In this document: positions 1-64,000 of the stretch, in pieces | Position numbering within the stretch: the stretch's first letter is position 1 | Layout: each line of letters begins with the position of its first letter | NCBI RefSeq assembly: GCF_963676685.1 | Contig: NC_092349.1 | Coordinates: 77,004,001-77,068,000 of the forward strand | Direction of reading: 5' to 3' | Origin: Mytilus edulis | Taxonomy: Eukaryota | DNA length: 64,000 bases | The notes under the pieces: generated by a model | Database searches by the model: none | Told to the model about the DNA's origin: nothing | The model's input: the letters and a program-made list of their open reading frames with translations, nothing else | Made by a program: the position numbers and the translations under genes

Positions 1-429
1 CCCTTTGACAAAAATATAAAAATTTCAAAAAATTTGAACCAACCAATTTATCAGAAAAATTACACACAGGTTATATAGCAGTTTGACAAACACTAATTTT
101 GATCATTGATTAGCTTAAAATTCCCTTAACAACGCAACGTAATTAAAACATTTAGCTGATTTTACAGAGTTGTCTCCCTGTAGTGTTGGGTACCACCTCA
201 AGTCTTTTGAAATATATCCACTGAAGGACCAGATGGGGCATTTTTTTTTATATTCTATGATAAAGGCTGAAATTTAAAATCTATACGAAGGCCATATTTT
301 GCCAAGTGAACATTGTCATATATGGTACTGATAAAATAAAGAGTATACTGTTGACCAAACTCTTATAAACCTTTAACCATAAAGTCAGTATTTATTTCCA
401 AATAATATTATTTATAGAATTATTTTCTT

Positions 430-3400
430 TTAAACAGGATTAATATTACTGGTACCTACCTTCATATTAGCTGTATTTGACCACCAAGTCTTATTCCCAC
501 ACCATGAAAACATGCTACAGAAAGTATCTAAAAAGAAATTAATACATTTATTAATTTTACAAACTAATTTATATGTCAACCTGAAGATTACTTTACAAAT
601 TGTTCTGATGTACCAATAGTTTAACATTCACATATTTTGTAATATTTATATAAAAGATTGAAAAACAAACAAAAATAGTCAAAGGTTTATGATTTGAATT
701 CTGCACTCAACTACTTGAATAATGAAAATGAGTTGTCTCCCATTAAATAAACAAATCTTGCTGTTAATTAAACTAGTCTCCCCTTGAAAGTTAATTCCTA
801 TCTCAGGATTGTTAATTCCTATCTCAGGATTTATTCTTGTAATTGTAATAGAAGTTCTTGTTAATGTACCTGCTATCTCAAAATATTAAACTTGTAAATA
901 AATTCCTCAAAGATGTTTTTCATGCAGAAAATAAAGATGAATATATATGTACTTTTTAACAATTATACACATGTATTTCTAGAAAATGTATAGAAATTGT
1001 TTGACTTCAATAAACTTGCCTTCTCAATTTCATGGTTAAGCCTCAGACTTGGTTGAAGATTTTATTGACCATCTTCCTTTAAGCTGCTCTCCTGGCTGCC
1101 TGTCATCATTATCTTAATTGCAATCTTTCAGTTGTTGGTCCATTATTTATAGAAATAAATAAAAAATATCAGATGCACTCTCAATCACATATCTTGAAAA
1201 TTTCATCAAAATTCTACCCGTAATGACCCATGATTTCTCCCAAACTCAAAAACTATTATCTAGACCTCTGTTTACATTTTTTTTATTTACAGAACTCTGA
1301 ATAACAGTCAAGACATTTTTTTGTATTAGCTAGTATGCATCTGATATTAAAGCAAAAACAAATGTGAAAATCAAGTAAATAGTTATATATTCCCTACCAT
1401 GAGGAAATTTCAAAAATGAGGAGTTAAACAGGAATTTATTACCTCCCATTGCCAAAAAAAATCACCCATTGCTATATCTAACAAAAATACAAAATGGTAG
1501 AGCTATAATTAAAAATAAATAATTTGATATAAAATATTCAAACATTTACAAAAAATATTTAGCACCTTGGTGGTACTCTCCCATTACTCTGACTTTCTCA
1601 ACCATTAAAAACAGATTTAATCAATATTGCTGAAGTGGTGAGTAACACTCAAAATCAATCAATCTTTTTTCACAAGGATGTTTCTTTACTATGATTATTT
1701 TGAAATAATTTGTTTGAGCTAAAAAACAATGCTAAAAATAACAAAACATTGGAAAAATATTTATATCATACAAATAAGAAAAATAAAAAAATACATTTTT
1801 ATTTTTATTTTTATTTTTTTTTTTTTTTAGATTCTCCATTCTTGACCTACTGGAAATGTTTTGAATACACATGGACCATTATTAAGATAGTCTCAAGTAG
1901 GTCTACAAGTTATATTGTAAAATTCTGAAGTATCAATTTATCATACAACTTCCAGTCTTGCTGAAAATAGAGAATCTTTACATTTTATTATTTTTTTTGT
2001 GATAAAAATTATAAACATTTTTTCAAACATACACAAAAATAGTCTGAATTACATTCTTTTTTGTTTCAGTTGTATTGCACAATAATTTCCTGCAGCCACA
2101 GTTGAAGTCACCTGAAAAAGAAATATGCATTCTAATATCTGTCAGAACTATATTCAATGCAAAGGAATCAGTAACTGGTTATTGCATTGATGATGCATAG
2201 AAAATTGATTTACTTTGTTTTAAAGTGATGTGTTGACATGAATTTACAAACAACCAGTCTTCTTTAGCAAACAAGGGATGACAAGTAGTTGGTTGTTGTC
2301 CAACATATTTATTATTTCATTGTTTCATCATAAATCTAGCTGTTGGTTTTCTTGTTTGAATTGTTTTACATTTTTTCATGTCGCCTACTTTCTGTTTCAT
2401 AGTTAATTGTAAAGTATATGTTTTGCTCATTGTTGTAGGCCATACAGTGACCAATAGTTGCTTACATCCATGTCATTTGGTCTCTCTGGGAGAGTTATTT
2501 CATTGACAATGATCTTCTTTACTTTATATATGGGGACAATTTTAGATTTTCTAAGTAACAGTATATTTTTTTATTTCCTTTATTTATCTTCATACCTCCT
2601 AATGTCCTCCTTCCAGATTATATATACGATTATAGTTTTAAGAAAAATTAAAGTATACTACTTCTCTGCATAATTAAAGTATAATACTTCTTAGCATAAT
2701 GAAGAACTAGGTTTGTACATGCTCTTTGCTGAATAATTCATTAATTTATGTACTGGTTCTTACCATAAAAGCCAGCTCCAATGCCCATTCCCAACTTCAA
2801 TCCTTACAGACAAGCTGTGAAGCTAATCTGAAATATAAAATGTTGTCATATTATTAATAAAATGGTTTAAAAGGATCACTTGTTACTGTATTGAAATTAA
2901 AAAGAAATGGGTTATATTCATGTACTAGATGTTGAGAACATATTGACTAGACAGCAATCCAACAACATAACAAACCAAATAATCATGTTAGATCCTTCAA
3001 TTTACACTATACATTGTATTTGTACTGATATCAAAAGAGAGGGTAGAAATATAAAATAGAAATTTAGTGTTTGATCATTTCAAGGCAAGGAAAAGAGAGG
3101 GTAGAATTAAATAACAGAAATTTAGTGTTTGATTATTTCAAGGCAAGGAAAGTTAAAAATGGATCTAATTATTTTTTTACATGTACTACATTTATCTTTT
3201 TTTTCTTTCTTCTTTTTGAAACTGTATACTGGTACCTACCTCTATATTAGCTGTATTAGACCACCAAGTCTTATTCCCACACCATGAAAACATATCACAG
3301 AAAGAACCTAAAATATAAAAATTGACAATTTATATACTTTACTATTTCCATCTCCCATACATTTACCAATATTGTTTGGATTTCTGACTACGTGTACACA

Positions 3401-4130
3401 GACGTATAACATCAATAACTGTAAAATCAATGTAAAAGATGAAAAATAAAAAAAAAGTCTTATAACTTATTGAATTTCAACTCCACAAAAATAATGGTTT
3501 AAACATACTTTATTGTTCATAAAGGTAAATCATCTGCACATTTTACAATGAGTTATCTCCCATTGAAAGGCAAAAAATAACATTTTACGTTACTAAAATC
3601 ACTTTCTCCACAGTAACTGCATTGTATGCTCTAAATAAACACTTTTTATCAAATAATGTATAGAATGTATAGAACTTGTTTGACTTAATTAAACTTGCCT
3701 TCTTATTTTCTTGGTAAAGCCTCAGACTTGGTTGAAGATTTATTTAACCATCTTCCTTGGAGCTGCTACCATGGTTACTTTTTCATGCTTTTCAACATAA
3801 TTCTTTGTGCTGGTCAGTTCACTGAATCCAATTTATGCACTTAACGAAATGTCCTTTCCATTGTATTTAATCAAGTGTACAATTGTCACAAGAATGTTCC
3901 AAAGCATCTCACAATATTTTCTTTTTCCATTCATGGCAGTTGAAGTAATTCTCAATGTAATATACAAATAATATTTTTAATTCATACATAAAATACAGTA
4001 AAAATACCAGGTGGGCTTTTAAATTGGTAACCTGTATTTTCTTTTATTTAGAGAGCTCTAAATAATAGCTATTTAATATTAGTTTGGAGACATCTGATAT
4101 GTAAAGACCTAAACAAAGAGGTAATAAAAA
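430..4130. repeat. Diverged ~2.7-kb-offset tandem duplication (~430-1400 vs ~3210-4130)
   Basis: Collinear shared blocks: exon 460-527 vs 3240-3307; aatgagtt(g/a)tctcccatt at ~728 vs ~3547; ~985-1090 vs ~3665-3770; gcatctgatat/acatctgatat at ~1337 vs ~4090. Confidence 0.8.
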
Positions 4131-5369
4131 AGAACAGAATAGTAATTGGCTAACACCTATAAATCACAAACATTTTCTAATGTTTTGGAGCATAGTTTAA
4201 TAAAAATATCCCTTCTTTTAAGTTTATCTTCATGCACATCATAAGCATGAAAATTATACTCCAAAAATTGATCATAGCCTGAAGTAGCTCAGTTGTGCAA
4301 ATTCATATTTTCCTTTAACAATGGAGAATGGTCTTTTAAATACTGAAATTTAAATAAGGTATATGGAATTTTAAAAGGTCAAAAATTGGTGATGACAATC
4401 AATCTTTTGCATGAGAGTTCTAAAGATATGAGTTCGAAACAAAAATTGTTCCCTTCTTAAAAAGATTTTAGATAAATAGCTCCCACTTCAAGAAAAATTA
4501 TAAAAATTATAAACATTTCAAACTGCAGTTAAGTTATAATTACACAAAACTGGTACTGTCTGTAAATTTTAATAAAAGTGGGGAAAATTCCTCAAACAAT
4601 TTATTACACAACTTCAACATGAGTGCAATCTTTCATTGAAGTTTTGATGGTACAAGAAACACTGAAAATATAAAATACAAATTTATTAAATGCAAAATAG
4701 TGGTATGAAGTAGAAAATCTTTTTGTTAGGACCAAATTTAGAAAGAAAAATCGTGAACTAAAGAAATGGTAAAAAAATGCTGATTCTTCAGAATAAAAAA
4801 ACAATTGTCCAAATTCAAATTGCATGTGATAATAATCATTAAATTTTAAACTTTAATAACTGAAGAAAAAAGTTCCAAAATTTACAATTCAAAAGAAACA
4901 TTTTTGTTCCCAAATCAAGTTTGATACATGTATCATATTAATTGCAGGTGATGTCAAAATTTTGTTTTTCATAAGACTGCTCCAAAAACCTCTGTTTGAT
5001 AAAAAAGGGAAATCACTGATATCTTGACATTAATAGAGATGGACTAGCACAAGGTAACTCTTGGAATGACTGGTTCCTTAAATGGAGGATAACAGTCAGA
5101 ACTAGCTCCAGTCAATACACAGACAGGAAACAGCTCTTTTTGGCCATTTGTAGAGGAAATAAATCCCATGTAATAACTAAATAGTTTTTTTCCATCTTCA
5201 AATGATAAAAAAGCAATTATTTAAACCCCCAGGGGTGGTTTAAGCCATTTCTAAAGAGAGGGGCTCCCACCCAGGATAAAAGGCAGGGTTCAAACTAGTT
5301 TATGTTCCGATTCAAATGCATTGATCATCAAAAAAATTGTAAGGGTTCCCCAGAACCCAGGGTCTCAGA

Positions 5370-7030
5370 TTCACTGTAGCAATCCCTAGTCTTTTTCTTA
5401 TCTTTTGATTGTAAGAAGCTTCTGTCCAAGTTTGGTAAAAATCCAGGATAGTTTATGAATCTAATAAATGTTTTAAAAGCTTTAACTTCAGATTGTATTT
5501 AAGGTTAACTAAGTCCATTTATAAGTAAAATACAGAAAAACAGGAACAAAGTATTAAACAATTTTCTTTCTAATACTAGCTTTTGATCGTAAACAAGCTT
5601 CTGTCCAAGTTTGTTACAAATTCAGAATATTTTAAGAAGTTATTAAAATTTTTAAAACTTTAACCACAGAGTGAATGTATTGTATTCTGGCATTTATAAG
5701 TAAAATATGGAAAAATTAATTTGTTTTATCTGTCGAAGTTTGGTAGAAATCCAGAATAGTTGTAGAAAGTTATTAAAATTTCAAAAACTTTAAGCAAAGA
5801 GTGAATATTTGTGATCGCCAACGACGCCGCCGCTGACAGAATATAGGATGGCTAGGTCTCACTTTTGGACAAAAAGTATTAATGGTATTTTACATTTACA
5901 GTTACATTAAGTGAAATTCCCAGTAAAATATATAATCAGCAAAATGTATAGTATTTTTTTTATTTGAATTAATTGTCTATAAATGATTCACTTATGATAA
6001 TTCTTATAACAATACTTCAGGGATTGCTGGAGTAACTTAATAAAGTGATAATTTGCACTTCACAAAAACACAATGTGAACAGGAGGAAAAATAATTGATA
6101 AAAAATAAAAGAAGGTAATAATGGGAGTCAAGTTTAAAAAGTATGTCAAATAAAATTTGTTGAATAGTGTTTAATCAAATTTTGCAGAGGTACATGCTTC
6201 CAATTGGCTTCGCTCAGAGTTACTGCCTCTAATTGGGACCACTCTGCCGGGGGTACTGCTTCTAATTAGCTTTAGCAGACAGAGGTATATATGTACTGCT
6301 TCCAATCAGCTTCGCAACAAGACAGAGGGTAGGTGCTCCCAAATAGCTTCACCATGAGGTACGTGCTTCCAATTGGCTTCGCTCAGACAAACATACTTCT
6401 TCCAGTGTTGAAATAGTACGATAAGCAAGTCTGTACTACATCCAGCATCGTAAATGGTACATAATTGCAAGTCAAATGTCGTCCAAATTTACAAAAACAT
6501 TTTATTTAACATTCTTGATCCAGTTAAAGTTCACATCTACCTTCACTCCCTATTTGTAATTTATTCTGATGGTGTCATTGTGAAATGCAAATTATCATTA
6601 CAGAATTCTGTACTCTCCTTTAGTTTCAATCCTGATATAGGACCCATAGGAACCAAAATATATCTTATTGATTCACTGTAGAAATCCCTAGTCTTTTTCT
6701 TATCATTTGATTGAAAGAAGCATCTGTTCAAGTTTGGTAAAAATCCAGAATAGTTTATGAATCTAATAAATGTTTAAAAAACCACAGACTGTATGTAATG
6801 TTAACTTGAAGAAAAACTAAGTCCATATATAAGTGAAAAACAGAAAAAATGGAATTTTATTTTTACAAAATTTACTTCTGGATACTATCTTATGATCATA
6901 AACAAGCTTTTGTCCAAACCTGGTACAAATCCAGGAGAATTTAAGTAAGTTATTAAAAATTTTAAAACTTTAACAAGAGTGAATGTAATGTTTCACAGGA
7001 GAAAAACTAAGTCCATATATAAGTAATAAA
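5370..7030. repeat. Two copies of a dispersed repeat (~5370-5870 and ~6670-7030)
   Basis: Shared ttcactgtag..atccctagtctttttcttatc and tgtccaagtttggtaaaaatccag subrepeats. Confidence 0.7.
6185..6390. repeat. Degenerate short tandem repeat (~30 bp)
   Basis: Recurrent gaggtac..tgcttccaattggcttcgc. Confidence 0.65.
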
Positions 7031-10000
7031 AAGTCAAAGGCTTATATACAACATTTGAGGCTTAATAATGAAACTTGATTTCAAGTATGTTGCAAGCAAA
7101 AAGTGAATACTGCGGATTCGTTATTATTGACAGTTTTTTATTTTTTATTCATGTGAACCACAAATTTTAGTTTTTCACAAGATTATTTTTTGGGGATTTG
7201 TATGAAGAATTTGTAAAATGTCTGAATGAAAGCATATTATTGGGGATTAGAGTTGTAAAATTAACCCAAGAATGAGATATCCGCCGCAAAACAGATTTTA
7301 CTACCATATAACACTAGGGGTGATTATTTAAATAACTCTGGGAAATGATGATAGTTTTAGATAACTCAGAATGAAGTTTGTTTTTTGTTGGTTTTTTTTA
7401 GGGGGGGGGGGGGGGGGGGTGTAACTCCGGGTTTGAAATGATTTAATTAATTTTTCCTCCCATTTGGTTAAAGATTTAAGTGATTTTTATAGATAAGAGA
7501 TGCATCCAATTAGATTATAATTTTAAAAGGGTTACTTTTACTTCACCATTACAAGTGCTTTAAAGAAACAGATACCCTGAAATAATTTTGTTGACACTCA
7601 AGTAAATAACATTTGGGACATTTTTCAACAATACTGTATTTGAATTCAATCTAAGATACGAATATATATTTAATTTTTTGGTTTCCAATACATCATAATA
7701 TGTCAAATATAATTTATAATTTGATTTAAGACATTTAATTGCTTTTGACATTGTTTTGAAAATTATACATTTTTTTTTTACAGATTTAATGTCCAAATAG
7801 CTTTAAGATAAAAATCATATTTTTTTCAAATATTTAAATGACCAAACAAATATCAAATACTTTCATTTCAGAATTACATATAAAGATTCCCTTGAAAGCA
7901 GAACACCATATCCTGAACACTTGAAAACCATAACACCATTCAAAGAACCAATGAAAAAACAATAGAAACAGCCAGACCCTACTGCAAGCTACAGCAAAAA
8001 GAAACTGTTAGTAAGAGACGCAGCGCTCCAAGTTCAATGTATTTCTGAAATGATAATTTGATATTTGTTTTTTTGTCTTCAAAAACAACTTTCAAGATGA
8101 ACATTAATGTTCAGCAATGAAACTTTAAATGCAGATGACTATGACCTAAATTTAGTTTCAAGTACAAATGTACTATGTTATTCTCCAATTTGACAATCAA
8201 GATGTATTGAAAACAGTAAAAAAAAAGTTAGGGAAATTGTTTAATTATAAATCTGAAATTTCAGTTTTATCTTTTTGAACTAGTGTACCACAAAAAAACT
8301 GCATGAATATTTTGGCCAACCCAATTTCAACCACCCAAAAGCACTGACAATGCAAAAAAGACAATGTTTTAAAATGTTTTATTAATATTTGTTGATCATT
8401 GGACCCACATACCTTAAATGTTTTACAACTTAATAAACCTCATCCAAAGTTATTTCAACTATCACCATTTCTGCATGGGTCAATTTGACAAAAAGTTAAC
8501 AAATTTAATAAGTGCATGGGCAATTCACTCTGGGTTAATCTCCAACCTCTTTTTTAGCTTCACATGTTGTTGAATATTAAAGTATGCCAAATTGAACTAC
8601 TGAAATTGATGGGCAAATCATTTAACTGCATTCCAGAAGAAAATTTTGTTCCATGGTTAAAAAACTGGGGATGCTTTTTGTTTATGTTGTAACCAAATCA
8701 AATCAATTTTCTTTCTGCGTTTTCCATTTAATTTCCAGTTTTTATAGTACTTTCTAATTTGTATCTATACATCACTATTAAATGGCCCATTTTTCCAGTC
8801 AAAATTCTAACTACGGCATGATGCATCGTTCTCATGAAATGCTTAATAAAAAAACTGTCATTTACGTATGCAAACTGAATATGTTCTTAAAGAAAATACT
8901 TTTTGGGAAGTTTTAAATATGAATTTTTAATGAAAATTATTCAAGAATCCCCTTGACAAGAATGTAATAAGTACCACTTGTATTTATATCGGCATATTTA
9001 TCTCAATATTTTTTTAAATATGAGAATAAAGAAGAAGGTGTTATGTACTTGGCTATTATTAATCAAATGATCATTTGGCTTCTGTAATTAATAACATGAG
9101 GAAAACTTTTATAATTAAAAATGGCTCATCATAATCCAGAAACATTGTTAAAAATTTTGATGGTGAATATTTGTGATAATCATAAATGATTTTGTTTTAT
9201 ATATAAATTTTAACTAATTTTTGAAATTCAGAATCAAATTCAATCACATTTTCCCAATTACTAAATGCTTCTACTATAAAATAGTGGAGGAGGCTTTTTC
9301 ACCTGGGCAAACTGATTTCAATTCAGATAGCATCACATTTAAGCAGTATATATTAATAATAAAATACCCTAGGTTTAATAATGTACCCCCTCAACTTTCC
9401 CAAGAGTAAAATATACATGAATTTTGATCTTGGCATAGTGTACCTAAATTTTACTTCACAAATTTAGAGCGAAATTGCATCACTTAGTTGAAATACCATA
9501 TTGTATCGAAACCCTCATTTCATACAAGTTACCTCCCCTTCTAATTTAGTGAATTTTTATTTCACTACTCAGTGGCGAATCCAGAAGTTTTCATGAGGGG
9601 GCCCGCTCCAGTCATGCTACAGTGATTCTTTATATAATCTTCCCACAAAAGGGGGGGGGGGGGCAAAGGCTCCCTGGATCCACCTATGAGACTGTCATTC
9701 AAGATATCAGTGTTTTCATGTAAATCCGAGTCATTATTAGCTATTTTACCTTATATTTTCTGTAAAAAAAGATAAATTATTAAATTTTGGAACAGTTCAA
9801 TTGTAAAAATTCATAGAAGCTTATCTTAATTTACTCCAAAAAATATAGAAATTTGTTATTTATAATCTTTTATTTAACACATTTATTATTGGGTTATGCA
9901 TGAAAAAGGTTTGAACATTTCTTTTTTCATTCGTTGATTAAAGAAAATTACATTTCCAATTTTTTTTTCTATTCAAGAAATTATTTACTTATTATATTAA

Positions 10001-10149
10001 GTAAAACATTTTGAAGAAAGAGATGAAAAAACACATAAAATATTCATGTTGCATTTTGACAATTTTTGATAGAAAAAATGGAGCAAAGAATGAATAAAAC
10101 TTAAACAATTAGTAAATAAGTTAACATATCAAATATTTGATACCATTCT

Positions 10150-10485
10150 GTGGTGCCTGAGATCACCCTGTTTTTTTTGTTTTGGTTGGTGCTTGGTGTC
10201 TGAGATAATTCCTGGTCTTTGGTAAGGTTGGTGTGTTGTGTCTGAAATCAACCCTGGTCTTTGGAAGGGTTGGTGCTTGGTGCCTGAGATAATCCCTGGC
10301 TCTCAAGTTTGGTTGGTGCATGGTGCCTGAAAACCTCTTAGGTCTTTGGTTGGGTTGGTGCTCTTTGCCCTAGTTCATGCCTGTTCTTTGTTTTGGTTAG
10401 TGCTTGGTGCTGGAGATCATCCCTGGTCTTTGGTTGGATTGGTGCTTGATGCCTGAGAACCTCTTGGGTCTTTGGTTGGATTGTT
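10150..10485. repeat. Degenerate ~37-bp tandem repeat
   Basis: Recurrent ggtgcctgaga(t/a)...ccctggtctttggttggg/ttggtgctt, ~9 copies. Confidence 0.8.
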
Positions 10486-13400
10486 GCTGTACAATATTTT
10501 GTTATCAGTGTAGACAATTTTCTGTCATTTCTTATGGTTATGTGTTGTCTTATCTTTTTTCACCACATGGTTTAATATCGGCCCTTTGGTATATTCCTTT
10601 TTTGTGTATCTCTTGTTTATCATTGTACCCGACTGTTTGAATTTTTAGGATAATTGTAGAAATGCTATTAGCGATATGCTATTCCTAGATGTTCCAGGAC
10701 ATGAATAACTTCTTGATTACACGATGTGCTGCTTCATTTAAAAAAGGTGAAAGTAAGATGTCTCATGTGTTAAATTTTGTGAGGTCACTGGAATACTTCT
10801 TGTGTTCCAGGGTGTTCTGTCTCAAATAACACCAGTTAAGACTTTTATTGATTTTGTTCTGTGGGTTTTCTCTCATTGACAAAAATACACAAAAAGACAG
10901 AAATAATAAATACCGTATACCTATACATCTTTGTAAGAACTCTGAAATGGATATGAAGAAAAAAGATTAGTAATTTGTCACTTCCATCACTGAAATGGAC
11001 ATACAGAAATTTATATGCCACTTTTCTTCATCTGTTACAACAGAGCCATACTCTAGGGTCTATGACTGAGGTTGCATCTACAACAAACAAAAATTGTAAA
11101 TTATTAGTGTTTGAGAACGTTGCATGACTGAAACATCCTCTCTGCTGCATCTGCAAAAAAATCTGTAGTGTTTTGGAGAACGTTGGTGTCACTTTCATCA
11201 AACGGGCCCTTTAACAAGCTCATGGTAGAGTGATCTTGTTACTATTGTATAGTGCTGCGGAAACTATGCGCTACCCTCCCTGGCCTAGTACAACGGAGTC
11301 TATTCAAGGTCTATGACTGTAACATCTCCCTGCTGCAATCTGCAAAATTCAAAATTATAAAATTAAACATCTGTTGGTGAACTCTAAAATGAAACATAAA
11401 TAAATATACAACATTACATACGGGCATATAAGAATAAAATCAATTGAATTTTATTCTATTTTCTTTAAAGTATAATTCAAAATTTAATTTAATTTTTTTT
11501 TTTAATTAACTTTTTTTACTTTATTTTTCCATGAAATTTAGCATTGTAACTGCTGTGAAAATACCAAAACTATTGCCATTTGGCTTAGTTAGTCTGTTTC
11601 TTATGTTACCTTTTCTGACATGGGACACAGACTTCTTTTTAAATGAGTTTCACTGTGTGAATTGTTTTTCTACGTTGGCTCCTAGAGGTATAGGTGCGGG
11701 TTGAGATCTCTCAAACCTGTTTAGTTAGCGACTGTATTTATGCACCTGTCTTTAGTTAGAACCCTCTGGCCTTTGCTAGTCTTGTATGTTTTTTTAATTT
11801 TAGTTCATTTATATGTTTTTGAGTTTAGTAATACATCCATTTTTACTGAACTAGTACACATTTTTGTGTAGGGCCTGCTGAAGCCTGCTTCCTGATGCTG
11901 AGTTTTCTGGTTGAGTTGAAGAGCCATTAGTGGACTACAGCTGTTTTCTGCTCTTTGGTTGGGTTGTTGTCTCTAACATTATTTTCAATTTTGTATAAGA
12001 CTCATATTTTTTGTTGGAAAAACCGGTCACCAAACCTGCATGTTGTGTGCGGTGGCTCCCTTGTTTCATTTTTTTAGTTTGACATTGTTCTTTTTTTTAT
12101 CTGACCAAGCTGAGCAACCATCTACTACAATGGTACCCATTAAATGTTGCATGCATACAGACCAAACTGAGGTTAAATTATAGTCTTGGAAAAAAATAAT
12201 AAATTAGCAATGTTTTTAGCTCATTTTTACAAAATTTAACTAAAGACTGCTTCCCGCTGGATTTCCCGTTTGAATGGTTTTACACTAGTTTTGGGGCCCT
12301 TTATAGCTTGTCGTTCAGTGTGAGCCACTTAGGCTCCATGTTGAAGGACGTTCATTGACCTATAATGGTTTACTTTTATAAATTGTTATTTGGATGGAGA
12401 GTTGTCTCATTGGCACTCACACCACATCTTCCTATATCTACTTGCTTATTGCAGGTCATTACTTCATTACTCCACTTTAATTTATGTTTATCAAAAATGA
12501 AGTGCTGTTATTTATTGTCTTTTTTATAGCAAATGCCTCTTAATGTATTTTTTCAAACTTTTAAAAAGTGAATGGAAGCTGACACAAATACACAAGATAA
12601 TTACCGGTAAGTAATTTTTTTTTAACAATTTCAAGCTCCTATGTGTATAACATATCAAACCTTAAGCTTAGCTTTACAAATTTGATGGATTCTTTAATGT
12701 TTTTTGAGAGGGTGTGACAATTAAGCTCCTTGTGAAAAAAGCATATTCTAGTATTGCACAAACCATAAGCCTTGCTATCATCAGTAAATTTGGTGAAAAT
12801 ATTAAAATCAAATCTTATTATCATGTAGAAAAAGTTATGCTGCACTTTGTTTAAACTCATTTATACTCTTCAGAAACTAAAAAAAAATCAGTCAAAGTCA
12901 ATCAAATGTTTAGCATTGACAATGCATTGAACATTTCAATAGAACTAACATACACAAGGTCTTGATGACTCAAGAGGTCACAGCCCATGAAACAACCAAC
13001 AATGACAAAATGCTTTCCATGACCTCAACCAAGTCATCACTAAGGCCATTCAACTTCAATAAACATTTTGTTTGTCTTAGTCAAAGTCAAAGTGCAGTGC
13101 TAGTGAAATAGTCTCAACAGAGTAGAAATGAGTAAAAAAAAATTAATATTAAATGTTTTTGAAGATATTTGAACATTTATAAAATGATATTTATTTCAAG
13201 ATGTAGGACACACATTGGACATTTTAGTGTGCTGATTTGGGTCTCCATGCTGTGGTATTTTGTTAGAAGAATGGCATCCTACATCTTAGCCTTGGAATTT
13301 ATTTTGGAAAATGAAAAAAAAAATCTTTTGTTGATGCAAGCAAGCAAAAGGCAATTTAATGTAAACAATTTCTGTATTTCTTTTATCTTAGTTATCAATT

Positions 13401-16400
13401 ATAGATATGAGGGGGGGGGGTAGGACCTTTATCGGGACTCCGGGATTGGGTGTTTTTAAGCTCGGGATTTGGGGATTGACCCTTTCAAGATCGGGGAATT
13501 CTTTTTTCAAATTTCGGGATGTCCAGATTTAAATTTATTTAAATTTGGAACCTCAGGATTTTGAGTTTTTAAGCCCAGGATTTCAGGATAAGTTTTCAGA
13601 ATTATGACCCATGTGGTCACAGTTATCTCCCATTGAATAAAGGTAAGCTTCATCAAAACAACTCCATTCACTTGTTAAATTTTGAAAAATGACCAGAGCA
13701 ACTGAATTAATTTTAAAGACCATTGAGGTAGTGGCCATTTTCCTCAATAATAAGAGTGACATTTTTCTCTTGCAGGGGAGTCAAGATTTCCAAATATTTT
13801 GTTTTTTGTTAATTGCATCTGGCATTTTTTTTTTTTTTAAAGATTAACAAATTAGCTTATTCAATATTTGAAACCCTTCAATTTGAAAAGTTTTCTGTAT
13901 GAAATTTTGTAGTTTGGTTAGGCATTGCACAAAAAGGGTGGGCTTTATATAGAAAAGTTTCACCCTGCAACATGCTCATGTGCTTAGGTCAGATATTGGT
14001 GTATGTAAGTTATTTGTTAGTCTGTTCATTTTATTCACAAATCTTTTAGACTTTGGATGATTTACAAGTTCATGTATTGTATAAACATCAGTCTATAGTT
14101 GAAGACATGTAGTCTTTGGTTATTTATTTTCATTGGGTAGCTGCCTCGTTGATTTATACCCTACATCCCCCTTTTTTCATAATGATGCATAATATCTAAC
14201 CAACAAAAAGAATACTCACCAAGTTTGATTATAGATGAGGTTCTTACCATAATATTTGGTAACCCCAGATATACTTAACAGCTGTCTCAATTACTGTTCA
14301 CATTGCTTACTCTTCAAGGTCATCAATCTCTCTTCTGCTCTCTGCTCAGTTGTTGGCTCCTCTAAAACATCATTTCTTTTTAATAAATATGAAAGAATGG
14401 AACTTAAAACTCTATATTATTTATCATTTTGTTTGAATCTTGGTTGGTTGACCGGTCACTGGACACATTTTTAATACTAGATACCCCAATGATGATTGTG
14501 GTCAAGTTTGGTTTAATTTAGCCCAGTATTTTCAGAGGAGAAGATTTTTTGTAAGAATTAACGACAACAGACTACAGACGACAACGACGGACGCCAAGTA
14601 ATGAGAAAAGCTCACTTGGTCCTTCAGGCCAGGTGAGCTAAAAAAGAGTACTTAACTTATATTACCTTATTATAACTTATAATGATAACTTTCATTGATA
14701 AAATGTATGTCTGTATAAATGACTTCAATGTATATCAATAGCAACAAAAAGTATATTTTCATACATTTGATTTTTTTTTAAAACTTATTCAAACTTTTGA
14801 GTGAAAATGATAAATTTTGTGCAAATTGATTATGTATGAGATGAAGAACAGCAATAAAAGCACTTTCCCTTTCTTTTGTTTGTTTATTTATGCTGTCTAT
14901 GTACTGATTTTGTGTTCTGGATGGATATTCCTGTGTGCATATTCTTTGTTTACCTATTAAACTGTAGCACTAGGTCTATCAAAGATGAATACCACTGTAT
15001 ACTTTAATGTCCAAATCATAATAGTAGTCAAATCTGAGAAAAGTTTATCAAAAAGAATTTTGGGAGAAATTCATCATCAAAAAACAAATTCAGAAGCTTT
15101 CAGTCTCAAACATTTATGAAAATTTTTTTCAGGTATATTTAGTTTAGATCATTACAGAAACTTACAATCTAATTGTTAATATACATATAGTACAATATAT
15201 TATCAGATAAAACTGCTAGTAATCCGGATGGTAAAAAAATTTTTATTAAGTTTTGTAATAAACTATTTGACTATACCTGTATTCACTTGGTCTACTGTAT
15301 CAAGGGAAAATCAACATGTTTGTGAAATGAAGTTGATATACTGTCTTGCTTTCCTAGATGCATCTGAATACCAATTTAGATTTTAGATGACTAAGTTTGT
15401 AGTGTCAAAGTACTGAAAAGAAACATTTAATATTAAAATTATTCCAGAAAATATGTTGCAAACAAAAAAGTATGTGTGTTTACTGTACCCATACCTTCCC
15501 TAAAGTTTTGTTGGGAAATTTTTTGATTTAGCAATGTTGCTCCAATACTCTTTTTGAGTATTGACCCTACATGTAATACAAGGTTTTCAACATAGATGTT
15601 TTCAGTAAGTTTTGCCAACCAGTTCAATAACTTTACCCAAATTTGATTGGTTAAACTTAATTGTTCTCTAGACAGATACATGAATGTGAGCTCTATTCTT
15701 CTTGTTATATTTGCCACTGGACATTATGCAACCAACAATCAATCATGAATCTTAAATGGTTAAAGTAAAAGCTCTATGCTGTATCTCAAGTAAAGCTTAT
15801 CATAGACATGCACAGACATTAAGAAGATGTTTTACATCTCTAGTAGTAAATCAAACAAAATGGATCACATTAAAGAAATTTCTGATAAATAAATGATACC
15901 TTAAATCTTCTATAACTTTGAACTCATTTGATGTCCCCAAAAAATTTAAGGAAAAACACAGGGGTTTGTCCAAGTAAAGATCAATTTAAACTAAAAATGA
16001 AGCCCAATTCAAACCTGTTGATCACATGATAATTTATACACTCAAATCTACTAACTTCACACTTGAGTAACCAGCCGTGTAGCCAAATATTTTCACCTGA
16101 CAAAAGTATTGCAAAAAAATATGTAACTGAATTTTGCTCAGATAACAAAGAATTGCCCTCAAGGGAACTCTTTTTAACTTGTTAAAGAACAGTAAAATCT
16201 GAAGCATGAGGCTCAAAGAACCTGCATTCAAATTTTTAAGTTTGACCACGAAAACTGATAAACTAAAAAGTGGACCAAGGACAGATATGAAGAATCAAGT
16301 TCTTCTACCTTTTGAAATATAGCTTAATCATATATATACACTTCAACCCCAGGCTGCATCTTCATGTTAACTGTAAAAAAATATAAGTCCATTTATCAGT

Positions 16401-16883
16401 AAAATACGAAAAAAATATAAATAAGAATTTTCAAAACTTTGCTATCGATAGTTGAGCAAAATATATGCTATCTATATTAATGAATATTCCTTTTCAGTTT
16501 GTGTGACTTTTACAAACATTAATATATTTGCTATTGCAAAATTGACAAATCATGCCGGAATGCATCAACCCAGTCTAGTTTATTGTTGGTTGCTTAACGT
16601 CCAGTGGCAAATGTTTCATGCATATTTAGAACGATAAATGAACACGAGCCAGCTTCTCAAATTTCTTCAGATGGTCTTCTGTTTTCATATCCAAAATTTT
16701 TGAGAAAAGATTTTAAAAGCGGTGTTCTGAATGATTCATATAATGAAAATAACCTGGAAGCATATCAAGAGGTGAATATTTACCTTGGGTTTTTGTGGCT
16801 TCACGAACAGTTTCAAAGTTTACATCGTAAATCTTTTGCTTCTGTAAATTGTGTCCATCTTGTTCGTTTGAAGACAAAGTGCA

Positions 16884-16952
16884 ATTTGAAACACTTTGGC
16901 GGGAAATTTTCCAATGGCCAAAAATGAAGGTCTTAAAACTTCAAACCAATGA
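16884..16952 (-). promoter_or_regulatory. Promoter-like cluster: E2F site TTTCCCGCCAA, adjacent TTTGAA (CHR-like), two CCAAT boxes
   Basis: Plus strand reads atttgaaacactttggcgggaaattttccaat...ccaat, directly upstream of the candidate first exon (donor at 16783). Confidence 0.4.
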
Positions 16953-18896
16953 GAACTAACAAAACAAGACACACCCTCGGTATTAAAACTACTCATAAAA
17001 TTTGTTTGACCACAGCCTTGTCCAGTTGTTGAACAATAAACTAAGATCTCAAATCGAGCATAAAAAGGTCTGATAATACATTTAATATGAAAAATGACAT
17101 GAGTTTCCTTTAATCATGGATACTGGTTTTCAGGTAGATGTTTAATAAGTGAAGAGTTTACGAACGTCGGACCGACGCCTAATGTTGTTATACATACATG
17201 CATAATGAAATATTGGTATGCAATATATTTTGTTTACCCCCTTTCCAAATCATAAAGTACGTGGCTGTTTTTCTATTCAATAAATTACAATATTCTTGTC
17301 ATTTGATAGACTAAGGGAGCTACCATTTGAATTTTTTTTTTTTGGGGGGGGGGGGGGGGGGCTTGGATGAAATTTGAAAAAATAGGCAGGACAGGAGTTT
17401 TGAGTAAAATTATAAAGGCAGGATGAGACACTTTGCCAAAAAAAGGCAGGATGACAATTAAGTTAAAAAAAAGTCAGGATAAACTAATAAAAAAAAGGCA
17501 GGACCGAATAGAGTGAAAAATAAAAAGGCAGGACAGAGTTTACAACTAAAAAAAAAAGACAGGACAAAATTTTTCATCCTAGCCACAAAAAAAACACCAT
17601 ACGATTGCGCCAATTAGAAGAAAAATGACTTCCCTACTCCTTTTTTGAAACATATCTTCTTTCTGCTGCTGCATGGGTACTTCCCAGTTTAATGTATGTA
17701 GTAGCTTGTAACTTCATTGTATTGTCCAAATACACAAACATTTAAGGTTGAAACGCATAAAACAGTTCATAATAATTCCTATTAATAACAAAGCCCATAC
17801 GCATTGTGAGAACAAGGCACTGTGTTATCAACATATGTAGCCAAAACATTATCAGAAAAAGCTTCTATGTTCTTCTCTATTGGTATATCTTTATTAAATA
17901 TTCAACAAAGCAATATTTTTTTATTCTCTCTTTGTACATTGACTGTCTAATGCATTTAAAGTCATTTCTCTTCAGATGCTCATCTTCATGGTGAAAGATC
18001 TCCGAACATACGATACTTTTTAAGCCAAAACTAAGAAAAAAATATATATTAATCGTTTATATCTATGATAGATATGTGTACGGGTAAATTGGCGCAAATA
18101 AGTTTCGAATATTGGCGCAATTGATACATTTGGGAAAAAAAATTGGCGCAAATGATACCCCTGAAAAACTGTAATTGGCGCAAAAGGACTGCTGCCATTT
18201 TAAACTGCATGGTTGTAAATTGATTGGCCTCTAATTAATTTTTGTTTTTATAACACTTAATCTGTTATATTTTTTTCAACCTATGCCAACATATTTTCAT
18301 TCAATTTTAAACCTTAATTTCAAAATGTTGGCATAGGTTGAATGAACCGCCACTGGATTCAAAGAAAGGGGGCGTGAATGGTTATGGTAGAAAAAGAAAC
18401 ATCACTGTCAGCTATTGATTTTTTTTCGATCAAAAACGGGCGTAATCCGACTCGTTCTGGAACAAGAAAGAAGGAATATTTTCTATCCATCTTTTTTTGT
18501 TTTTAGGCCCTTACCCTTCCTACCCAGAAAATAGCTGCCTTACTTACTCAAAATCTTTTATTGTCCTGATGTGATTTTTTTTTTATTCAGACTAATAAAC
18601 ATCTGATACTTAAATTTCTCACGTCGGGAAATAGTTACCGCCTCGGGCCGTGGTCCTCATAGCCAGTCAATAAGTGTATAATATTGAACTAACCAAACTC
18701 CTTGACGATGATACATTAAAAAATAAAAAAGTTCAATGAAAAATTAGTTAAAAGACGCGTGTACCGAATTTCCCGCCAATTTTATGAAAGATTACTGTCA
18801 TGAGTTATTTTTTCTTTACTGCACCTTCAATCGATTTACTGTATTGTATAGACACATCAACTGGACTATTCCTATAAAATAGTAATTATATTTACA

Positions 18897-21800
18897 ATGG
18901 CAGACTTAGCCTTGGGAACATGGAAAATGGCAGAATCTCATAATTTTGATGATTATATGAAAGCATTGGGTAAGGTATTGGGTAGATGTAATGTAGTATT
19001 TCTGATAATGTAAATAATGTAAAATTTTAGATAATGTATTAATAATATTATGGAGTGCATGTTTTCATTGTGTACTCTTAAAACTGAATTTATCAGCTGG
19101 ATATCTATTTAATTATTGAATTTGGAAGATAAACTTATTATATGAATATTTTCTAGTGACGTTAATTTATTTATATTTTCCTCTGTTGTTAGTATACGTG
19201 GTTAAAAGTGGCTACTTCTTAAGTGGAGATCAAAGGTTTTTACATATGAATTTGAGAGTGTATGGTACACGTGTACGATATCATATTAAAGATGATCATA
19301 ATCTAATGCACATTTTAATGCACGAAACCAACCTAAAACAAATGGAGAAGATTAAATGCGCATAATTATATCTGTGCATTTGTGGAAAAGGATGTAAAAA
19401 ATATACCGTATGATTCGACAGTTTTATTTCTAGACAAGACTATACAAATACTTTATTAAAGTTTCACCACTTGTTACATATAAAATATATAGCATTGTTA
19501 AACACAAGATAACAACACGAACCACTCTATAGAGAGTTATGAGAGACTATAGAACATTTTTTTAGATATAATACAAATGCAAGTCAATTATCACGAGTAT
19601 AAAATATATGTTTGCTCTAATAAAATTTCATTGCAGCGTTTTGCAGCATAAAAAAAACTTATTTTCATTTTCAAAAAGAAATATCAATGTTTGCTTACCA
19701 GACATGTAAAAAAATCTCATCAACAATACGAGTATGACAGTTTGTCTGACAACTCATTGTTTCTCATAATAATATGGAATTTAATTGATTTTGTTTTCGT
19801 ATTTAATGCAATATACGCCATTATTTACTCGACCCTGTTTAAAGAAATACAGTCGTATTTTTATATGTTGTTTACTATGATATTTTGTTTCGCTACGTTA
19901 GTCAACTTGATAACCGATGACCATTATATAAGTCATTTATCTTCCTGTACTGAGGATAGTCCGGTGACTTTTCACCTGACCTGTCAAATCAAATGGACAC
20001 AAATGTAATTAATATAGGGCACGACCCCTTCCAACAATTACTCTATTAGATAATAGATACACGGTCAGCTTGATCTGGAAGTTAAAAGTAATGAAATGCA
20101 AACCTCCTTTAACGCCCATTTTCCTTATAGAGAAATTCAATTAAAACGAAAAAGTGAAATTCAAAATGCTTCAGATGTATAGCTACGATGATATGTCAGG
20201 GAAAAGTTTTTCAAAACAGTAGTATAGATAATTGACATGTTTTCTAAAAAAAATGCAGTTTATTCATTGAAAAGTGACGACTCAACAATGCTCTATGTGA
20301 TTTGATATGGTGCATGTCCAACAAGAACTGTAATTGATATGCAGTTAATATTTTTCTTTCTTTTGAAAAATCAAAAGTGGTAAAAACATTAAATTTCCAA
20401 ATCGTGCGCGCATATGTTACAACGGCAAATTATTTCAGATATAAATCAAAAGTGTTATGTGGTATACTTCAAATGCGACAGCAATCCGACAACATTCCAC
20501 GCAAATTAAAGACACAAAAATTAACACACGTACCGTTGGCAGACCAAGAAATTGTCACAAAGGGCCAACTGACTGTCAAAGAGGGGACCCGCTCCTGTCA
20601 TGATTCAGTGGTTCTTATTCGCGTTAGACATTTGTTATTTATGCATGAAATATTGGCCACTGAACTTGACACAAATACAAATTAATCATCAACTATACAT
20701 GATTTCATCCATTGAAAAGTGACGACCAAATTGATTAAGTATGATGTCAAATATTGATACTTGTTATGCAGTCCATATTTTTGAAAAATCTAAAGGGGTG
20801 ATAACATTAGTACCCAAAATCTTGCATATAATTATTACAGCATAGTATTTTGGATATACATAAAAAGTTATGTGAGGTATATTTCAATGCTAAATTAAGC
20901 AATACAACAACACCCACGCACATAAAAGACAGATTAACACAAGGTAGACATTTTTTCATTTATGTATGAAATATTGGCCACTGAACCTGAATCAAATACA
21001 AATCAATTATTAATTATGCATGATGTTTTTAGGTGTCGGGTTAGTAATGAGAAAGATGGCAAACATGGCCAAGCCAACAATAGAAATATCTGTGGATGGT
21101 GACAACTGGACCATCAAAACTATAACTACTATAAAAACAACAGAGATTACTTTTAAACTTAATGAAGAATTCAATGAAACTACAGCAGATGGACGAAAAG
21201 TGAAGGTAACTAATAGACAACTTAAAGGCTATAAATTGGATCCTGTTTCTATGAGAGATGACACGGGGCGCTCATTTCCAAAATTTTCTCCATACTCCAC
21301 TTTTTTACTCACTTCATCCCACACCTCAACGTTTTACCTACTATATCCCACATCCCCACTTTTTCCCTATATCACACATCCCCACTTTTCTCACCTCTTA
21401 TATATCCCATTTCTGAAAGTGTATAGAATGGCAAATGGGATATTTTCTGTAGACTTACTCTAAGAAGAAATATCATTCTTGATTGTGTTTTGTTTAATAA
21501 AGTTCATCTTAATTTTCGTTTCAGGTATAGTCCTTTTTGCATGAAAAATGTTAAAATCATGACTCAACTTGAATAACTATATGTTTTCAAAATTTACGTG
21601 AATGCATTTTAATTTATTAAAAAAACCCAAAAACATCCAACATTTTGGCTCGTATAAAATTAAATTGGGAATAAACCCCAGCCCAGAGATGAAAGAAATA
21701 TTACAATTCATTGCTCATGCAGAATAGTGTATGACTAAAAACCAATGAAATTTTTAAGCACCATTATGTATCTCGATAAAAATGGACTAAAAGCAAAAAA

Positions 21801-24800
21801 AAAAAAAATCAAAACGTCATCGCATCACAACAGTGACCGCACCGTATTCAAAATGGAGTAAATAGTTATCAAAAGTAACAGGATTATAATTTTATACGCC
21901 AGACGCGCGTTTCGTCTACATAAGACTTATCAGTGACGCTCAGATCAAAATAGTTAAAAAGCCAAATAAATACAAAGTTGAAGAGCATTGAGGATCAAAA
22001 ATTCCTAAAAGTTGTGCCAAATATGGCTAAGGTAATCTACTCCTGGGGTAAGAAAATCCTTAGTTTTTCGAAAAATTCAAAGTTTTGTAAACAAAAAATT
22101 TATAAAAATGACCATATAATTGATATTCATGTCAACACCGAAGTGCTGACTACTGGGCTGGTGATACCCTCGGGGACGAAACGTCCACCAGCAGTGGCAT
22201 CGACCCAGTGGTGTAAATAGTTATCAAAAGTACCAGGATTATAATTTTATACGCCAGACGCGCGTTTCGTCTACATAAGACTTATCAGTGACGCTCAGAT
22301 CAAAATAGTTAAAAAGCCAAATAAATACAAAGTTGAAGAGCATTGAGGATCAAAAATTCCTAAAAGTTGTGCCAAATATGGCTAAGGTAATCTACTCCTG
22401 GGGTAAGAAAATTCTTAGTTTTTCGAATCAAAGCGCTGTAAGCACTGTAGGCAGTTAACCAAAAACCAAGGCAAACATAATTATGAAAACTGTGGCAATG
22501 TTGCTTCAATTTTGTTTTTAAAGATTTAAAAGAACAAACATTAAACATTCATATATAATTGTACATTTATGTTCATTTAATGAATTAATCATTAAGGCAA
22601 ATAATTCCTATTTTATCAAGGTTTTCAATAGCAACGTATATATCAAGTATATTTTTTTTTCATGCTTATGAGTCTCGAGTCAGCAGTGGTACAAATTCGC
22701 AATGATTGCAGTTCTTCTAGTTTATCGTAATTTTTTGTATTAGTTGACTGATAGTATTTCAAGTTGACTTTAGTACGAGCTTGTAAAAGTATGAATAGAC
22801 TTGCTTCTCTGGAAAGAAAACTGAGTTTGTGTTCTACAGTACAAAAGTTATGAGACACAAATCAGAAAAATGTTTACTACTACAGGGATCAATAGTGAGG
22901 TCTGACTGACCTGTCCATAGTAAATGTAAATGACTCCCACCTTCAATCCAAGTCCATGATGTCTAAGTTTGGAATAAAATGACAGGTGTTAGGTCTAGCA
23001 AAGTGATATGCATATGTGACGCCTATGAGATTGATCTTGTATGTCATTCAATCTTTTTGAAATCAAAAACAGGAATGAATATGGTTTAGGTATTAGTATC
23101 CCAATCTTTTACCTCAAAACACACACAAGAGGGTGTGAGTGACCCCAGGGACTACCCCTATTTTTCATTTGATTTTTTATATTGTCCCATACATGAATAT
23201 ATATGGTTTAGGGGTGGGGGACCCCAGTGACTTCCCCTATATTTCATTTGATTTGTTATGTTTTCCAATACATGGATATATATGGTTGAGGAGTGGGGAT
23301 CTCATCTGTTTCCAAGTTATCAAACAGGATTGGGTAGGGTGACCATTAGGAGTCTCCCTATATTTCATTTGATTTGTTCTTTTGTCCCATACATGAAAAT
23401 ATATGGTTTAATTTATGGTTAGGATCTCGACTGTTTTCAAGTTCTCAAACAACAGGAGGGGTGGGATGACCGCAGGGATTTCCCCTATATTTTATTTTAT
23501 TTGTTATTTAGTCCCATACATGAGTATATATGGTTACATGGTGAGGATCTCGACTGTTTCCAAGTTCTCAAACATGAGGGTGCAGTGACCCTAGGGACTC
23601 CCCCTTTAATTCATTTGATTTGTTATATTGTCCAATACATGAATATATATGGTTTATGGAGGGGATCTCAACCGTTTTCAAATTCTCAAACAGGAAGGGG
23701 TAGAGTGGCCCCACGAACTCCACCTATATTTCATATGATTTGTGTTATTGTCCCATACATGAATATATATGGTTTAGGGGTGGGGATCTCGACCGTTTCC
23801 AAGTTCTCAAACAGGAGGGGTGGGATGACCCACAGGGACTCCCCCTATATTTCATTTGATTTATTATATTGTCCGATACATGAATATATATGGTTTATGA
23901 TTGGGGATCTGGACTGTTTCAAAGTTCCCAAACAGGAGTGGTGGGGTGACCCAAGGGACTCCCCCTGTATTTCATTTGATTGGTTATATTGTCCCATACA
24001 TGAATAAATATGGTTGAGGGATGAGGATCCCGACTGTTTCCAAGTTCTGAAGCAGGAGGTGGTGGGTGACCCTAGGGACTTCACCTATATTTCATTTGAT
24101 TAGTTATATAGTCCCATACATGAATGTATATGTTTGAGAGGTGGGGATCTCATCCGTTTCAAAGTTATCAAACAGGAGGGGGTAGAGTGCCCCCAAAGGA
24201 CTCCACATACATATAATTTGCTTACATTCAGGTATCATATAATCTAGATGCACTATATGTGTAAAATAAGAAACTTCTAGCTATTTTAACTGACCCATCA
24301 AAATTGAGAAAAAAAAAATACCCATCTAGTAATATGTTTACACTTTAAAAGAATCTAACTTGCTTTACCAACATTTATTACTGATAAAGAAAATTTATAC
24401 TGTCACCAACACCATATATATTGTTAGATATACTGTTCCCAGCTGTCACAAAGACTCACATTGAGTTTTTTTACATTAAAATTTGTCAAAAAGTAATTTT
24501 GAGTTTCCTATGGATACCTATGGATCTTCAGAACGCTGGCACTCTTGCACCATTATATTCTGCTCTACTTCATCATCATTGTATTTAATTGTACGTTTCT
24601 CACATTTTCAGTACAAAATATTTTTAGTTTTTTCATTCTTTTACATATATCTTTTGGTTTTCAATTCTAGTGTTTATATTTATTTACCATGCAAAGATGT
24701 ATTTTGTCATCTGTCTGATTTTTTTTAAAGTTCAAAGATCGCCAAAACCCGGAATTACCCATATCAGCTTCCGGAATCGGATCCGATTTTAGAATTTTCT

Positions 24801-27530
24801 TCTCATGTCAGCCATTTTGTTTTCAATATTGTTTTTGTCAGATACGATTTTACTCGAATTTACACATTATTTGTCGGCAATTTTCTGTATAAAGTTAGCG
24901 GTTGAATAAAATGAACATCGCTGTTATGAATAATAATGCTAAAAACAAGTTTTGAGATCGTTTATTAGGAGACTTTGGTAAAAAGGTTTGCAAAGTTATT
25001 TTTTTATTTCCTCTCAAGTCGTGCATGTCGGGCGTAGCTAGTAACCAAGTCAAAAGTCCGACTGCAAAAGTGGAAGTTCGAAGACCTCGGACAACCGCTA
25101 ATTGAACCCCTGCCTCCAAATAGAAAAGGTACAAAAATTTGCCGCCAACAGCATGAACAGTGGAACTTATTTTAAGACTACTGACGTAGTTGACTACGTA
25201 TTGACGACAAACAATATTCCTACGACTTTTGCCATTTGGGAAATCTAAACTACTTGTCTTTATAAATTTTCGGTGATTAAACATTTCATACATTTGTTCT
25301 TTGACAGCTTAGCCAAAATCACAGGGGATAATAAACTACATAAAGATTCCTAATGTGCTCTACTTCCTATGTGCAACTTCAAAACTTTTGGATAAATCGA
25401 CGATCATTTAAGGTTTTTCTGATTATATTTTTTGTAATCAAGAATTAAAAGTATGAAAAAACTGTCCAATTAGTTATGAATAACATAACATCCAGCTAGA
25501 TAACAACAATGGCACATATTTCAGCATTTATTGGGTAGAACACAAATTTAGGGTGCTCGCATTAGGCAGCTTAACTGCCTAAATATTCAAAGTTTTGTAA
25601 ACAGAAAATTTATAAAAATGACCATATAATTGATATTCATGTCAACACCGAAGTGTTGACTACTGGGCAGGTGGTACCCTCGGGGACGAAACGTCCACCA
25701 GCAGTGGCATCGACCCAGTGGTGTAAATAGTTATCAAAAGTACCAGGATTATAATTTTATACGCCAGACGCGCGTTTCGTCTACATAAGACTTATCAGTG
25801 ACGCTCAGATCAAAATAGTTAAAAAGCCAAATAAATACAAAGTTGAAGAGCATTGAGGATCAAAAATTCCTAAAAGTTGTGCCAAATATGGCTAAGGTAA
25901 TCTACTCCTGGGGTAAGAAAATCCTTAGTTTTTCGAAAAATTCAAAGTTTTGTAAACAGAAAATTTATAAAGTAGAACCAGTCAAACTTTAAGCAGCATT
26001 TAAAGTGAGTACAGTGTAGTACTTTCATGCTGTAACCAATAAAAAGTTGTAGAAAAGAAATGTACCACAATACCTATGCATGCATCAAATCGTGACAACA
26101 AACGGAACCAAAAGCAACCCGCGCCCTTTTCGAAATTCGTTCACTTATCTCTTTTTACGGTAGTGTTCACTTATTTTGGGGGTTGGCAATTGTGATAATT
26201 GAAAAAAAGATATAATCGCGTGTCTTTTCGTATTCAATAAATAAACCTTCACCAAGAACTCTCTGTGCCAAGTTTGGATACACATAGAACATGTAGAAAA
26301 AGTTTAAAAAAATTTAGAAAATTGGACATAACAAGATCGATCTCAATATCAACCGAAACCATTTCATGAATGCATTTTGCTAGCATATAACGATTCTGTG
26401 TCGCTGACCAAATGGTGGAGCTTATCGATCATTTATAGCAACCAAAAATAAGGTCTAATCATATGAATTCCGTTATCAATCAAGTGGAAGTTAGTATAAA
26501 TCATGAAATGGTTCCAGGATATAAGTTGTTAAATTATGCACTATGTCCGATCAGAAGCATTGGCGTTTTCAAAACAATCTAATAAGGCTTTTGATATAAA
26601 TCATATGATTATGTTACAGAGTATAGCACGATTGGACGGTAACAGATTAGACATTGACCAGAAGGGAGACTGTAATTCACTGATATCACGAGAATTTGAT
26701 GGCAATACAATGACGCTGGTAAGTTATATGTCATTAGATATAAGAAGATGTGGTGTGTGAGCCAATGAGACAACTCTCCATCTAAGTCACAATTTCTAAA
26801 AGAAAAACCATCATTGGTCAAAGTACGGATATCAACACGGAGTTCCATACAAATCAGAGGCGAATTAAAGGGGGGTGCAGGGGCCCGCCCCCCCCCCCTT
26901 TTGGGAAAAAATTGGTTGCTTATATTTATGGAATCACTGAAGTGTGACTGGAGCGGGCCCCCTCTTAGGCAGTCAGTGGACCCCCACTTATTAAAATTTC
27001 TAGATCCGCCAGTGTTAATGTGTATTTACTTGTATTTTTATCAATGAAAACCTCAGTACTGGGATTTTAAGTACACAAAGTTTATAGAAAGACATTATTT
27101 GTACAGTATCTCTGCGATAAACCACAACTACAGCGCCAGCGTAGTTTGTTCGAGTTTTGACCATGTCGTCATTTTATGTATGTCATTTTGTTCGTATTTC
27201 AAGAGTAACAAATTCACTCTTGCAAAATCGATATGCTGGAAGAACTGGCATATAAAATACAAATGTAAAAAGTATTCTTTGATATGCATTGGCATATATA
27301 TAGAATAGTTGGGATTCCACTTCGTGTAAAACCATGTAGTATTTGATCACTTTTGAGTAATGCCTTCCAATTTGTCCAATTATTTGTATGACAAAACACG
27401 AACACATATTACTCCCATTAATCTTGTTAATTTCTTATGTTTCTTTATTTATTAATTTTAGAAACTAGTTGCATATGAGGGCGACAAAGAAGTTACTTGT
27501 ACAAGAAAATATCTGAAAGCTGAAACATAG
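18897..27530 (+). CDS. FABP: Fatty acid-binding protein (iLBP/FABP family), 137 aa; exons 18897-18969, 21033-21205, 26620-26718, 27462-27530
   Basis: Spliced with GT-AG introns: [25 protein letters not shown]|[57 protein letters not shown]|[33 protein letters not shown]|[22 protein letters not shown]. GxW and ETTADGRK signatures, R...RxY carboxylate-binding triad, canonical FABP exon layout (73/173/99/69 nt). AATAAA at ~27672. Confidence 0.95.
20265..21020. repeat. Two-copy diverged tandem duplication in FABP intron 1
   Basis: cattgaaaagtgacga at ~20265 and ~20710; tgaaatattggccactgaac at ~20646 and ~20967. Confidence 0.75.
21897..21938 (-). ncRNA. Minimal type I hammerhead ribozyme motif, copy 1 (core CUGAUAA variant)
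   Basis: Minus strand: CGTCA CTGATAA GTCT tatgt AGAC GAAA C GCGC G TC TGGCG. Helix I CGTCA/TGGCG, helix II GTCT/AGAC, GAAA, palindromic minimal helix III, GUC cleavage triplet. Confidence 0.8.
22252..22293 (-). ncRNA. Minimal type I hammerhead ribozyme motif, copy 2
   Basis: Identical to 21897-21938. Confidence 0.8.
22428..25582 (+). mobile_element. ~3.15-kb non-autonomous insertion, Helitron/Helentron-like
   Basis: Splits a 355-bp repeat unit with no obvious TSD; begins TC and ends CTAA (CTRR); TAGGCAGTTAA at 22448 is the inverted copy of TTAACTGCCTA at 25571; terminal hairpin TAGGCAG-cttaa-CTGCCTA; internal tandem array. No transposase ORF seen. Confidence 0.6.
23100..24215. repeat. ~120-bp minisatellite, ~9 copies, inside the Helitron-like insertion
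   Basis: Recurrent cccatacatgaatatatatggttt...gggatctcgactgtttccaagttctcaaacagg at ~120-bp spacing. Confidence 0.9.
25583..25971. mobile_element. 355-bp retrozyme-like repeat (right part, ~1.1 units)
   Basis: Resumes (attcaaagttttgtaaac...) exactly where the left part stops (...tttttcgaa); nearly identical sequence. Confidence 0.8.
25762..25803 (-). ncRNA. Minimal type I hammerhead ribozyme motif, copy 3
   Basis: Identical to 21897-21938. Confidence 0.8.
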
Positions 27531-28177
27531 ACTATTTAAAGAATAGGACTAGAGCGTTGTTATTGTGAGACACTTTGTACAGTTGGCGCTATAGAATATG
27601 ACATTTAACCGGTGTTAAGAGCTTATAAGGAGAATCTGCAAAAGCTTTATATGTACATAATATCATTTGACAATAAAACATGTGACCATTGTAAAGGCTT
27701 TGGTTTATAAAGTAGATTGTCCAAACTAGTCGAAGTGGCAGCTCACTTTTAGTATTGTCACAAACATGCTATTAATGGATGACTTGTTTAGTACACCTAA
27801 AGTTTTCCCATTACAGCCGATTGCAATGAGTGTGTAGGTTAAGGTTATCTCGTTGGTTAACTTGTTTGTTAGCTAAACCGTGAAGAGATTAGGTAAACTA
27901 CCTTCCTTTAAGAGAAGACTAGTCCGACAGATAACGAAACTATCTGCCTGTAGGACTAGACTACGTCGAATGGAGTGTAATATATCTTAACTTTTAATGA
28001 TTTCACGGTTTAGCTAGCATGCAGACTAGCCAAAGATATTAGCTCTACCTTCATACTCAATTCACTCAGCTGTAAAGATGACATAATTTTTCTCTTAGTC
28101 AGTTACGATGAAAGTCATAAGATATATAAAAATACATTTGAACTAATGTTTAAATATTTTAATATCGTAGATGAAAC

Positions 28178-31016
28178 CTAAGCTAGACAAGCCTCTCTCT
28201 TCACAATTGTAAGCTCTGGGTGCATACATCTTTGCAGTTCATATTCACATCTGTAATGTATAAAATAAGTTATTATTCCATCTAACTTCAACTTCAACAA
28301 CAACAAAATACAGCCTATATATTACGTAGTTCCATAAACACCCTTTCTTTTATGCTTACTTTGCTGTTACTGTCGACAAAATGTTAGTCAACAACAACAA
28401 TATGGGTCAATAAGGCTCCATGCATAACCACTTCTACTATCACATTTCTAAATTTAGAAAATTGCGATGTTTCTTTGTCTTAAATCTAATTTGGAGTACA
28501 TATTAATTGCTTTTCTTCATAATGAACATATGTACAAAGGTTCAAGTTGATTTTACCACAAATCACTTTTCATAAAACATTTAACATATTTTAGTCCAAA
28601 ACATAAACCTTAAATTGAAATCTGCGAGTACGTTTCTTAAGTTTAAATGTATTTTTCAAAACAATTGTATATATACGATTGGAGCATATAGTATGCTATC
28701 CTGAAGTATTTATAATGTAATAATTGTCGCTGAACGTTAAAAAAAAAACCACCCTATACAGCCAACCACAATAGGCAAAAGATAAACTGTCGAGTTTGAC
28801 TTCACATGGTTAGATTGACTGCTTGTCAATCGATTTATAATATACGGAAAAATTCAGTCGAATGGCCAAGCGTATATCTTATCTCTTAATGATTTTAAAT
28901 ATCGATGGTATTTTAAAGTGCAGTGTAAATAATGTTTTTGAATATCAATGGTATTTTAAGGTGCAGTGTAAATAATGTTTTTGAATATCAATGGTATTTT
29001 AAAGTGCAGTGTAAATAATGTTTTTTTGTCATACTCATTATTGTATGTCTTTCCGTTTGAAGCACATATCTCAGCAATATCATCGGGACAGCCTTTCAAC
29101 AACAGCATTTCACATGTATACTGGAGTACGATCCATTCCCCGTGGGTCAGAGAACCTTCTTGACTTTCTCCATGACAGGTGCCATTGTGAGCTAGATGAA
29201 TAGTTCTTACTCGGCAGTGATTTTTGGCGAAATCGCATCTGTAAGAAAGAGACGCCACTGAAATGCAGTTTTATGAGACAATATGCATTAAACATACAAT
29301 ATATATTATCAGTGACCGCTGTGGACAGTAAACTAGGGAATGATAGTAATTGATAATTAGTAATTGTATGCTATGGTAAATGACCTTTCGTTGGTAGTTT
29401 AGAGATGCACTTTTCATTTCAACAGAGGCGGATTTAGGGGGGCAGGGGGCCCGCCCCCCCCCCTTTTGTGAAAAAGTTTGGTTGCTTATATAGGGAATCA
29501 CTGAAGTGTGACTGGAGCGGGCCCCCTCTTAGGTCAGTCAGTGGGCCCCCACTTATGAAAATTTCTGGATCCGCCACTGTTTCAACGAAATTGCTCTTTT
29601 AGTGCAAAGTAGTTATTGAATTATTTTGGAGTTTATCCACACTCAATTGTATTCTGTTTCTATTATAAAACGTATTGTAAAACTTACTTATTATAATAAG
29701 TCATGTTGTTAGATCCGCACTGGGGGTCATATGGTTCACCAAAACAATGATGTCCCAGAAACATTGCACAACGATAACCTCTTCTTTCTCTCTGATATTC
29801 CTCCGCTAGGACGATTAAAACTAAAAGAGGACAAAAATATGTCGAAAATCGGTGTTGAAATATATTCATCTGCCTCATAAGAAGTAAAAAAATCAGGTTA
29901 AAGAATATTATGTAGCAACTTGATTCCATCTCATGCAAGAATCATCCTGTTGCATGTAAGCAAAAAAACAACAACAAAAAAAACCCAATTCAAATTAAAA
30001 TCAACCAACGACCATCAAACAACTCCAATAGATTTCAATTTGCAATATACAGAACATTAACAGCACGCAGTTCCGTGCAAATTCATCTCTTAACTAATCC
30101 AGTCCCTACTGTTATCCATACCAATATCTCACTCGTGTGGAGCTAGTCATGCAACATTATCGTATTCATACAATTTCACTGTTCTTTCGGAATAGAATAA
30201 CTTGATTCTATCTCATGCAACAATCATCCTGTTTTCACTCCTATTAACCTATACTTTTTTAGTGTAATTTCTGGCGACCTTCCGTAGTTTTTTTTACCGC
30301 TACAACCAAATCAACTAAACAGTGAGTGAACAAATAGAAAGAACAATTATCTGAATAATTACATGAACGAAAACGTACAAAGAACATGGGGATTTTTAGA
30401 CTATCCAGCTAATACCAAATGATAAGAATACGACATTAACGATGCGTCAAAGTACAGCCTTCAATAATGAGCCAAAGCCATACAATATTGTCAACTATAA
30501 CATCTAGGGATTACCGTTAAACAAAGTCAAAAGAAAAGGACCTTTTTTAATTTCAAAAAGTTAAACGATTTGAATTAAATGAAATTTTCAGTAAATCATT
30601 TATATATATCAGACTCGTTTATATAGTCAAGTATTTTATTGCTGTGTGTATTGAAACTATTTTTTCATCATACTCATTACCTACTGTGCTTTTCCGTCGT
30701 CTTTATTTGTGAAAACGAGATTAACTTTTTAAAAGGGAATGTTGAAATTTTTTCAAGTAACTTTATAGAATTTAGTGTTCATCGGATATCTGTAAAAAAC
30801 TATTTCCACTCTGGACTTTTTGAGAGCTAAATATAGACACCTGCTGTTACTGCCGATATGTCGCTTGACCTCTAGATGTCATTTTGATATTTGAGTCGTC
30901 GTTTTGCTGTCTCATTGACATTTTTTTCGCATCTTCATTTATCTTATATATAATCCTGAAAAAAATATGTTTTACTTACAAATGGCAGGCACTAAAAGAA
31001 TTATATATCGAAGCAT
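28178..31016 (-). CDS. Secreted two-domain Kazal-type protein A, 148 aa; exons (transcript order) 30980-31016, 29688-29820, 29035-29238, 28178-28250
   Basis: MLRYIILLVPAI|FLIVLAEEYQRERRGYRCAMFLGHHCFGEPYDPQCGSNNMTYYNK|CDFAKNHCRVRTIHLAHNGTC...CEMLLKGCPDDIAEICASNGKTYNNE|CEYELQRCMHPELTIVKREACLA*. Hydrophobic signal peptide, two 6-Cys Kazal patterns (C-G/A-S-x-x-x-T-Y-x-N-x-C), phase-consistent GT-AG introns. Confidence 0.9.
28900..29025. repeat. 42-bp triplicated repeat beside the Kazal A exon-3 donor
   Basis: atatcaatggtattttaaagtgcagtgtaaataatgttttt x3. Confidence 0.85.
29423..29579. mobile_element. MITE (CAGWGGCGGAT TIR family) with 6-bp TSD TTTCAA
   Basis: tttcaa|cagaggcggat...atccgccactg|tttcaa. 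Related copies at ~26855-27012, 59240-59408, 9569-9690 and 63623-63750. Confidence 0.85.
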
Positions 31017-31609
31017 CGTTACGTTGGTGTTTAGTACTCTCTTGTCTATCAATGTCAAAAACTTGTGACACTATATCACGACTGCCTTATCTCAGCGATG
31101 TATATCTGTAGAGTTTACATAAGATCTATGGAATGTTGTGTATAAAGGATCGAATTCTACACATTTATTTTACATTTCTACTAGCCATTGCGGTCAATGC
31201 AACACCATTAAAGAAATACGCTATCAATTGTGACCGCATAAGGATATAGTCCGAAATACTCTGAAATGAACGGGCCAAAAAAGAACAATGCATAGTCTAT
31301 TGGGGGGTGTCCCCCTTGAAGTTTTATTACATATAAATAATATTATTTTTTTTGTGATAGTCTTCATGGCTATTTCGATCTCGTATACATACATACATGA
31401 ATTAAATGTCTACGTATCATGTTGATTAAAAAAAAAGTCAAACAGGTATACACATTCTGTTGAATTCAAAAACATGTTCTCTCTAATTTTATGCCCTTCC
31501 AGTTACCTAAATCTAGGCCACAAAAGCAAATTCCTAAGGTTATTTCTTTCTTTATGATAACTTATCATTTGAAACAGAAGGATATTTTGAGCACGGAATT
31601 TATGTGGAA

Positions 31610-34600
31610 ATGAATTATGATTTCATTTTAGTTGTGTTGATCATCCAAGGTATGTAGTATATTGTTAGTTAAGACAATATGTTTTATAAACAATACTTGT
31701 TATCTGCGTTTTACCCCTCTGTGAGAAATTTAGCAAAGAATCTTAAAAATTTAATGCATGTCCTTATACAGTATTTACACGGGTTCAAATGTCGGTTTGC
31801 TTTTTTAGTTTTAATTTGTTTTTGAATTTCCGAAGGAAGACAACGACCCGAACAATGAGCAGAACACTGAACATTATGGCCACATATAGATCTTAGACCC
31901 ATGCAGCGATAAAATTCTGCACTCAAAGGCGGTCTTGAGCTGACAAAAAAACAATATTGATTGTAAACACAAAACTCCAAAACATACAAATGAATCAATC
32001 ATATTTTTTTTAATCACACAAGACTAACGAAGGCTAAAGTTGCCTGACTTGGGACAGGCGCAAAAATGAGGCGGGTTTAACATGTTTTGTGAGTTGCCCA
32101 CCTTCCACTATACCTCTAGTCAATGTAAAAAAACAACCATTTTTTTAAATCACACAAGATTTACGAAGGCTAGAGGTTCTTGACTTGGGATAAGCGCAAA
32201 TGAATTTGGCGGGTTTAACATGTTTTGTGAGTTCTCCGCCTTCCCCTTGACCTCTAGTCAATGAAAAGCCACACACAAAAATAAAAGCGCACAGTAAAAG
32301 TCAGTTTAAAAGAAGTCCGAGTCCGATGCTAGAATAGGCAACTAAATATAATGACAAGCAGAGTACTACTGGCAGTTACTGACACATGCCAGTAGTTTAA
32401 ACACCCTAACTCAAATCATCATTGATCCTTCCAAGATTGGAGAACGTTATATAAACAACATACAATCAAACAACATTCTGCATTGTAAGACTAGTTTTTT
32501 TTGTATCTAGTTAATGTTTACAACCCTTCTAGCCATGCAACCAAAAAGTAACTGACCTACTGTGACCTTGATTTTTTTTGTGGAGAAATGGAAGTTAATT
32601 AATCTAAATATCATGCAACATGTAAGAATTAATGCTTGGTTGATGCCAGTGACAAATGTTTCATGCATATTCAAGATGAGAGCAAATGAACAATTAATAA
32701 AATTGGAAAGTTATATATGCTATATGTAGAGGAATTAAAATGGAAGGCAAAGTATATGAATTGCCACTGGAAAATGGTGATATGTTGAACGCACACCAGA
32801 CGATTTCTTAAATATATTAATTTCTTTTTTCTATTCGATTGTTTTTTTAAACTATATAATGAGGTTGTTTTTTTTTAAGAAACACACTGAATACTAGTAA
32901 GTGAAAGTATGTTGAAATATTAAAAAAACAAACAATTACAAAACAAATATTAAAAAATTAGATCAATGTCCAAAGCACATATTTCCTGTATCATAAACAT
33001 GCATAAGGCAAGTAAAATGCTATACGTGTATAGACGATCACAGACCAATTGATAAGTTCTTTTCTCAGTTTTTGTATCACCTTGTAATACCAGAGCCTTG
33101 ACGAGATATTATTGTGAGCTTGCAGACAGAATCAACTGCAGAGCACGTGATGAGGCTAGAACATGTGGGTCAGACGGCAAAACATACTACAACATGTATG
33201 TATCCAATAGTTACGAGAAGATTACCACAATATATAGCTATAGGTAGAGGTGGTATGAATGTCAATTAGACAACTCTCCATCCAAGTCATAATTTATAAA
33301 TTAAGTAAACCATTATAGGTCAAAGTAAGGTCTTCAACACGGAGCCTTGGCTCAAACCGAACAGCAAGTATATCGCAGTAAAGGGCACCAAAAATTACTA
33401 GTGTAAAACCATTCAAACGGGAAAATCAACGCTCTAATTTATATAAAAAACGAGAAACCAGAAACACTTATGCTTGTGACCACATCAACAAACGACAACT
33501 ACTGTACATCAGATTCCTGACTTCGGACAGGTGCTTACAAGTGCAGCGGAGGTTAAACGTCTAATGGTACCAAACCTTCACCCTTATCTGAAACAAAAGT
33601 GTTACATCCCAACATAGAAAGACACACTATAAAATATCAATTGATATGGCTTAACTCAATCAAAAGACATATTAACAGCAAGTGAACATACACTGAATGA
33701 ATAAATTTGATCTTTCATACAATTTAAATACAAAATCAATAAAATAATATAATATCTGTATGTCTTCAATAGTTATGAGAAGTTTACCTTAATATGCATG
33801 TATCTAATAGTAATTAGTTAAGGAGAAGTTAACTACAATGTGTTTATATAAATTGTAGATTTATGAAGTACAATCATTATGTCATTATATCGTTTAACTG
33901 ATTATTGTATTTTTTATAAATATAATTGTTATTATATATATCAATATAGATTTTCTATTGACAAAAAGAGGAAGAAGAAAACAAGGATACAATCTAAAAA
34001 GTCATCACCACGCATAAAATTAAATAAAAGTCCAAAAACACCACACAGTAACATTTGGCATCTACGGTTTTTACAAGAGTTGTGATATAATTTACAGAAA
34101 ACATAAAATTTTGTAAACGTTCGTGTCTTTACTTTGAAAATGTGTACATCTGATTCACTTTCAGGTGTGCTTTAAATATAGCAACTTGTGACCACCCAAG
34201 ACTACATGCTGTCCACTCTGGACCATGTCCAACTAGTTCGACTATCACTGACATACCATCAGTTCCTACACAAGATGGATTACAACTGGCTTATGATATA
34301 TTCTGTCTGGATTTGTTTCACCACAACTGTTTATTGGAAAGGTCGTTTCAGTTATGTGGCTCTAATAAGGCAACATACATTAACTTGTACGTTATACTTA
34401 TATCACTATTTTACAATTTGAAAAAAAATGTTTTGACATCATTAAACAAAGTTATTATCGTTTTTAAAAAATCTATTTTAATCGTGAAATTGATTAATTT
34501 TAATTGGTATAACAAACTTTTGTACGTTAAAGTTCTTTTCTAATTTTGAATCTTTTTTTTCAAATCTTGAATTTATCATATTTCGATACATCCCTTGGTA

Positions 34601-34794
34601 GATTAAGATTTTGCATTAGCAGCGTGATAAAAGGTTGCGCGATCATGGTTTGCATTAAATTTTGCAGAATATAAATTATACACTATTTAATAAATATTTC
34701 AATCCTGTCTTTTATTGTTTTTTTCAGATGTGAATTTGACAAAGCCAGATGTACCCACAGAAACTTACATGTGGTTAAATACGGACCATGTTAA
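31610..34794 (+). CDS. Secreted two-domain Kazal-type protein B, 151 aa; exons 31610-31649, 33069-33195, 34165-34386, 34728-34794
   Basis: MNYDFILVVLIIQ|VFVSPCNTRALTRYYCELADRINCRARDEARTCGSDGKTYYNM|CALNIATCDHPRLHAVHSGPC...FCLDLFHHNCLLERSFQLCGSNKATYINL|CEFDKARCTHRNLHVVKYGPC*. Same intron positions and phases as Kazal A; CGSDGKTY motif. Exon 1 is slightly less certain than exons 2-4. Confidence 0.88.
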
Positions 34795-35537
34795 ACTGGC
34801 CAGAGAACTATAATATAATTATATGTCTCTGGTTAAACCAATGTTTGCGCAATTAAAATATTTTCAGTATTCATTCGTTTCATTAACAAAAACACATGTC
34901 GCAAAGATCAAAGGCGGCTTGGACATTTAGAGTTAGACGGATAGGCGGTGATGCAGTATACAATGTAATAGTTTCGCAACATGATAAGGAAGGTGCTTCA
35001 ACTATTTGTAAACAATATTAATTTGATTTCAGTTGTGTAGCCATTGGCAAATAATGATTGAACGTTTTTAATTCGATATAGAGCGTGCTTTTCTATCTTC
35101 CTAACTATCGATTAATTACATCGAATTGAATAGGGATTAGTGACATCAGAGACATATATACACATGTAAACTATATATATATATCTCTGGTGACATACTG
35201 CAATGGGACATCAACCCAACAGATGTATGCAAAAACATTGAAATGCATCTAGATATGCATACCAATTTCATATTAATCTCCTTATGTTTCAAATATTCCT
35301 CCCTCTTTTCAAACAGAGTATAAATGGTTTCATTTCTTACATTCCATTGATCTCAATATTCTATATTAGCACTACCGTACCGATCAATCGGTTCCATTCC
35401 AATATCACACTCCATTGTTTAACCTTTCCAATAACATTTTCCCGCGTTTTTACGAACATCAGTTCGGAACTCTTTTGGACTCATCCTACTGCACGATAGC
35501 CAGGTGTAAAACTGGGAAAGAGGAAAACAAGACTAAA

Positions 35538-38500
35538 ATGCCTGCTAAGAAAAGAAAGTCACAAGAGACAGCTGATAGCAAAGAAACTGTTAAAGACAGT
35601 CCGACGAAAAAATCAAAGAAAGCCTCAGAAGCAGACGCTTTCAAACTCATTGTTGAATACTGGTATGAAACAGGTTTTTGTCTTTTTTTGCCAGAGCTCT
35701 AGCTTTAAATCTTCAATTGTGATAGTAAACATAACCAACCATGATAACCATAATTGTTAAGAGTTTAAATCTAAGGAAACTTTTCATAGTAGTATAACAT
35801 TTGACACCCACATATGCAACTATTCCAGTCATAATTAGGTTCGATAACTCTGTATGTGACTGGTTTAATTATGGTTATGTAAAATGTACTGGTTACCCAA
35901 GTAATAATTTCAAAATATATATATATAGATATTGCATCTTTGTTTCAACCCATCCGTGGTTTCCTTTCGTTGATATAAAATATTATCATTAAATGATTTC
36001 ATAAACAATCGTATAATACTAATATATATATTAAGTCTTGTCAAAATTTACATCGTGATTAGGTCACGTTGCCATGTTTGTTTTGTTTGATCACGTTGAT
36101 GACTTAATTAATATCTCCACAATCTTGCTTTATCCTTAATTATCATACGAGTTACAATAACGTGTCATATTTAATTGCAATACAAACAGTTAAATCTTAT
36201 TGAATTATTTGCATGTGTAAACTAAGTGTCGAACATCCTCTACGTTTGAAATTATTTGGTCGCCATTTTGTTATATGTAACTTCGAAATTTTATCAAAAC
36301 AAATAGCATGTATCCACTTTCACAGAGGGAAATAGTGTTTAAATATATGCTGCATTAAGGTAAGACAATTATTGAAAAGACATGCATCTAACAATTTTAC
36401 GATTTTCATCGTACAAATCTTCAAAAATCTATATGTCCATGTCGCCCCACGCTATCAATGTTCTAAACTGCATGGTCGGTGCATGTAAATCTTTATTTTT
36501 AGTGTGAGAGACTGTTTCTAATAAATATATTGAAGAACATGTGAAAAAAGAAATTTCGTAAGTACAAAAAGACACACTTTGATAAATATTTGAAATATTA
36601 CATTTTGATTTATAACTAAATGAATACCGGCATGTCGTGTCGTTATGAACCTTCAACAGTGTCCGCCATTTTGAAAATATTGCTGAAGACTGCCAAAATA
36701 TGAACTTTTCAAACAAATTTCGAAGCAAAAAGTTTAATACCTGAACTGATATGGTTTGCCATTTACTTTAAATAAATATGTTGTCGATCTTTTTAGAGGT
36801 TGGAAGGATATAAGTAACAATAAATTAATTGAGAAAATTGATTTTACAAAAAGGTCCCATTGCAATTTTGTCGAGTTTTAACGAAGATGTCAACGGAGGC
36901 TGTGTGGCTATGTCACCTCAATTTTCAAACTTATTTCGAAGCACGAAATCATATTTCTGAACTGAAACTTAAAACATATTTAATTGTAAAAATTTATAAA
37001 CTGTAAAACGCGGGGTTGGAAGGAAAAATATACTTTATAACAAACAAGTTATGACCGTTTTATCTATGTACCCCGTTCACTTTCATTGATAATCTATCGG
37101 CCATTAATGATATACAACAGAAGTGTAAAAGTCACGTGATGACGGAGATAGTTGGATATGAAATTGGAGTTTGTAATTAAGAGATTCAACCCCCCCTTTT
37201 TTTTTTTAAATTTGTTACATTCTAATATAGTTTACATTTTCCAAGATTAATCAATATTTTACTATTAATAGGGTTTTTTTTTTTTTTTTTAAGTTTCCTT
37301 AGTTATACTCATATAACATGTAAAGTATGAATTGAAAGAGGTTTAACAGTTTATAGGATAACTGCACTCATCAGAGTGAAAAGTACTTGCAGTTCAAAAA
37401 AGCACATCAATATGATGAGGTCAATAACCATCAACACAAAAGTTGTTATTCTTTTTAAGAAAAAAAAGATATCAAAGTAATTCCACAAGAATTTCAACAA
37501 CATGCTATCCAGATAGCCTTACTGCTGTAAGGATCATCAATATACTGATTTAGATCATATTGTAACTAACATTGACTAACAAATCGAGCATCATGATGTT
37601 TCTAGTTTCAATTGCATTTTTGTAAAGTTATAATCCTATAAATTCTTTTGTTTTCAATTTCAGCAAATCCTGACAAGTATTCAAGCGCAGGGCTGAAACA
37701 TTAGTAGCAGACTTGCGCCAGACCTTTGGTGAGGTAGAAGTTGATTTCAATCCTTCCAAACCTCGCCGTGGAAGTTTTGAATTTACTCTGGTTAAGGGTG
37801 GAAAGGGTAGGTTTATTTGAGAATAACTGAGTGACATCCGTTTTACATGTTTACTAAATAGATTTATGGTCCTGTCACGAAAAAGTCATATCAATGTACA
37901 TTGTATAACTTAATAAAAAATTATGAGGCTTTGTTTAGTAATTGGAAATAAAGATACATTATGTAGATTTATAGTTAATTGGTTACAAAAATGTTTCCAG
38001 GTTAACGTAAATATTCACATATTCCCACTTTCACACTCCAGGATCTTGTTGATCTTATAATTCATTTGTCCAAATATTTTTGTCACACTTCCCACTTTCA
38101 CACTCCAGGATCTTGTTGATCTGATATTGCATTTGTCCAAATATTTTTGTCACACTTCCCACTTTCACACTCCAGGATCTTCTTGATCTGATATTGCATT
38201 TGTCCAAATATTTTTGTCACACTTCCCGTTTTCACACTCCAGGATCTTGTTGATCTGATATTGCATTTGTCCAAATATTTTTGTCACACTTCCCACTTTC
38301 ACACTCCAGGATCTTGTTGATCTGATATTGCATTTGTCCAAATATTTTTGTCACACTTCCCACTTTCACACTCTAGGATCTTGTTGATCTGATATTGCAT
38401 TTGTCCAAATATTTTTGTCACACTTCCCACTTTCACACTCTAGGATCTTGTTGATCTGGTAATTCATTTGTCCAAATATTTCTGTCACACTTCCCACTTT

Positions 38501-40456
38501 CACACTCTAGGATCTTGTTGATCTGATATTGCATTTGTCCAAATATTTTTGTCACACTTCCCACTTTCACACTCTAGGATCTTGTTGATCTGATAATTCA
38601 TTTGTCCAAATATTTTTGTCACACTTCCCACTTTCACACTCTAGGATCTTGTTGATCTGATATTGCATTTGTCCAAATATTTTTGTCACACTTCCCACTT
38701 TCACACTCTAGGATCTTGTTGATCTGATATTGCATTTGTCCAAATATTTTTGTCACACTTCCCACTTTCTCACTCCAGGATCTTGTTGATCTGATATTGC
38801 ATTTGTCCAAATATTTTTGTCACACTTCCCACTTTCACACTCTAGGATCTTGTTGATCTGATAATTCATTTGTCCAAATATTTTTGTCACACTTCCCACT
38901 TTCACACTCTAGGATCTTGTTGATCTGATATTGCATTTGTCCAAATATTTTTGTCACACTTCCCACTTTCACACTCTAGGATCTTGTTGATCTGATATTG
39001 CATTTGTCTAAATATTTTTGTCACACTTCCCACTTTCACACTCTAGGATCTTGTTGATCTGACATTGCATTTGTCCAAATATTTTTGCCACACTTCCCAC
39101 TTTCACACTCTAGGATCTTGTTGATCTGATATTGCATTTGTCCAAATATTTTTGTCACACTTCCCACTTTCACACTCTAGGATCTTGTTGATCTGATATT
39201 GCATTTGTCCAAATATTTTTGTCACACTTCCCACTTTCACACTCTAGGATCTTGTTGATCTGATATTGCATTTGTCCAAATATTTTTGTCACACTTCCCA
39301 CTTTCACACTCTAGGATCTTGTTGATCTGATATTGCATTTGTCCAAATATTTTTGTCACACTTCCCACTTTCACACTCTAGGATCTTGTTGATCTGATAT
39401 TGCATTTGTCCAAATATTTTTGTCACACTTCCCACTTTCACACTCCAGGATCTTGTTGATCTGATATTGCATTTGTCCAAATATTTTTGTCACACTTCCC
39501 ACTTTCACACTCTAGGATCTTGTTGATCTGGTAATTCATTTGTCCAAATATTTCTGTCACACTTCCCACTTTCACACTCTAGGATCTTGTTGATCTGATA
39601 TTGCATTTGTCCAAATATTTTTGTCACACTTCCCACTTTCACACTCTAGGATCTTGTTGATCTGATAATTCATTTGTCCAAATATTTTTGTCACACTTCC
39701 CACTTTCACACTCTAGGATCTTGTTGATCTGATATTGCATTTGTCCAAATATTTTTGTCACACCTTCCACTTTCACACTCTAGGATCTTGTTGATCTGAT
39801 AATTCATTTGTCCAAATATTTTTGTCACACACATCTCTGAAGTTTATTAACAGATGGACTTCATATTTGGTGATCAGTAGCTTTTACAGCTAATGAGTTA
39901 TGAAGTGTTAAGTGTTTTTTATAGCTGTCTAGCATCATCTTCCTCTTTGTCAATACTTTTAATATGTCAATATTCAATATACAATTTTCCAATGCCACTG
40001 GAAAGAATGACTTCATATAATTTGGTCTGCAGCCTTGGCAGCCATGACAAATAAATAATGTGACAAACACTTCTTTCAATATGAACAATTTTACTGTATA
40101 TCAATGTTGCATTCTTGTAAAAAAAACACTGGCAATAGTAATTGATGTTTAACGACATTCCATGAAAAACCTAATTGCTTCAAAATGAAAACGTTTTCAG
40201 AAAGTTGAAATGAAGTTGTGTTTTTTCATTTTGCAATAAAATAATGCTATTGTACAGAATAATATTGGTGTCAGAATTTGCGCAATATCTTGGACGATAC
40301 AAATTATTGCAACAGTAACATCCTCATTGCATTATTATTTTTTTTTATTTTACAGAAACCGTAATATGGACAGGAGTAAAGAAAGGACCACCTAGGAAGA
40401 TGAAATCCCCCGAAACACCAGATCTAATTATTGAGGCAATCAAAAAGAATCTCTAA
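35538..40456 (+). CDS. SELENOH: Selenoprotein H, 122 aa; exons 35538-35662, 37664-37806, 40356-40456; Sec codon TGA at 37671-37673
   Basis: MPAKKRKSQETADSKETVKDSPTKKSKKASEADAFKLIVEYC|KSUQVFKRRAETLVADLRQTFGEVEVDFNPSKPRRGSFEFTLVKGGK|ETVIWTGVKKGPPRKMKSPETPDLIIEAIKKNL*. Basic N-terminal NLS-like segment, CxxU (the Cys codon is split TG|C by intron 1), and the SelH motifs NPxKPRRGSFE and WTGxKKGPPRK. SECIS present downstream. Confidence 0.95.
38020..39830. repeat. 67-bp tandem satellite, ~27 copies, in SELENOH intron 2
   Basis: Unit cccactttcacact(c/t)aggatcttgttgatctgatattgcatttgtccaaatatttttgtcacactt, highly homogeneous. Confidence 0.97.
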
Positions 40457-40554
40457 ATATAGAGAGAAGAATAAGGCAAGGACTCTAGACTCGATCAGTA
40501 CCTCAACAAACACAATATCTCACTAGCTATTTCAACTTGATTGATGTTTTTGGT

Positions 40555-40633
40555 TTAGAAGTTTTAATGAAAGAAATAAGTACAAAGGGAGATTACTCTC
40601 TACTTATTACTGGAAATGTTGTTTATCTTCTAG
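40555..40633 (+). promoter_or_regulatory. SECIS element (type II) in the SELENOH 3' UTR
   Basis: ATGAA core at 40567-40571; helix II AGAAATAAGTA (40572-82) pairs with TACTTATTACT (40601-11), 10 of 11 bp; unpaired AAA 40584-86; mini-stem GGGAG/CTCTC; 3' GGAA at 40612-15 supplies the G.A/A.G tandem; helix I TTAGAAG (40555-61)/CTTCTAG (40627-33). Lies about 110 nt after the stop codon. Confidence 0.92.
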
Positions 40634-41250
40634 CAAGAACAAAGATTGACTTGTTTATGTATGTGAAAAAAGGTGACAAATTTAGTTTGGTGCTATTTTT
40701 TGGGGGTGTTTACCAATTTTTTGGTGATGATTTTTTCATAATAAAATATAAAAAAAAATGAATATTGATTTATATTTTAATTTTGTGGTGATATAATATT
40801 AGAATTGTTTCTACTGGGTACAAAATTTCCAGCTTTTTGCACCGCCATTGTCTCAGAATGTTTTTCTCTATATTTTTATTAAGGTATATAGGAATTTTTT
40901 TTCTGATTCAAGTGTCTGTGACTTTTTGATAACTTTTCAATTGTGTTACCTAATTCAATGGTTTATCAGTATTTCAATTCTCAAACAAAGAATTTTCAAA
41001 TAGATATAAAAAAAAATGTGGTGTGAGTGCCAATGAGACAACTCTTCATCCTAGTCACAATTTGGAAAAGTAAACCCAGACCTGTTGGTGACCTTCTGCT
41101 GTTGTGTTTTTTTCTATGGTCAGGTTGTTGTCTCTTTGGCACATTCCCCATTTCCATTCTCAATTTTACCTTATAGGTCATAGTACACATTGTCAAACTT
41201 TTCTTCAAATTCACTGATATATTGCCATCTTTATCTTTCAGACAATTAGA

Positions 41251-41450
41251 GAGGGGGGATAGGATGGGTACTGATCCCGAAATCCCGGGCTTAAAAACAC
41301 GAAATCCCGAGATCCCGAATTTAAATAAAGTAAATCCCGACATCCCGAAATCCGAAAAACGAATTCCCGGATCCCGAAAGGGTCAATCCCGAAATCCCAA
41401 GCTTAAAAACACCCGATCCCGGAGTCCCGATAAAGGTCCTATCCCCCCTC
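41251..41450. mobile_element. MITE with TIR GAGGGGGGATAGGA and 6-bp TSD ATTAGA; internal atcccgaa microrepeats
   Basis: attaga|gaggggggatagga...tcctatcccccctc|attaga. A related partial copy lies at ~13408-13590. Confidence 0.85.
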
Positions 41451-42187
41451 ATTAGACAATGATTCATGAATCTTTCATCTTGGCTTGAGCCTTCAATTTT
41501 ACAAAAAATAAATACAAGATTTGGTTTATTGCAAGGGATCAAGTGATTTGGATTGTAGAAACTACAAAACACCTGATAACCTTTAACAATGAGGGAAACT
41601 AATAATGCATAGTAAGTTATAAAGGTCCAGCAAATCACAAGCTTAGTTTATACACCATATATCAATATGGTTTAAACATATCTGACATGTAACTTTTTTT
41701 AACCATGATTCTGTGGTTTCAATACAAAAAGTCGTCTACCATCAACGTTGAGAAACCCTTGTTTTGAGTAGATTTTATAATGTGTCTTCCAAAATTAAAT
41801 TAAAACCAAAACAACAATGTTCCTGAATCAACAAATATGTCATATTCTGAACTTTGTTATGATACATTTGGACAGAAGTGTAACAGCACAACATGGTCAT
41901 GAGAACAAAATTAATTTTATTTGGTGATTGGTTTTCTGTCATTAAGATATGTTGAGAATATGTTGCCATTGTTTTACTAGTTCTATCTATTTCAAACATG
42001 ATCCAATGAATAACATGTTTATAATAGCTAAATGAGTTATATATAGAATAACCATTCATTGTCAAATATCAATGTTATTTGTACAAGGCTTAGAAACAGG
42101 TAGAAAGTGAGGCTGTGCCGAGAATTTCTACCTGATTCGAGCCGAGTACAAATAACATTGATATTTCGAGACAATGTATGGTTATTA

Positions 42188-43770
42188 ACGAGCCTGCAAC
42201 TTTTGTTGCAGAAAGCTCGACATAGGGATAGTGATCCGGCATCGGCGGCGTTAGCTCACTTCTTAAAAGCTTTATATTTTAGAAGGTGGAAGACCTGGAT
42301 GCTTCATACTTTGTATATAGATGCCTCATGTTACGAAGTTTCCGTCAGTCACATGTCCAATGTCCTTGACCTCATTTTCATGGTTCAGTGACTGCTTGAA
42401 AAAAAAGTTAAGATTTTTTGTAATGTTGAATTCTCTCTTATTATAAGTAATAGGATAACTATATTTGATATGTGCGTACCTTGCAAGGTCCTCATGTCTG
42501 TCAGACAGTTTTCACTTGACCTCGACTTCATTTCATGGATAAGTGAACAAGGTTAAGTTTTAGTGGTCAAGTCTATATCTCAGATACTATAAGCAATAGG
42601 GCTAGTATATTCGGTGTATGGAAGGACTGTAAGGTGTACATGTTCAACTGGCAGATGACAGTTGTAATAAAGCTTAGCTTTATACTTAGGACTATCAACA
42701 TAATATCAATGATTAGTAAAGAAGGCGAGACATTTCAGGGTGTGCACTATTGTTCATTATATACTGCAACTCTTATAACTAATCTAAATGAAGTATTTAG
42801 GGTAAAAACCTTCTTAATTCTGAGCAGAAGACGTAAAATTTCCGCGACCTGTATGTTTTATTGCTGTCATAAATAAAACTCTACGGAAACACATTGTCAA
42901 CGTCATAAACAAGGTGATATACGGTCAGTGACTGTATATCACATATGAATATACTGTCAATGCAATTTGACTGCTCAAATAGCACAGCTGCAGTATATAA
43001 ATCAATCAGGATCACATTACCAAGATGTCAGTATTGCATAAATAACCATTTCTAGTTTCAGTTGGTATAAAGACAATTTTTTCTCGCCTCTACCAAATCT
43101 AAAAAGGGAGACAAGGGTGTGCTTTTTCCAACAGCTGGGTCAACTGTGTATTGGATTTTATCTCACCTATGACAATAGGTGTCGCCATCAAGCGGCAATG
43201 ACAACATAAATTATTAGTTTAAAAACTTTATATTTCAGAAGGTAGAAGACCTTTTAATGCTTCATATCTTGTATGCAGATAGCATATTTTATGAAGATTC
43301 CGTCTGTCATTTGTCCAATGTCCTTGACCTCATTTATCATAGTTCAGCAACTGCTTGAAAAAGTTTTCACCATGTAAATTCTGCACTTATTATGAGTTAT
43401 AGGATAACCATATTGACATATGGGTTCCTTGCAATGTCTTTTAGATAGACAGGATTCACCTGAAACTCAACCTCATTTCATGGATAAGTGATCAAGGTAA
43501 AAGTAACATGATTAGGTCCGTTTCTCAAATACTATAAGCAGTAGGTCAACCATATGTGGTGTATGGAATGACTAACAGATACATGTCAGTCTGGCAGATT
43601 CCCTCGGACTATGACCTCATTTTCATAGTTTGTTGGTTAATATAAAGATTTTGTGATTTGGACTTTTTTCAAGTTCTTTAGGCAATAGGTCAACTATATT
43701 TGGTGTAAGGAATGATTTTAAGCTGTATATATCTGTTTGGCAGGTATTATCTGACTGTGACCTTATAAAT
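42188..43770. repeat. Two copies of a dispersed repeat family (42188-42748 and a degenerate ~43080-43770)
   Basis: Shared tttata(t)ttt(t/c)agaagg...gcttcata...tgtccaatgtccttgacctcattt blocks. Confidence 0.65.
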
Positions 43771-43934
43771 AACCTTTTACTCCCATATAATTATTTTTTT
43801 TGCTTTCAATTGTACAATATTAAGACCTACACCTTATATGTCTATCTGCAAAATTCGATAAAAACTTATAAATAAATCATTTGTTATGAATCAAAAATGT
43901 TCAGTAGCACCTTTTGCATCTGCCTGTATATGTT

Positions 43935-44592
43935 TTAAAATCTTTGGTTTACTGGTATAGTATTGCTGTTTATAAATGCTTGGAATCTTAGTGGTCAAGA
44001 GGTCTAAGTAGACAATCTTTGGTTTACTGGTATAGTATTGCTGTTTATCAATGCTTGGAATCTTAGTGGTCAAGAGGTCTAAGTAGACAATCTTTGGTTT
44101 ACTGCTATAGTATTGCTGTTTATCAATGCTTGGAATCTTAGTGGTCAAGAGGTCTAAGTAGACAATCTTTGGTTTACTGGTATAGTATTGCTGTTTATCA
44201 ATGCTTGGAATCTTAGTGGTCAAGAGGTCTAAGTAGATCATCTTTAGTTGCTGTTCATTAATGCTTGGAATCTTAGTGGTCAAGAGGTCTAAGTAGACAA
44301 TCTTTGGTTTACTGGTATAGTATTGCTGTTTATCAATGCTTGGAATCTTAGTGGTCAAGAGGTCTAAGTAGATCATCTTTAGTTGTTGTTCATTAATGCT
44401 TGGAATCTTAGTGGTCAAGAGGTCTAAGTAGACAATCTTTGGTTTACTGGTATAGTATTGCTGTTTATCAATGCTTGGAATCTTAGTGGTCAAGAGGTCT
44501 AAGTAGACAATCTTTGGTTTACTGGTATAGTATTGCTGTTTATCAATGCTTGGAATCTTAGTGGTCAAGAGGTCTAAGTAGATCATCTTTAG
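43935..44592. repeat. Composite 75/60-bp minisatellite (~9 units)
   Basis: Shared core atgcttggaatcttagtggtcaagaggtctaagtaga with two alternative spacers; produces the repetitive 238-aa minus-strand ORF in the track. Confidence 0.93.
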
Positions 44593-46364
44593 TATCACAG
44601 TCAACACTAAGATTGTGCATTCAATTCCAATCTTAGTTTACTAGGATTGCCATAATATGAAGGTTTGGATGGGGTTAAATGATTAAAGAATAATGCCCTT
44701 AAAAAATGAAGACCATTGGTTTTCCTGTTTAAATTGTTTTACACTAGTCATGTTGGAGCCCTTGTTAACTTGCTTTTGGATGTGATCCAATACTAAGGGT
44801 AAGGGTTGAAGGGCTTAGGTTGTAATTATTGAGTTGGAATATAATGAAATGCTGCCATAGTTAAGTTTTTAAACAGTACCATAAGTACTTTATGTCATGG
44901 CTAAAACAAAAGAAGAAAAAATAATATCATAAAATCTTTTTATCAAAATCAAAAACAATTACAGTTTCTAACAATTGTATAATTATACACATGAATTCAT
45001 TTAAATATAAAACTTGTCAATTTTAATACCACTTAATTTATGAAACAAACTATTGCAAAACACAGTAAACCCTTGTTATAAAGCTCCTTATGGTATAAAA
45101 CCACTAATTCAAAGCCCCATTGCTTTCTATGTTAAATTCTGCAATTTCAAGCATTTATGGCTACTTTGTCTTAAGTTCAAATAAAGGGGCAGTTATTTCA
45201 TGTCAAAACTACCTTATCCTGATTTGTGCTGAAAGAATCAACATACCTTTAATTGCATATTAGAGCCTACTGGTTCCCCCAAGTTTGATAGTACAAAAAC
45301 AGGAACTTCTGATCTGAACAATAGGCCAAATGTGCCCTCCTATTAAAATTTCATATTCTTCTTTATTATTCAAGTAAAGCTTTTAACAAGGGTTCTGCAG
45401 TGATCCCAAGTGCCAAAGCTTTCATTTGATACAAAAACTACCAAAATATTCCCACTATTGACAAAGATACAGCTATGCGTAGGAACTATTTTGTTTAAAA
45501 TATGTACTACTTTCTTGTATGTTCTTTCCGACCGTGCCTGAATTAGTGGTTCTATACCTTATGTTATCACCACATTGCTATAAGAATTATTTGAAAAAAG
45601 TTTCATGAAATATAAAATGCTACTGACATACAAATATATGCTGCTCAATCTCCTTAATATAATATCAAAACATTTAATATATTTCACTAACTAATAAACA
45701 ATTTTCTAAACTGTAAAAGGACTAGTAAATGATTTAAAAAAATGTATTGCACCTAGACAAATTATGATAAATATGTTATTCCAGTTAGAGAATTCTTGAA
45801 GGATGTGGCCTTATCCATAAATCCTAATAACAAGAAGAAGTACTGCCAGCAAAGCTCACAAGATGATTCCAAACACATCCCACATTAACCAAATCAATTT
45901 TAGCAAATCACATCCTTGCCATTGGTTAATGTTGGATGTGTTTAAAATCATTTTGTGAGGTTTGCTGGCATTACTTCTTGTTCTTATTAAAATTTAAAAG
46001 ATAAAGGTTCAAAACACAAAATGAGAGATGGACAATCATATGGGTCAGATTCAGAGAATGGCCAAACAATAAAGTAAATAATGCGAGTGATTTAGTGGAA
46101 GTTTCTTAAAATTCTGTGATAAAATTCTGGAGCTTTTGCAGATACTATATTTTTAGGTAAAGATTGCATGAAATGCAATCAAAACCTTATGGGATTGACG
46201 GGATATCTAAATCTTCCAAGGCTGATCACTACCTTTTTGATACACAAAATATAGTGCATTGATCATAACATTCTATACATATCCATGAACAGCAATTTTA
46301 ACTAAGTTTAAGGATACTATAACAAGGTTTAACTATAAAAATAACACAGTAAATGACTAAGCTA

Positions 46365-49300
46365 TTATCGTGCTAATTCTGTTGTCTGAGGAGGTTGATC
46401 TACCCTGTATACATAATCTGCTAGTGTAAAGTATCCACGGTATTCTACTTCATTTGGTGTTGTGTCGTTATGGTAATGACCACCCTGACCATGTTCACTG
46501 TAACAATGGAAATGTTCAACTCTTAAATCCATACCCTAAAATGACAAATAATTAGTATATTGAAGTCACATTCAGCATGATTCTACACATCAAGTTTTAA
46601 TGTTCCAAGTTATTAAAATATTCTTATTCAAAAAGTCAAATCTCACAACTGACATTTTCACAAACTACAGCATATCATACAATAGGAAGGCATGTACCCA
46701 AAAGAATTCAATCAAAGGCTTGCAAATTTGAGAGAATTGCTTTCATTTTGCATTTTCAATTGCATTGTAAGAAGTGTTAAGAATTGTAAAGGCTACATTT
46801 GAAGATTTTAATACATGAATTTAAAACTTTTGTAAACATTATAAATTCCTTATCAAAACATTGGAAACGACTGTTATTTTAGTGATATCTCTTTCACACA
46901 TTCATGACCATTTCTAACAAATGGCTCCTGCAACTAAAATTGTATTCTTTTTAATCCCTAAATGGATTGTGTGATAATTGGTCTCGTAAAACAGTCATAT
47001 CCAATTGTATTTTTGTCCATCTGATGAGTTAAGCCTTTTTCAACTGATTTTTATAGTTCGTTCTTATGTTGTACTGTTATACCACTGTCCCAGGTTAGGG
47101 GGAGGGTTGGAATCCCTCTTAAATGTTTAACCCGTCACATTATTTATGAATCCCTCTTAAATGTTTAACCCGCCACATTATTTATGTATGTGCCTGTCCC
47201 AAGTCAGGAGCCTGTAATTCAGTGGTTGCCGTTTGTTTATGTGTTACATATTTGTTTTTCATTCATTTTGTTTATATAAATAAGGCCGTTAGTTTTCTCG
47301 TTTGAATTGTTTTACATTGTCATATCGGGGCCTTTTATAGCTGACTATGCGGTATGGGCTTTGCTCATTGTTGAAGGCTGTACGGTGACCTATTGTTGTT
47401 AATGTCTTTGTTATTTTGGTCTCTTGTGGACAGTTGTCTCATTGGCAATCATACCTCATCTTCCTTTTTATATGTGACTATAATGACAAATACTTACTGG
47501 GTCATGTGACACAAGTTCTCCAAGACAAACTAATGGACTGTCCATTTCATAAAACTTTAGCCATTTTCCTACTTGCTCTTGAGAAGTCAGTGGTGTTTTA
47601 GAAAAATCAGGCTGAAAAAAAAATAATGATTCAATTTATTTAATTGTACATGAATCATACAGATATGATTTACAAATTCTTAGATGAAAAATAGCTGTTT
47701 TTAAAAGGTGTCAGGAGAAAATTCAAACTTGTAGTCTTAACCGTTTAACGAATAAATGGAGAAAAAAATAGAGCATTATATAAAAGGGACATAACTAGAG
47801 AACTGTAAAAAAGTTATGCCACCCAAATTCAAACTTGATCTGTGTTTTATGGTAATAGGCATTGTGTATTAGTTTTATAACATTTGGTTGAGGCAAACTT
47901 AGATTACAGAATGAAAGCAAAAAATTCAGCAATTTTTCCATTTGTAAAGGGGCATTACTCTAGAAATTTTACAAAAACAGACAAAGCTTAAATGCAAAAT
48001 ACAGAGATTGAAAAAAGTGCAGAATAGTATTTATATATACCATTATATGAAGGTTAGCTTTCCCCTTCTCCACCAGAAAGACACCACCTAGTGCCACAGG
48101 TTTGTTGTCATAATGACTGCCCAGGACCTTTCTAATACAGGACATAAAATTTTCTTCTCCAGTTCTCTTACTAGCCTTTACTTCTATCACCTAAAAAGAA
48201 CAAAAGTATATCAGGTAATACATGATATTAATACATCAGTGTCAGTAACATGGTAGTGTTATGGATAATTTGTTGACATCTTTACGTTTATTTCAGCCTA
48301 TCGCCACATTTGTTTTGGTTGAACAGTAAGGCTTGTCATTTGGGAAAATGACAAAATTTAATTAATTATCATTTGGTAAAATTTGTCAGATACTTGCTAT
48401 TACGACAAACACTGAATATTCTGAAAAAAAGTTTTATAAGTGTTTTTTCAGAACCCATCATTTGCATCAAATAAACTACACAAAAATTAATCACTTCTGT
48501 ACTCCTAATTTAATATAAACAAAAATTTCTAATGTAAAATGCATTCACTGTATTCAAAATCTGATGAATATATCTGGGTCTACAACATTTTTTTATTTAG
48601 ATTGCAGTTGTCTTTGTCATACTTTATATTTTTTTGTAGACTGCTGTTTGTCTTTTTTCAACTTAGTTTTTTTTTTTTAGCATTACTGTGCATTTGGTTT
48701 ATCAGAACTTTTTAAGTAATTGTTTTAAATTCATATAGCTTTAGAGAACAATTAATATGAACTGTTTCTATGTTTATATCATGAATTATCCATGAAATAG
48801 TTTTGAATGGTGGTCAGCTAAGTGTCACCACAGCACTTAAATGGGCAACATCCTATTTTATCTAGAAATATATTTATGTCTATTTCATGACTTATGAAAC
48901 AACTACTAACCTTTCCTGGGTTGCCATCACAACATAAAAAATTTCCCATCAAAGAAAATTCATTTTTAGTCAGTGTCTCCTGGATACACCCTCCATCCTG
49001 TCAAAAAAAAAATTAATGAAAAAGACTTTAAGGTCATTACATTGTGTAGTAACAAAACGTACAACACATACATGAAAAAAAACCCCACTTTTTCTGTTTG
49101 CTGGTTTCAATTTTCTTAGTTTACCCTTGAAATTAGTGTGGAAATGTTTTTTGTTTTTATAATTACTGTGATTCTTAGAGTTATCTCCAGTTGTATCTTA
49201 GAGTTATCTCCCATATGTTGTCTATTCATCCAAACTGTGTTGATAAAGCATATTGCATGAATAAAAATCTGTAGCTTTATATGTAAATTAATACATTTTG

Positions 49301-52300
49301 TTCCCCTAAATTTAAATCAAATAATGTTGGCATATGCCTATACTTAATATATATAAGCCAGTTTTCACTTTTTAAGAGATTGGAAATTCAATTCAACGAA
49401 CTGACAACTACCCTACACTTTAATCTATTTGTATTTGTAGGTCTGGTGCTTAATAATATAAGACAAGAGTAAAAAGTGAAACATTTCAGATTTTCTAATC
49501 ATACCTCTGTGCTGACTTTTGCAATGTGTGAATTCATAACAGCCACATTTCCAGACTTGTCTAACTTTACATCATTAATCAGCTACAAATAGAATTTTTT
49601 AAAACTGGTTTAAATTTGATTGATTGATCTATTGTTGGTGTTTAACACCACTTGTCTATTTCATGGAAGTTTTTATTGGTGGAGTTATATATAAGGATCT
49701 TTGCTATTCCTTGACTAATATTCATGGTAACTGTTGGGATTTTTTGTTTAATTCTTTTAAGTTATGTTTAAGTATTGAAAACATAGTCATACCATTTATT
49801 ATTATATTATTTTTAACCGTAGATTTTTCTTTAAAAATATTAATCAATTTCAAAAGAAAATAAACATTAAGAAATTGAGGTACATGTATACAAAATGAAA
49901 ATGAAATAAAGAATAAATAGGTTATATACAAATTAGTTCATTATTTTGTGTTGCCTATTAACCATACAAGCATGTTTTCTATACATTGAAATTTTTGAAA
50001 TACATAATCAATGGGGGTTGATCCAGTGTTCAATGACAAAGGGGTTAGGAAAGGGGATAATTTTTCATTATACCAAAAAAAATTGCACATGTAAGCAATG
50101 TATGTCTCTCCATTGATGCTCAAGGCCTGTTGAAATTTAAAAAACTAATACAAGAGCTGAAGAGCCTATAACACTAATCATTACCAAAGCCTAAACCAAA
50201 CATTGACAAGGAATTTTAATTTTCTTTCCTACTTACTTCACAACAGCACCCAATATGTTTGTGTGGCCCTGCTCCTGCTCCAATCATAAATGCTCCTGGT
50301 AAGTCAACCAATTCAGCTATTTGAGTAAATGTATAGACCTGAAAACATAAATGATTCATATTATTCTACCAACTTGATGCAATTTAAATGATAACAAGAT
50401 TGAGTTCAAAGTACCGTGAAAATTGGGAAAAAATCTCTAATTTGGCAATAAAATTAGAAAGATCAGATCATAGTGAACATTTGTACTTTAGAAGTTTCAA
50501 GTTGATTGAACTTTAACTGCATCAAAAACTACCTCGACCAAAAACTTTAACCTGAAGCAGGACAGACAGATGTACAAATGGACGGACGGACGGACGAACG
50601 AACGATGGATGGATGAATAAACTGACGCACAGACCAGAAAACATAATGCCCATAAATCACTGGCGTAGCACACGGTATGGTTGGTACGGTTCCGACCGTA
50701 CCAATTGTTACTGCAGGTACGGAAAACCGTACCAAAAAAATCAAAATATTAATAAAAAAAATATGCTAGAATAGTATGCAAACTTCCATACAATAAAAGT
50801 TTTACATTTACCCCTACCTGTTTTCTTAAAGAAAGAAAAAAAAAATCCTTCAACGTTAAAAGTACTGAGCATATCAATGTATGTAAGGCAGCAACCATTT
50901 GATTTTCTGGGGGGGGGGCTATGGGTTTTTTTTCTGTACAAACTTTTTTTTCGCCTGTGTCGCCTGTGGCGAAAAACAATCTATTTTTTTTGCAACAAGT
51001 CGAAAACAATTTTTTTCTTTCAATTTTAACATTACATATAGTGACAGCTGAGGGTGAAACAAACAATTTTTTTTTCTCAGAATCAAAAACAAATTATTTT
51101 TTTCTCCAAAAACTGGAAACAAACTTTTTTTTTCAAAAAAAAAACAATAGCCCCCCCCCCTCAAAAATCAAATGGTTGCTGCCTAACCGCAGTACCGTAA
51201 TCAGTTTATTGATTACCAATTAATGATTAATTAATGAAATTGTTAAAGATGCTGTTGCGGATAATGTTGGGTGTTGTTATTGGTTCATGTGCCAATCTGA
51301 CACAGACTGAATAAACTGAAACGGATGGATAATCTGAAGAATGCTATAGCCAGCAACAATCGCCAGCTAATTCGGAAAATCTCCACATGATGTTACTAGC
51401 TCTACGTTTAACGCATCAGTTTGGAAACATGTTCAAGGCCGAAGAAGCCAGCAGTTTTTTTATTTGATTAATTGTTGCAAGTTTTGATTCCAGATGATGT
51501 AGATATAAACCTCAAAACAATTGGAAATAGTAATATTATTGTTTGCACAATGCCATATACTTAGGTTTGCAGGTAAACGATATATGTAATGATTTCACTC
51601 GTTTTTTTTTTAATAAAACAACCACAAGTCAAGTTCAAAATCAGTTGATTGATTGTTTATTTTCTTAACGTACAGTTGCAAATATTTCGAGCATAATGTC
51701 AATTGAAATCAGAGGTGAGGGCTTTTTTTTATAATGTAAGATACCGTTTTGCAAAAGGGGATATAATCTTTATCGGGACTCCGGAATTGTTCATTAAAAG
51801 TCGGGGATTGGTTATGTTCGGGACTTCGTAAGACCTCTAAGGCTTCATACCCCTTTCTGCACTGTGCCTTTCTTTGAGCGCCCTTCCGTAACACAAAACC
51901 TGAACAAAAAATCACCATTATTTCACATATCTATACTTCACTAGGAGGCGGTTTTCGTGAGACCGCCGATTTACTCTTTCCATTGTTTATTACAATTATT
52001 TAGAAAACCTGTAGGAATGGTGAAGAATTAATGAAGAAAATACATTATATTTTTAAAAAAGAATCGCGATCAAGGGACAAAAGACAAACCAGAGAACAAG
52101 TAAGACACACAAGGACAACCAACACCATTCAACATTGAAAACTATAAAATCAAATTAGAAACACGGACCCCTAAAAAAACTGGTGTAACTAAATGTGCTC
52201 CAGAAGCGTAAGCAGGTCCTTCTTGCAAGACAACCATTGTCCAAAAAATCACGGTAATGGCGACAGGCTCTCTAATAAATGTGCATATGAAAAAATCGTA

Positions 52301-55300
52301 CACAATACATATAAACAAGATACAAATTATCAAGAACACAGTGATTTATTTCAGTTCTTCATCTTGACAGTCGCTGCATGATCATTTAAAATATTTATAT
52401 CCTACCAGGTCAAGATGACCCCCTAGTGTCGACTTAAGTGATTGTCTTGAACGTTCACATTAAAACATTTAACATGTTAACCCTGCCGCAATTTTGCGCC
52501 TGTCCCAAGTCAGGAACCTCTGGCCTTTGTTTTTCTTGTTTGTTTTCAATTTTAGTTCTTTCGTGTGTTATGGGGTCTAGAAAAGTGTGCATCCCCCAAA
52601 ACACGTTGTTTCTGCACCAACAGTCCTGTAATAAAAGACTTCTGAGGTTCATATCATTTACACTCAACGTTTTTTATCATGTATTTTTTTTTACTATCAA
52701 TGTTTAACCCGAGTTGGGGTTTGATAGTAAAAAAATTAGATACTATACGAATTCGGGTTCAACATTGATAATAAAAAAAATATCCGCTAAAAAACGTTGA
52801 ATGTAAATGATATGAACCTCGGAAGTCTTATATTATAGGACTACCAGACCGGCCGCAGCTTATCCCATGCATGCAGTGTGTGAGGATTGTCATGATAGTT
52901 TTTTTACCCATTCCCGATCCTCATTCATTTTTCTATTCACTATAGCTCTAAAGTTGCTAGCCGCACTTTGATTGTTTTATTTTAAACATTAAAAATAATA
53001 ATATTAAGATCTTATAATAAATAAACTGACAGAAATCACTTGTAAATCATGAATTTTGCACAATGATTTGTCGCGAAGTATAGTATGACAGTGTTGTTCT
53101 CATTCACCAATCTTGCTATGTAAATGACACAAAAAATAGAAAACAAACTACAAAACCTGCAAGACACAGACATTCATTTTTTTTCAAATTGTCTTGTAAA
53201 AAATGCTGCTGCTCAAAAACATTTGTTAGTGCCAGGAAACACTCAGAATGCAGGATTTTAACGCTATAAACCCCAGAGCTTCTGGGGGCCTTAAGCGGCC
53301 CCCATTTCCCCTGCCGTAATGCAGCCTCGCTATGCGAGGCTGGATGGGCCACTTCGTGTCCCATATTATGTCTAATTTGCAGAAACCGTACCGTTATTTT
53401 TCGGCATGCTACTCCTATGAAATGGGGCATAAAAATGGGTAAATTTTTAAAACAGATTTTCTTTTCATCACAAGTACATAAAATGTAATTCCAACAATTA
53501 GGAAATACATGACTTAATATTGTACATTGTTGTTTTGGGTAGATCTCTGTTAAATTATCATAATGACCTCACATCCTTTGTCAGTACTCATGTTACGGTA
53601 TGTCAAGGTACAAGTACATTATTTCACATGAAGCTGATTGCAATGCACTGTCTGTTGAAATAATTTAAGCATTATATAATAAAAGAATACTAAATGCATT
53701 AATTGTAATGCTGTAATCTTATACAAAAATGGGGAAAGTGTAGTGTAACTATCATGATACAAATCCATAACAAGGACAATGAAAAACGTCAATAAAAATA
53801 TTGATATATCAAAAAATCTCCAGTTTTGAGGCCCAAACTCAAGCTGAATATTTTCAAATCTCTAGTTGTGACAAGACAACTCTGTCACATGTATGTTATA
53901 ATGTGAGTACCTTGTTAAGCTGTGGCAATGGTGTCAGATATGGAGGTCCACCAATGTCAGCAAGCCTGGGGTGTCCATTCAAACCTGTTCAAAAATGTTT
54001 TAATAAAATAAACTGAAAATTTATTTACTTATTGTTACCCTGAGAAAACATTTGTCAACCGCTGCAAAGCCAAGGTTGACAATGTTTTCTCAGGGTAACA
54101 ATCTGCTCTATCAACCTCTCAGCTATGTGTTATTTTATTTATTATATATTAATGTCCTTTCATTATTGTCTTTTACAGTTGTATTCTAAATTCAAAGCAT
54201 TTTACTTTGAGGTCAGTGTCACGAACATAACAATGTTACAGGTATTCGAAATATCAAGACAACAGATGTGCAACAAGATGTTTTATTTTTGCATTCAAGT
54301 AAAAAGTTCTGTGCCAAAACGTAGAACTTAAGTTTTGTCTTTAATGCCCGATCTTAATTCAATTCATTGTCATTTAAACTGTCGATTTTTGATTAGTCTT
54401 CCCACAGGGTGACATTTATAATAATTGTCACCCGCTAATGTGATACAGTAAATTGTCACCCTCATATTAGCCAATCAAAATCTAGCATTTTAATGTGAAA
54501 TATAATAAAAAGATTTACCTGGTGCTGAAAGACCATAAGGTTTCTGGGTCAGATCGGGACAATCCACAACATTCACACTGACTGTTGAAAAGTTCTTCTC
54601 CAAACCATCATTCAATACTACAAAAAAACAGATGTGAATGCGAGTAAACAAAAAAACAAGTATTCATACAATTGGTGAGAAAAAAGCAACTTAAAATCAT
54701 TATTACTTGTCTTAGTCTCTATTACACTATTTAGTCTATTGAATGAAGTCTTTCTAAATACAATTTTAGTACTTTTTCCTTTTCAGAACAAAACAAAGCT
54801 TATTAAAATAAGATCTTTGTTACTTATCAACTATATATGTAAAATGTATCAGGTCTTGATTAAAAATAAATTTTCATCATGGTGGAATCTGTTCCTATTT
54901 GAAAGTAAAAGTAGATGTACCTGTCACGCATGCCACTGGAATGGGTATGTGTTTTTAAATATATCAACGACCATGGTGTGAAACTTGATTAATGTTTTGT
55001 TTCTTCATCAGGTGTCTGTTTTATAAAATACAGTGCACCACATCTTATATCTAATGAGTATGAATGATCTGATCTTTATCTGCTGAAACTTGTATAATAC
55101 AAGTGAAAAAAAATGTCATTTAAGTACAGATGTAATAGAACTGATAATTTAATAAGTTTACTGTTTATATGACCAAAATTGTCAATTGACCCCTTAAGGT
55201 GGTATGGGAGTCTAAAATAAAAATGATATAATTTGTTCATACTTTGCCAACACGTAGTATCTATTTATATATGTTGAAATATATAATAAAAATGATAGGT

Positions 55301-56719
55301 CACCGCGCATTTTCTCAAGCTACAGGACGCGACAAAATGACACATTTTGTAAGGATTATACAGGAAAAAACACCATTTTGTGGTTAGAAGCTAAACAAAA
55401 TGATAGAATTGTTAAACACTTAAGGAAAAGATAGCTTTCAGACAATGCTTTGAGAATTTCAAAAGAAAAGATAGGGTCACCGTGAGTTTTCCAGCTAAAA
55501 TACAAAATAGGAAAATTCCATGTAGAATCCTTCAGAAAATGCACTATTTTAGAGTTACCTCCCCTTAAAATGGCAATTTAAAAAAATAAATAAAAAACAC
55601 ACAAAAATAATCAACATTAGCAAAAATATTAATATTTATAAGTTATATTCTTATAAATTGGTTCTTTTAAATGAAAATTCATATTAAATATCTGCATTCC
55701 TGCATCAAATTTTGCTACCTTGATAGAAAATCTTGACCTTTGGTTCACTGTTTTTTACAATCCAAGATGGAGGAAGACACCCATACCACCTTTTTAAAAG
55801 GAGTTATTGCCCTTTATTATCAATTTAACACAATTTGTTTATCATGTTTTCCTTGAAACTGCTGAGTGCTAAATCAAATTAAACCAAAGTTAAGCTGAAT
55901 GATTCTTATGTTTTATTTTCAGTTTCCTCAAAAACATGGCCACCAAGGCTAAAAATATAACATAAGGGAAACTGCAGTTTTTTTTACTTATATCTCAAAA
56001 AATAAAACATTTATAGCAAATCAGACAAGAAGGTGAACATGGGGAAGTATTCATTAGGTCGAAGTCTACCGGCTGCTCAGAAATTATTAGCCAAATCTAA
56101 AGGGGTGGCAAGAGCTTTATATCCTGAGTAGCCCATAGTCCTAATTATATTTTATCATTTAACAAAATAACCTTGCCATTTATGACTAATAGGCAGCACA
56201 GGGCACTTACGACAATGACCCCTTAAGTATCTCTTATATTTTTTGTAAACACAAAAATAGTGAGAAAGAAAAAAAGGGGGTCCATGACAAAAGCCTGTTA
56301 TAGCAAAGGACAAACGAAATAGTGAACTTATATGTGAATGTATTGAAAGAATTTTCTAAATTTCAGATTGGCCTATTCTCAACTTTTAAAAGTACATAAA
56401 TAGACATGTTTTCAACTTTTATGTCCTATAGATAAAGGCAGATGTGGTGTGAGTGCCAATGAGACAACTCTCCATCCAAATAACAATTTAAAAAAGTAAA
56501 CCATTATAGGTTAAAGTACGGCCTTCAACACGGAGCCTTGGCTCACACCGAACAACAAGCTATAAAGGGCCCCTATGCATATTACCACGTACTATATTTT
56601 GACCTTAGTGAAAACTTATCTCAAATGAACAATTTTCATTATATTTCACCTTTTGCAACTTCTTCCATTGCTGGAACATGCATATCTGCCTTTTTTACGG
56701 GTACACTTTGCGATGACAT
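46365..56719 (-). CDS. C11orf54: C11orf54/PTD012 homologue (DUF1907 Zn-binding ester hydrolase-like), 314 aa; exons (transcript order) 56650-56719, 54519-54617, 53911-53984, 50237-50338, 49505-49582, 48911-48997, 48041-48190, 47498-47611, 46365-46535
   Basis: MSSQSVPVKKADMHVPAMEEVAK|VLNDGLEKNFSTVSVNVVDCPDLTQKPYGLSAP|GLNGHPRLADIGGPPYLTPLPQLNK|VYTFTQIAELVDLPGAFMIGAGAGPHKHIGCCCE|...|VIEVKASKRTGEENFMSCIRKVLGSHYDNKPVALGGVFLVEKGKANLHIM|PDFSKTPL...KWLKFYEMDSPLVCLGELVSHDP|GMDLRVEHFHCYSEHGQGGHYHNDTTPNEVEYRGYF...*. Contains VDCPDL, GAGAGP and EHxH...GGHYH zinc-ligand motifs; nine exons total 945 nt in frame. Confidence 0.95.
47004..47472 (+). mobile_element. Abundant SINE-like dispersed repeat (longest copy in window)
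   Basis: Core gtgcctgtcccaagtcaggagcc...gttgtctcattggcaatcatacc shared with partial copies at ~2335-2530, 11600-11990, 12260-12440, 26745-26845, 32015-32330, 33240-33720, 41015-41170, 52465-52530 and 56440-56575, on both strands. Confidence 0.75.
50658..53419. mobile_element. ~2.76-kb composite non-autonomous DNA element in C11orf54 intron 3
   Basis: Imperfect TIRs CACTGGCGTAGCA / TGCTACTCCTATG; the flanks gcccataaat|...|aaatggggcat rejoin into one hairpin-ended repeat; contains nested MITEs. Confidence 0.6.
50887..51183. mobile_element. Tourist/PIF-Harbinger-like MITE
   Basis: TAA|GGCAGCAACCATTTGATTTT...AAAATCAAATGGTTGCTGCC|TAA: 20-bp perfect TIR and TAA TSD. Confidence 0.85.
55196..55792. 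mobile_element. ~600-bp TIR element in C11orf54 intron 1
   Basis: AAGGTGGTATGGGAGTCT ... AGACACCCATACCACCTT inverted termini. A similar right terminus (gtaccacct) lies at ~190-199. Confidence 0.8.
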
Positions 56720-58903
56720 CTTTTTATCTGCTCGTTTATTTTGCAAGAAACTATGTACTTAGTGGGCTGTTGCCTGCCGTCTCTGTTATCGTAGCAATGA
56801 TTAGAGTTATCGTTACTAAAACTGGGCATTACGAAAAGCTGGAAGTCATTCATTCCATGCCAACACGGAAAGGCGGAAAAGGTAAATTGGGAATCAAGGC
56901 ATTATATATCTTTCTCCTGACATATAGAAAACCACTAACTTTAGAACAACAGAGAAGTCAATTTATAAGCGACCCAATGTACTTGGGGACAGGACATTTA
57001 TTTAGTCCAACCTTTTTTTCCATATTCAGTGATCATTTTTTTCCCTAATAATTTCAATTATTTTCGTGCCGGTTTTTTTCTTTATTACATGAACGCAAAT
57101 ATATGTATGCATCAGTGACCGCTGTGGATAGTAAACTTGGATTTGATAGTACATAGCAGAAAAAGTTATTTCCCATATATTTAAGTATAATTTGAAAATC
57201 AAATTAATCATTAAACAAAAAAATATCGGATATTGGAGTTTATTAATAGGGATCGAGAGGGCTGAAAAAATAGTCCTGTCCACAATTGAATTTGTCTTTT
57301 GATGTAATAAGAAAAAAATTGATACTATGCATGCTTTTTAAATGGAAAGTGTGACGTCATGATGCCGTGATTTTGTTCAGAACAGCACAAAACAGGCCAT
57401 GATCTACTCAAATATAATTCGAATCACAACTTTTCAGAGTGTTCCTAATAATTCTTTACCATGATAAAGGTTTTTTTCTTCAAAATATACCAAATTTCAT
57501 CTGTAAATACTCAGACCCTCCCCCCCCCCCTCCCCAGAATTCTTCTTTCTTTATCATTGGAATTACAAAAGACACAGTTAATTAATTTACATACTATAAA
57601 AAAGATCCCTTCACATCCTTGTCTTCACATAAGAACGATATCCACAGCGACAAATCTCACCAAGCTCTATATGATGAAGTACCATACTCGAAAATATGCT
57701 CATGGAATTCCTGAGATTAAGCTTTTCTTAGTATCTATATCAGTTAATATCAGGAATCATTCCATAAGTTTGGCTTTAAAATGATCTTGACCTCCATTTA
57801 TATAAATAAATTAATCACACAGAATCCGCGTCACTAGCAATGCTGAAAGTAAATTGATTCATCCTGTAATGCCTACCAGTATTAAAAAATTGAACAATGA
57901 TCGAAAATGAAATCCAATGTGTGTACAGAAATTGTAACGATTTTTTCCATCATCGGTCCACTATCAGACTATGTTGGAAATAAATTATCTTGTGTACGGA
58001 AATGTCCATAGATTAGATGACTGGGTCTAGCTGGGGTATACATATAATGGTGAATAGTGACAGAAAATGAAGATGAGTGGGAAATAGACGAACTAATAAA
58101 GAATAGGGGATAATGGTGTTCTAAATTATAAAGAAATGAGAATACTTATAATGATGTGCTATGATGTATAGTATAAAAGATATAGTGCTTGCTTGGTTGT
58201 TGTTCCCTGTGGCCAGCATTTGTAGGCATATCAAGGACGAGAACAAACCAACAAGGCAAAGAATACATTAAGTATGATATGCAAGAAAGGGTTCTTCCAG
58301 GATGAAGGCGGGAAATATGGACGGTCTCATTGACACTCATACCACATTATTCTTTTTATTCATTTATTTATTCATACCACTGTTAAACTGAGGTATGTCT
58401 GATAAACTGATAGTCAGTTTGTCTTGTAAGACTCCTCATCTAGAGAGTTGTTTCGAACGTTCTATAATTCGCACAAAGAGCTTGACACTTTCTTCTCAAG
58501 ACATCAGATTAAACTTTACCAATCCGGACGTGGCTGCGTATTTATACATCCCTCACCAAACGGACGTCTTAGTAAGATTAATTTAATATGACGGACTGAC
58601 CAAATTATATACCCCATTCAACTCTAGACAAGAGAAATAACGGACCAGGCAAATCACGAACATAGAGACAATTGACATATGAATTAAAGAATACAGAATA
58701 ACTACTAAATATGATCAAATATCATGAACCTTTGGCTCAGTTCTTTTAAATTTATTTATAAACATCGATTTAAATTTCCCCCGCTTCTAATCTTTACCAA
58801 TGAGTATGCGTTTAATTATACATATGTGACATAATATTACATTTAAATAAGTCAGATAAACAAGTTCAATACACACATCTCCATTATACACATACATGTA
58901 AAC

Positions 58904-61900
58904 ATGCCTATTGTGCAGGTGACAACTAGTCTAAATAAAGGACTGATTCCTACAGAATTTGCCAAGAAATTTTCGGCGTTTCTTGCTGAGACCTTGGACA
59001 AGCCAATCGAGGTAGGTATTAATATAACCAAGAACTTATACCTGTGAATTATACATTATGCTCGCCCCTTTTTGTTAATTAACCATGTTAACCGATTTTG
59101 ATACTTGATTTTTGCACTTCACATTTTATATTGATTAACTATATAACTTTGCCTTAATTAGACAAACTCTGAAACTGAATAACTATTCTTAGGTGTGTAA
59201 GATTGATTGATTGTTAAATGCTTAACGTCCAGTGGCAAACAGTGGCGGATCCAGAAATTTTCATAAGTGGGGGCCCACTGGCTGCCTTAGAGGGGGCCCG
59301 ATCTCGTCACGCTTCAGTGATTCCCTATAAAAGCAACAACAAAATTTCTCAAAGGGGGGGGGGGCGGGCCCCCTGCCCCCCCCCCCCCCCCCCCAAATCC
59401 GCCTCTGGCAAATATTTCATGCATATTCAGGACAAAGGTGCGTAGGATATAACGTGATGAAATGTCTCCAAAGTCATGTGGTTACTGTATCAATATACAG
59501 TTGTTGATTTATTTTTACGCTATATAACACTGTCACTGTGGGTTCAATTTATCGATTTACTCGAAACAGTTTGAACAGGGACGATATTTTCTTAGATTGT
59601 TGTCTAAGTTTAGTGCTCTTGATAAACATTTACTCTAGGGGTATTTTCTTATCACTGTACAGGTCTCTGCCTGGTTATGTTGATCAGCGTCTTATTCAGA
59701 CTTTTAATAACATGAATTACTGTAATCATTTATTGCATCTTCCATTTAAGCCTTATCTTAACAATATGTGCATGTAAATCTTTTTGTACAAAAGATAACA
59801 GTAGTAATCACCTGTGGTGCGTTAGTGTGTAAATCTTCTCTTTCAGAAGATAACACTGGTAATTACCTGTTATGCTTTAGTTTGTAGGTTTTCCCTTTCA
59901 GAAGATAACAGAAATAATCACTAGTAATGCTTTAGTTTGTAAGTCTTCTCTTACAGAAGATAACATAAGTAATCACCAGTGATGCTTTAGTTTGTATGTC
60001 TTCTCTTACAGAAGATAACAGTAGTAATCACCTGTGATATGTTAGTTTGTAAATCTTCTCTTTCAGAAGATAACAGTAGTAATCACCTGTGATATTTTAG
60101 TTTTTAAACCTTCTCTTACAGAAGATAACACTAGTAATCACCTGTGATGCTTTAGTGTGTAATCTTCTCTTTCAGAAGATAACAGTTGTAATCACCACCT
60201 GTGATTACTTAAGTTTGTCAATCTCTCTTCTAGGAGATAACAGTTAGTAATTGCCTATGATGCTTTAATATGTAGTTCTTCCTTTTCAGAAGATAGCTGA
60301 TGCAATCACCGGTTACTGTTTTAGTCTGTAAATATTCTCTTTCAGAAGATAACAAAAGAAATCATCTTTGAAGTTTGATGCTTTAGTTTGTAAATCTTCG
60401 CTTACAGAAGATAACAGTAGTAATCACCTTTGATGTTTTAATTTGTAAATCCCCTCTTTCAGAAGATAACAGTAGTAATCACCTTTGATCCTTTAGTTTG
60501 TAAATCTTCTCTTACAGAGGATAACATTTGTAATCACTTACGGTGCTTTAGGTTGTAAATCTTCTCTTTCAGAAGATAACATTCGTAATCACCTTTGATC
60601 CTTTAGTTTGTAAATCTTCTCTTTCAGAAGATAACATTTGTAATCACTTACGGTGCTTTAGTTTGTAAATCCCCTCTTTCAGAAGATAACAGTAGTAATC
60701 ACCTTTGATCCTTTAGTTTGTAAATCTTCTCTTTCAGAAGATAACATTTGTAATCACTTACGGTGCTTTAGTTTGTAAATCCCCTCTTTCAGAAGATAAC
60801 ATTCGTAATCACCTTTGATCCTTTAGTTTGTAAATCTTCTCTTTCAGAAGATAACATTTGTAATCACTTATGGTGCTTTAGTTTGTAAATCCCCTCTTTC
60901 AGAAGATAACATTCGTAATCACCTTTGATCCTTTAGTTTGTAAATCTTCTCTTTCAGAAGATAACATTTGTAATCACTTACGGTGCTTTAGGTTGTAAAT
61001 CTTCTCTTACAGAAGATAACATTTGTAATCACTTACGGTGCTTTAGTTTGTAAATGTTCTCTTTCAGAAGATAACATTCGTAATCACCTTTGATCCTTTA
61101 GTTTGTAAATCTTCTCTTTCAGAAGATAACATTTGTAATCACTTACGGTGCTTTAGGTTGTAAATCTTCTCTTACAGAAGATAACATTTGTAATCACTTA
61201 CGGTGCTTTAGTTTGTAAATCTTCTCTTTCAGAAGATAACATTCGTAATCACCTTTGATCCTTTAGTTTGTAAATCTTCTCTTTCAGAAGATAACATTTG
61301 TAATCACTTACGATGCTTTAGGTTGTAAATCTTCTCTTTCAGAAGATAACATTTGTAATCACTTACGATGCTTTAGGTTGTAAATCTTCTCTTTCAGAAG
61401 ATAACATTCGTAATCACCTTTGATCCTTTAGTTTGTAAATCTTCTCTTTCAGAAGATAACATTTGTAATCACTTACGATGCTTTAGGTTGTAAATCTTCT
61501 CTTTCAGAAGATAACATTTGTAATCACTTACGATGCTTTAGGTTGTAAATCTTCTCTTTCAGAAGATAACATTTGTAATCACTTACGATGCTTTAGTTTG
61601 TAAATCTTCTCTTTCAGAAGATAACATTTGTAATCACTTACGATGCTTTAGTTTGTAAATCTTCTCTTTCAGAAGATAACATTTGTAATCACTTACGATG
61701 CTTTAGTTTGTAAATCTTCTCTTTCAGAAGATAACATTTGTAATCACTTACGATGCTTTAGTTTGTAAATCTTCTCTTACAGAAGGTAACATTCGTAATC
61801 ACCTGTGATCCTTAATGTGTAAATCTTCTCTTACAGAAGATAACAGTTATAATAACCTATGATGCTTAAATTTGTTAATTTTCTCTTTCAGATGATAACA

Positions 61901-62991
61901 GTAGTAATCACCAGTGAAGCTTTAGTTTGTAAATTTTCTCTTACAGAAAATAACACTAGTAATCACCTGTGATGCCTTAGTTTGTAATGCTGGAGACGAA
62001 TCACCGTTCATGCTGATCTCAATCATATCCATCGCGAGATTTAACGAGAAAGACAATCCAGGATATACAGACAAAATTACTACCTTTGTTAAGGAAGAAA
62101 CCAAATTACCTGGAAACAAGTATGACGTTAATTACAGCTTTTTTAGCAATTTCTTTATCTCAATTTTATAGAATGTATGTTACCTATCATGTTAAAACAT
62201 TTGCCCTGTCCACATACGCTAGGTGAAGGATGAGAAATTTGTTTCATTGTTAATATCATCAGTCGATTTTTTTTTGTGTACCTACCACATACTTGCACTT
62301 TCTTAGTTTGTCTTAGTAATACCTCGTTTTTGGAGAATGTAATAACTTTGACATGATCCATTTAACATACCAAAACCTTATTTTTAAATTGAATTACAAA
62401 TGCAAACAATGGAAAAAAATATTATCCACATCCTGTACTCAAGGCCCTGCCAACTTGGCAAAAATGTGTTTTCAGAATTTAATCTTGTGGAAGATGTTAA
62501 AGAAAAGTACGAGTAATTGATACTCGGATTGATAGCTGCGTATTTAATGTCCAATGCTAAATACTTCAGACATATTTAGGACGAAAACAAATCGACAAAA
62601 GTAAAGTGAGTCGACTGGATTTCAGAGCGATGAAATTGAACAATATCTGTTGTTTCATTAATAATACATCATTCTATTAGAAAATGATTTAATGTAGCTA
62701 CTTAAACGTACAATGGAAAGAATTTTCAAGACCAACAATTTACTAGAGTTGCACAGGCATAACAAGTCCAAACAAACAGGCAGGTAAAAGAAACCCGTTC
62801 GCAAGCCATTTCTAAAATATTGATGTTTTTGGGACTTTTTTTATAACGTATATTATTGTTGCATATAAAGCGAATTATTCTGATGAATGAACATATTTGT
62901 GATATTTGTATAGAAAAACCTATTTCTTTGTTTTAGGGTACAGATTGTTTATACAGATCTTCAACCGCACATGGCGGGTAAAGGGAAATGA
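58904..62991 (+). CDS. MIF: MIF / D-dopachrome tautomerase family protein, 111 aa; exons 58904-59011, 61947-62119, 62937-62991
   Basis: MPIVQVTTSLNKGLIPTEFAKKFSAFLAETLDKPIE|KITLVITCDALVCNAGDESPFMLISIISIARFNEKDNPGYTDKITTFVKEETKLPGNK|VQIVYTDLQPHMAGKGK*. Catalytic Pro1, Lys32 and Ser63-Ile64 are in register; coding exon sizes of 108 and 173 nt match the canonical MIF gene structure. MIF versus DDT subfamily not resolved. AATAAA at 63024 and ~63133. Confidence 0.9.
59240..59408. mobile_element. MITE of the same family, in MIF intron 1
   Basis: ggcaaa|cagtggcggat...atccgcctctg|gcaaa; inserted in a short repeat whose empty form (cttaacgtccagtggcaaatgtttcatgcat) is at ~16593. Confidence 0.8.
59773..61990. 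repeat. 55-bp tandem satellite, ~40 copies, derived from the MIF intron 1/exon 2 junction
   Basis: Unit gtaaatcttctctttcag|AAGATAACATTTGTAATCACTTACGATGCTTTAGTTT; the last unit (ttttctcttacag|AAAATAACACTAGTAATCACCTGTGATGCCTTAGTTTGTAA...) runs directly into MIF exon 2 coding sequence. Confidence 0.95.
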
Positions 62992-63279
62992 AGAAAACAA
63001 CATATTTATGATACTAACTACACAATAAACAGAATACAATATGTATGACTTTAACCTTGATAATCATGTTTGAAACACTTACTTATACTAATAAACACTA
63101 ACACATGTAGAATATTATAATTTTGTTTTATCAATAAATTTATTTATAAAGTTTAAATCAATTATACACATTTGACTATAATATATATGTTTTGGGTGTG
63201 ATATGTCATCCTCCAACAATATGATACAACAGTACAGACAAGAAAAGGCTGCTGTCAAGTTTAAGATCGGGAGGATTTT

Positions 63280-63955
63280 TCCCTTGGACAAATGAATTCT
63301 AAAGTTTTCTTAAAACTGTTTGTAATAAAACATTTAAATCCATCCTCCATTACCTATATTTATCTACACGTTTCATCTTTCATCTATACTGAATACATAT
63401 TGTATTATATGTTTCTGATAACGTATAGTAGTCTCAGATAGGACAGATCGAATATGAAGAAAACAACGTACAGCTATCACTATAGCTATAATACTAAGAG
63501 AGAAATGAATAAGAATTACATTAGATTAATTAAAAAAAACATTACAGTGAGTGAACTATAAACAAAGAGAAACTTTGAAAACAAAAAGAACGAGGAGGTT
63601 AACCCATGTTCCGGTCGCATCTCAGTGGCGGATCTAGAAATTTTCATAACTGCCATAAGAAGGGACACGCTTTAGTGGTCCCTAATTAGTAATGAACCAA
63701 TTTTCCCCACCTACCCACCCCAACACAACCTCCGCCCCAATCCGTCTATGCATCTATTAAAGCTACTGTTTTAGATTTGAAAGCTGATAAAGCATTCCTA
63801 TCGCGGAAAGCAAATGATGTTTTATATAATTTTATTCAGTTTAAATGAAAGATAAAACGTGTAGATACATATAGGTAATGGAGGATGGATTTAAATGTTT
63901 TATTACAAACAGTTTAACTTTTAGGAAAACTTGTAGATTTCATTCGTCAAAGTGA
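63280..63955. mobile_element. Foldback-like element with ~120-bp inverted arms
   Basis: aaactgtttgtaataaaacatttaaatccatcctccattacctat (63313-) is the reverse complement of ataggtaatggaggatggatttaaatgttttattacaaacagttt (63871-63915). Confidence 0.75.
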
Positions 63956-64000
63956 AAACGAACCTTATAAATGCTTAAATACCTGTCGAAGGATTTGTCT

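What the first reader, a model, noticed from the sequence alone, without database searches (positions are those of the whole stretch)
21858..25971. Retrozyme-like 355-bp tandem repeat with minimal hammerheads, all carrying G8A
Seen in sequence: three identical minus-strand motifs fold as a minimal type I hammerhead with a palindromic GCGC helix-III loop. Established knowledge: short tandem repeats with such hammerheads are the architecture of metazoan non-LTR retrozymes and Penelope-like element ends, which self-cleave, often as dimers, into monomers and circRNAs. The core here is CUGAUAA, not CUGAUGA; G8 pairs with C3 and provides the general acid, so G8A is expected to cripple cleavage. Inference: either a catalytically dead lineage that still amplified, or a variant that is rescued in trans. 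The ribozyme is antisense to the FABP pre-mRNA, so it would not cut the host intron.
Basis: partly seen in the sequence, partly recalled or inferred. Interest (0 to 1): 0.7.

Follow-up and report, generated by a model that had tools for sequence, protein, structure and literature searches.

The report
Dead-core retrozyme split by Helentron
This is one young copy of a very common, already described kind of mussel-type repeat that carries a self-cutting RNA motif; its three motifs share one mutation predicted to disable them, likely inherited from a single copying event, and another jumping element later landed in its middle, so it is ordinary.

Summary
The three minus-strand hammerheads and their CUGAUAA core are real, but they are canonical type I motifs (helices 6/4/2 bp), not minimal ones, and they do not form a lineage. 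They belong to one 963-bp, 2.7-unit array of a 355-bp non-LTR retrozyme in FABP intron 2, split by a 3,155-bp Helentron-type (HINE) insertion. Genome-wide, the wild-type G8 core occurs 15,388 times and G8A 422 times, the same as the context-matched dead mutant G5A (431). Sampled A8 copies are scattered over the tree and mostly sit beside G8 units. The window's nearest relatives (0-0.9% apart) are G8, and at least 97% of family RNA reads carry G8. G8A is the only variant fixed across this array, so it was most likely in the RNA template read round about 2.7 times. Other arrays fix other core mutations the same way. How a mutant RNA became a template (rescue by a wild-type neighbour, no need for cleavage, or DNA conversion) is not resolved. 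This scan has already noted the family, its fixed 3' end and its Naiad-like hairpin on other DNA. Verdict: ordinary; low interest.

The parts
21854..22427 (-). Retrozyme array, 3' piece (1.6 units of 355 bp); the array's sense 3' end lies 48 nt past the last predicted cleavage site
25583..25971 (-). Retrozyme array, 5' piece (1.1 units; starts at monomer position 151); contiguous in unit coordinates with the 3' piece once the insert is removed
21896..21939 (-). Canonical type I hammerhead, core CUGAUAA (A8 at 21928; predicted cleavage after 21902)
22251..22294 (-). Canonical type I hammerhead, core CUGAUAA (A8 at 22283; predicted cleavage after 22257)
25761..25804 (-). Canonical type I hammerhead, core CUGAUAA (A8 at 25793; predicted cleavage after 25767)
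21902..22256 (-). Predicted 355-nt monomer between two cleavage sites; 37% GC; circular fold -77.4 kcal/mol, z -2.3 against 100 shuffles
22149..22211 (-). Predicted G+C-rich hairpin just past the family's fixed 3' end, resembling the 5' region of a Naiad-type Penelope-like element (second copy about 25659-25721)
22428..25582 (-). 3,155-bp HINE-like non-autonomous Helentron inserted into the array at a T-rich site without target duplication
25562..25582 (-). HINE 5' end: subterminal inverted repeat plus its complement (hairpin)
22432..22458 (-). HINE 3' end: subterminal inverted repeat (22448-22458) followed by a short imperfect palindrome (22432-22446)
23210..24204 (.). HINE central array, 120-bp unit x 8.2, 79% matches
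18897..27530 (+). Host FABP gene: exons 18897-18969, 21033-21205, 26620-26718, 27462-27530; GT-AG introns; 138-aa frame without a break; both elements lie in intron 2

Best explanation
A young insertion of an abundant 355-bp hammerhead retrozyme, likely written into FABP intron 2 in one reverse-transcription event from an RNA template that already carried G8A, and later split by a Helentron-type element. Shown: the array is one 2.7-unit stretch interrupted at a single base step; G8A is its only array-wide variant; the family is G8, is transcribed on the ribozyme strand, and its arrays have a fixed 3' end and scattered 5' ends. Inferred: a Penelope-like reverse transcriptase (probably a Naiad) starts about 41 nt past the cleavage junction on a circular or multimeric RNA and runs round it, so any template variant appears in every unit. 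G8A is one such chance variant; it is predicted to cripple cleavage by breaking the C3-G8 pair, so this locus is probably a dead end.
For: Removing 22428-25582 restores the unit without loss or duplication (22427 equals unit 22072; 25583 equals 22073). G8 15,388, G8A 422, G5A 431, C3U 334, U7C 240, U4C 130. A8 is polyphyletic (50 of 189 rows; 41 changes vs 44.3 shuffled) and the window copies' nearest neighbours are 13 G8 copies at 0-0.9%. In 59 A8 loci, 2 of 24 adjacent pairs are both A8. The window array has 1 fixed, 7 single-unit and 0 partly shared variants; 38 young arrays hold 32 private array-fixed non-core variants, predicting 1.1-3.4 core ones against 2 seen. Two-unit arrays fixed for U4C, C3U and U7C also exist. 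36 of 38 young arrays end 33-50 nt past the cleavage site, with starts from 1 to 325. RNA reads at 22283 carry G8 in 387/398, 631/636, 86/86 and 899/901.
Against: G8A activity was not measured here or in any paper I read; only G8C and C3G loss is cited. Both core-fixed young arrays are G8A (window and L221), although the A8 query favours them. The U3-A8 double is 20 vs 9.2 expected under independence (p 0.0013), though scattered, with no tandem pair among 8 loci examined. The HINE is at best about 97% identical to the 20 copies fetched while the array units differ by about 0.7%, a mild tension for the inferred order. Target duplications of 8 nt or more are rare (4 of 37 vs 1 of 37 control; none at the window). 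No circle was shown for this genome.
Confidence: 0.8

Rival explanations
1. G8A arose once in the DNA after insertion and was spread to all three units by gene conversion or unequal crossing-over before the HINE landed.
For: Most A8 copies elsewhere are single mutations inside G8 arrays (22 of 24 adjacent pairs mixed). Partly shared variants occur in some long arrays (L195, L222). Local amplification by unequal crossover is the model discussed in the 2026 preprint.
Against: None of the 7 other variants in this array is shared by two units, so conversion would have had to spread this one site only.
Confidence: 0.2
2. G8A RNAs are dead as enzymes but are cut by wild-type partners through a swapped palindromic helix III, circularise, and so propagate as freeloaders.
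For: The double-hammerhead structure evaluates at -29.5 kcal/mol against -5.7 for one monomer. Dimer cleavage is described for short palindromic helix III. All-mutant arrays exist for G8A (window, L221, L092, L150), U4C (L269) and C3U (L270). This route is compatible with the best explanation and would supply its template.
Against: No excess of G8A over G5A, no A8 clade, and at most 0-3% of reads are non-G8. Cleavage was dispensable for insertion by a purified Penelope-like enzyme in vitro, so rescue is not needed. The mussel hammerhead already self-cleaves in a single cloned repeat (0.1 per min).
Confidence: 0.25
3. G8A marks a distinct amplified subfamily, dead or working by an altered core.
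For: 422 genomic copies; 12 of 50 sampled A8 rows have only A8 nearest neighbours.
Against: Same count as G5A; 5 of 25 G5A rows show the same neighbour effect; the tree test is not significant (fraction of shuffles at or below observed 0.09); L221 carries A8 on another haplotype.
Confidence: 0.04

Closest known systems
Mytilus galloprovincialis non-LTR retrozymes (Cervera and de la Pena 2020, PMC7229834; parts 1-4 of 6 read, supplement not readable)
   Same: Type I hammerhead in 350-390-bp low-GC tandem repeats, thousands of copies, highly transcribed; construct Mg353 is of like size.
   Different: This locus carries G8A in all units and is split by a HINE. About 15,000 exact cores here against about 5,000 reported. 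Sequence identity to the published clones could not be checked. The parts read do not report a fixed 3' end.
Canonical metazoan type I hammerhead, Rfam RF00163; contrasted with min-HHR of Penelope-like elements (Cervera and de la Pena 2014, PMC4209133; passages read)
   Same: Helices 6/4/2 bp with palindromic loop 3.
   Different: C3-A8 mismatch; the natural variant described there is the compensated U3-A8. It lacks the long helix II and short helix I of min-HHRs.
Penelope-like elements, including Naiads (PMC8557442, passages; PMC11167929, passages and second half of main text; bioRxiv 10.64898/2026.07.22.740005, parts 1-3 of 5)
   Same: 30-40-bp tail and internal start of reverse transcription resemble the fixed end 33-50 nt past the cleavage site; one Naiad-type locus shares the adjacent hairpin. 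The preprint already argues that animal retrozymes are non-autonomous PLE derivatives.
   Different: The repeat unit is 355 bp and non-coding in the published family; Naiads lack canonical hammerheads.
Cg_HINE non-autonomous Helentrons of the Pacific oyster (PMC7492417; passages read)
   Same: 5' subTIR plus inverted repeat, central tandem array, 3' subTIR plus palindrome.
   Different: Longer (2.3-3.8 kb in 14 copies), 120-bp central unit; a 5' microsatellite was not looked for.

Membership tests
Metazoan non-LTR retrozyme | Type I hammerhead in each unit of a 150-450-bp tandem repeat | tested here: met
   355-bp unit, one motif per unit, arrays up to 18.6 units
Metazoan non-LTR retrozyme | Low GC (under 45-50%) | tested here: met
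   37% GC
Metazoan non-LTR retrozyme | Dispersed high copy number with signs of retrotransposition | tested here: met
   15,388 exact G8 cores; fixed 3' ends and scattered 5' ends
Metazoan non-LTR retrozyme | Transcribed on the ribozyme strand | tested here: met
   Family level only: strand bias about 6:1 to 16:1 in three stranded runs; FABP exon reads fall on the opposite side. Next to no reads cross this locus's unique flank.
Metazoan non-LTR retrozyme | Intact catalytic core (C3-G8 pair) | tested here: not met
   Not met at this locus (C3-A8 in 3 of 3); met in the family
Metazoan non-LTR retrozyme | Self-cleavage and circular RNA | not testable with these tools
   Shown for M. galloprovincialis in PMC7229834. 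Reads cross the junction, which fits circles or uncut multimers alike.
Metazoan non-LTR retrozyme | Target-site duplication, when present, longer than 4 bp | tested here: inconclusive
   None at the window; 4 of 37 arrays with a shared word of 8 nt or more vs 1 of 37 control
M. galloprovincialis retrozyme (Mg353 type) | Sequence identity with the published clones | not testable with these tools
   Supplement too large to read; host inferred from size match and a 1.37-Gb genome with 14 large contigs
Minimal hammerhead (min-HHR) of PLEs | Helix II 7-8 bp, helix I 4-5 bp, little or no helix III | tested here: not met
   6/4/2 bp
HINE (non-autonomous Helentron), for 22428-25582 | 5' subTIR with inverted repeat; 3' subTIR then palindrome | tested here: met
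HINE (non-autonomous Helentron), for 22428-25582 | Fixed ends at T-rich sites without duplication, central tandem array, no enzyme frame | tested here: met
   Same left end in 20 of 20 copies, right end found in 14 of 20 within 6 kb; 120-bp array; only two open frames of 90 aa or more (194 aa in the tandem array, 137 aa), not searched against Pfam. The no-duplication rule is partly recalled.
HINE (non-autonomous Helentron), for 22428-25582 | Matching autonomous Helentron | not tested
   No search made

The most novel reading that the evidence does not exclude
Retrozyme RNAs with a dead catalytic core still become circular templates because a wild-type neighbour cuts them through the swapped palindromic helix III, and a Naiad enzyme then copies them round and round; all-mutant arrays like this one are the genomic record of ribozyme complementation in vivo.
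Probability: 0.2. Interest if true: 0.5.

Novelty: new member of a known kind. Interest (0 to 1): 0.17.

Why it matters
As a locus it matters little: one of thousands of copies, probably inactive, antisense in an intron of an intact gene. Its modest use is as a natural record. A variant shared by every unit of a young array supports copying from a repeated or circular RNA template, and arrays fixed for core mutations offer a genome-wide way to ask whether self-cleavage is needed for spread. It is also a clean case of a Helentron splitting a retrozyme array, which makes one insertion look like two.

Tried and rejected
A8 clade: rejected (189 of 223 extracted rows kept after a 72% identity filter; fixed-offset extraction inflates distances for copies with indels; 60 of the first 100 listed A8 places were fetched, all on three contigs, the last 20 chosen mostly for the window's loop sequence). 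Compensated U3-A8 subfamily: 20 scattered copies, a 2.2-fold excess that older copies carrying several mutations could explain; 8 of 10 fetched loci were recovered, none in an A8 tandem. Dimer-circle idea (dead site skipped, giving alternating arrays): L268 and L272 alternate at the core, but L268 has no co-varying site and L272 is a mosaic; not supported. Two independent insertions flanking an older element: rejected by base-exact contiguity. Cleavage ends in RNA-seq: one run has read starts piled at 21904 and 21906 (41 and 51 molecules), 2-4 nt from the predicted site; the other runs laid show no such pile; suggestive only. Empty allele of the insertion: not seen among listed joints, which were swamped by repeats. 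A genome-wide count of adjacent mutant pairs could not be made, so adjacency rests on fetched loci. No RNA holder was on record in the run index. Literature value for G8A: not found; three primary papers were not held. The core positions were mis-indexed by one base and corrected. Weak Rfam microRNA hits at 18265-18352 are far below cut-off.

Full report
Observation. Rfam finds Hammerhead_1 three times on the minus strand, at 21896-21939, 22251-22294 and 25761-25804, each over the whole model at 25.9 bits, below the gathering score. The three are identical and read CUGAUAA in the core. They can form helix I of 6 bp (two G-U pairs), helix II of 4 bp and helix III of 2 bp capped by GCGC, with a possible further 6-bp extension of helix I; this fold is not the minimum-energy one for the fragment (-4.1 vs -10.8 kcal/mol). 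Cervera and de la Pena 2014 define 6/4/1-2 bp as the canonical metazoan type I motif and describe minimal motifs otherwise, so 'minimal' is wrong. The host is an intact FABP gene on the plus strand with four GT-AG exons; both elements lie in intron 2.

One array, not two. Repeat sequence covers 21854-22427 and 25583-25971. The 3,155 bp between them are a separate repeat. Its left end is the same in 20 of 20 fetched copies and its right end was found in 14 of 20 within 6 kb; it has subterminal inverted repeats, a terminal palindrome and a central 120-bp array. This is the HINE layout described in oyster. All 20 copies are preceded by AA and all 14 right ends are followed by AAA. Removing the element joins unit base 22072 to 22073 with nothing lost or doubled, apart from one substitution at 25584. 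The three hammerheads therefore come from one 963-bp array of 2.7 units, and 'all three carry G8A' is one event.

The family. The unit matches arrays on all 14 large contigs at 94-99%. Exact core counts: wild type 15,388, G8A 422, G5A 431, C3U 334, U7C 240, U4C 130, U3-A8 20. These patterns count both loop variants of the family. G5A is the same G-to-A change in the same TGA context, at a position whose importance I take from recall; the two counts do not differ (p 0.78). On a tree of 189 copies with positions 5 and 8 masked, the 50 A8 rows need 41 changes against 44.3 +/- 2.1 for shuffled labels, and the window copies' nearest neighbours are 13 G8 copies at 0-0.9%. Among 59 A8 loci, 19 have a tandem neighbour and 2 of 24 adjacent pairs are both A8; for G5A, 0 of 7. 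In RNA-seq under the same species label as the best-matching run, reads at 22283 carry G8 in 387/398, 631/636 and 86/86 and 899/901, and the stranded runs favour the ribozyme strand. Size, GC content, copy number and expression fit the mussel retrozymes of PMC7229834, for which cleavage (about 0.1 per min) and circles were shown; I could not compare sequences.

How the array was made. In 38 young arrays (37 nearest plus the window's), 36 end 33-50 nt past the cleavage site while their 5' starts run from position 1 to 325. A broader sample shows the same peak (64 of 117 ends at 20-60; 43 at 340-355, probably where a short tail was missed in older copies). This is the pattern of target-primed reverse transcription starting inside the RNA, as shown for a Penelope-like enzyme whose start sites give a 30-40-bp tail. 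A start just past the junction means the template was circular or multimeric (inference). Following notes from this scan, I compared the monomer with 30 GIY-YIG loci. One, L247, has an N-terminal endonuclease followed by CxC and DKA motifs, diagnostic of Naiads, and shares the hairpin next to the fixed end (score 56; best of 500 shuffles 50); the other GIY-YIG loci, mostly with C-terminal endonucleases, do not. This is one locus, and the scan has noted the link before. A 2026 preprint already ties animal retrozymes to Penelope-like elements.

Why all three are A8. G8A is the only variant fixed across the window array; seven others are each in one unit, and none is in two. Private array-wide variants are routine: 32 outside the core in 38 arrays, which predicts 1.1 to 3.4 inside it; two are seen, both G8A, and the A8 query favours them. 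The second, L221, is on a different haplotype. Two-unit arrays fixed for U4C, C3U and the tolerated U7C also exist. The simplest reading is a template that carried A8 and was read about 2.7 times. G8A is predicted to cripple cleavage by breaking the C3-G8 pair: G8C and C3G abolish it in a related ribozyme and the double swap partly restores it, and nature uses U3-A8. The acid itself is the 2'-OH, which A8 keeps. I found no measurement of G8A. Three routes could give an A8 template or array: cutting by a G8 neighbour through the 8-bp palindrome (double hammerhead -29.5 vs -5.7 kcal/mol per monomer), copying without cleavage (cleavage was dispensable in vitro), or DNA conversion. The data here do not separate them.

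Results against. The U3-A8 double is about twice the independent expectation. U7C is 1.8 times U4C, a weak hint of selection on templates, confounded by context. The HINE looks slightly older than the array it splits when judged by the copies sampled. Target duplications are mostly absent. Alternating arrays give no clean support for dimer templates.

Verdict. A real but ordinary member of a known family. Interest 0.17.

Noticed in passing
window 22428-25582: Abundant HINE-like Helentron family (737 first-look candidates for its 3' end), 2.3-3.8 kb, 120-bp central repeats, target read as AA then AAA on the plus strand; also transcribed at low level, mostly on its own strand.
   Followed up: yes
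L247 (G000:C5:1352215-1355493), about 50 nt before the first Met: Naiad-type element sharing the retrozyme's hairpin next to the fixed 3' end, with apparent paired changes in the outer stem; 1 of 30 GIY-YIG loci.
   Followed up: partly
L221, L092, L150, L269, L270, L271: Other arrays in which all hammerheads share one core change (G8A, U4C, C3U, U7C).
   Followed up: partly
L268 and L272: Arrays in which a core mutation recurs every second unit (G5A; G8A).
   Followed up: partly
RNA reads at window 21893 and 21941/22296: Loose read ends show a second repeat family that shares the hammerhead but differs on both sides, in line with the two ribozyme families reported for mussel.
   Followed up: no
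L249-L267: A young Penelope-like family with C-terminal GIY-YIG, near-identical in about 19 of 30 loci.
   Followed up: no
window 38022-39830, 59773-61987, 43939-44593, 10151-10488: Other tandem arrays: 67 bp x 27 (96% matches), 55 bp x 40, 75/60-bp composite, 42 bp x 8.
   Followed up: no
window 18265-18352: AT-rich inverted repeat giving weak microRNA-family scores, about 550 bp upstream of the FABP start codon.
   Followed up: no

What the first reader, a model, noticed from the sequence alone, without database searches (positions are those of the whole stretch)
59773..61990. Satellite built from a splice acceptor: ~40 tandem copies of the MIF intron-1/exon-2 junction
Seen in sequence: each 55-bp unit is a pyrimidine tract plus CAG followed by a variant of the first ~13 codons of MIF exon 2 (KITVVITCDAL, KITFVITFDPL, KITFVITYGAL, KITFVITYDAL, versus the real KITLVITCDAL). 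Only the last unit continues into the MIF fold. The spliceosome therefore faces about 40 near-identical acceptors and must pick the most distal one; using an upstream B-type unit reads into TAA in the next unit. Inference: copy number could set the productive/NMD ratio of this cytokine-family gene. More speculatively, units could act as variable mini-cassettes, since every unit has GT donor-like sites (TTA|GTTTGT gives an in-frame 33-nt insertion; TTAG|GTTGT spliced to ccttag|TTTGT at 61981 would swap the segment in frame). Gene conversion from the array could also diversify the functional exon start.
Basis: partly seen in the sequence, partly recalled or inferred. Interest (0 to 1): 0.85.

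Follow-up and report, generated by a model that had tools for sequence, protein, structure and literature searches.

The report
Splice-acceptor minisatellite in mussel MIF-like gene
Intron 1 of a blue-mussel MIF-like immune gene holds 39 tandem decoy copies of its own intron-1/exon-2 splice junction ahead of the real one, a large example of the already described "mirage" junction minisatellites and most likely a near-neutral passenger.

Summary
Window 59773-61987 is a 55-bp x 40.1 tandem array. Each unit holds the last 19 nt of intron 1 plus the first 36 nt of exon 2 of a three-exon MIF-family gene. The last unit is the real junction (acceptor 61946|61947).

My gene model equals RefSeq XP_071178072.1, "MIF-like protein mif-2", Mytilus edulis. 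Orthologues in three other Mytilus species have the same junction. The unit occurs nowhere else in the genome, and nine MIF paralogue loci lack such an array.

The diverged edge units encode the ancestral KITVVITCDALV. The centre is homogenised into 110- and 165-bp higher-order repeats. This is the usual pattern of unequal exchange, and it shows that the exon gave rise to the satellite.

All 39 decoy acceptors lead to a premature stop within 41 codons.

This kind of repeat is already described: amphioxus "mirages" (PMC3087553, PMC3902484) and the human F7 intron-7 repeat (PMC1557585), where the extra sites stay silent. Earlier notes of this scan report many such arrays elsewhere in this same genome.

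Verdict: a real, large new member of a known kind; modest interest.

The parts
58904..59011 (+). Exon 1 coding part (ATG to donor; 36 codons, phase 0) of the MIF-like gene
   Evidence: Translation begins MPIVQV and ends KPIE. Pfam MIF profile positions 1-34. Identical to residues 1-36 of P0008 = XP_071178072.1. Followed by the donor GAG|GTAGGT.
59012..61946 (+). Intron 1 (2935 nt); 2174 nt of it (74%) is the array
   Evidence: Bounded by the GT at 59012 and the AG at 61945-61946. Five paralogues checked have an intron at the same position.
59237..59417 (+). Dispersed ~170-bp repeat (SINE/MITE-like) inside intron 1, upstream of the array and unrelated to it
   Evidence: Query positions 638-818 of window:58600-59772 match many places in the genome at 84-92% identity; 2350 first-look candidates.
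59773..61987 (+). 55-bp x 40 tandem array (junction minisatellite); TGTAA at both ends
   Evidence: TRF, unit list, higher-order structure. Found only at this locus in the 1.37-Gb assembly.
59773..60388 (+). Units 1-11: old, diverged 5' edge (59-89% identical to the true junction; indels; acceptor lost in unit 1)
   Evidence: Several units still encode KITVVITC/KITLVITC, like the real exon.
60389..61763 (+). Units 12-36: homogenised core. A (..ITYG/DAL) and B (..ITFDPL) units in the pattern BBABABABABAABAABAABAAAAAA
   Evidence: 110-bp blocks are 108-109/110 identical, 165-bp blocks are 160-164/165 identical, and units 33-36 are identical to each other.
61764..61927 (+). Units 37-39: diverged 3' edge decoys directly upstream of the true junction. 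Units 37 and 38 carry in-frame stops in the pseudo-exon; unit 39 starts ATG instead of AAG
61928..61946 (+). Authentic 3' splice region (pyrimidine tract + CAG); intronic part of unit 40
   Evidence: The junction E|KIT is shared by proteins of M. edulis, M. galloprovincialis, M. trossulus and M. californianus.
61947..62119 (+). Exon 2 (173 nt); its first 41 nt belong to the array
   Evidence: Pfam MIF profile 37-90. Identical to P0008 residues 37-94. Donor CAA|GTATGA.
62120..62936 (+). Intron 2 (817 nt)
   Evidence: GT at 62120 and AG at 62935-62936.
62937..62991 (+). Exon 3 coding part (completes the codon AA|G, then VQIVYTDLQPHMAGKGK and stop TGA at 62989-62991)
   Evidence: Located with orthologue P0001 and read. 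Identical to the C-terminus of P0008.

Best explanation
This is a 'mirage'-type splice-junction minisatellite in intron 1 of the single-copy Mytilus edulis MIF-like gene (RefSeq 'MIF-like protein mif-2').

Origin. A 55-bp piece, made of the last 19 nt of intron 1 and the first 36 nt of exon 2, was duplicated in tandem. The likely cause is slippage or misalignment between two TGTAA pentamers that bracket the piece. Unequal exchange then grew it to 40 units. The centre keeps being homogenised (110-bp, then 165-bp higher-order repeats, then four identical units), while the two edges keep old, diverged copies.

Splicing. The mRNA joins the exon-1 donor (59011|59012) to the last, exon-proximal acceptor (61946|61947). 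I infer that this choice comes from exon definition. Only the last copy is followed, with no further acceptor copy in between, by a real exon and its donor 173 nt downstream. This matches the amphioxus mirages and the human F7 repeat, where the site next to the exon is used and the copies stay silent.

Consequence. Any use of one of the 39 decoys adds 55-2155 nt and hits a stop within 41 codons, far upstream of the last exon junction. Such transcripts should be removed by nonsense-mediated decay. The array is therefore most likely a near-neutral passenger that costs at most a small fraction of transcripts.

What is shown: the array, its origin from the junction, the gene model, the stops. What is inferred: the birth mechanism, exon definition as the selector, NMD, neutrality.
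For: - Array. Unit anatomy.
- MIF identity: the two exons match Pfam MIF on both sides of the junction, and the whole public protein P0008 scores 67.8 bits.
- Gene model: it equals XP_071178072.1, which sits on a contig of 93,901,275 bp, the length of the window's contig. Four Mytilus species share the E|KIT junction and the 111-aa length.
- Local origin: the unit is unique to this locus, the gene is single copy, and nine paralogue loci have no such array within the 1.5 kb held on each side. Five of these paralogues were checked for intron position and share it.
- Direction exon to satellite: the edge units encode KITVVITCDALV, identical to the exon-2 start of the M. edulis protein P0002 and one residue from M. 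californianus. This stretch aligns to MIF profile 37 onward.
- Turnover pattern. TGTAA is present at 59773 and 61983.
- Premature stops for all decoys.
- Published analogues with silent extra sites: PMC3087553 (globin BflGb6, acceptor side, 3-6 units, RT-PCR normal), PMC3902484, PMC1557585.
Against: By sequence, the decoys look at least as good as the true site. Their pyrimidine tract is 10/11 against 9/11, and the CAG is the same. A-type units supply a CTTAC branch-like motif 33 nt upstream of the next acceptor, which the true site lacks (my reading). The decoys are also transcribed first.

Some decoy use, hidden by NMD, therefore cannot be excluded. The annotated model and the orthologous proteins show which product exists, not that nothing else is made. 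Neutrality is an inference. Array length and polymorphism were not checked with reads.
Confidence: 0.75

Rival explanations
1. Copy-number-dependent splicing throttle. Decoy acceptors, or decoy pseudo-exons, capture the exon-1 donor or engage U2AF/U1 unproductively. A fraction of transcripts that grows with array length would then go to NMD or to intron detention, which would make the array a heritable expression dial for this immune gene.
For: There are 38 decoys with an intact AG and a pyrimidine tract as good as the real one. All of them give early stops. The decoys are transcribed before the true site. Each unit also has a donor-like GTAAAT 38 nt after its acceptor, so it resembles a tiny pseudo-exon. 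The decoy-exon model of intron retention is established in human cells (PMC6097662, PMC7373989).
Against: No RNA data could be obtained. In the known junction minisatellites the copies are silent (PMC1557585, PMC3087553, PMC3902484). The recurrent donor-like site lacks both G-1 and G+5. The array's structure (diverged edges, homogenised centre, several broken units) is what neutral turnover gives.
Confidence: 0.12
2. Intronic enhancer made of GATA sites. Because the exon starts AAG-ATA-ACA, almost every unit carries AGATAA, so the array offers about 35 same-strand GATA-factor sites at 55-bp spacing in the first intron of an immune gene.
For: AGATAA occurs 35 times in the 2.2-kb array, always on the + strand, against 22 (+) and 39 (-) in the other 62 kb of the window. 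The motif is lost in the true exon, which reads AAAATAA. GATAAC is intact in 13 of the 16 diverged edge units.
Against: The motif is a by-product of the K-I-T codons that were copied. The apparent conservation in the edge units is no greater than that of neighbouring columns, and the variable columns are mostly those where the core carries derived changes. There are no binding, chromatin or expression data. The paralogues manage without such an array.
Confidence: 0.05
3. Source of protein variation. Units would act as in-frame mini-cassettes, or as donors for gene conversion or unequal exchange that rewrites the first 12 codons of exon 2.
For: The exon start is physically part of the repeat, so misaligned exchange must sometimes replace it. 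M. edulis proteins differ at codon 4 (V in P0002, L in P0008/P0011), and both codons exist in the array: GTA in units 1, 5, 6, 12, 13, 17 and 39, CTA in unit 7.
Against: A single point change explains V/L. No database protein has a cassette insertion or an F/Y/P-type core segment at the exon start. The proposed donors match only 4 of 9 consensus positions. The pseudo-exon bounded by GTAAAT is 38 nt long, so it shifts the frame.
Confidence: 0.04
4. Assembly artefact. The array is real, but its length or order is wrong, or it is an error of a repeat-prone assembly step.
For: Tandem repeats are a known source of assembly error, and an amphioxus mirage was mis-assembled in a draft genome (PMC3087553). 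I could not lay reads on the locus.
Against: At 2.2 kb the array is well within single long reads. It has a rich, ordered internal variant structure with unique edge units, not a collapsed or stuttered copy. The flanks are unique, and the gene model across it equals the RefSeq protein.
Confidence: 0.03

Closest known systems
Amphioxus 'mirage' minisatellites (Adh3, troponin C, globin BflGb6/BflGb9, PGBD5)
   Same: Both are tandem duplications whose unit spans an intron/exon boundary with its splice signal. BflGb6 is on the acceptor side, exactly as here (3' end of the intron plus 5' part of exon 2). Both show concerted evolution in the centre, with the boundary units left out of homogenisation. 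The authentic site is used and no aberrant mRNAs were seen (PMC3087553, PMC3902484).
   Different: The host here is a mollusc, not a cephalochordate. There are 40 units against 3-6 in BflGb6. The unit is 55 bp against 150-160 bp (Adh3 units: 10-72 bp). Splicing and length instability were not tested here.
Human F7 intron-7 37-bp VNTR (Borensztajn et al. 2006, PMC1557585)
   Same: One end unit of the minisatellite spans the exon/intron boundary, so the authentic splice site is accompanied by several near-identical pseudo-sites. The site next to the exon is used, and the pseudo-sites are functional but silent.
   Different: F7 repeats the donor side, so the authentic site is transcribed first. 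Here the acceptor is repeated, and the 39 copies are transcribed before the authentic site. A 5'-to-3' scanning rule therefore cannot explain the choice, and exon definition is the more likely selector.
Decoy exons that promote intron retention (SF3B1, OGT; PMC6097662, PMC7373989)
   Same: These are intronic pseudo-exons with splice-site-like ends and premature stops that can engage the splicing machinery without yielding productive mRNA.
   Different: Decoy exons are single, conserved elements with demonstrated U2AF binding and regulatory effect. Here there is a repeat array with weak donor-like ends and no functional data.
Splice-junction minisatellites noted earlier by this scan in the same genome (s1-832281, s1-832289, s1-832272, s1-832278, s1-832277)
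   Same: Same genome, same architecture (exon edge plus splice signal amplified into the adjoining intron), and the same comparison with mirages and F7.
   Different: Those are other genes. This instance is on the acceptor side, has 40 units and lies in a MIF-family gene. I did not re-test those notes' claim that such arrays are enriched at junctions genome-wide.

Membership tests
Mirage / splice-junction minisatellite | Head-to-tail tandem repeat of minisatellite unit size | tested here: met
   Period 55, 40.1 copies, score 2841.
Mirage / splice-junction minisatellite | The unit spans an intron/exon boundary and carries the splice signal | tested here: met
   Each unit has 19 nt of intron (pyrimidine tract + CAG) and 36 nt of exon 2. 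The AG is kept in 39 of 40 units.
Mirage / splice-junction minisatellite | One terminal unit is the authentic junction, continuous with the functional exon of the same gene (local origin, not an inserted element) | tested here: met
   Unit 40 runs into exon 2 (Pfam MIF 37-90). The unit is found nowhere else in the genome. The edge units encode the orthologous exon start.
Mirage / splice-junction minisatellite | The authentic site is used in mRNA and the copies are silent | tested here: inconclusive
   The RefSeq protein and the proteins of four species use the last acceptor.
Mirage / splice-junction minisatellite | Length instability or polymorphism between haplotypes | not testable with these tools
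   The assembly holds a single copy.
MIF / D-dopachrome tautomerase family (Pfam PF01187) | Sequence match to the family profile over its length | tested here: met
   Searched exon by exon: exon 1 scores 19.7 bits (profile 1-34) and exon 2 scores 22.1 bits (profile 37-90). The public protein P0008, identical to the model, scores 67.8 bits with E 1.3e-18 over profile 1-107.
MIF / D-dopachrome tautomerase family (Pfam PF01187) | N-terminal proline after the initiator Met (tautomerase catalytic base) | tested here: met
   The protein starts MPIVQV. Catalytic activity itself was not tested.
MIF / D-dopachrome tautomerase family (Pfam PF01187) | Conserved three-exon structure with a phase-0 intron after about codon 36 | tested here: met
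   Exons of 108, 173 and 55 nt. Five paralogues have an acceptor at the same codon. That exon 2 of human MIF is also 173 nt is my recollection, not tested here.
Dispersed satellite or transposon-derived array | Copies of the unit at other loci in the genome | tested here: not met
   A 275-bp query of five units hits only C6:77.063-77.066 Mb, which is this array. The tool warns that very common words are skipped, but this array was itself found.
Decoy exon (intron-retention regulator) | Pseudo-exon with both splice sites, bound by splicing factors, that raises retention of the host intron | not testable with these tools
   Only sequence resemblance: acceptor plus a weak GTAAAT 38 nt downstream. 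No RNA or binding data.

The most novel reading that the evidence does not exclude
The array is a copy-number-tunable splicing throttle. The 38 intact decoy acceptors are transcribed before the true one and look at least as strong by sequence. They would capture the exon-1 donor, or form decoy pseudo-exons, in a fraction of transcripts that grows with array length, sending those transcripts to NMD or nuclear detention. Length alleles of this minisatellite would then give heritable, graded expression differences of a MIF-like immune gene in mussels. It would also be a natural 39-fold competition experiment for 3' splice-site choice, the mirror of the F7 system.
Probability: 0.12. Interest if true: 0.6.

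Novelty: new member of a known kind. Interest (0 to 1): 0.3.

Why it matters
It is a clean and unusually large acceptor-side example of a junction minisatellite: 39 decoys, against 3-6 in the published amphioxus globin case. It sits in a small three-exon gene of an immune-related family.

Acceptor-side arrays test splice-site choice harder than the well-studied F7 donor repeat, because the decoys emerge from the polymerase first. A minigene series from this locus could show how exon definition overrides first-come-first-served choice.

If array length varies between mussels, it is also a ready marker and a candidate cis-modifier of expression.

As it stands, it adds one more case to a phenomenon that this scan has already seen repeatedly in this genome. 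It is described in the literature for amphioxus and human, not yet, as far as I could find, for molluscs.

Tried and rejected
2. The look-up of encoding contigs, to fetch the M. californianus orthologous locus, was closed. No cross-species DNA comparison was possible.
3. Two metagenome scans, one with an exon-2 22-mer and one with a core-unit 23-mer, were both blank. This is uninformative.
4. Exon 1 with its intronic read-through (47 aa) was searched for short truncated products of decoy splicing. There were no candidates. This is uninformative, since even the normal protein has no transcript-assembly member in its cluster.
5. Phage collection megablast found no match, which is irrelevant for an animal gene. 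Rfam on 57000-64000 found nothing.
6. Origin from a dispersed repeat or transposon: rejected, because the unit is unique to this locus.
7. Family-wide feature: rejected, because nine paralogue loci have no such array.
8. Hairpin as the discriminator. A 7-bp stem pairs the pyrimidine tract with the exon start and buries the AG. It scores -5.9 kcal/mol in most decoys and -3.2 in the true site, where a C-G pair is replaced by U-A through changes on both sides. I do not rely on it. Units 13, 17, 19, 21 and 39 lack the stem, five paralogue junctions have none, and one compensated pair is weak evidence.
9. Selective constraint on the acceptor or GATA motif in the edge units. The variable columns are mainly those where the core carries derived bases, so there is no clear sign of constraint.
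10. The spliced model was never sent to a search tool. Exons were searched separately by reference. The joined translation was computed only inside a local script, to place stop codons. The public protein P0008, identical to the model, was used by its id.
Full report
WHAT IS THERE

Tandem Repeats Finder reports one array at window 59773-61987: period 55, 40.1 copies, 85% matches, score 2841. Splitting the array on the acceptor motif gives 40 units. Each unit consists of 19 nt that read like the end of an intron (TGTAAATCTTCTCTTTCAG in the consensus) followed by 36 nt that read like the start of an exon (12 codons, K-I-T-x-V-I-T-...). The homologous AG is kept in 39 of 40 units; unit 1 has CAA and unit 9 has TAG.

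THE GENE

- Exon 1 (58904-59011, 36 codons) matches Pfam MIF profile positions 1-34.
- The stretch that starts right after the last CAG (61947-62119, 173 nt) matches profile positions 37-90.
- Exon 3 was located with the M. californianus orthologue P0001. It lies at 62937-62991, behind a TTTTAG acceptor, and ends with TGA.

The model gives 111 residues. It is identical to P0008 = XP_071178072.1, 'MIF-like protein mif-2 [Mytilus edulis]'. That protein sits on a contig of 93,901,275 bp, exactly the length of the window's contig C6. The window is therefore from the M. edulis RefSeq assembly.

Proteins of M. galloprovincialis (P0009, also deposited as QAB05309.1), M. trossulus (P0012) and M. californianus (P0001) all have 111 residues and the same E|KIT junction. 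P0008 scores 67.8 bits on Pfam MIF.

The joined translation was made only in a local script, to place stop codons.

WHERE THE ARRAY CAME FROM

- A query of five units finds only this locus in the 1.37-Gb genome.
- The gene is single copy.
- Nine MIF paralogue loci have no array at their exon-2 junction, within the 1.5 kb held on each side. Five of them were checked for intron position and have an intron at the same codon.
- The diverged edge units (1, 5, 6, 7 and others) encode KITVVITC.. or KITLVITC... This is the real exon start in M. edulis proteins P0002 and P0008, and one residue away from M. californianus.
- The core units carry derived F/Y/P variants.

So the exon gave rise to the satellite, not the reverse. 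Every unit starts with TGTAA, and the same pentamer follows the last unit inside exon 2 at 61983-61987. This suggests, by inference, that the first duplication arose by misalignment between two TGTAA pentamers 55 bp apart.

Without the 39 extra copies, intron 1 would be about 790 nt (2935 nt minus 39 units). It is now 2935 nt, of which 74% is array.

HOW THE ARRAY EVOLVED

- Units 1-11 and 37-39 are 59-89% identical to the true junction and carry indels.
- Units 12-36 are homogenised.
- The core reads BBABABABABAABAABAABAAAAAA. Its 110-bp blocks are 108-109/110 identical, its 165-bp blocks are 160-164/165 identical, and units 33-36 are identical to one another.

Diverged ends and a homogenised centre with higher-order repeats are the usual result of unequal exchange. 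The same pattern is described for the amphioxus globin mirage (PMC3087553).

CONSEQUENCES FOR SPLICING

If any of the 39 decoy acceptors were joined to exon 1, and the rest retained up to the exon-2 donor, 55-2155 nt would be added. A stop would follow after 3-41 codons. Because 55 is 1 modulo 3, only every third unit is even in frame with exon 2, and none of those is open. Such stops lie far upstream of the last exon junction, so nonsense-mediated decay is expected (established rule; inference here).

By sequence, the decoys are not weaker than the true site:
- Pyrimidines at positions -14 to -4 are 10/11 in the decoys against 9/11 in the true site.
- Both have CAG.
- A-type units place a CTTAC branch-like motif 33 nt upstream of the next acceptor.

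A 7-bp stem between the pyrimidine tract and the exon start buries the AG. It scores -5.9 kcal/mol in most decoys and -3.2 in the true site, where one C-G pair has become U-A by changes on both sides. Five units lack the stem, and five paralogue junctions have none. I therefore treat it as a curiosity, not as the selector.

Donor-like sites inside the units are weak. TTT|GTAAAT (21 units) matches 5 of 9 consensus positions and has neither G-1 nor G+5. The real donors match 7 of 9 (exon 1) and 6 of 9 (exon 2).

The most likely selector is exon definition. Only the last acceptor is followed directly by an open exon and its donor 173 nt downstream. This step is inferred.

WHAT IS KNOWN ALREADY

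[quoted passage not shown] In globin BflGb6 the unit is the 3' end of an intron plus the 5' part of exon 2, with 3 and 6 units in two haplotypes. RT-PCR suggested normal splicing (PMC3087553; PMC3902484).

The human F7 gene has a 37-bp repeat whose first unit spans the exon-7 donor. Its pseudo-sites are functional but silent (PMC1557585).

Earlier notes of this scan report many such junction minisatellites in other pieces of this same genome and make the same comparison. I found the papers independently and checked them, but I did not re-test the claimed genome-wide enrichment.

The present case is thus a new member of a known kind. Its distinctive features are the acceptor side, the 40 units, the mollusc host and the MIF-family gene.

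WHAT COULD NOT BE DONE

- Two metagenome scans and one protein search for truncated products were blank.

By analogy with the known cases I rate them unlikely.

One other reading I considered is a cluster of GATA sites. AGATAA occurs 35 times in the array, all on the + strand, as a by-product of the K-I-T codons. There is no evidence for such a role.

VERDICT

This is a real, large splice-acceptor minisatellite of the known 'mirage' type, most likely a near-neutral passenger. Confidence 0.75; interest 0.3.

Noticed in passing
window 38022-39830: A second long minisatellite in the window: 67 bp x 27 copies, 96% matches. It lies inside the region another first-stage note calls a selenoprotein H gene. 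On the minus strand each unit reads as an open, protein-like stretch followed by GTGTGA, so it might be another exon-edge repeat. I read only the array edges and could not tell.
   Followed up: partly
window 59237-59417 (intron 1 of the MIF-like gene): A ~170-bp dispersed repeat with long G and C runs. It has more than 2000 first-look candidates in the genome, at 84-92% identity, and is probably a SINE or MITE. A shorter dispersed repeat lies in intron 2 at about 62527-62600.
   Followed up: partly
L024:2028-2933 (just beyond the window end, about 64027-64932 in window numbering): A compound tandem array about 1 kb downstream of the gene, with periods of 54 and 80 bp and 98% matches. It stays open in one reading frame for 166 codons. 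Its nature is unknown.
   Followed up: no
window 61928-61955 and every array unit: A 7-bp inverted repeat pairs the pyrimidine tract with the first exon bases (AUCUUCU/AGAAGAU). In the true junction both sides have changed (AUUUUCU/AGAAAAU), so the pairing is kept.
   Followed up: partly
proteins P0002 and P0011 (older M. edulis assembly): Two 198- and 215-residue models fuse an unrelated N-terminal ORF to this MIF-like gene in place of the first residues of exon 1. They carry two different exon-1 variants (TKEQIPKDF and NKGLIPTDF), which also occur among the M. galloprovincialis proteins. These may be two old allelic lineages or two gene copies that the present assembly shows as one.
   Followed up: no
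window 59883-59999 (units 3-5): Three old units start with much better donor-like motifs than the core does: T|GTAGGT, T|GTAAGT and T|GTATGT. On the minus strand, A-type core units read ATC|GTAAGT.
   Followed up: no
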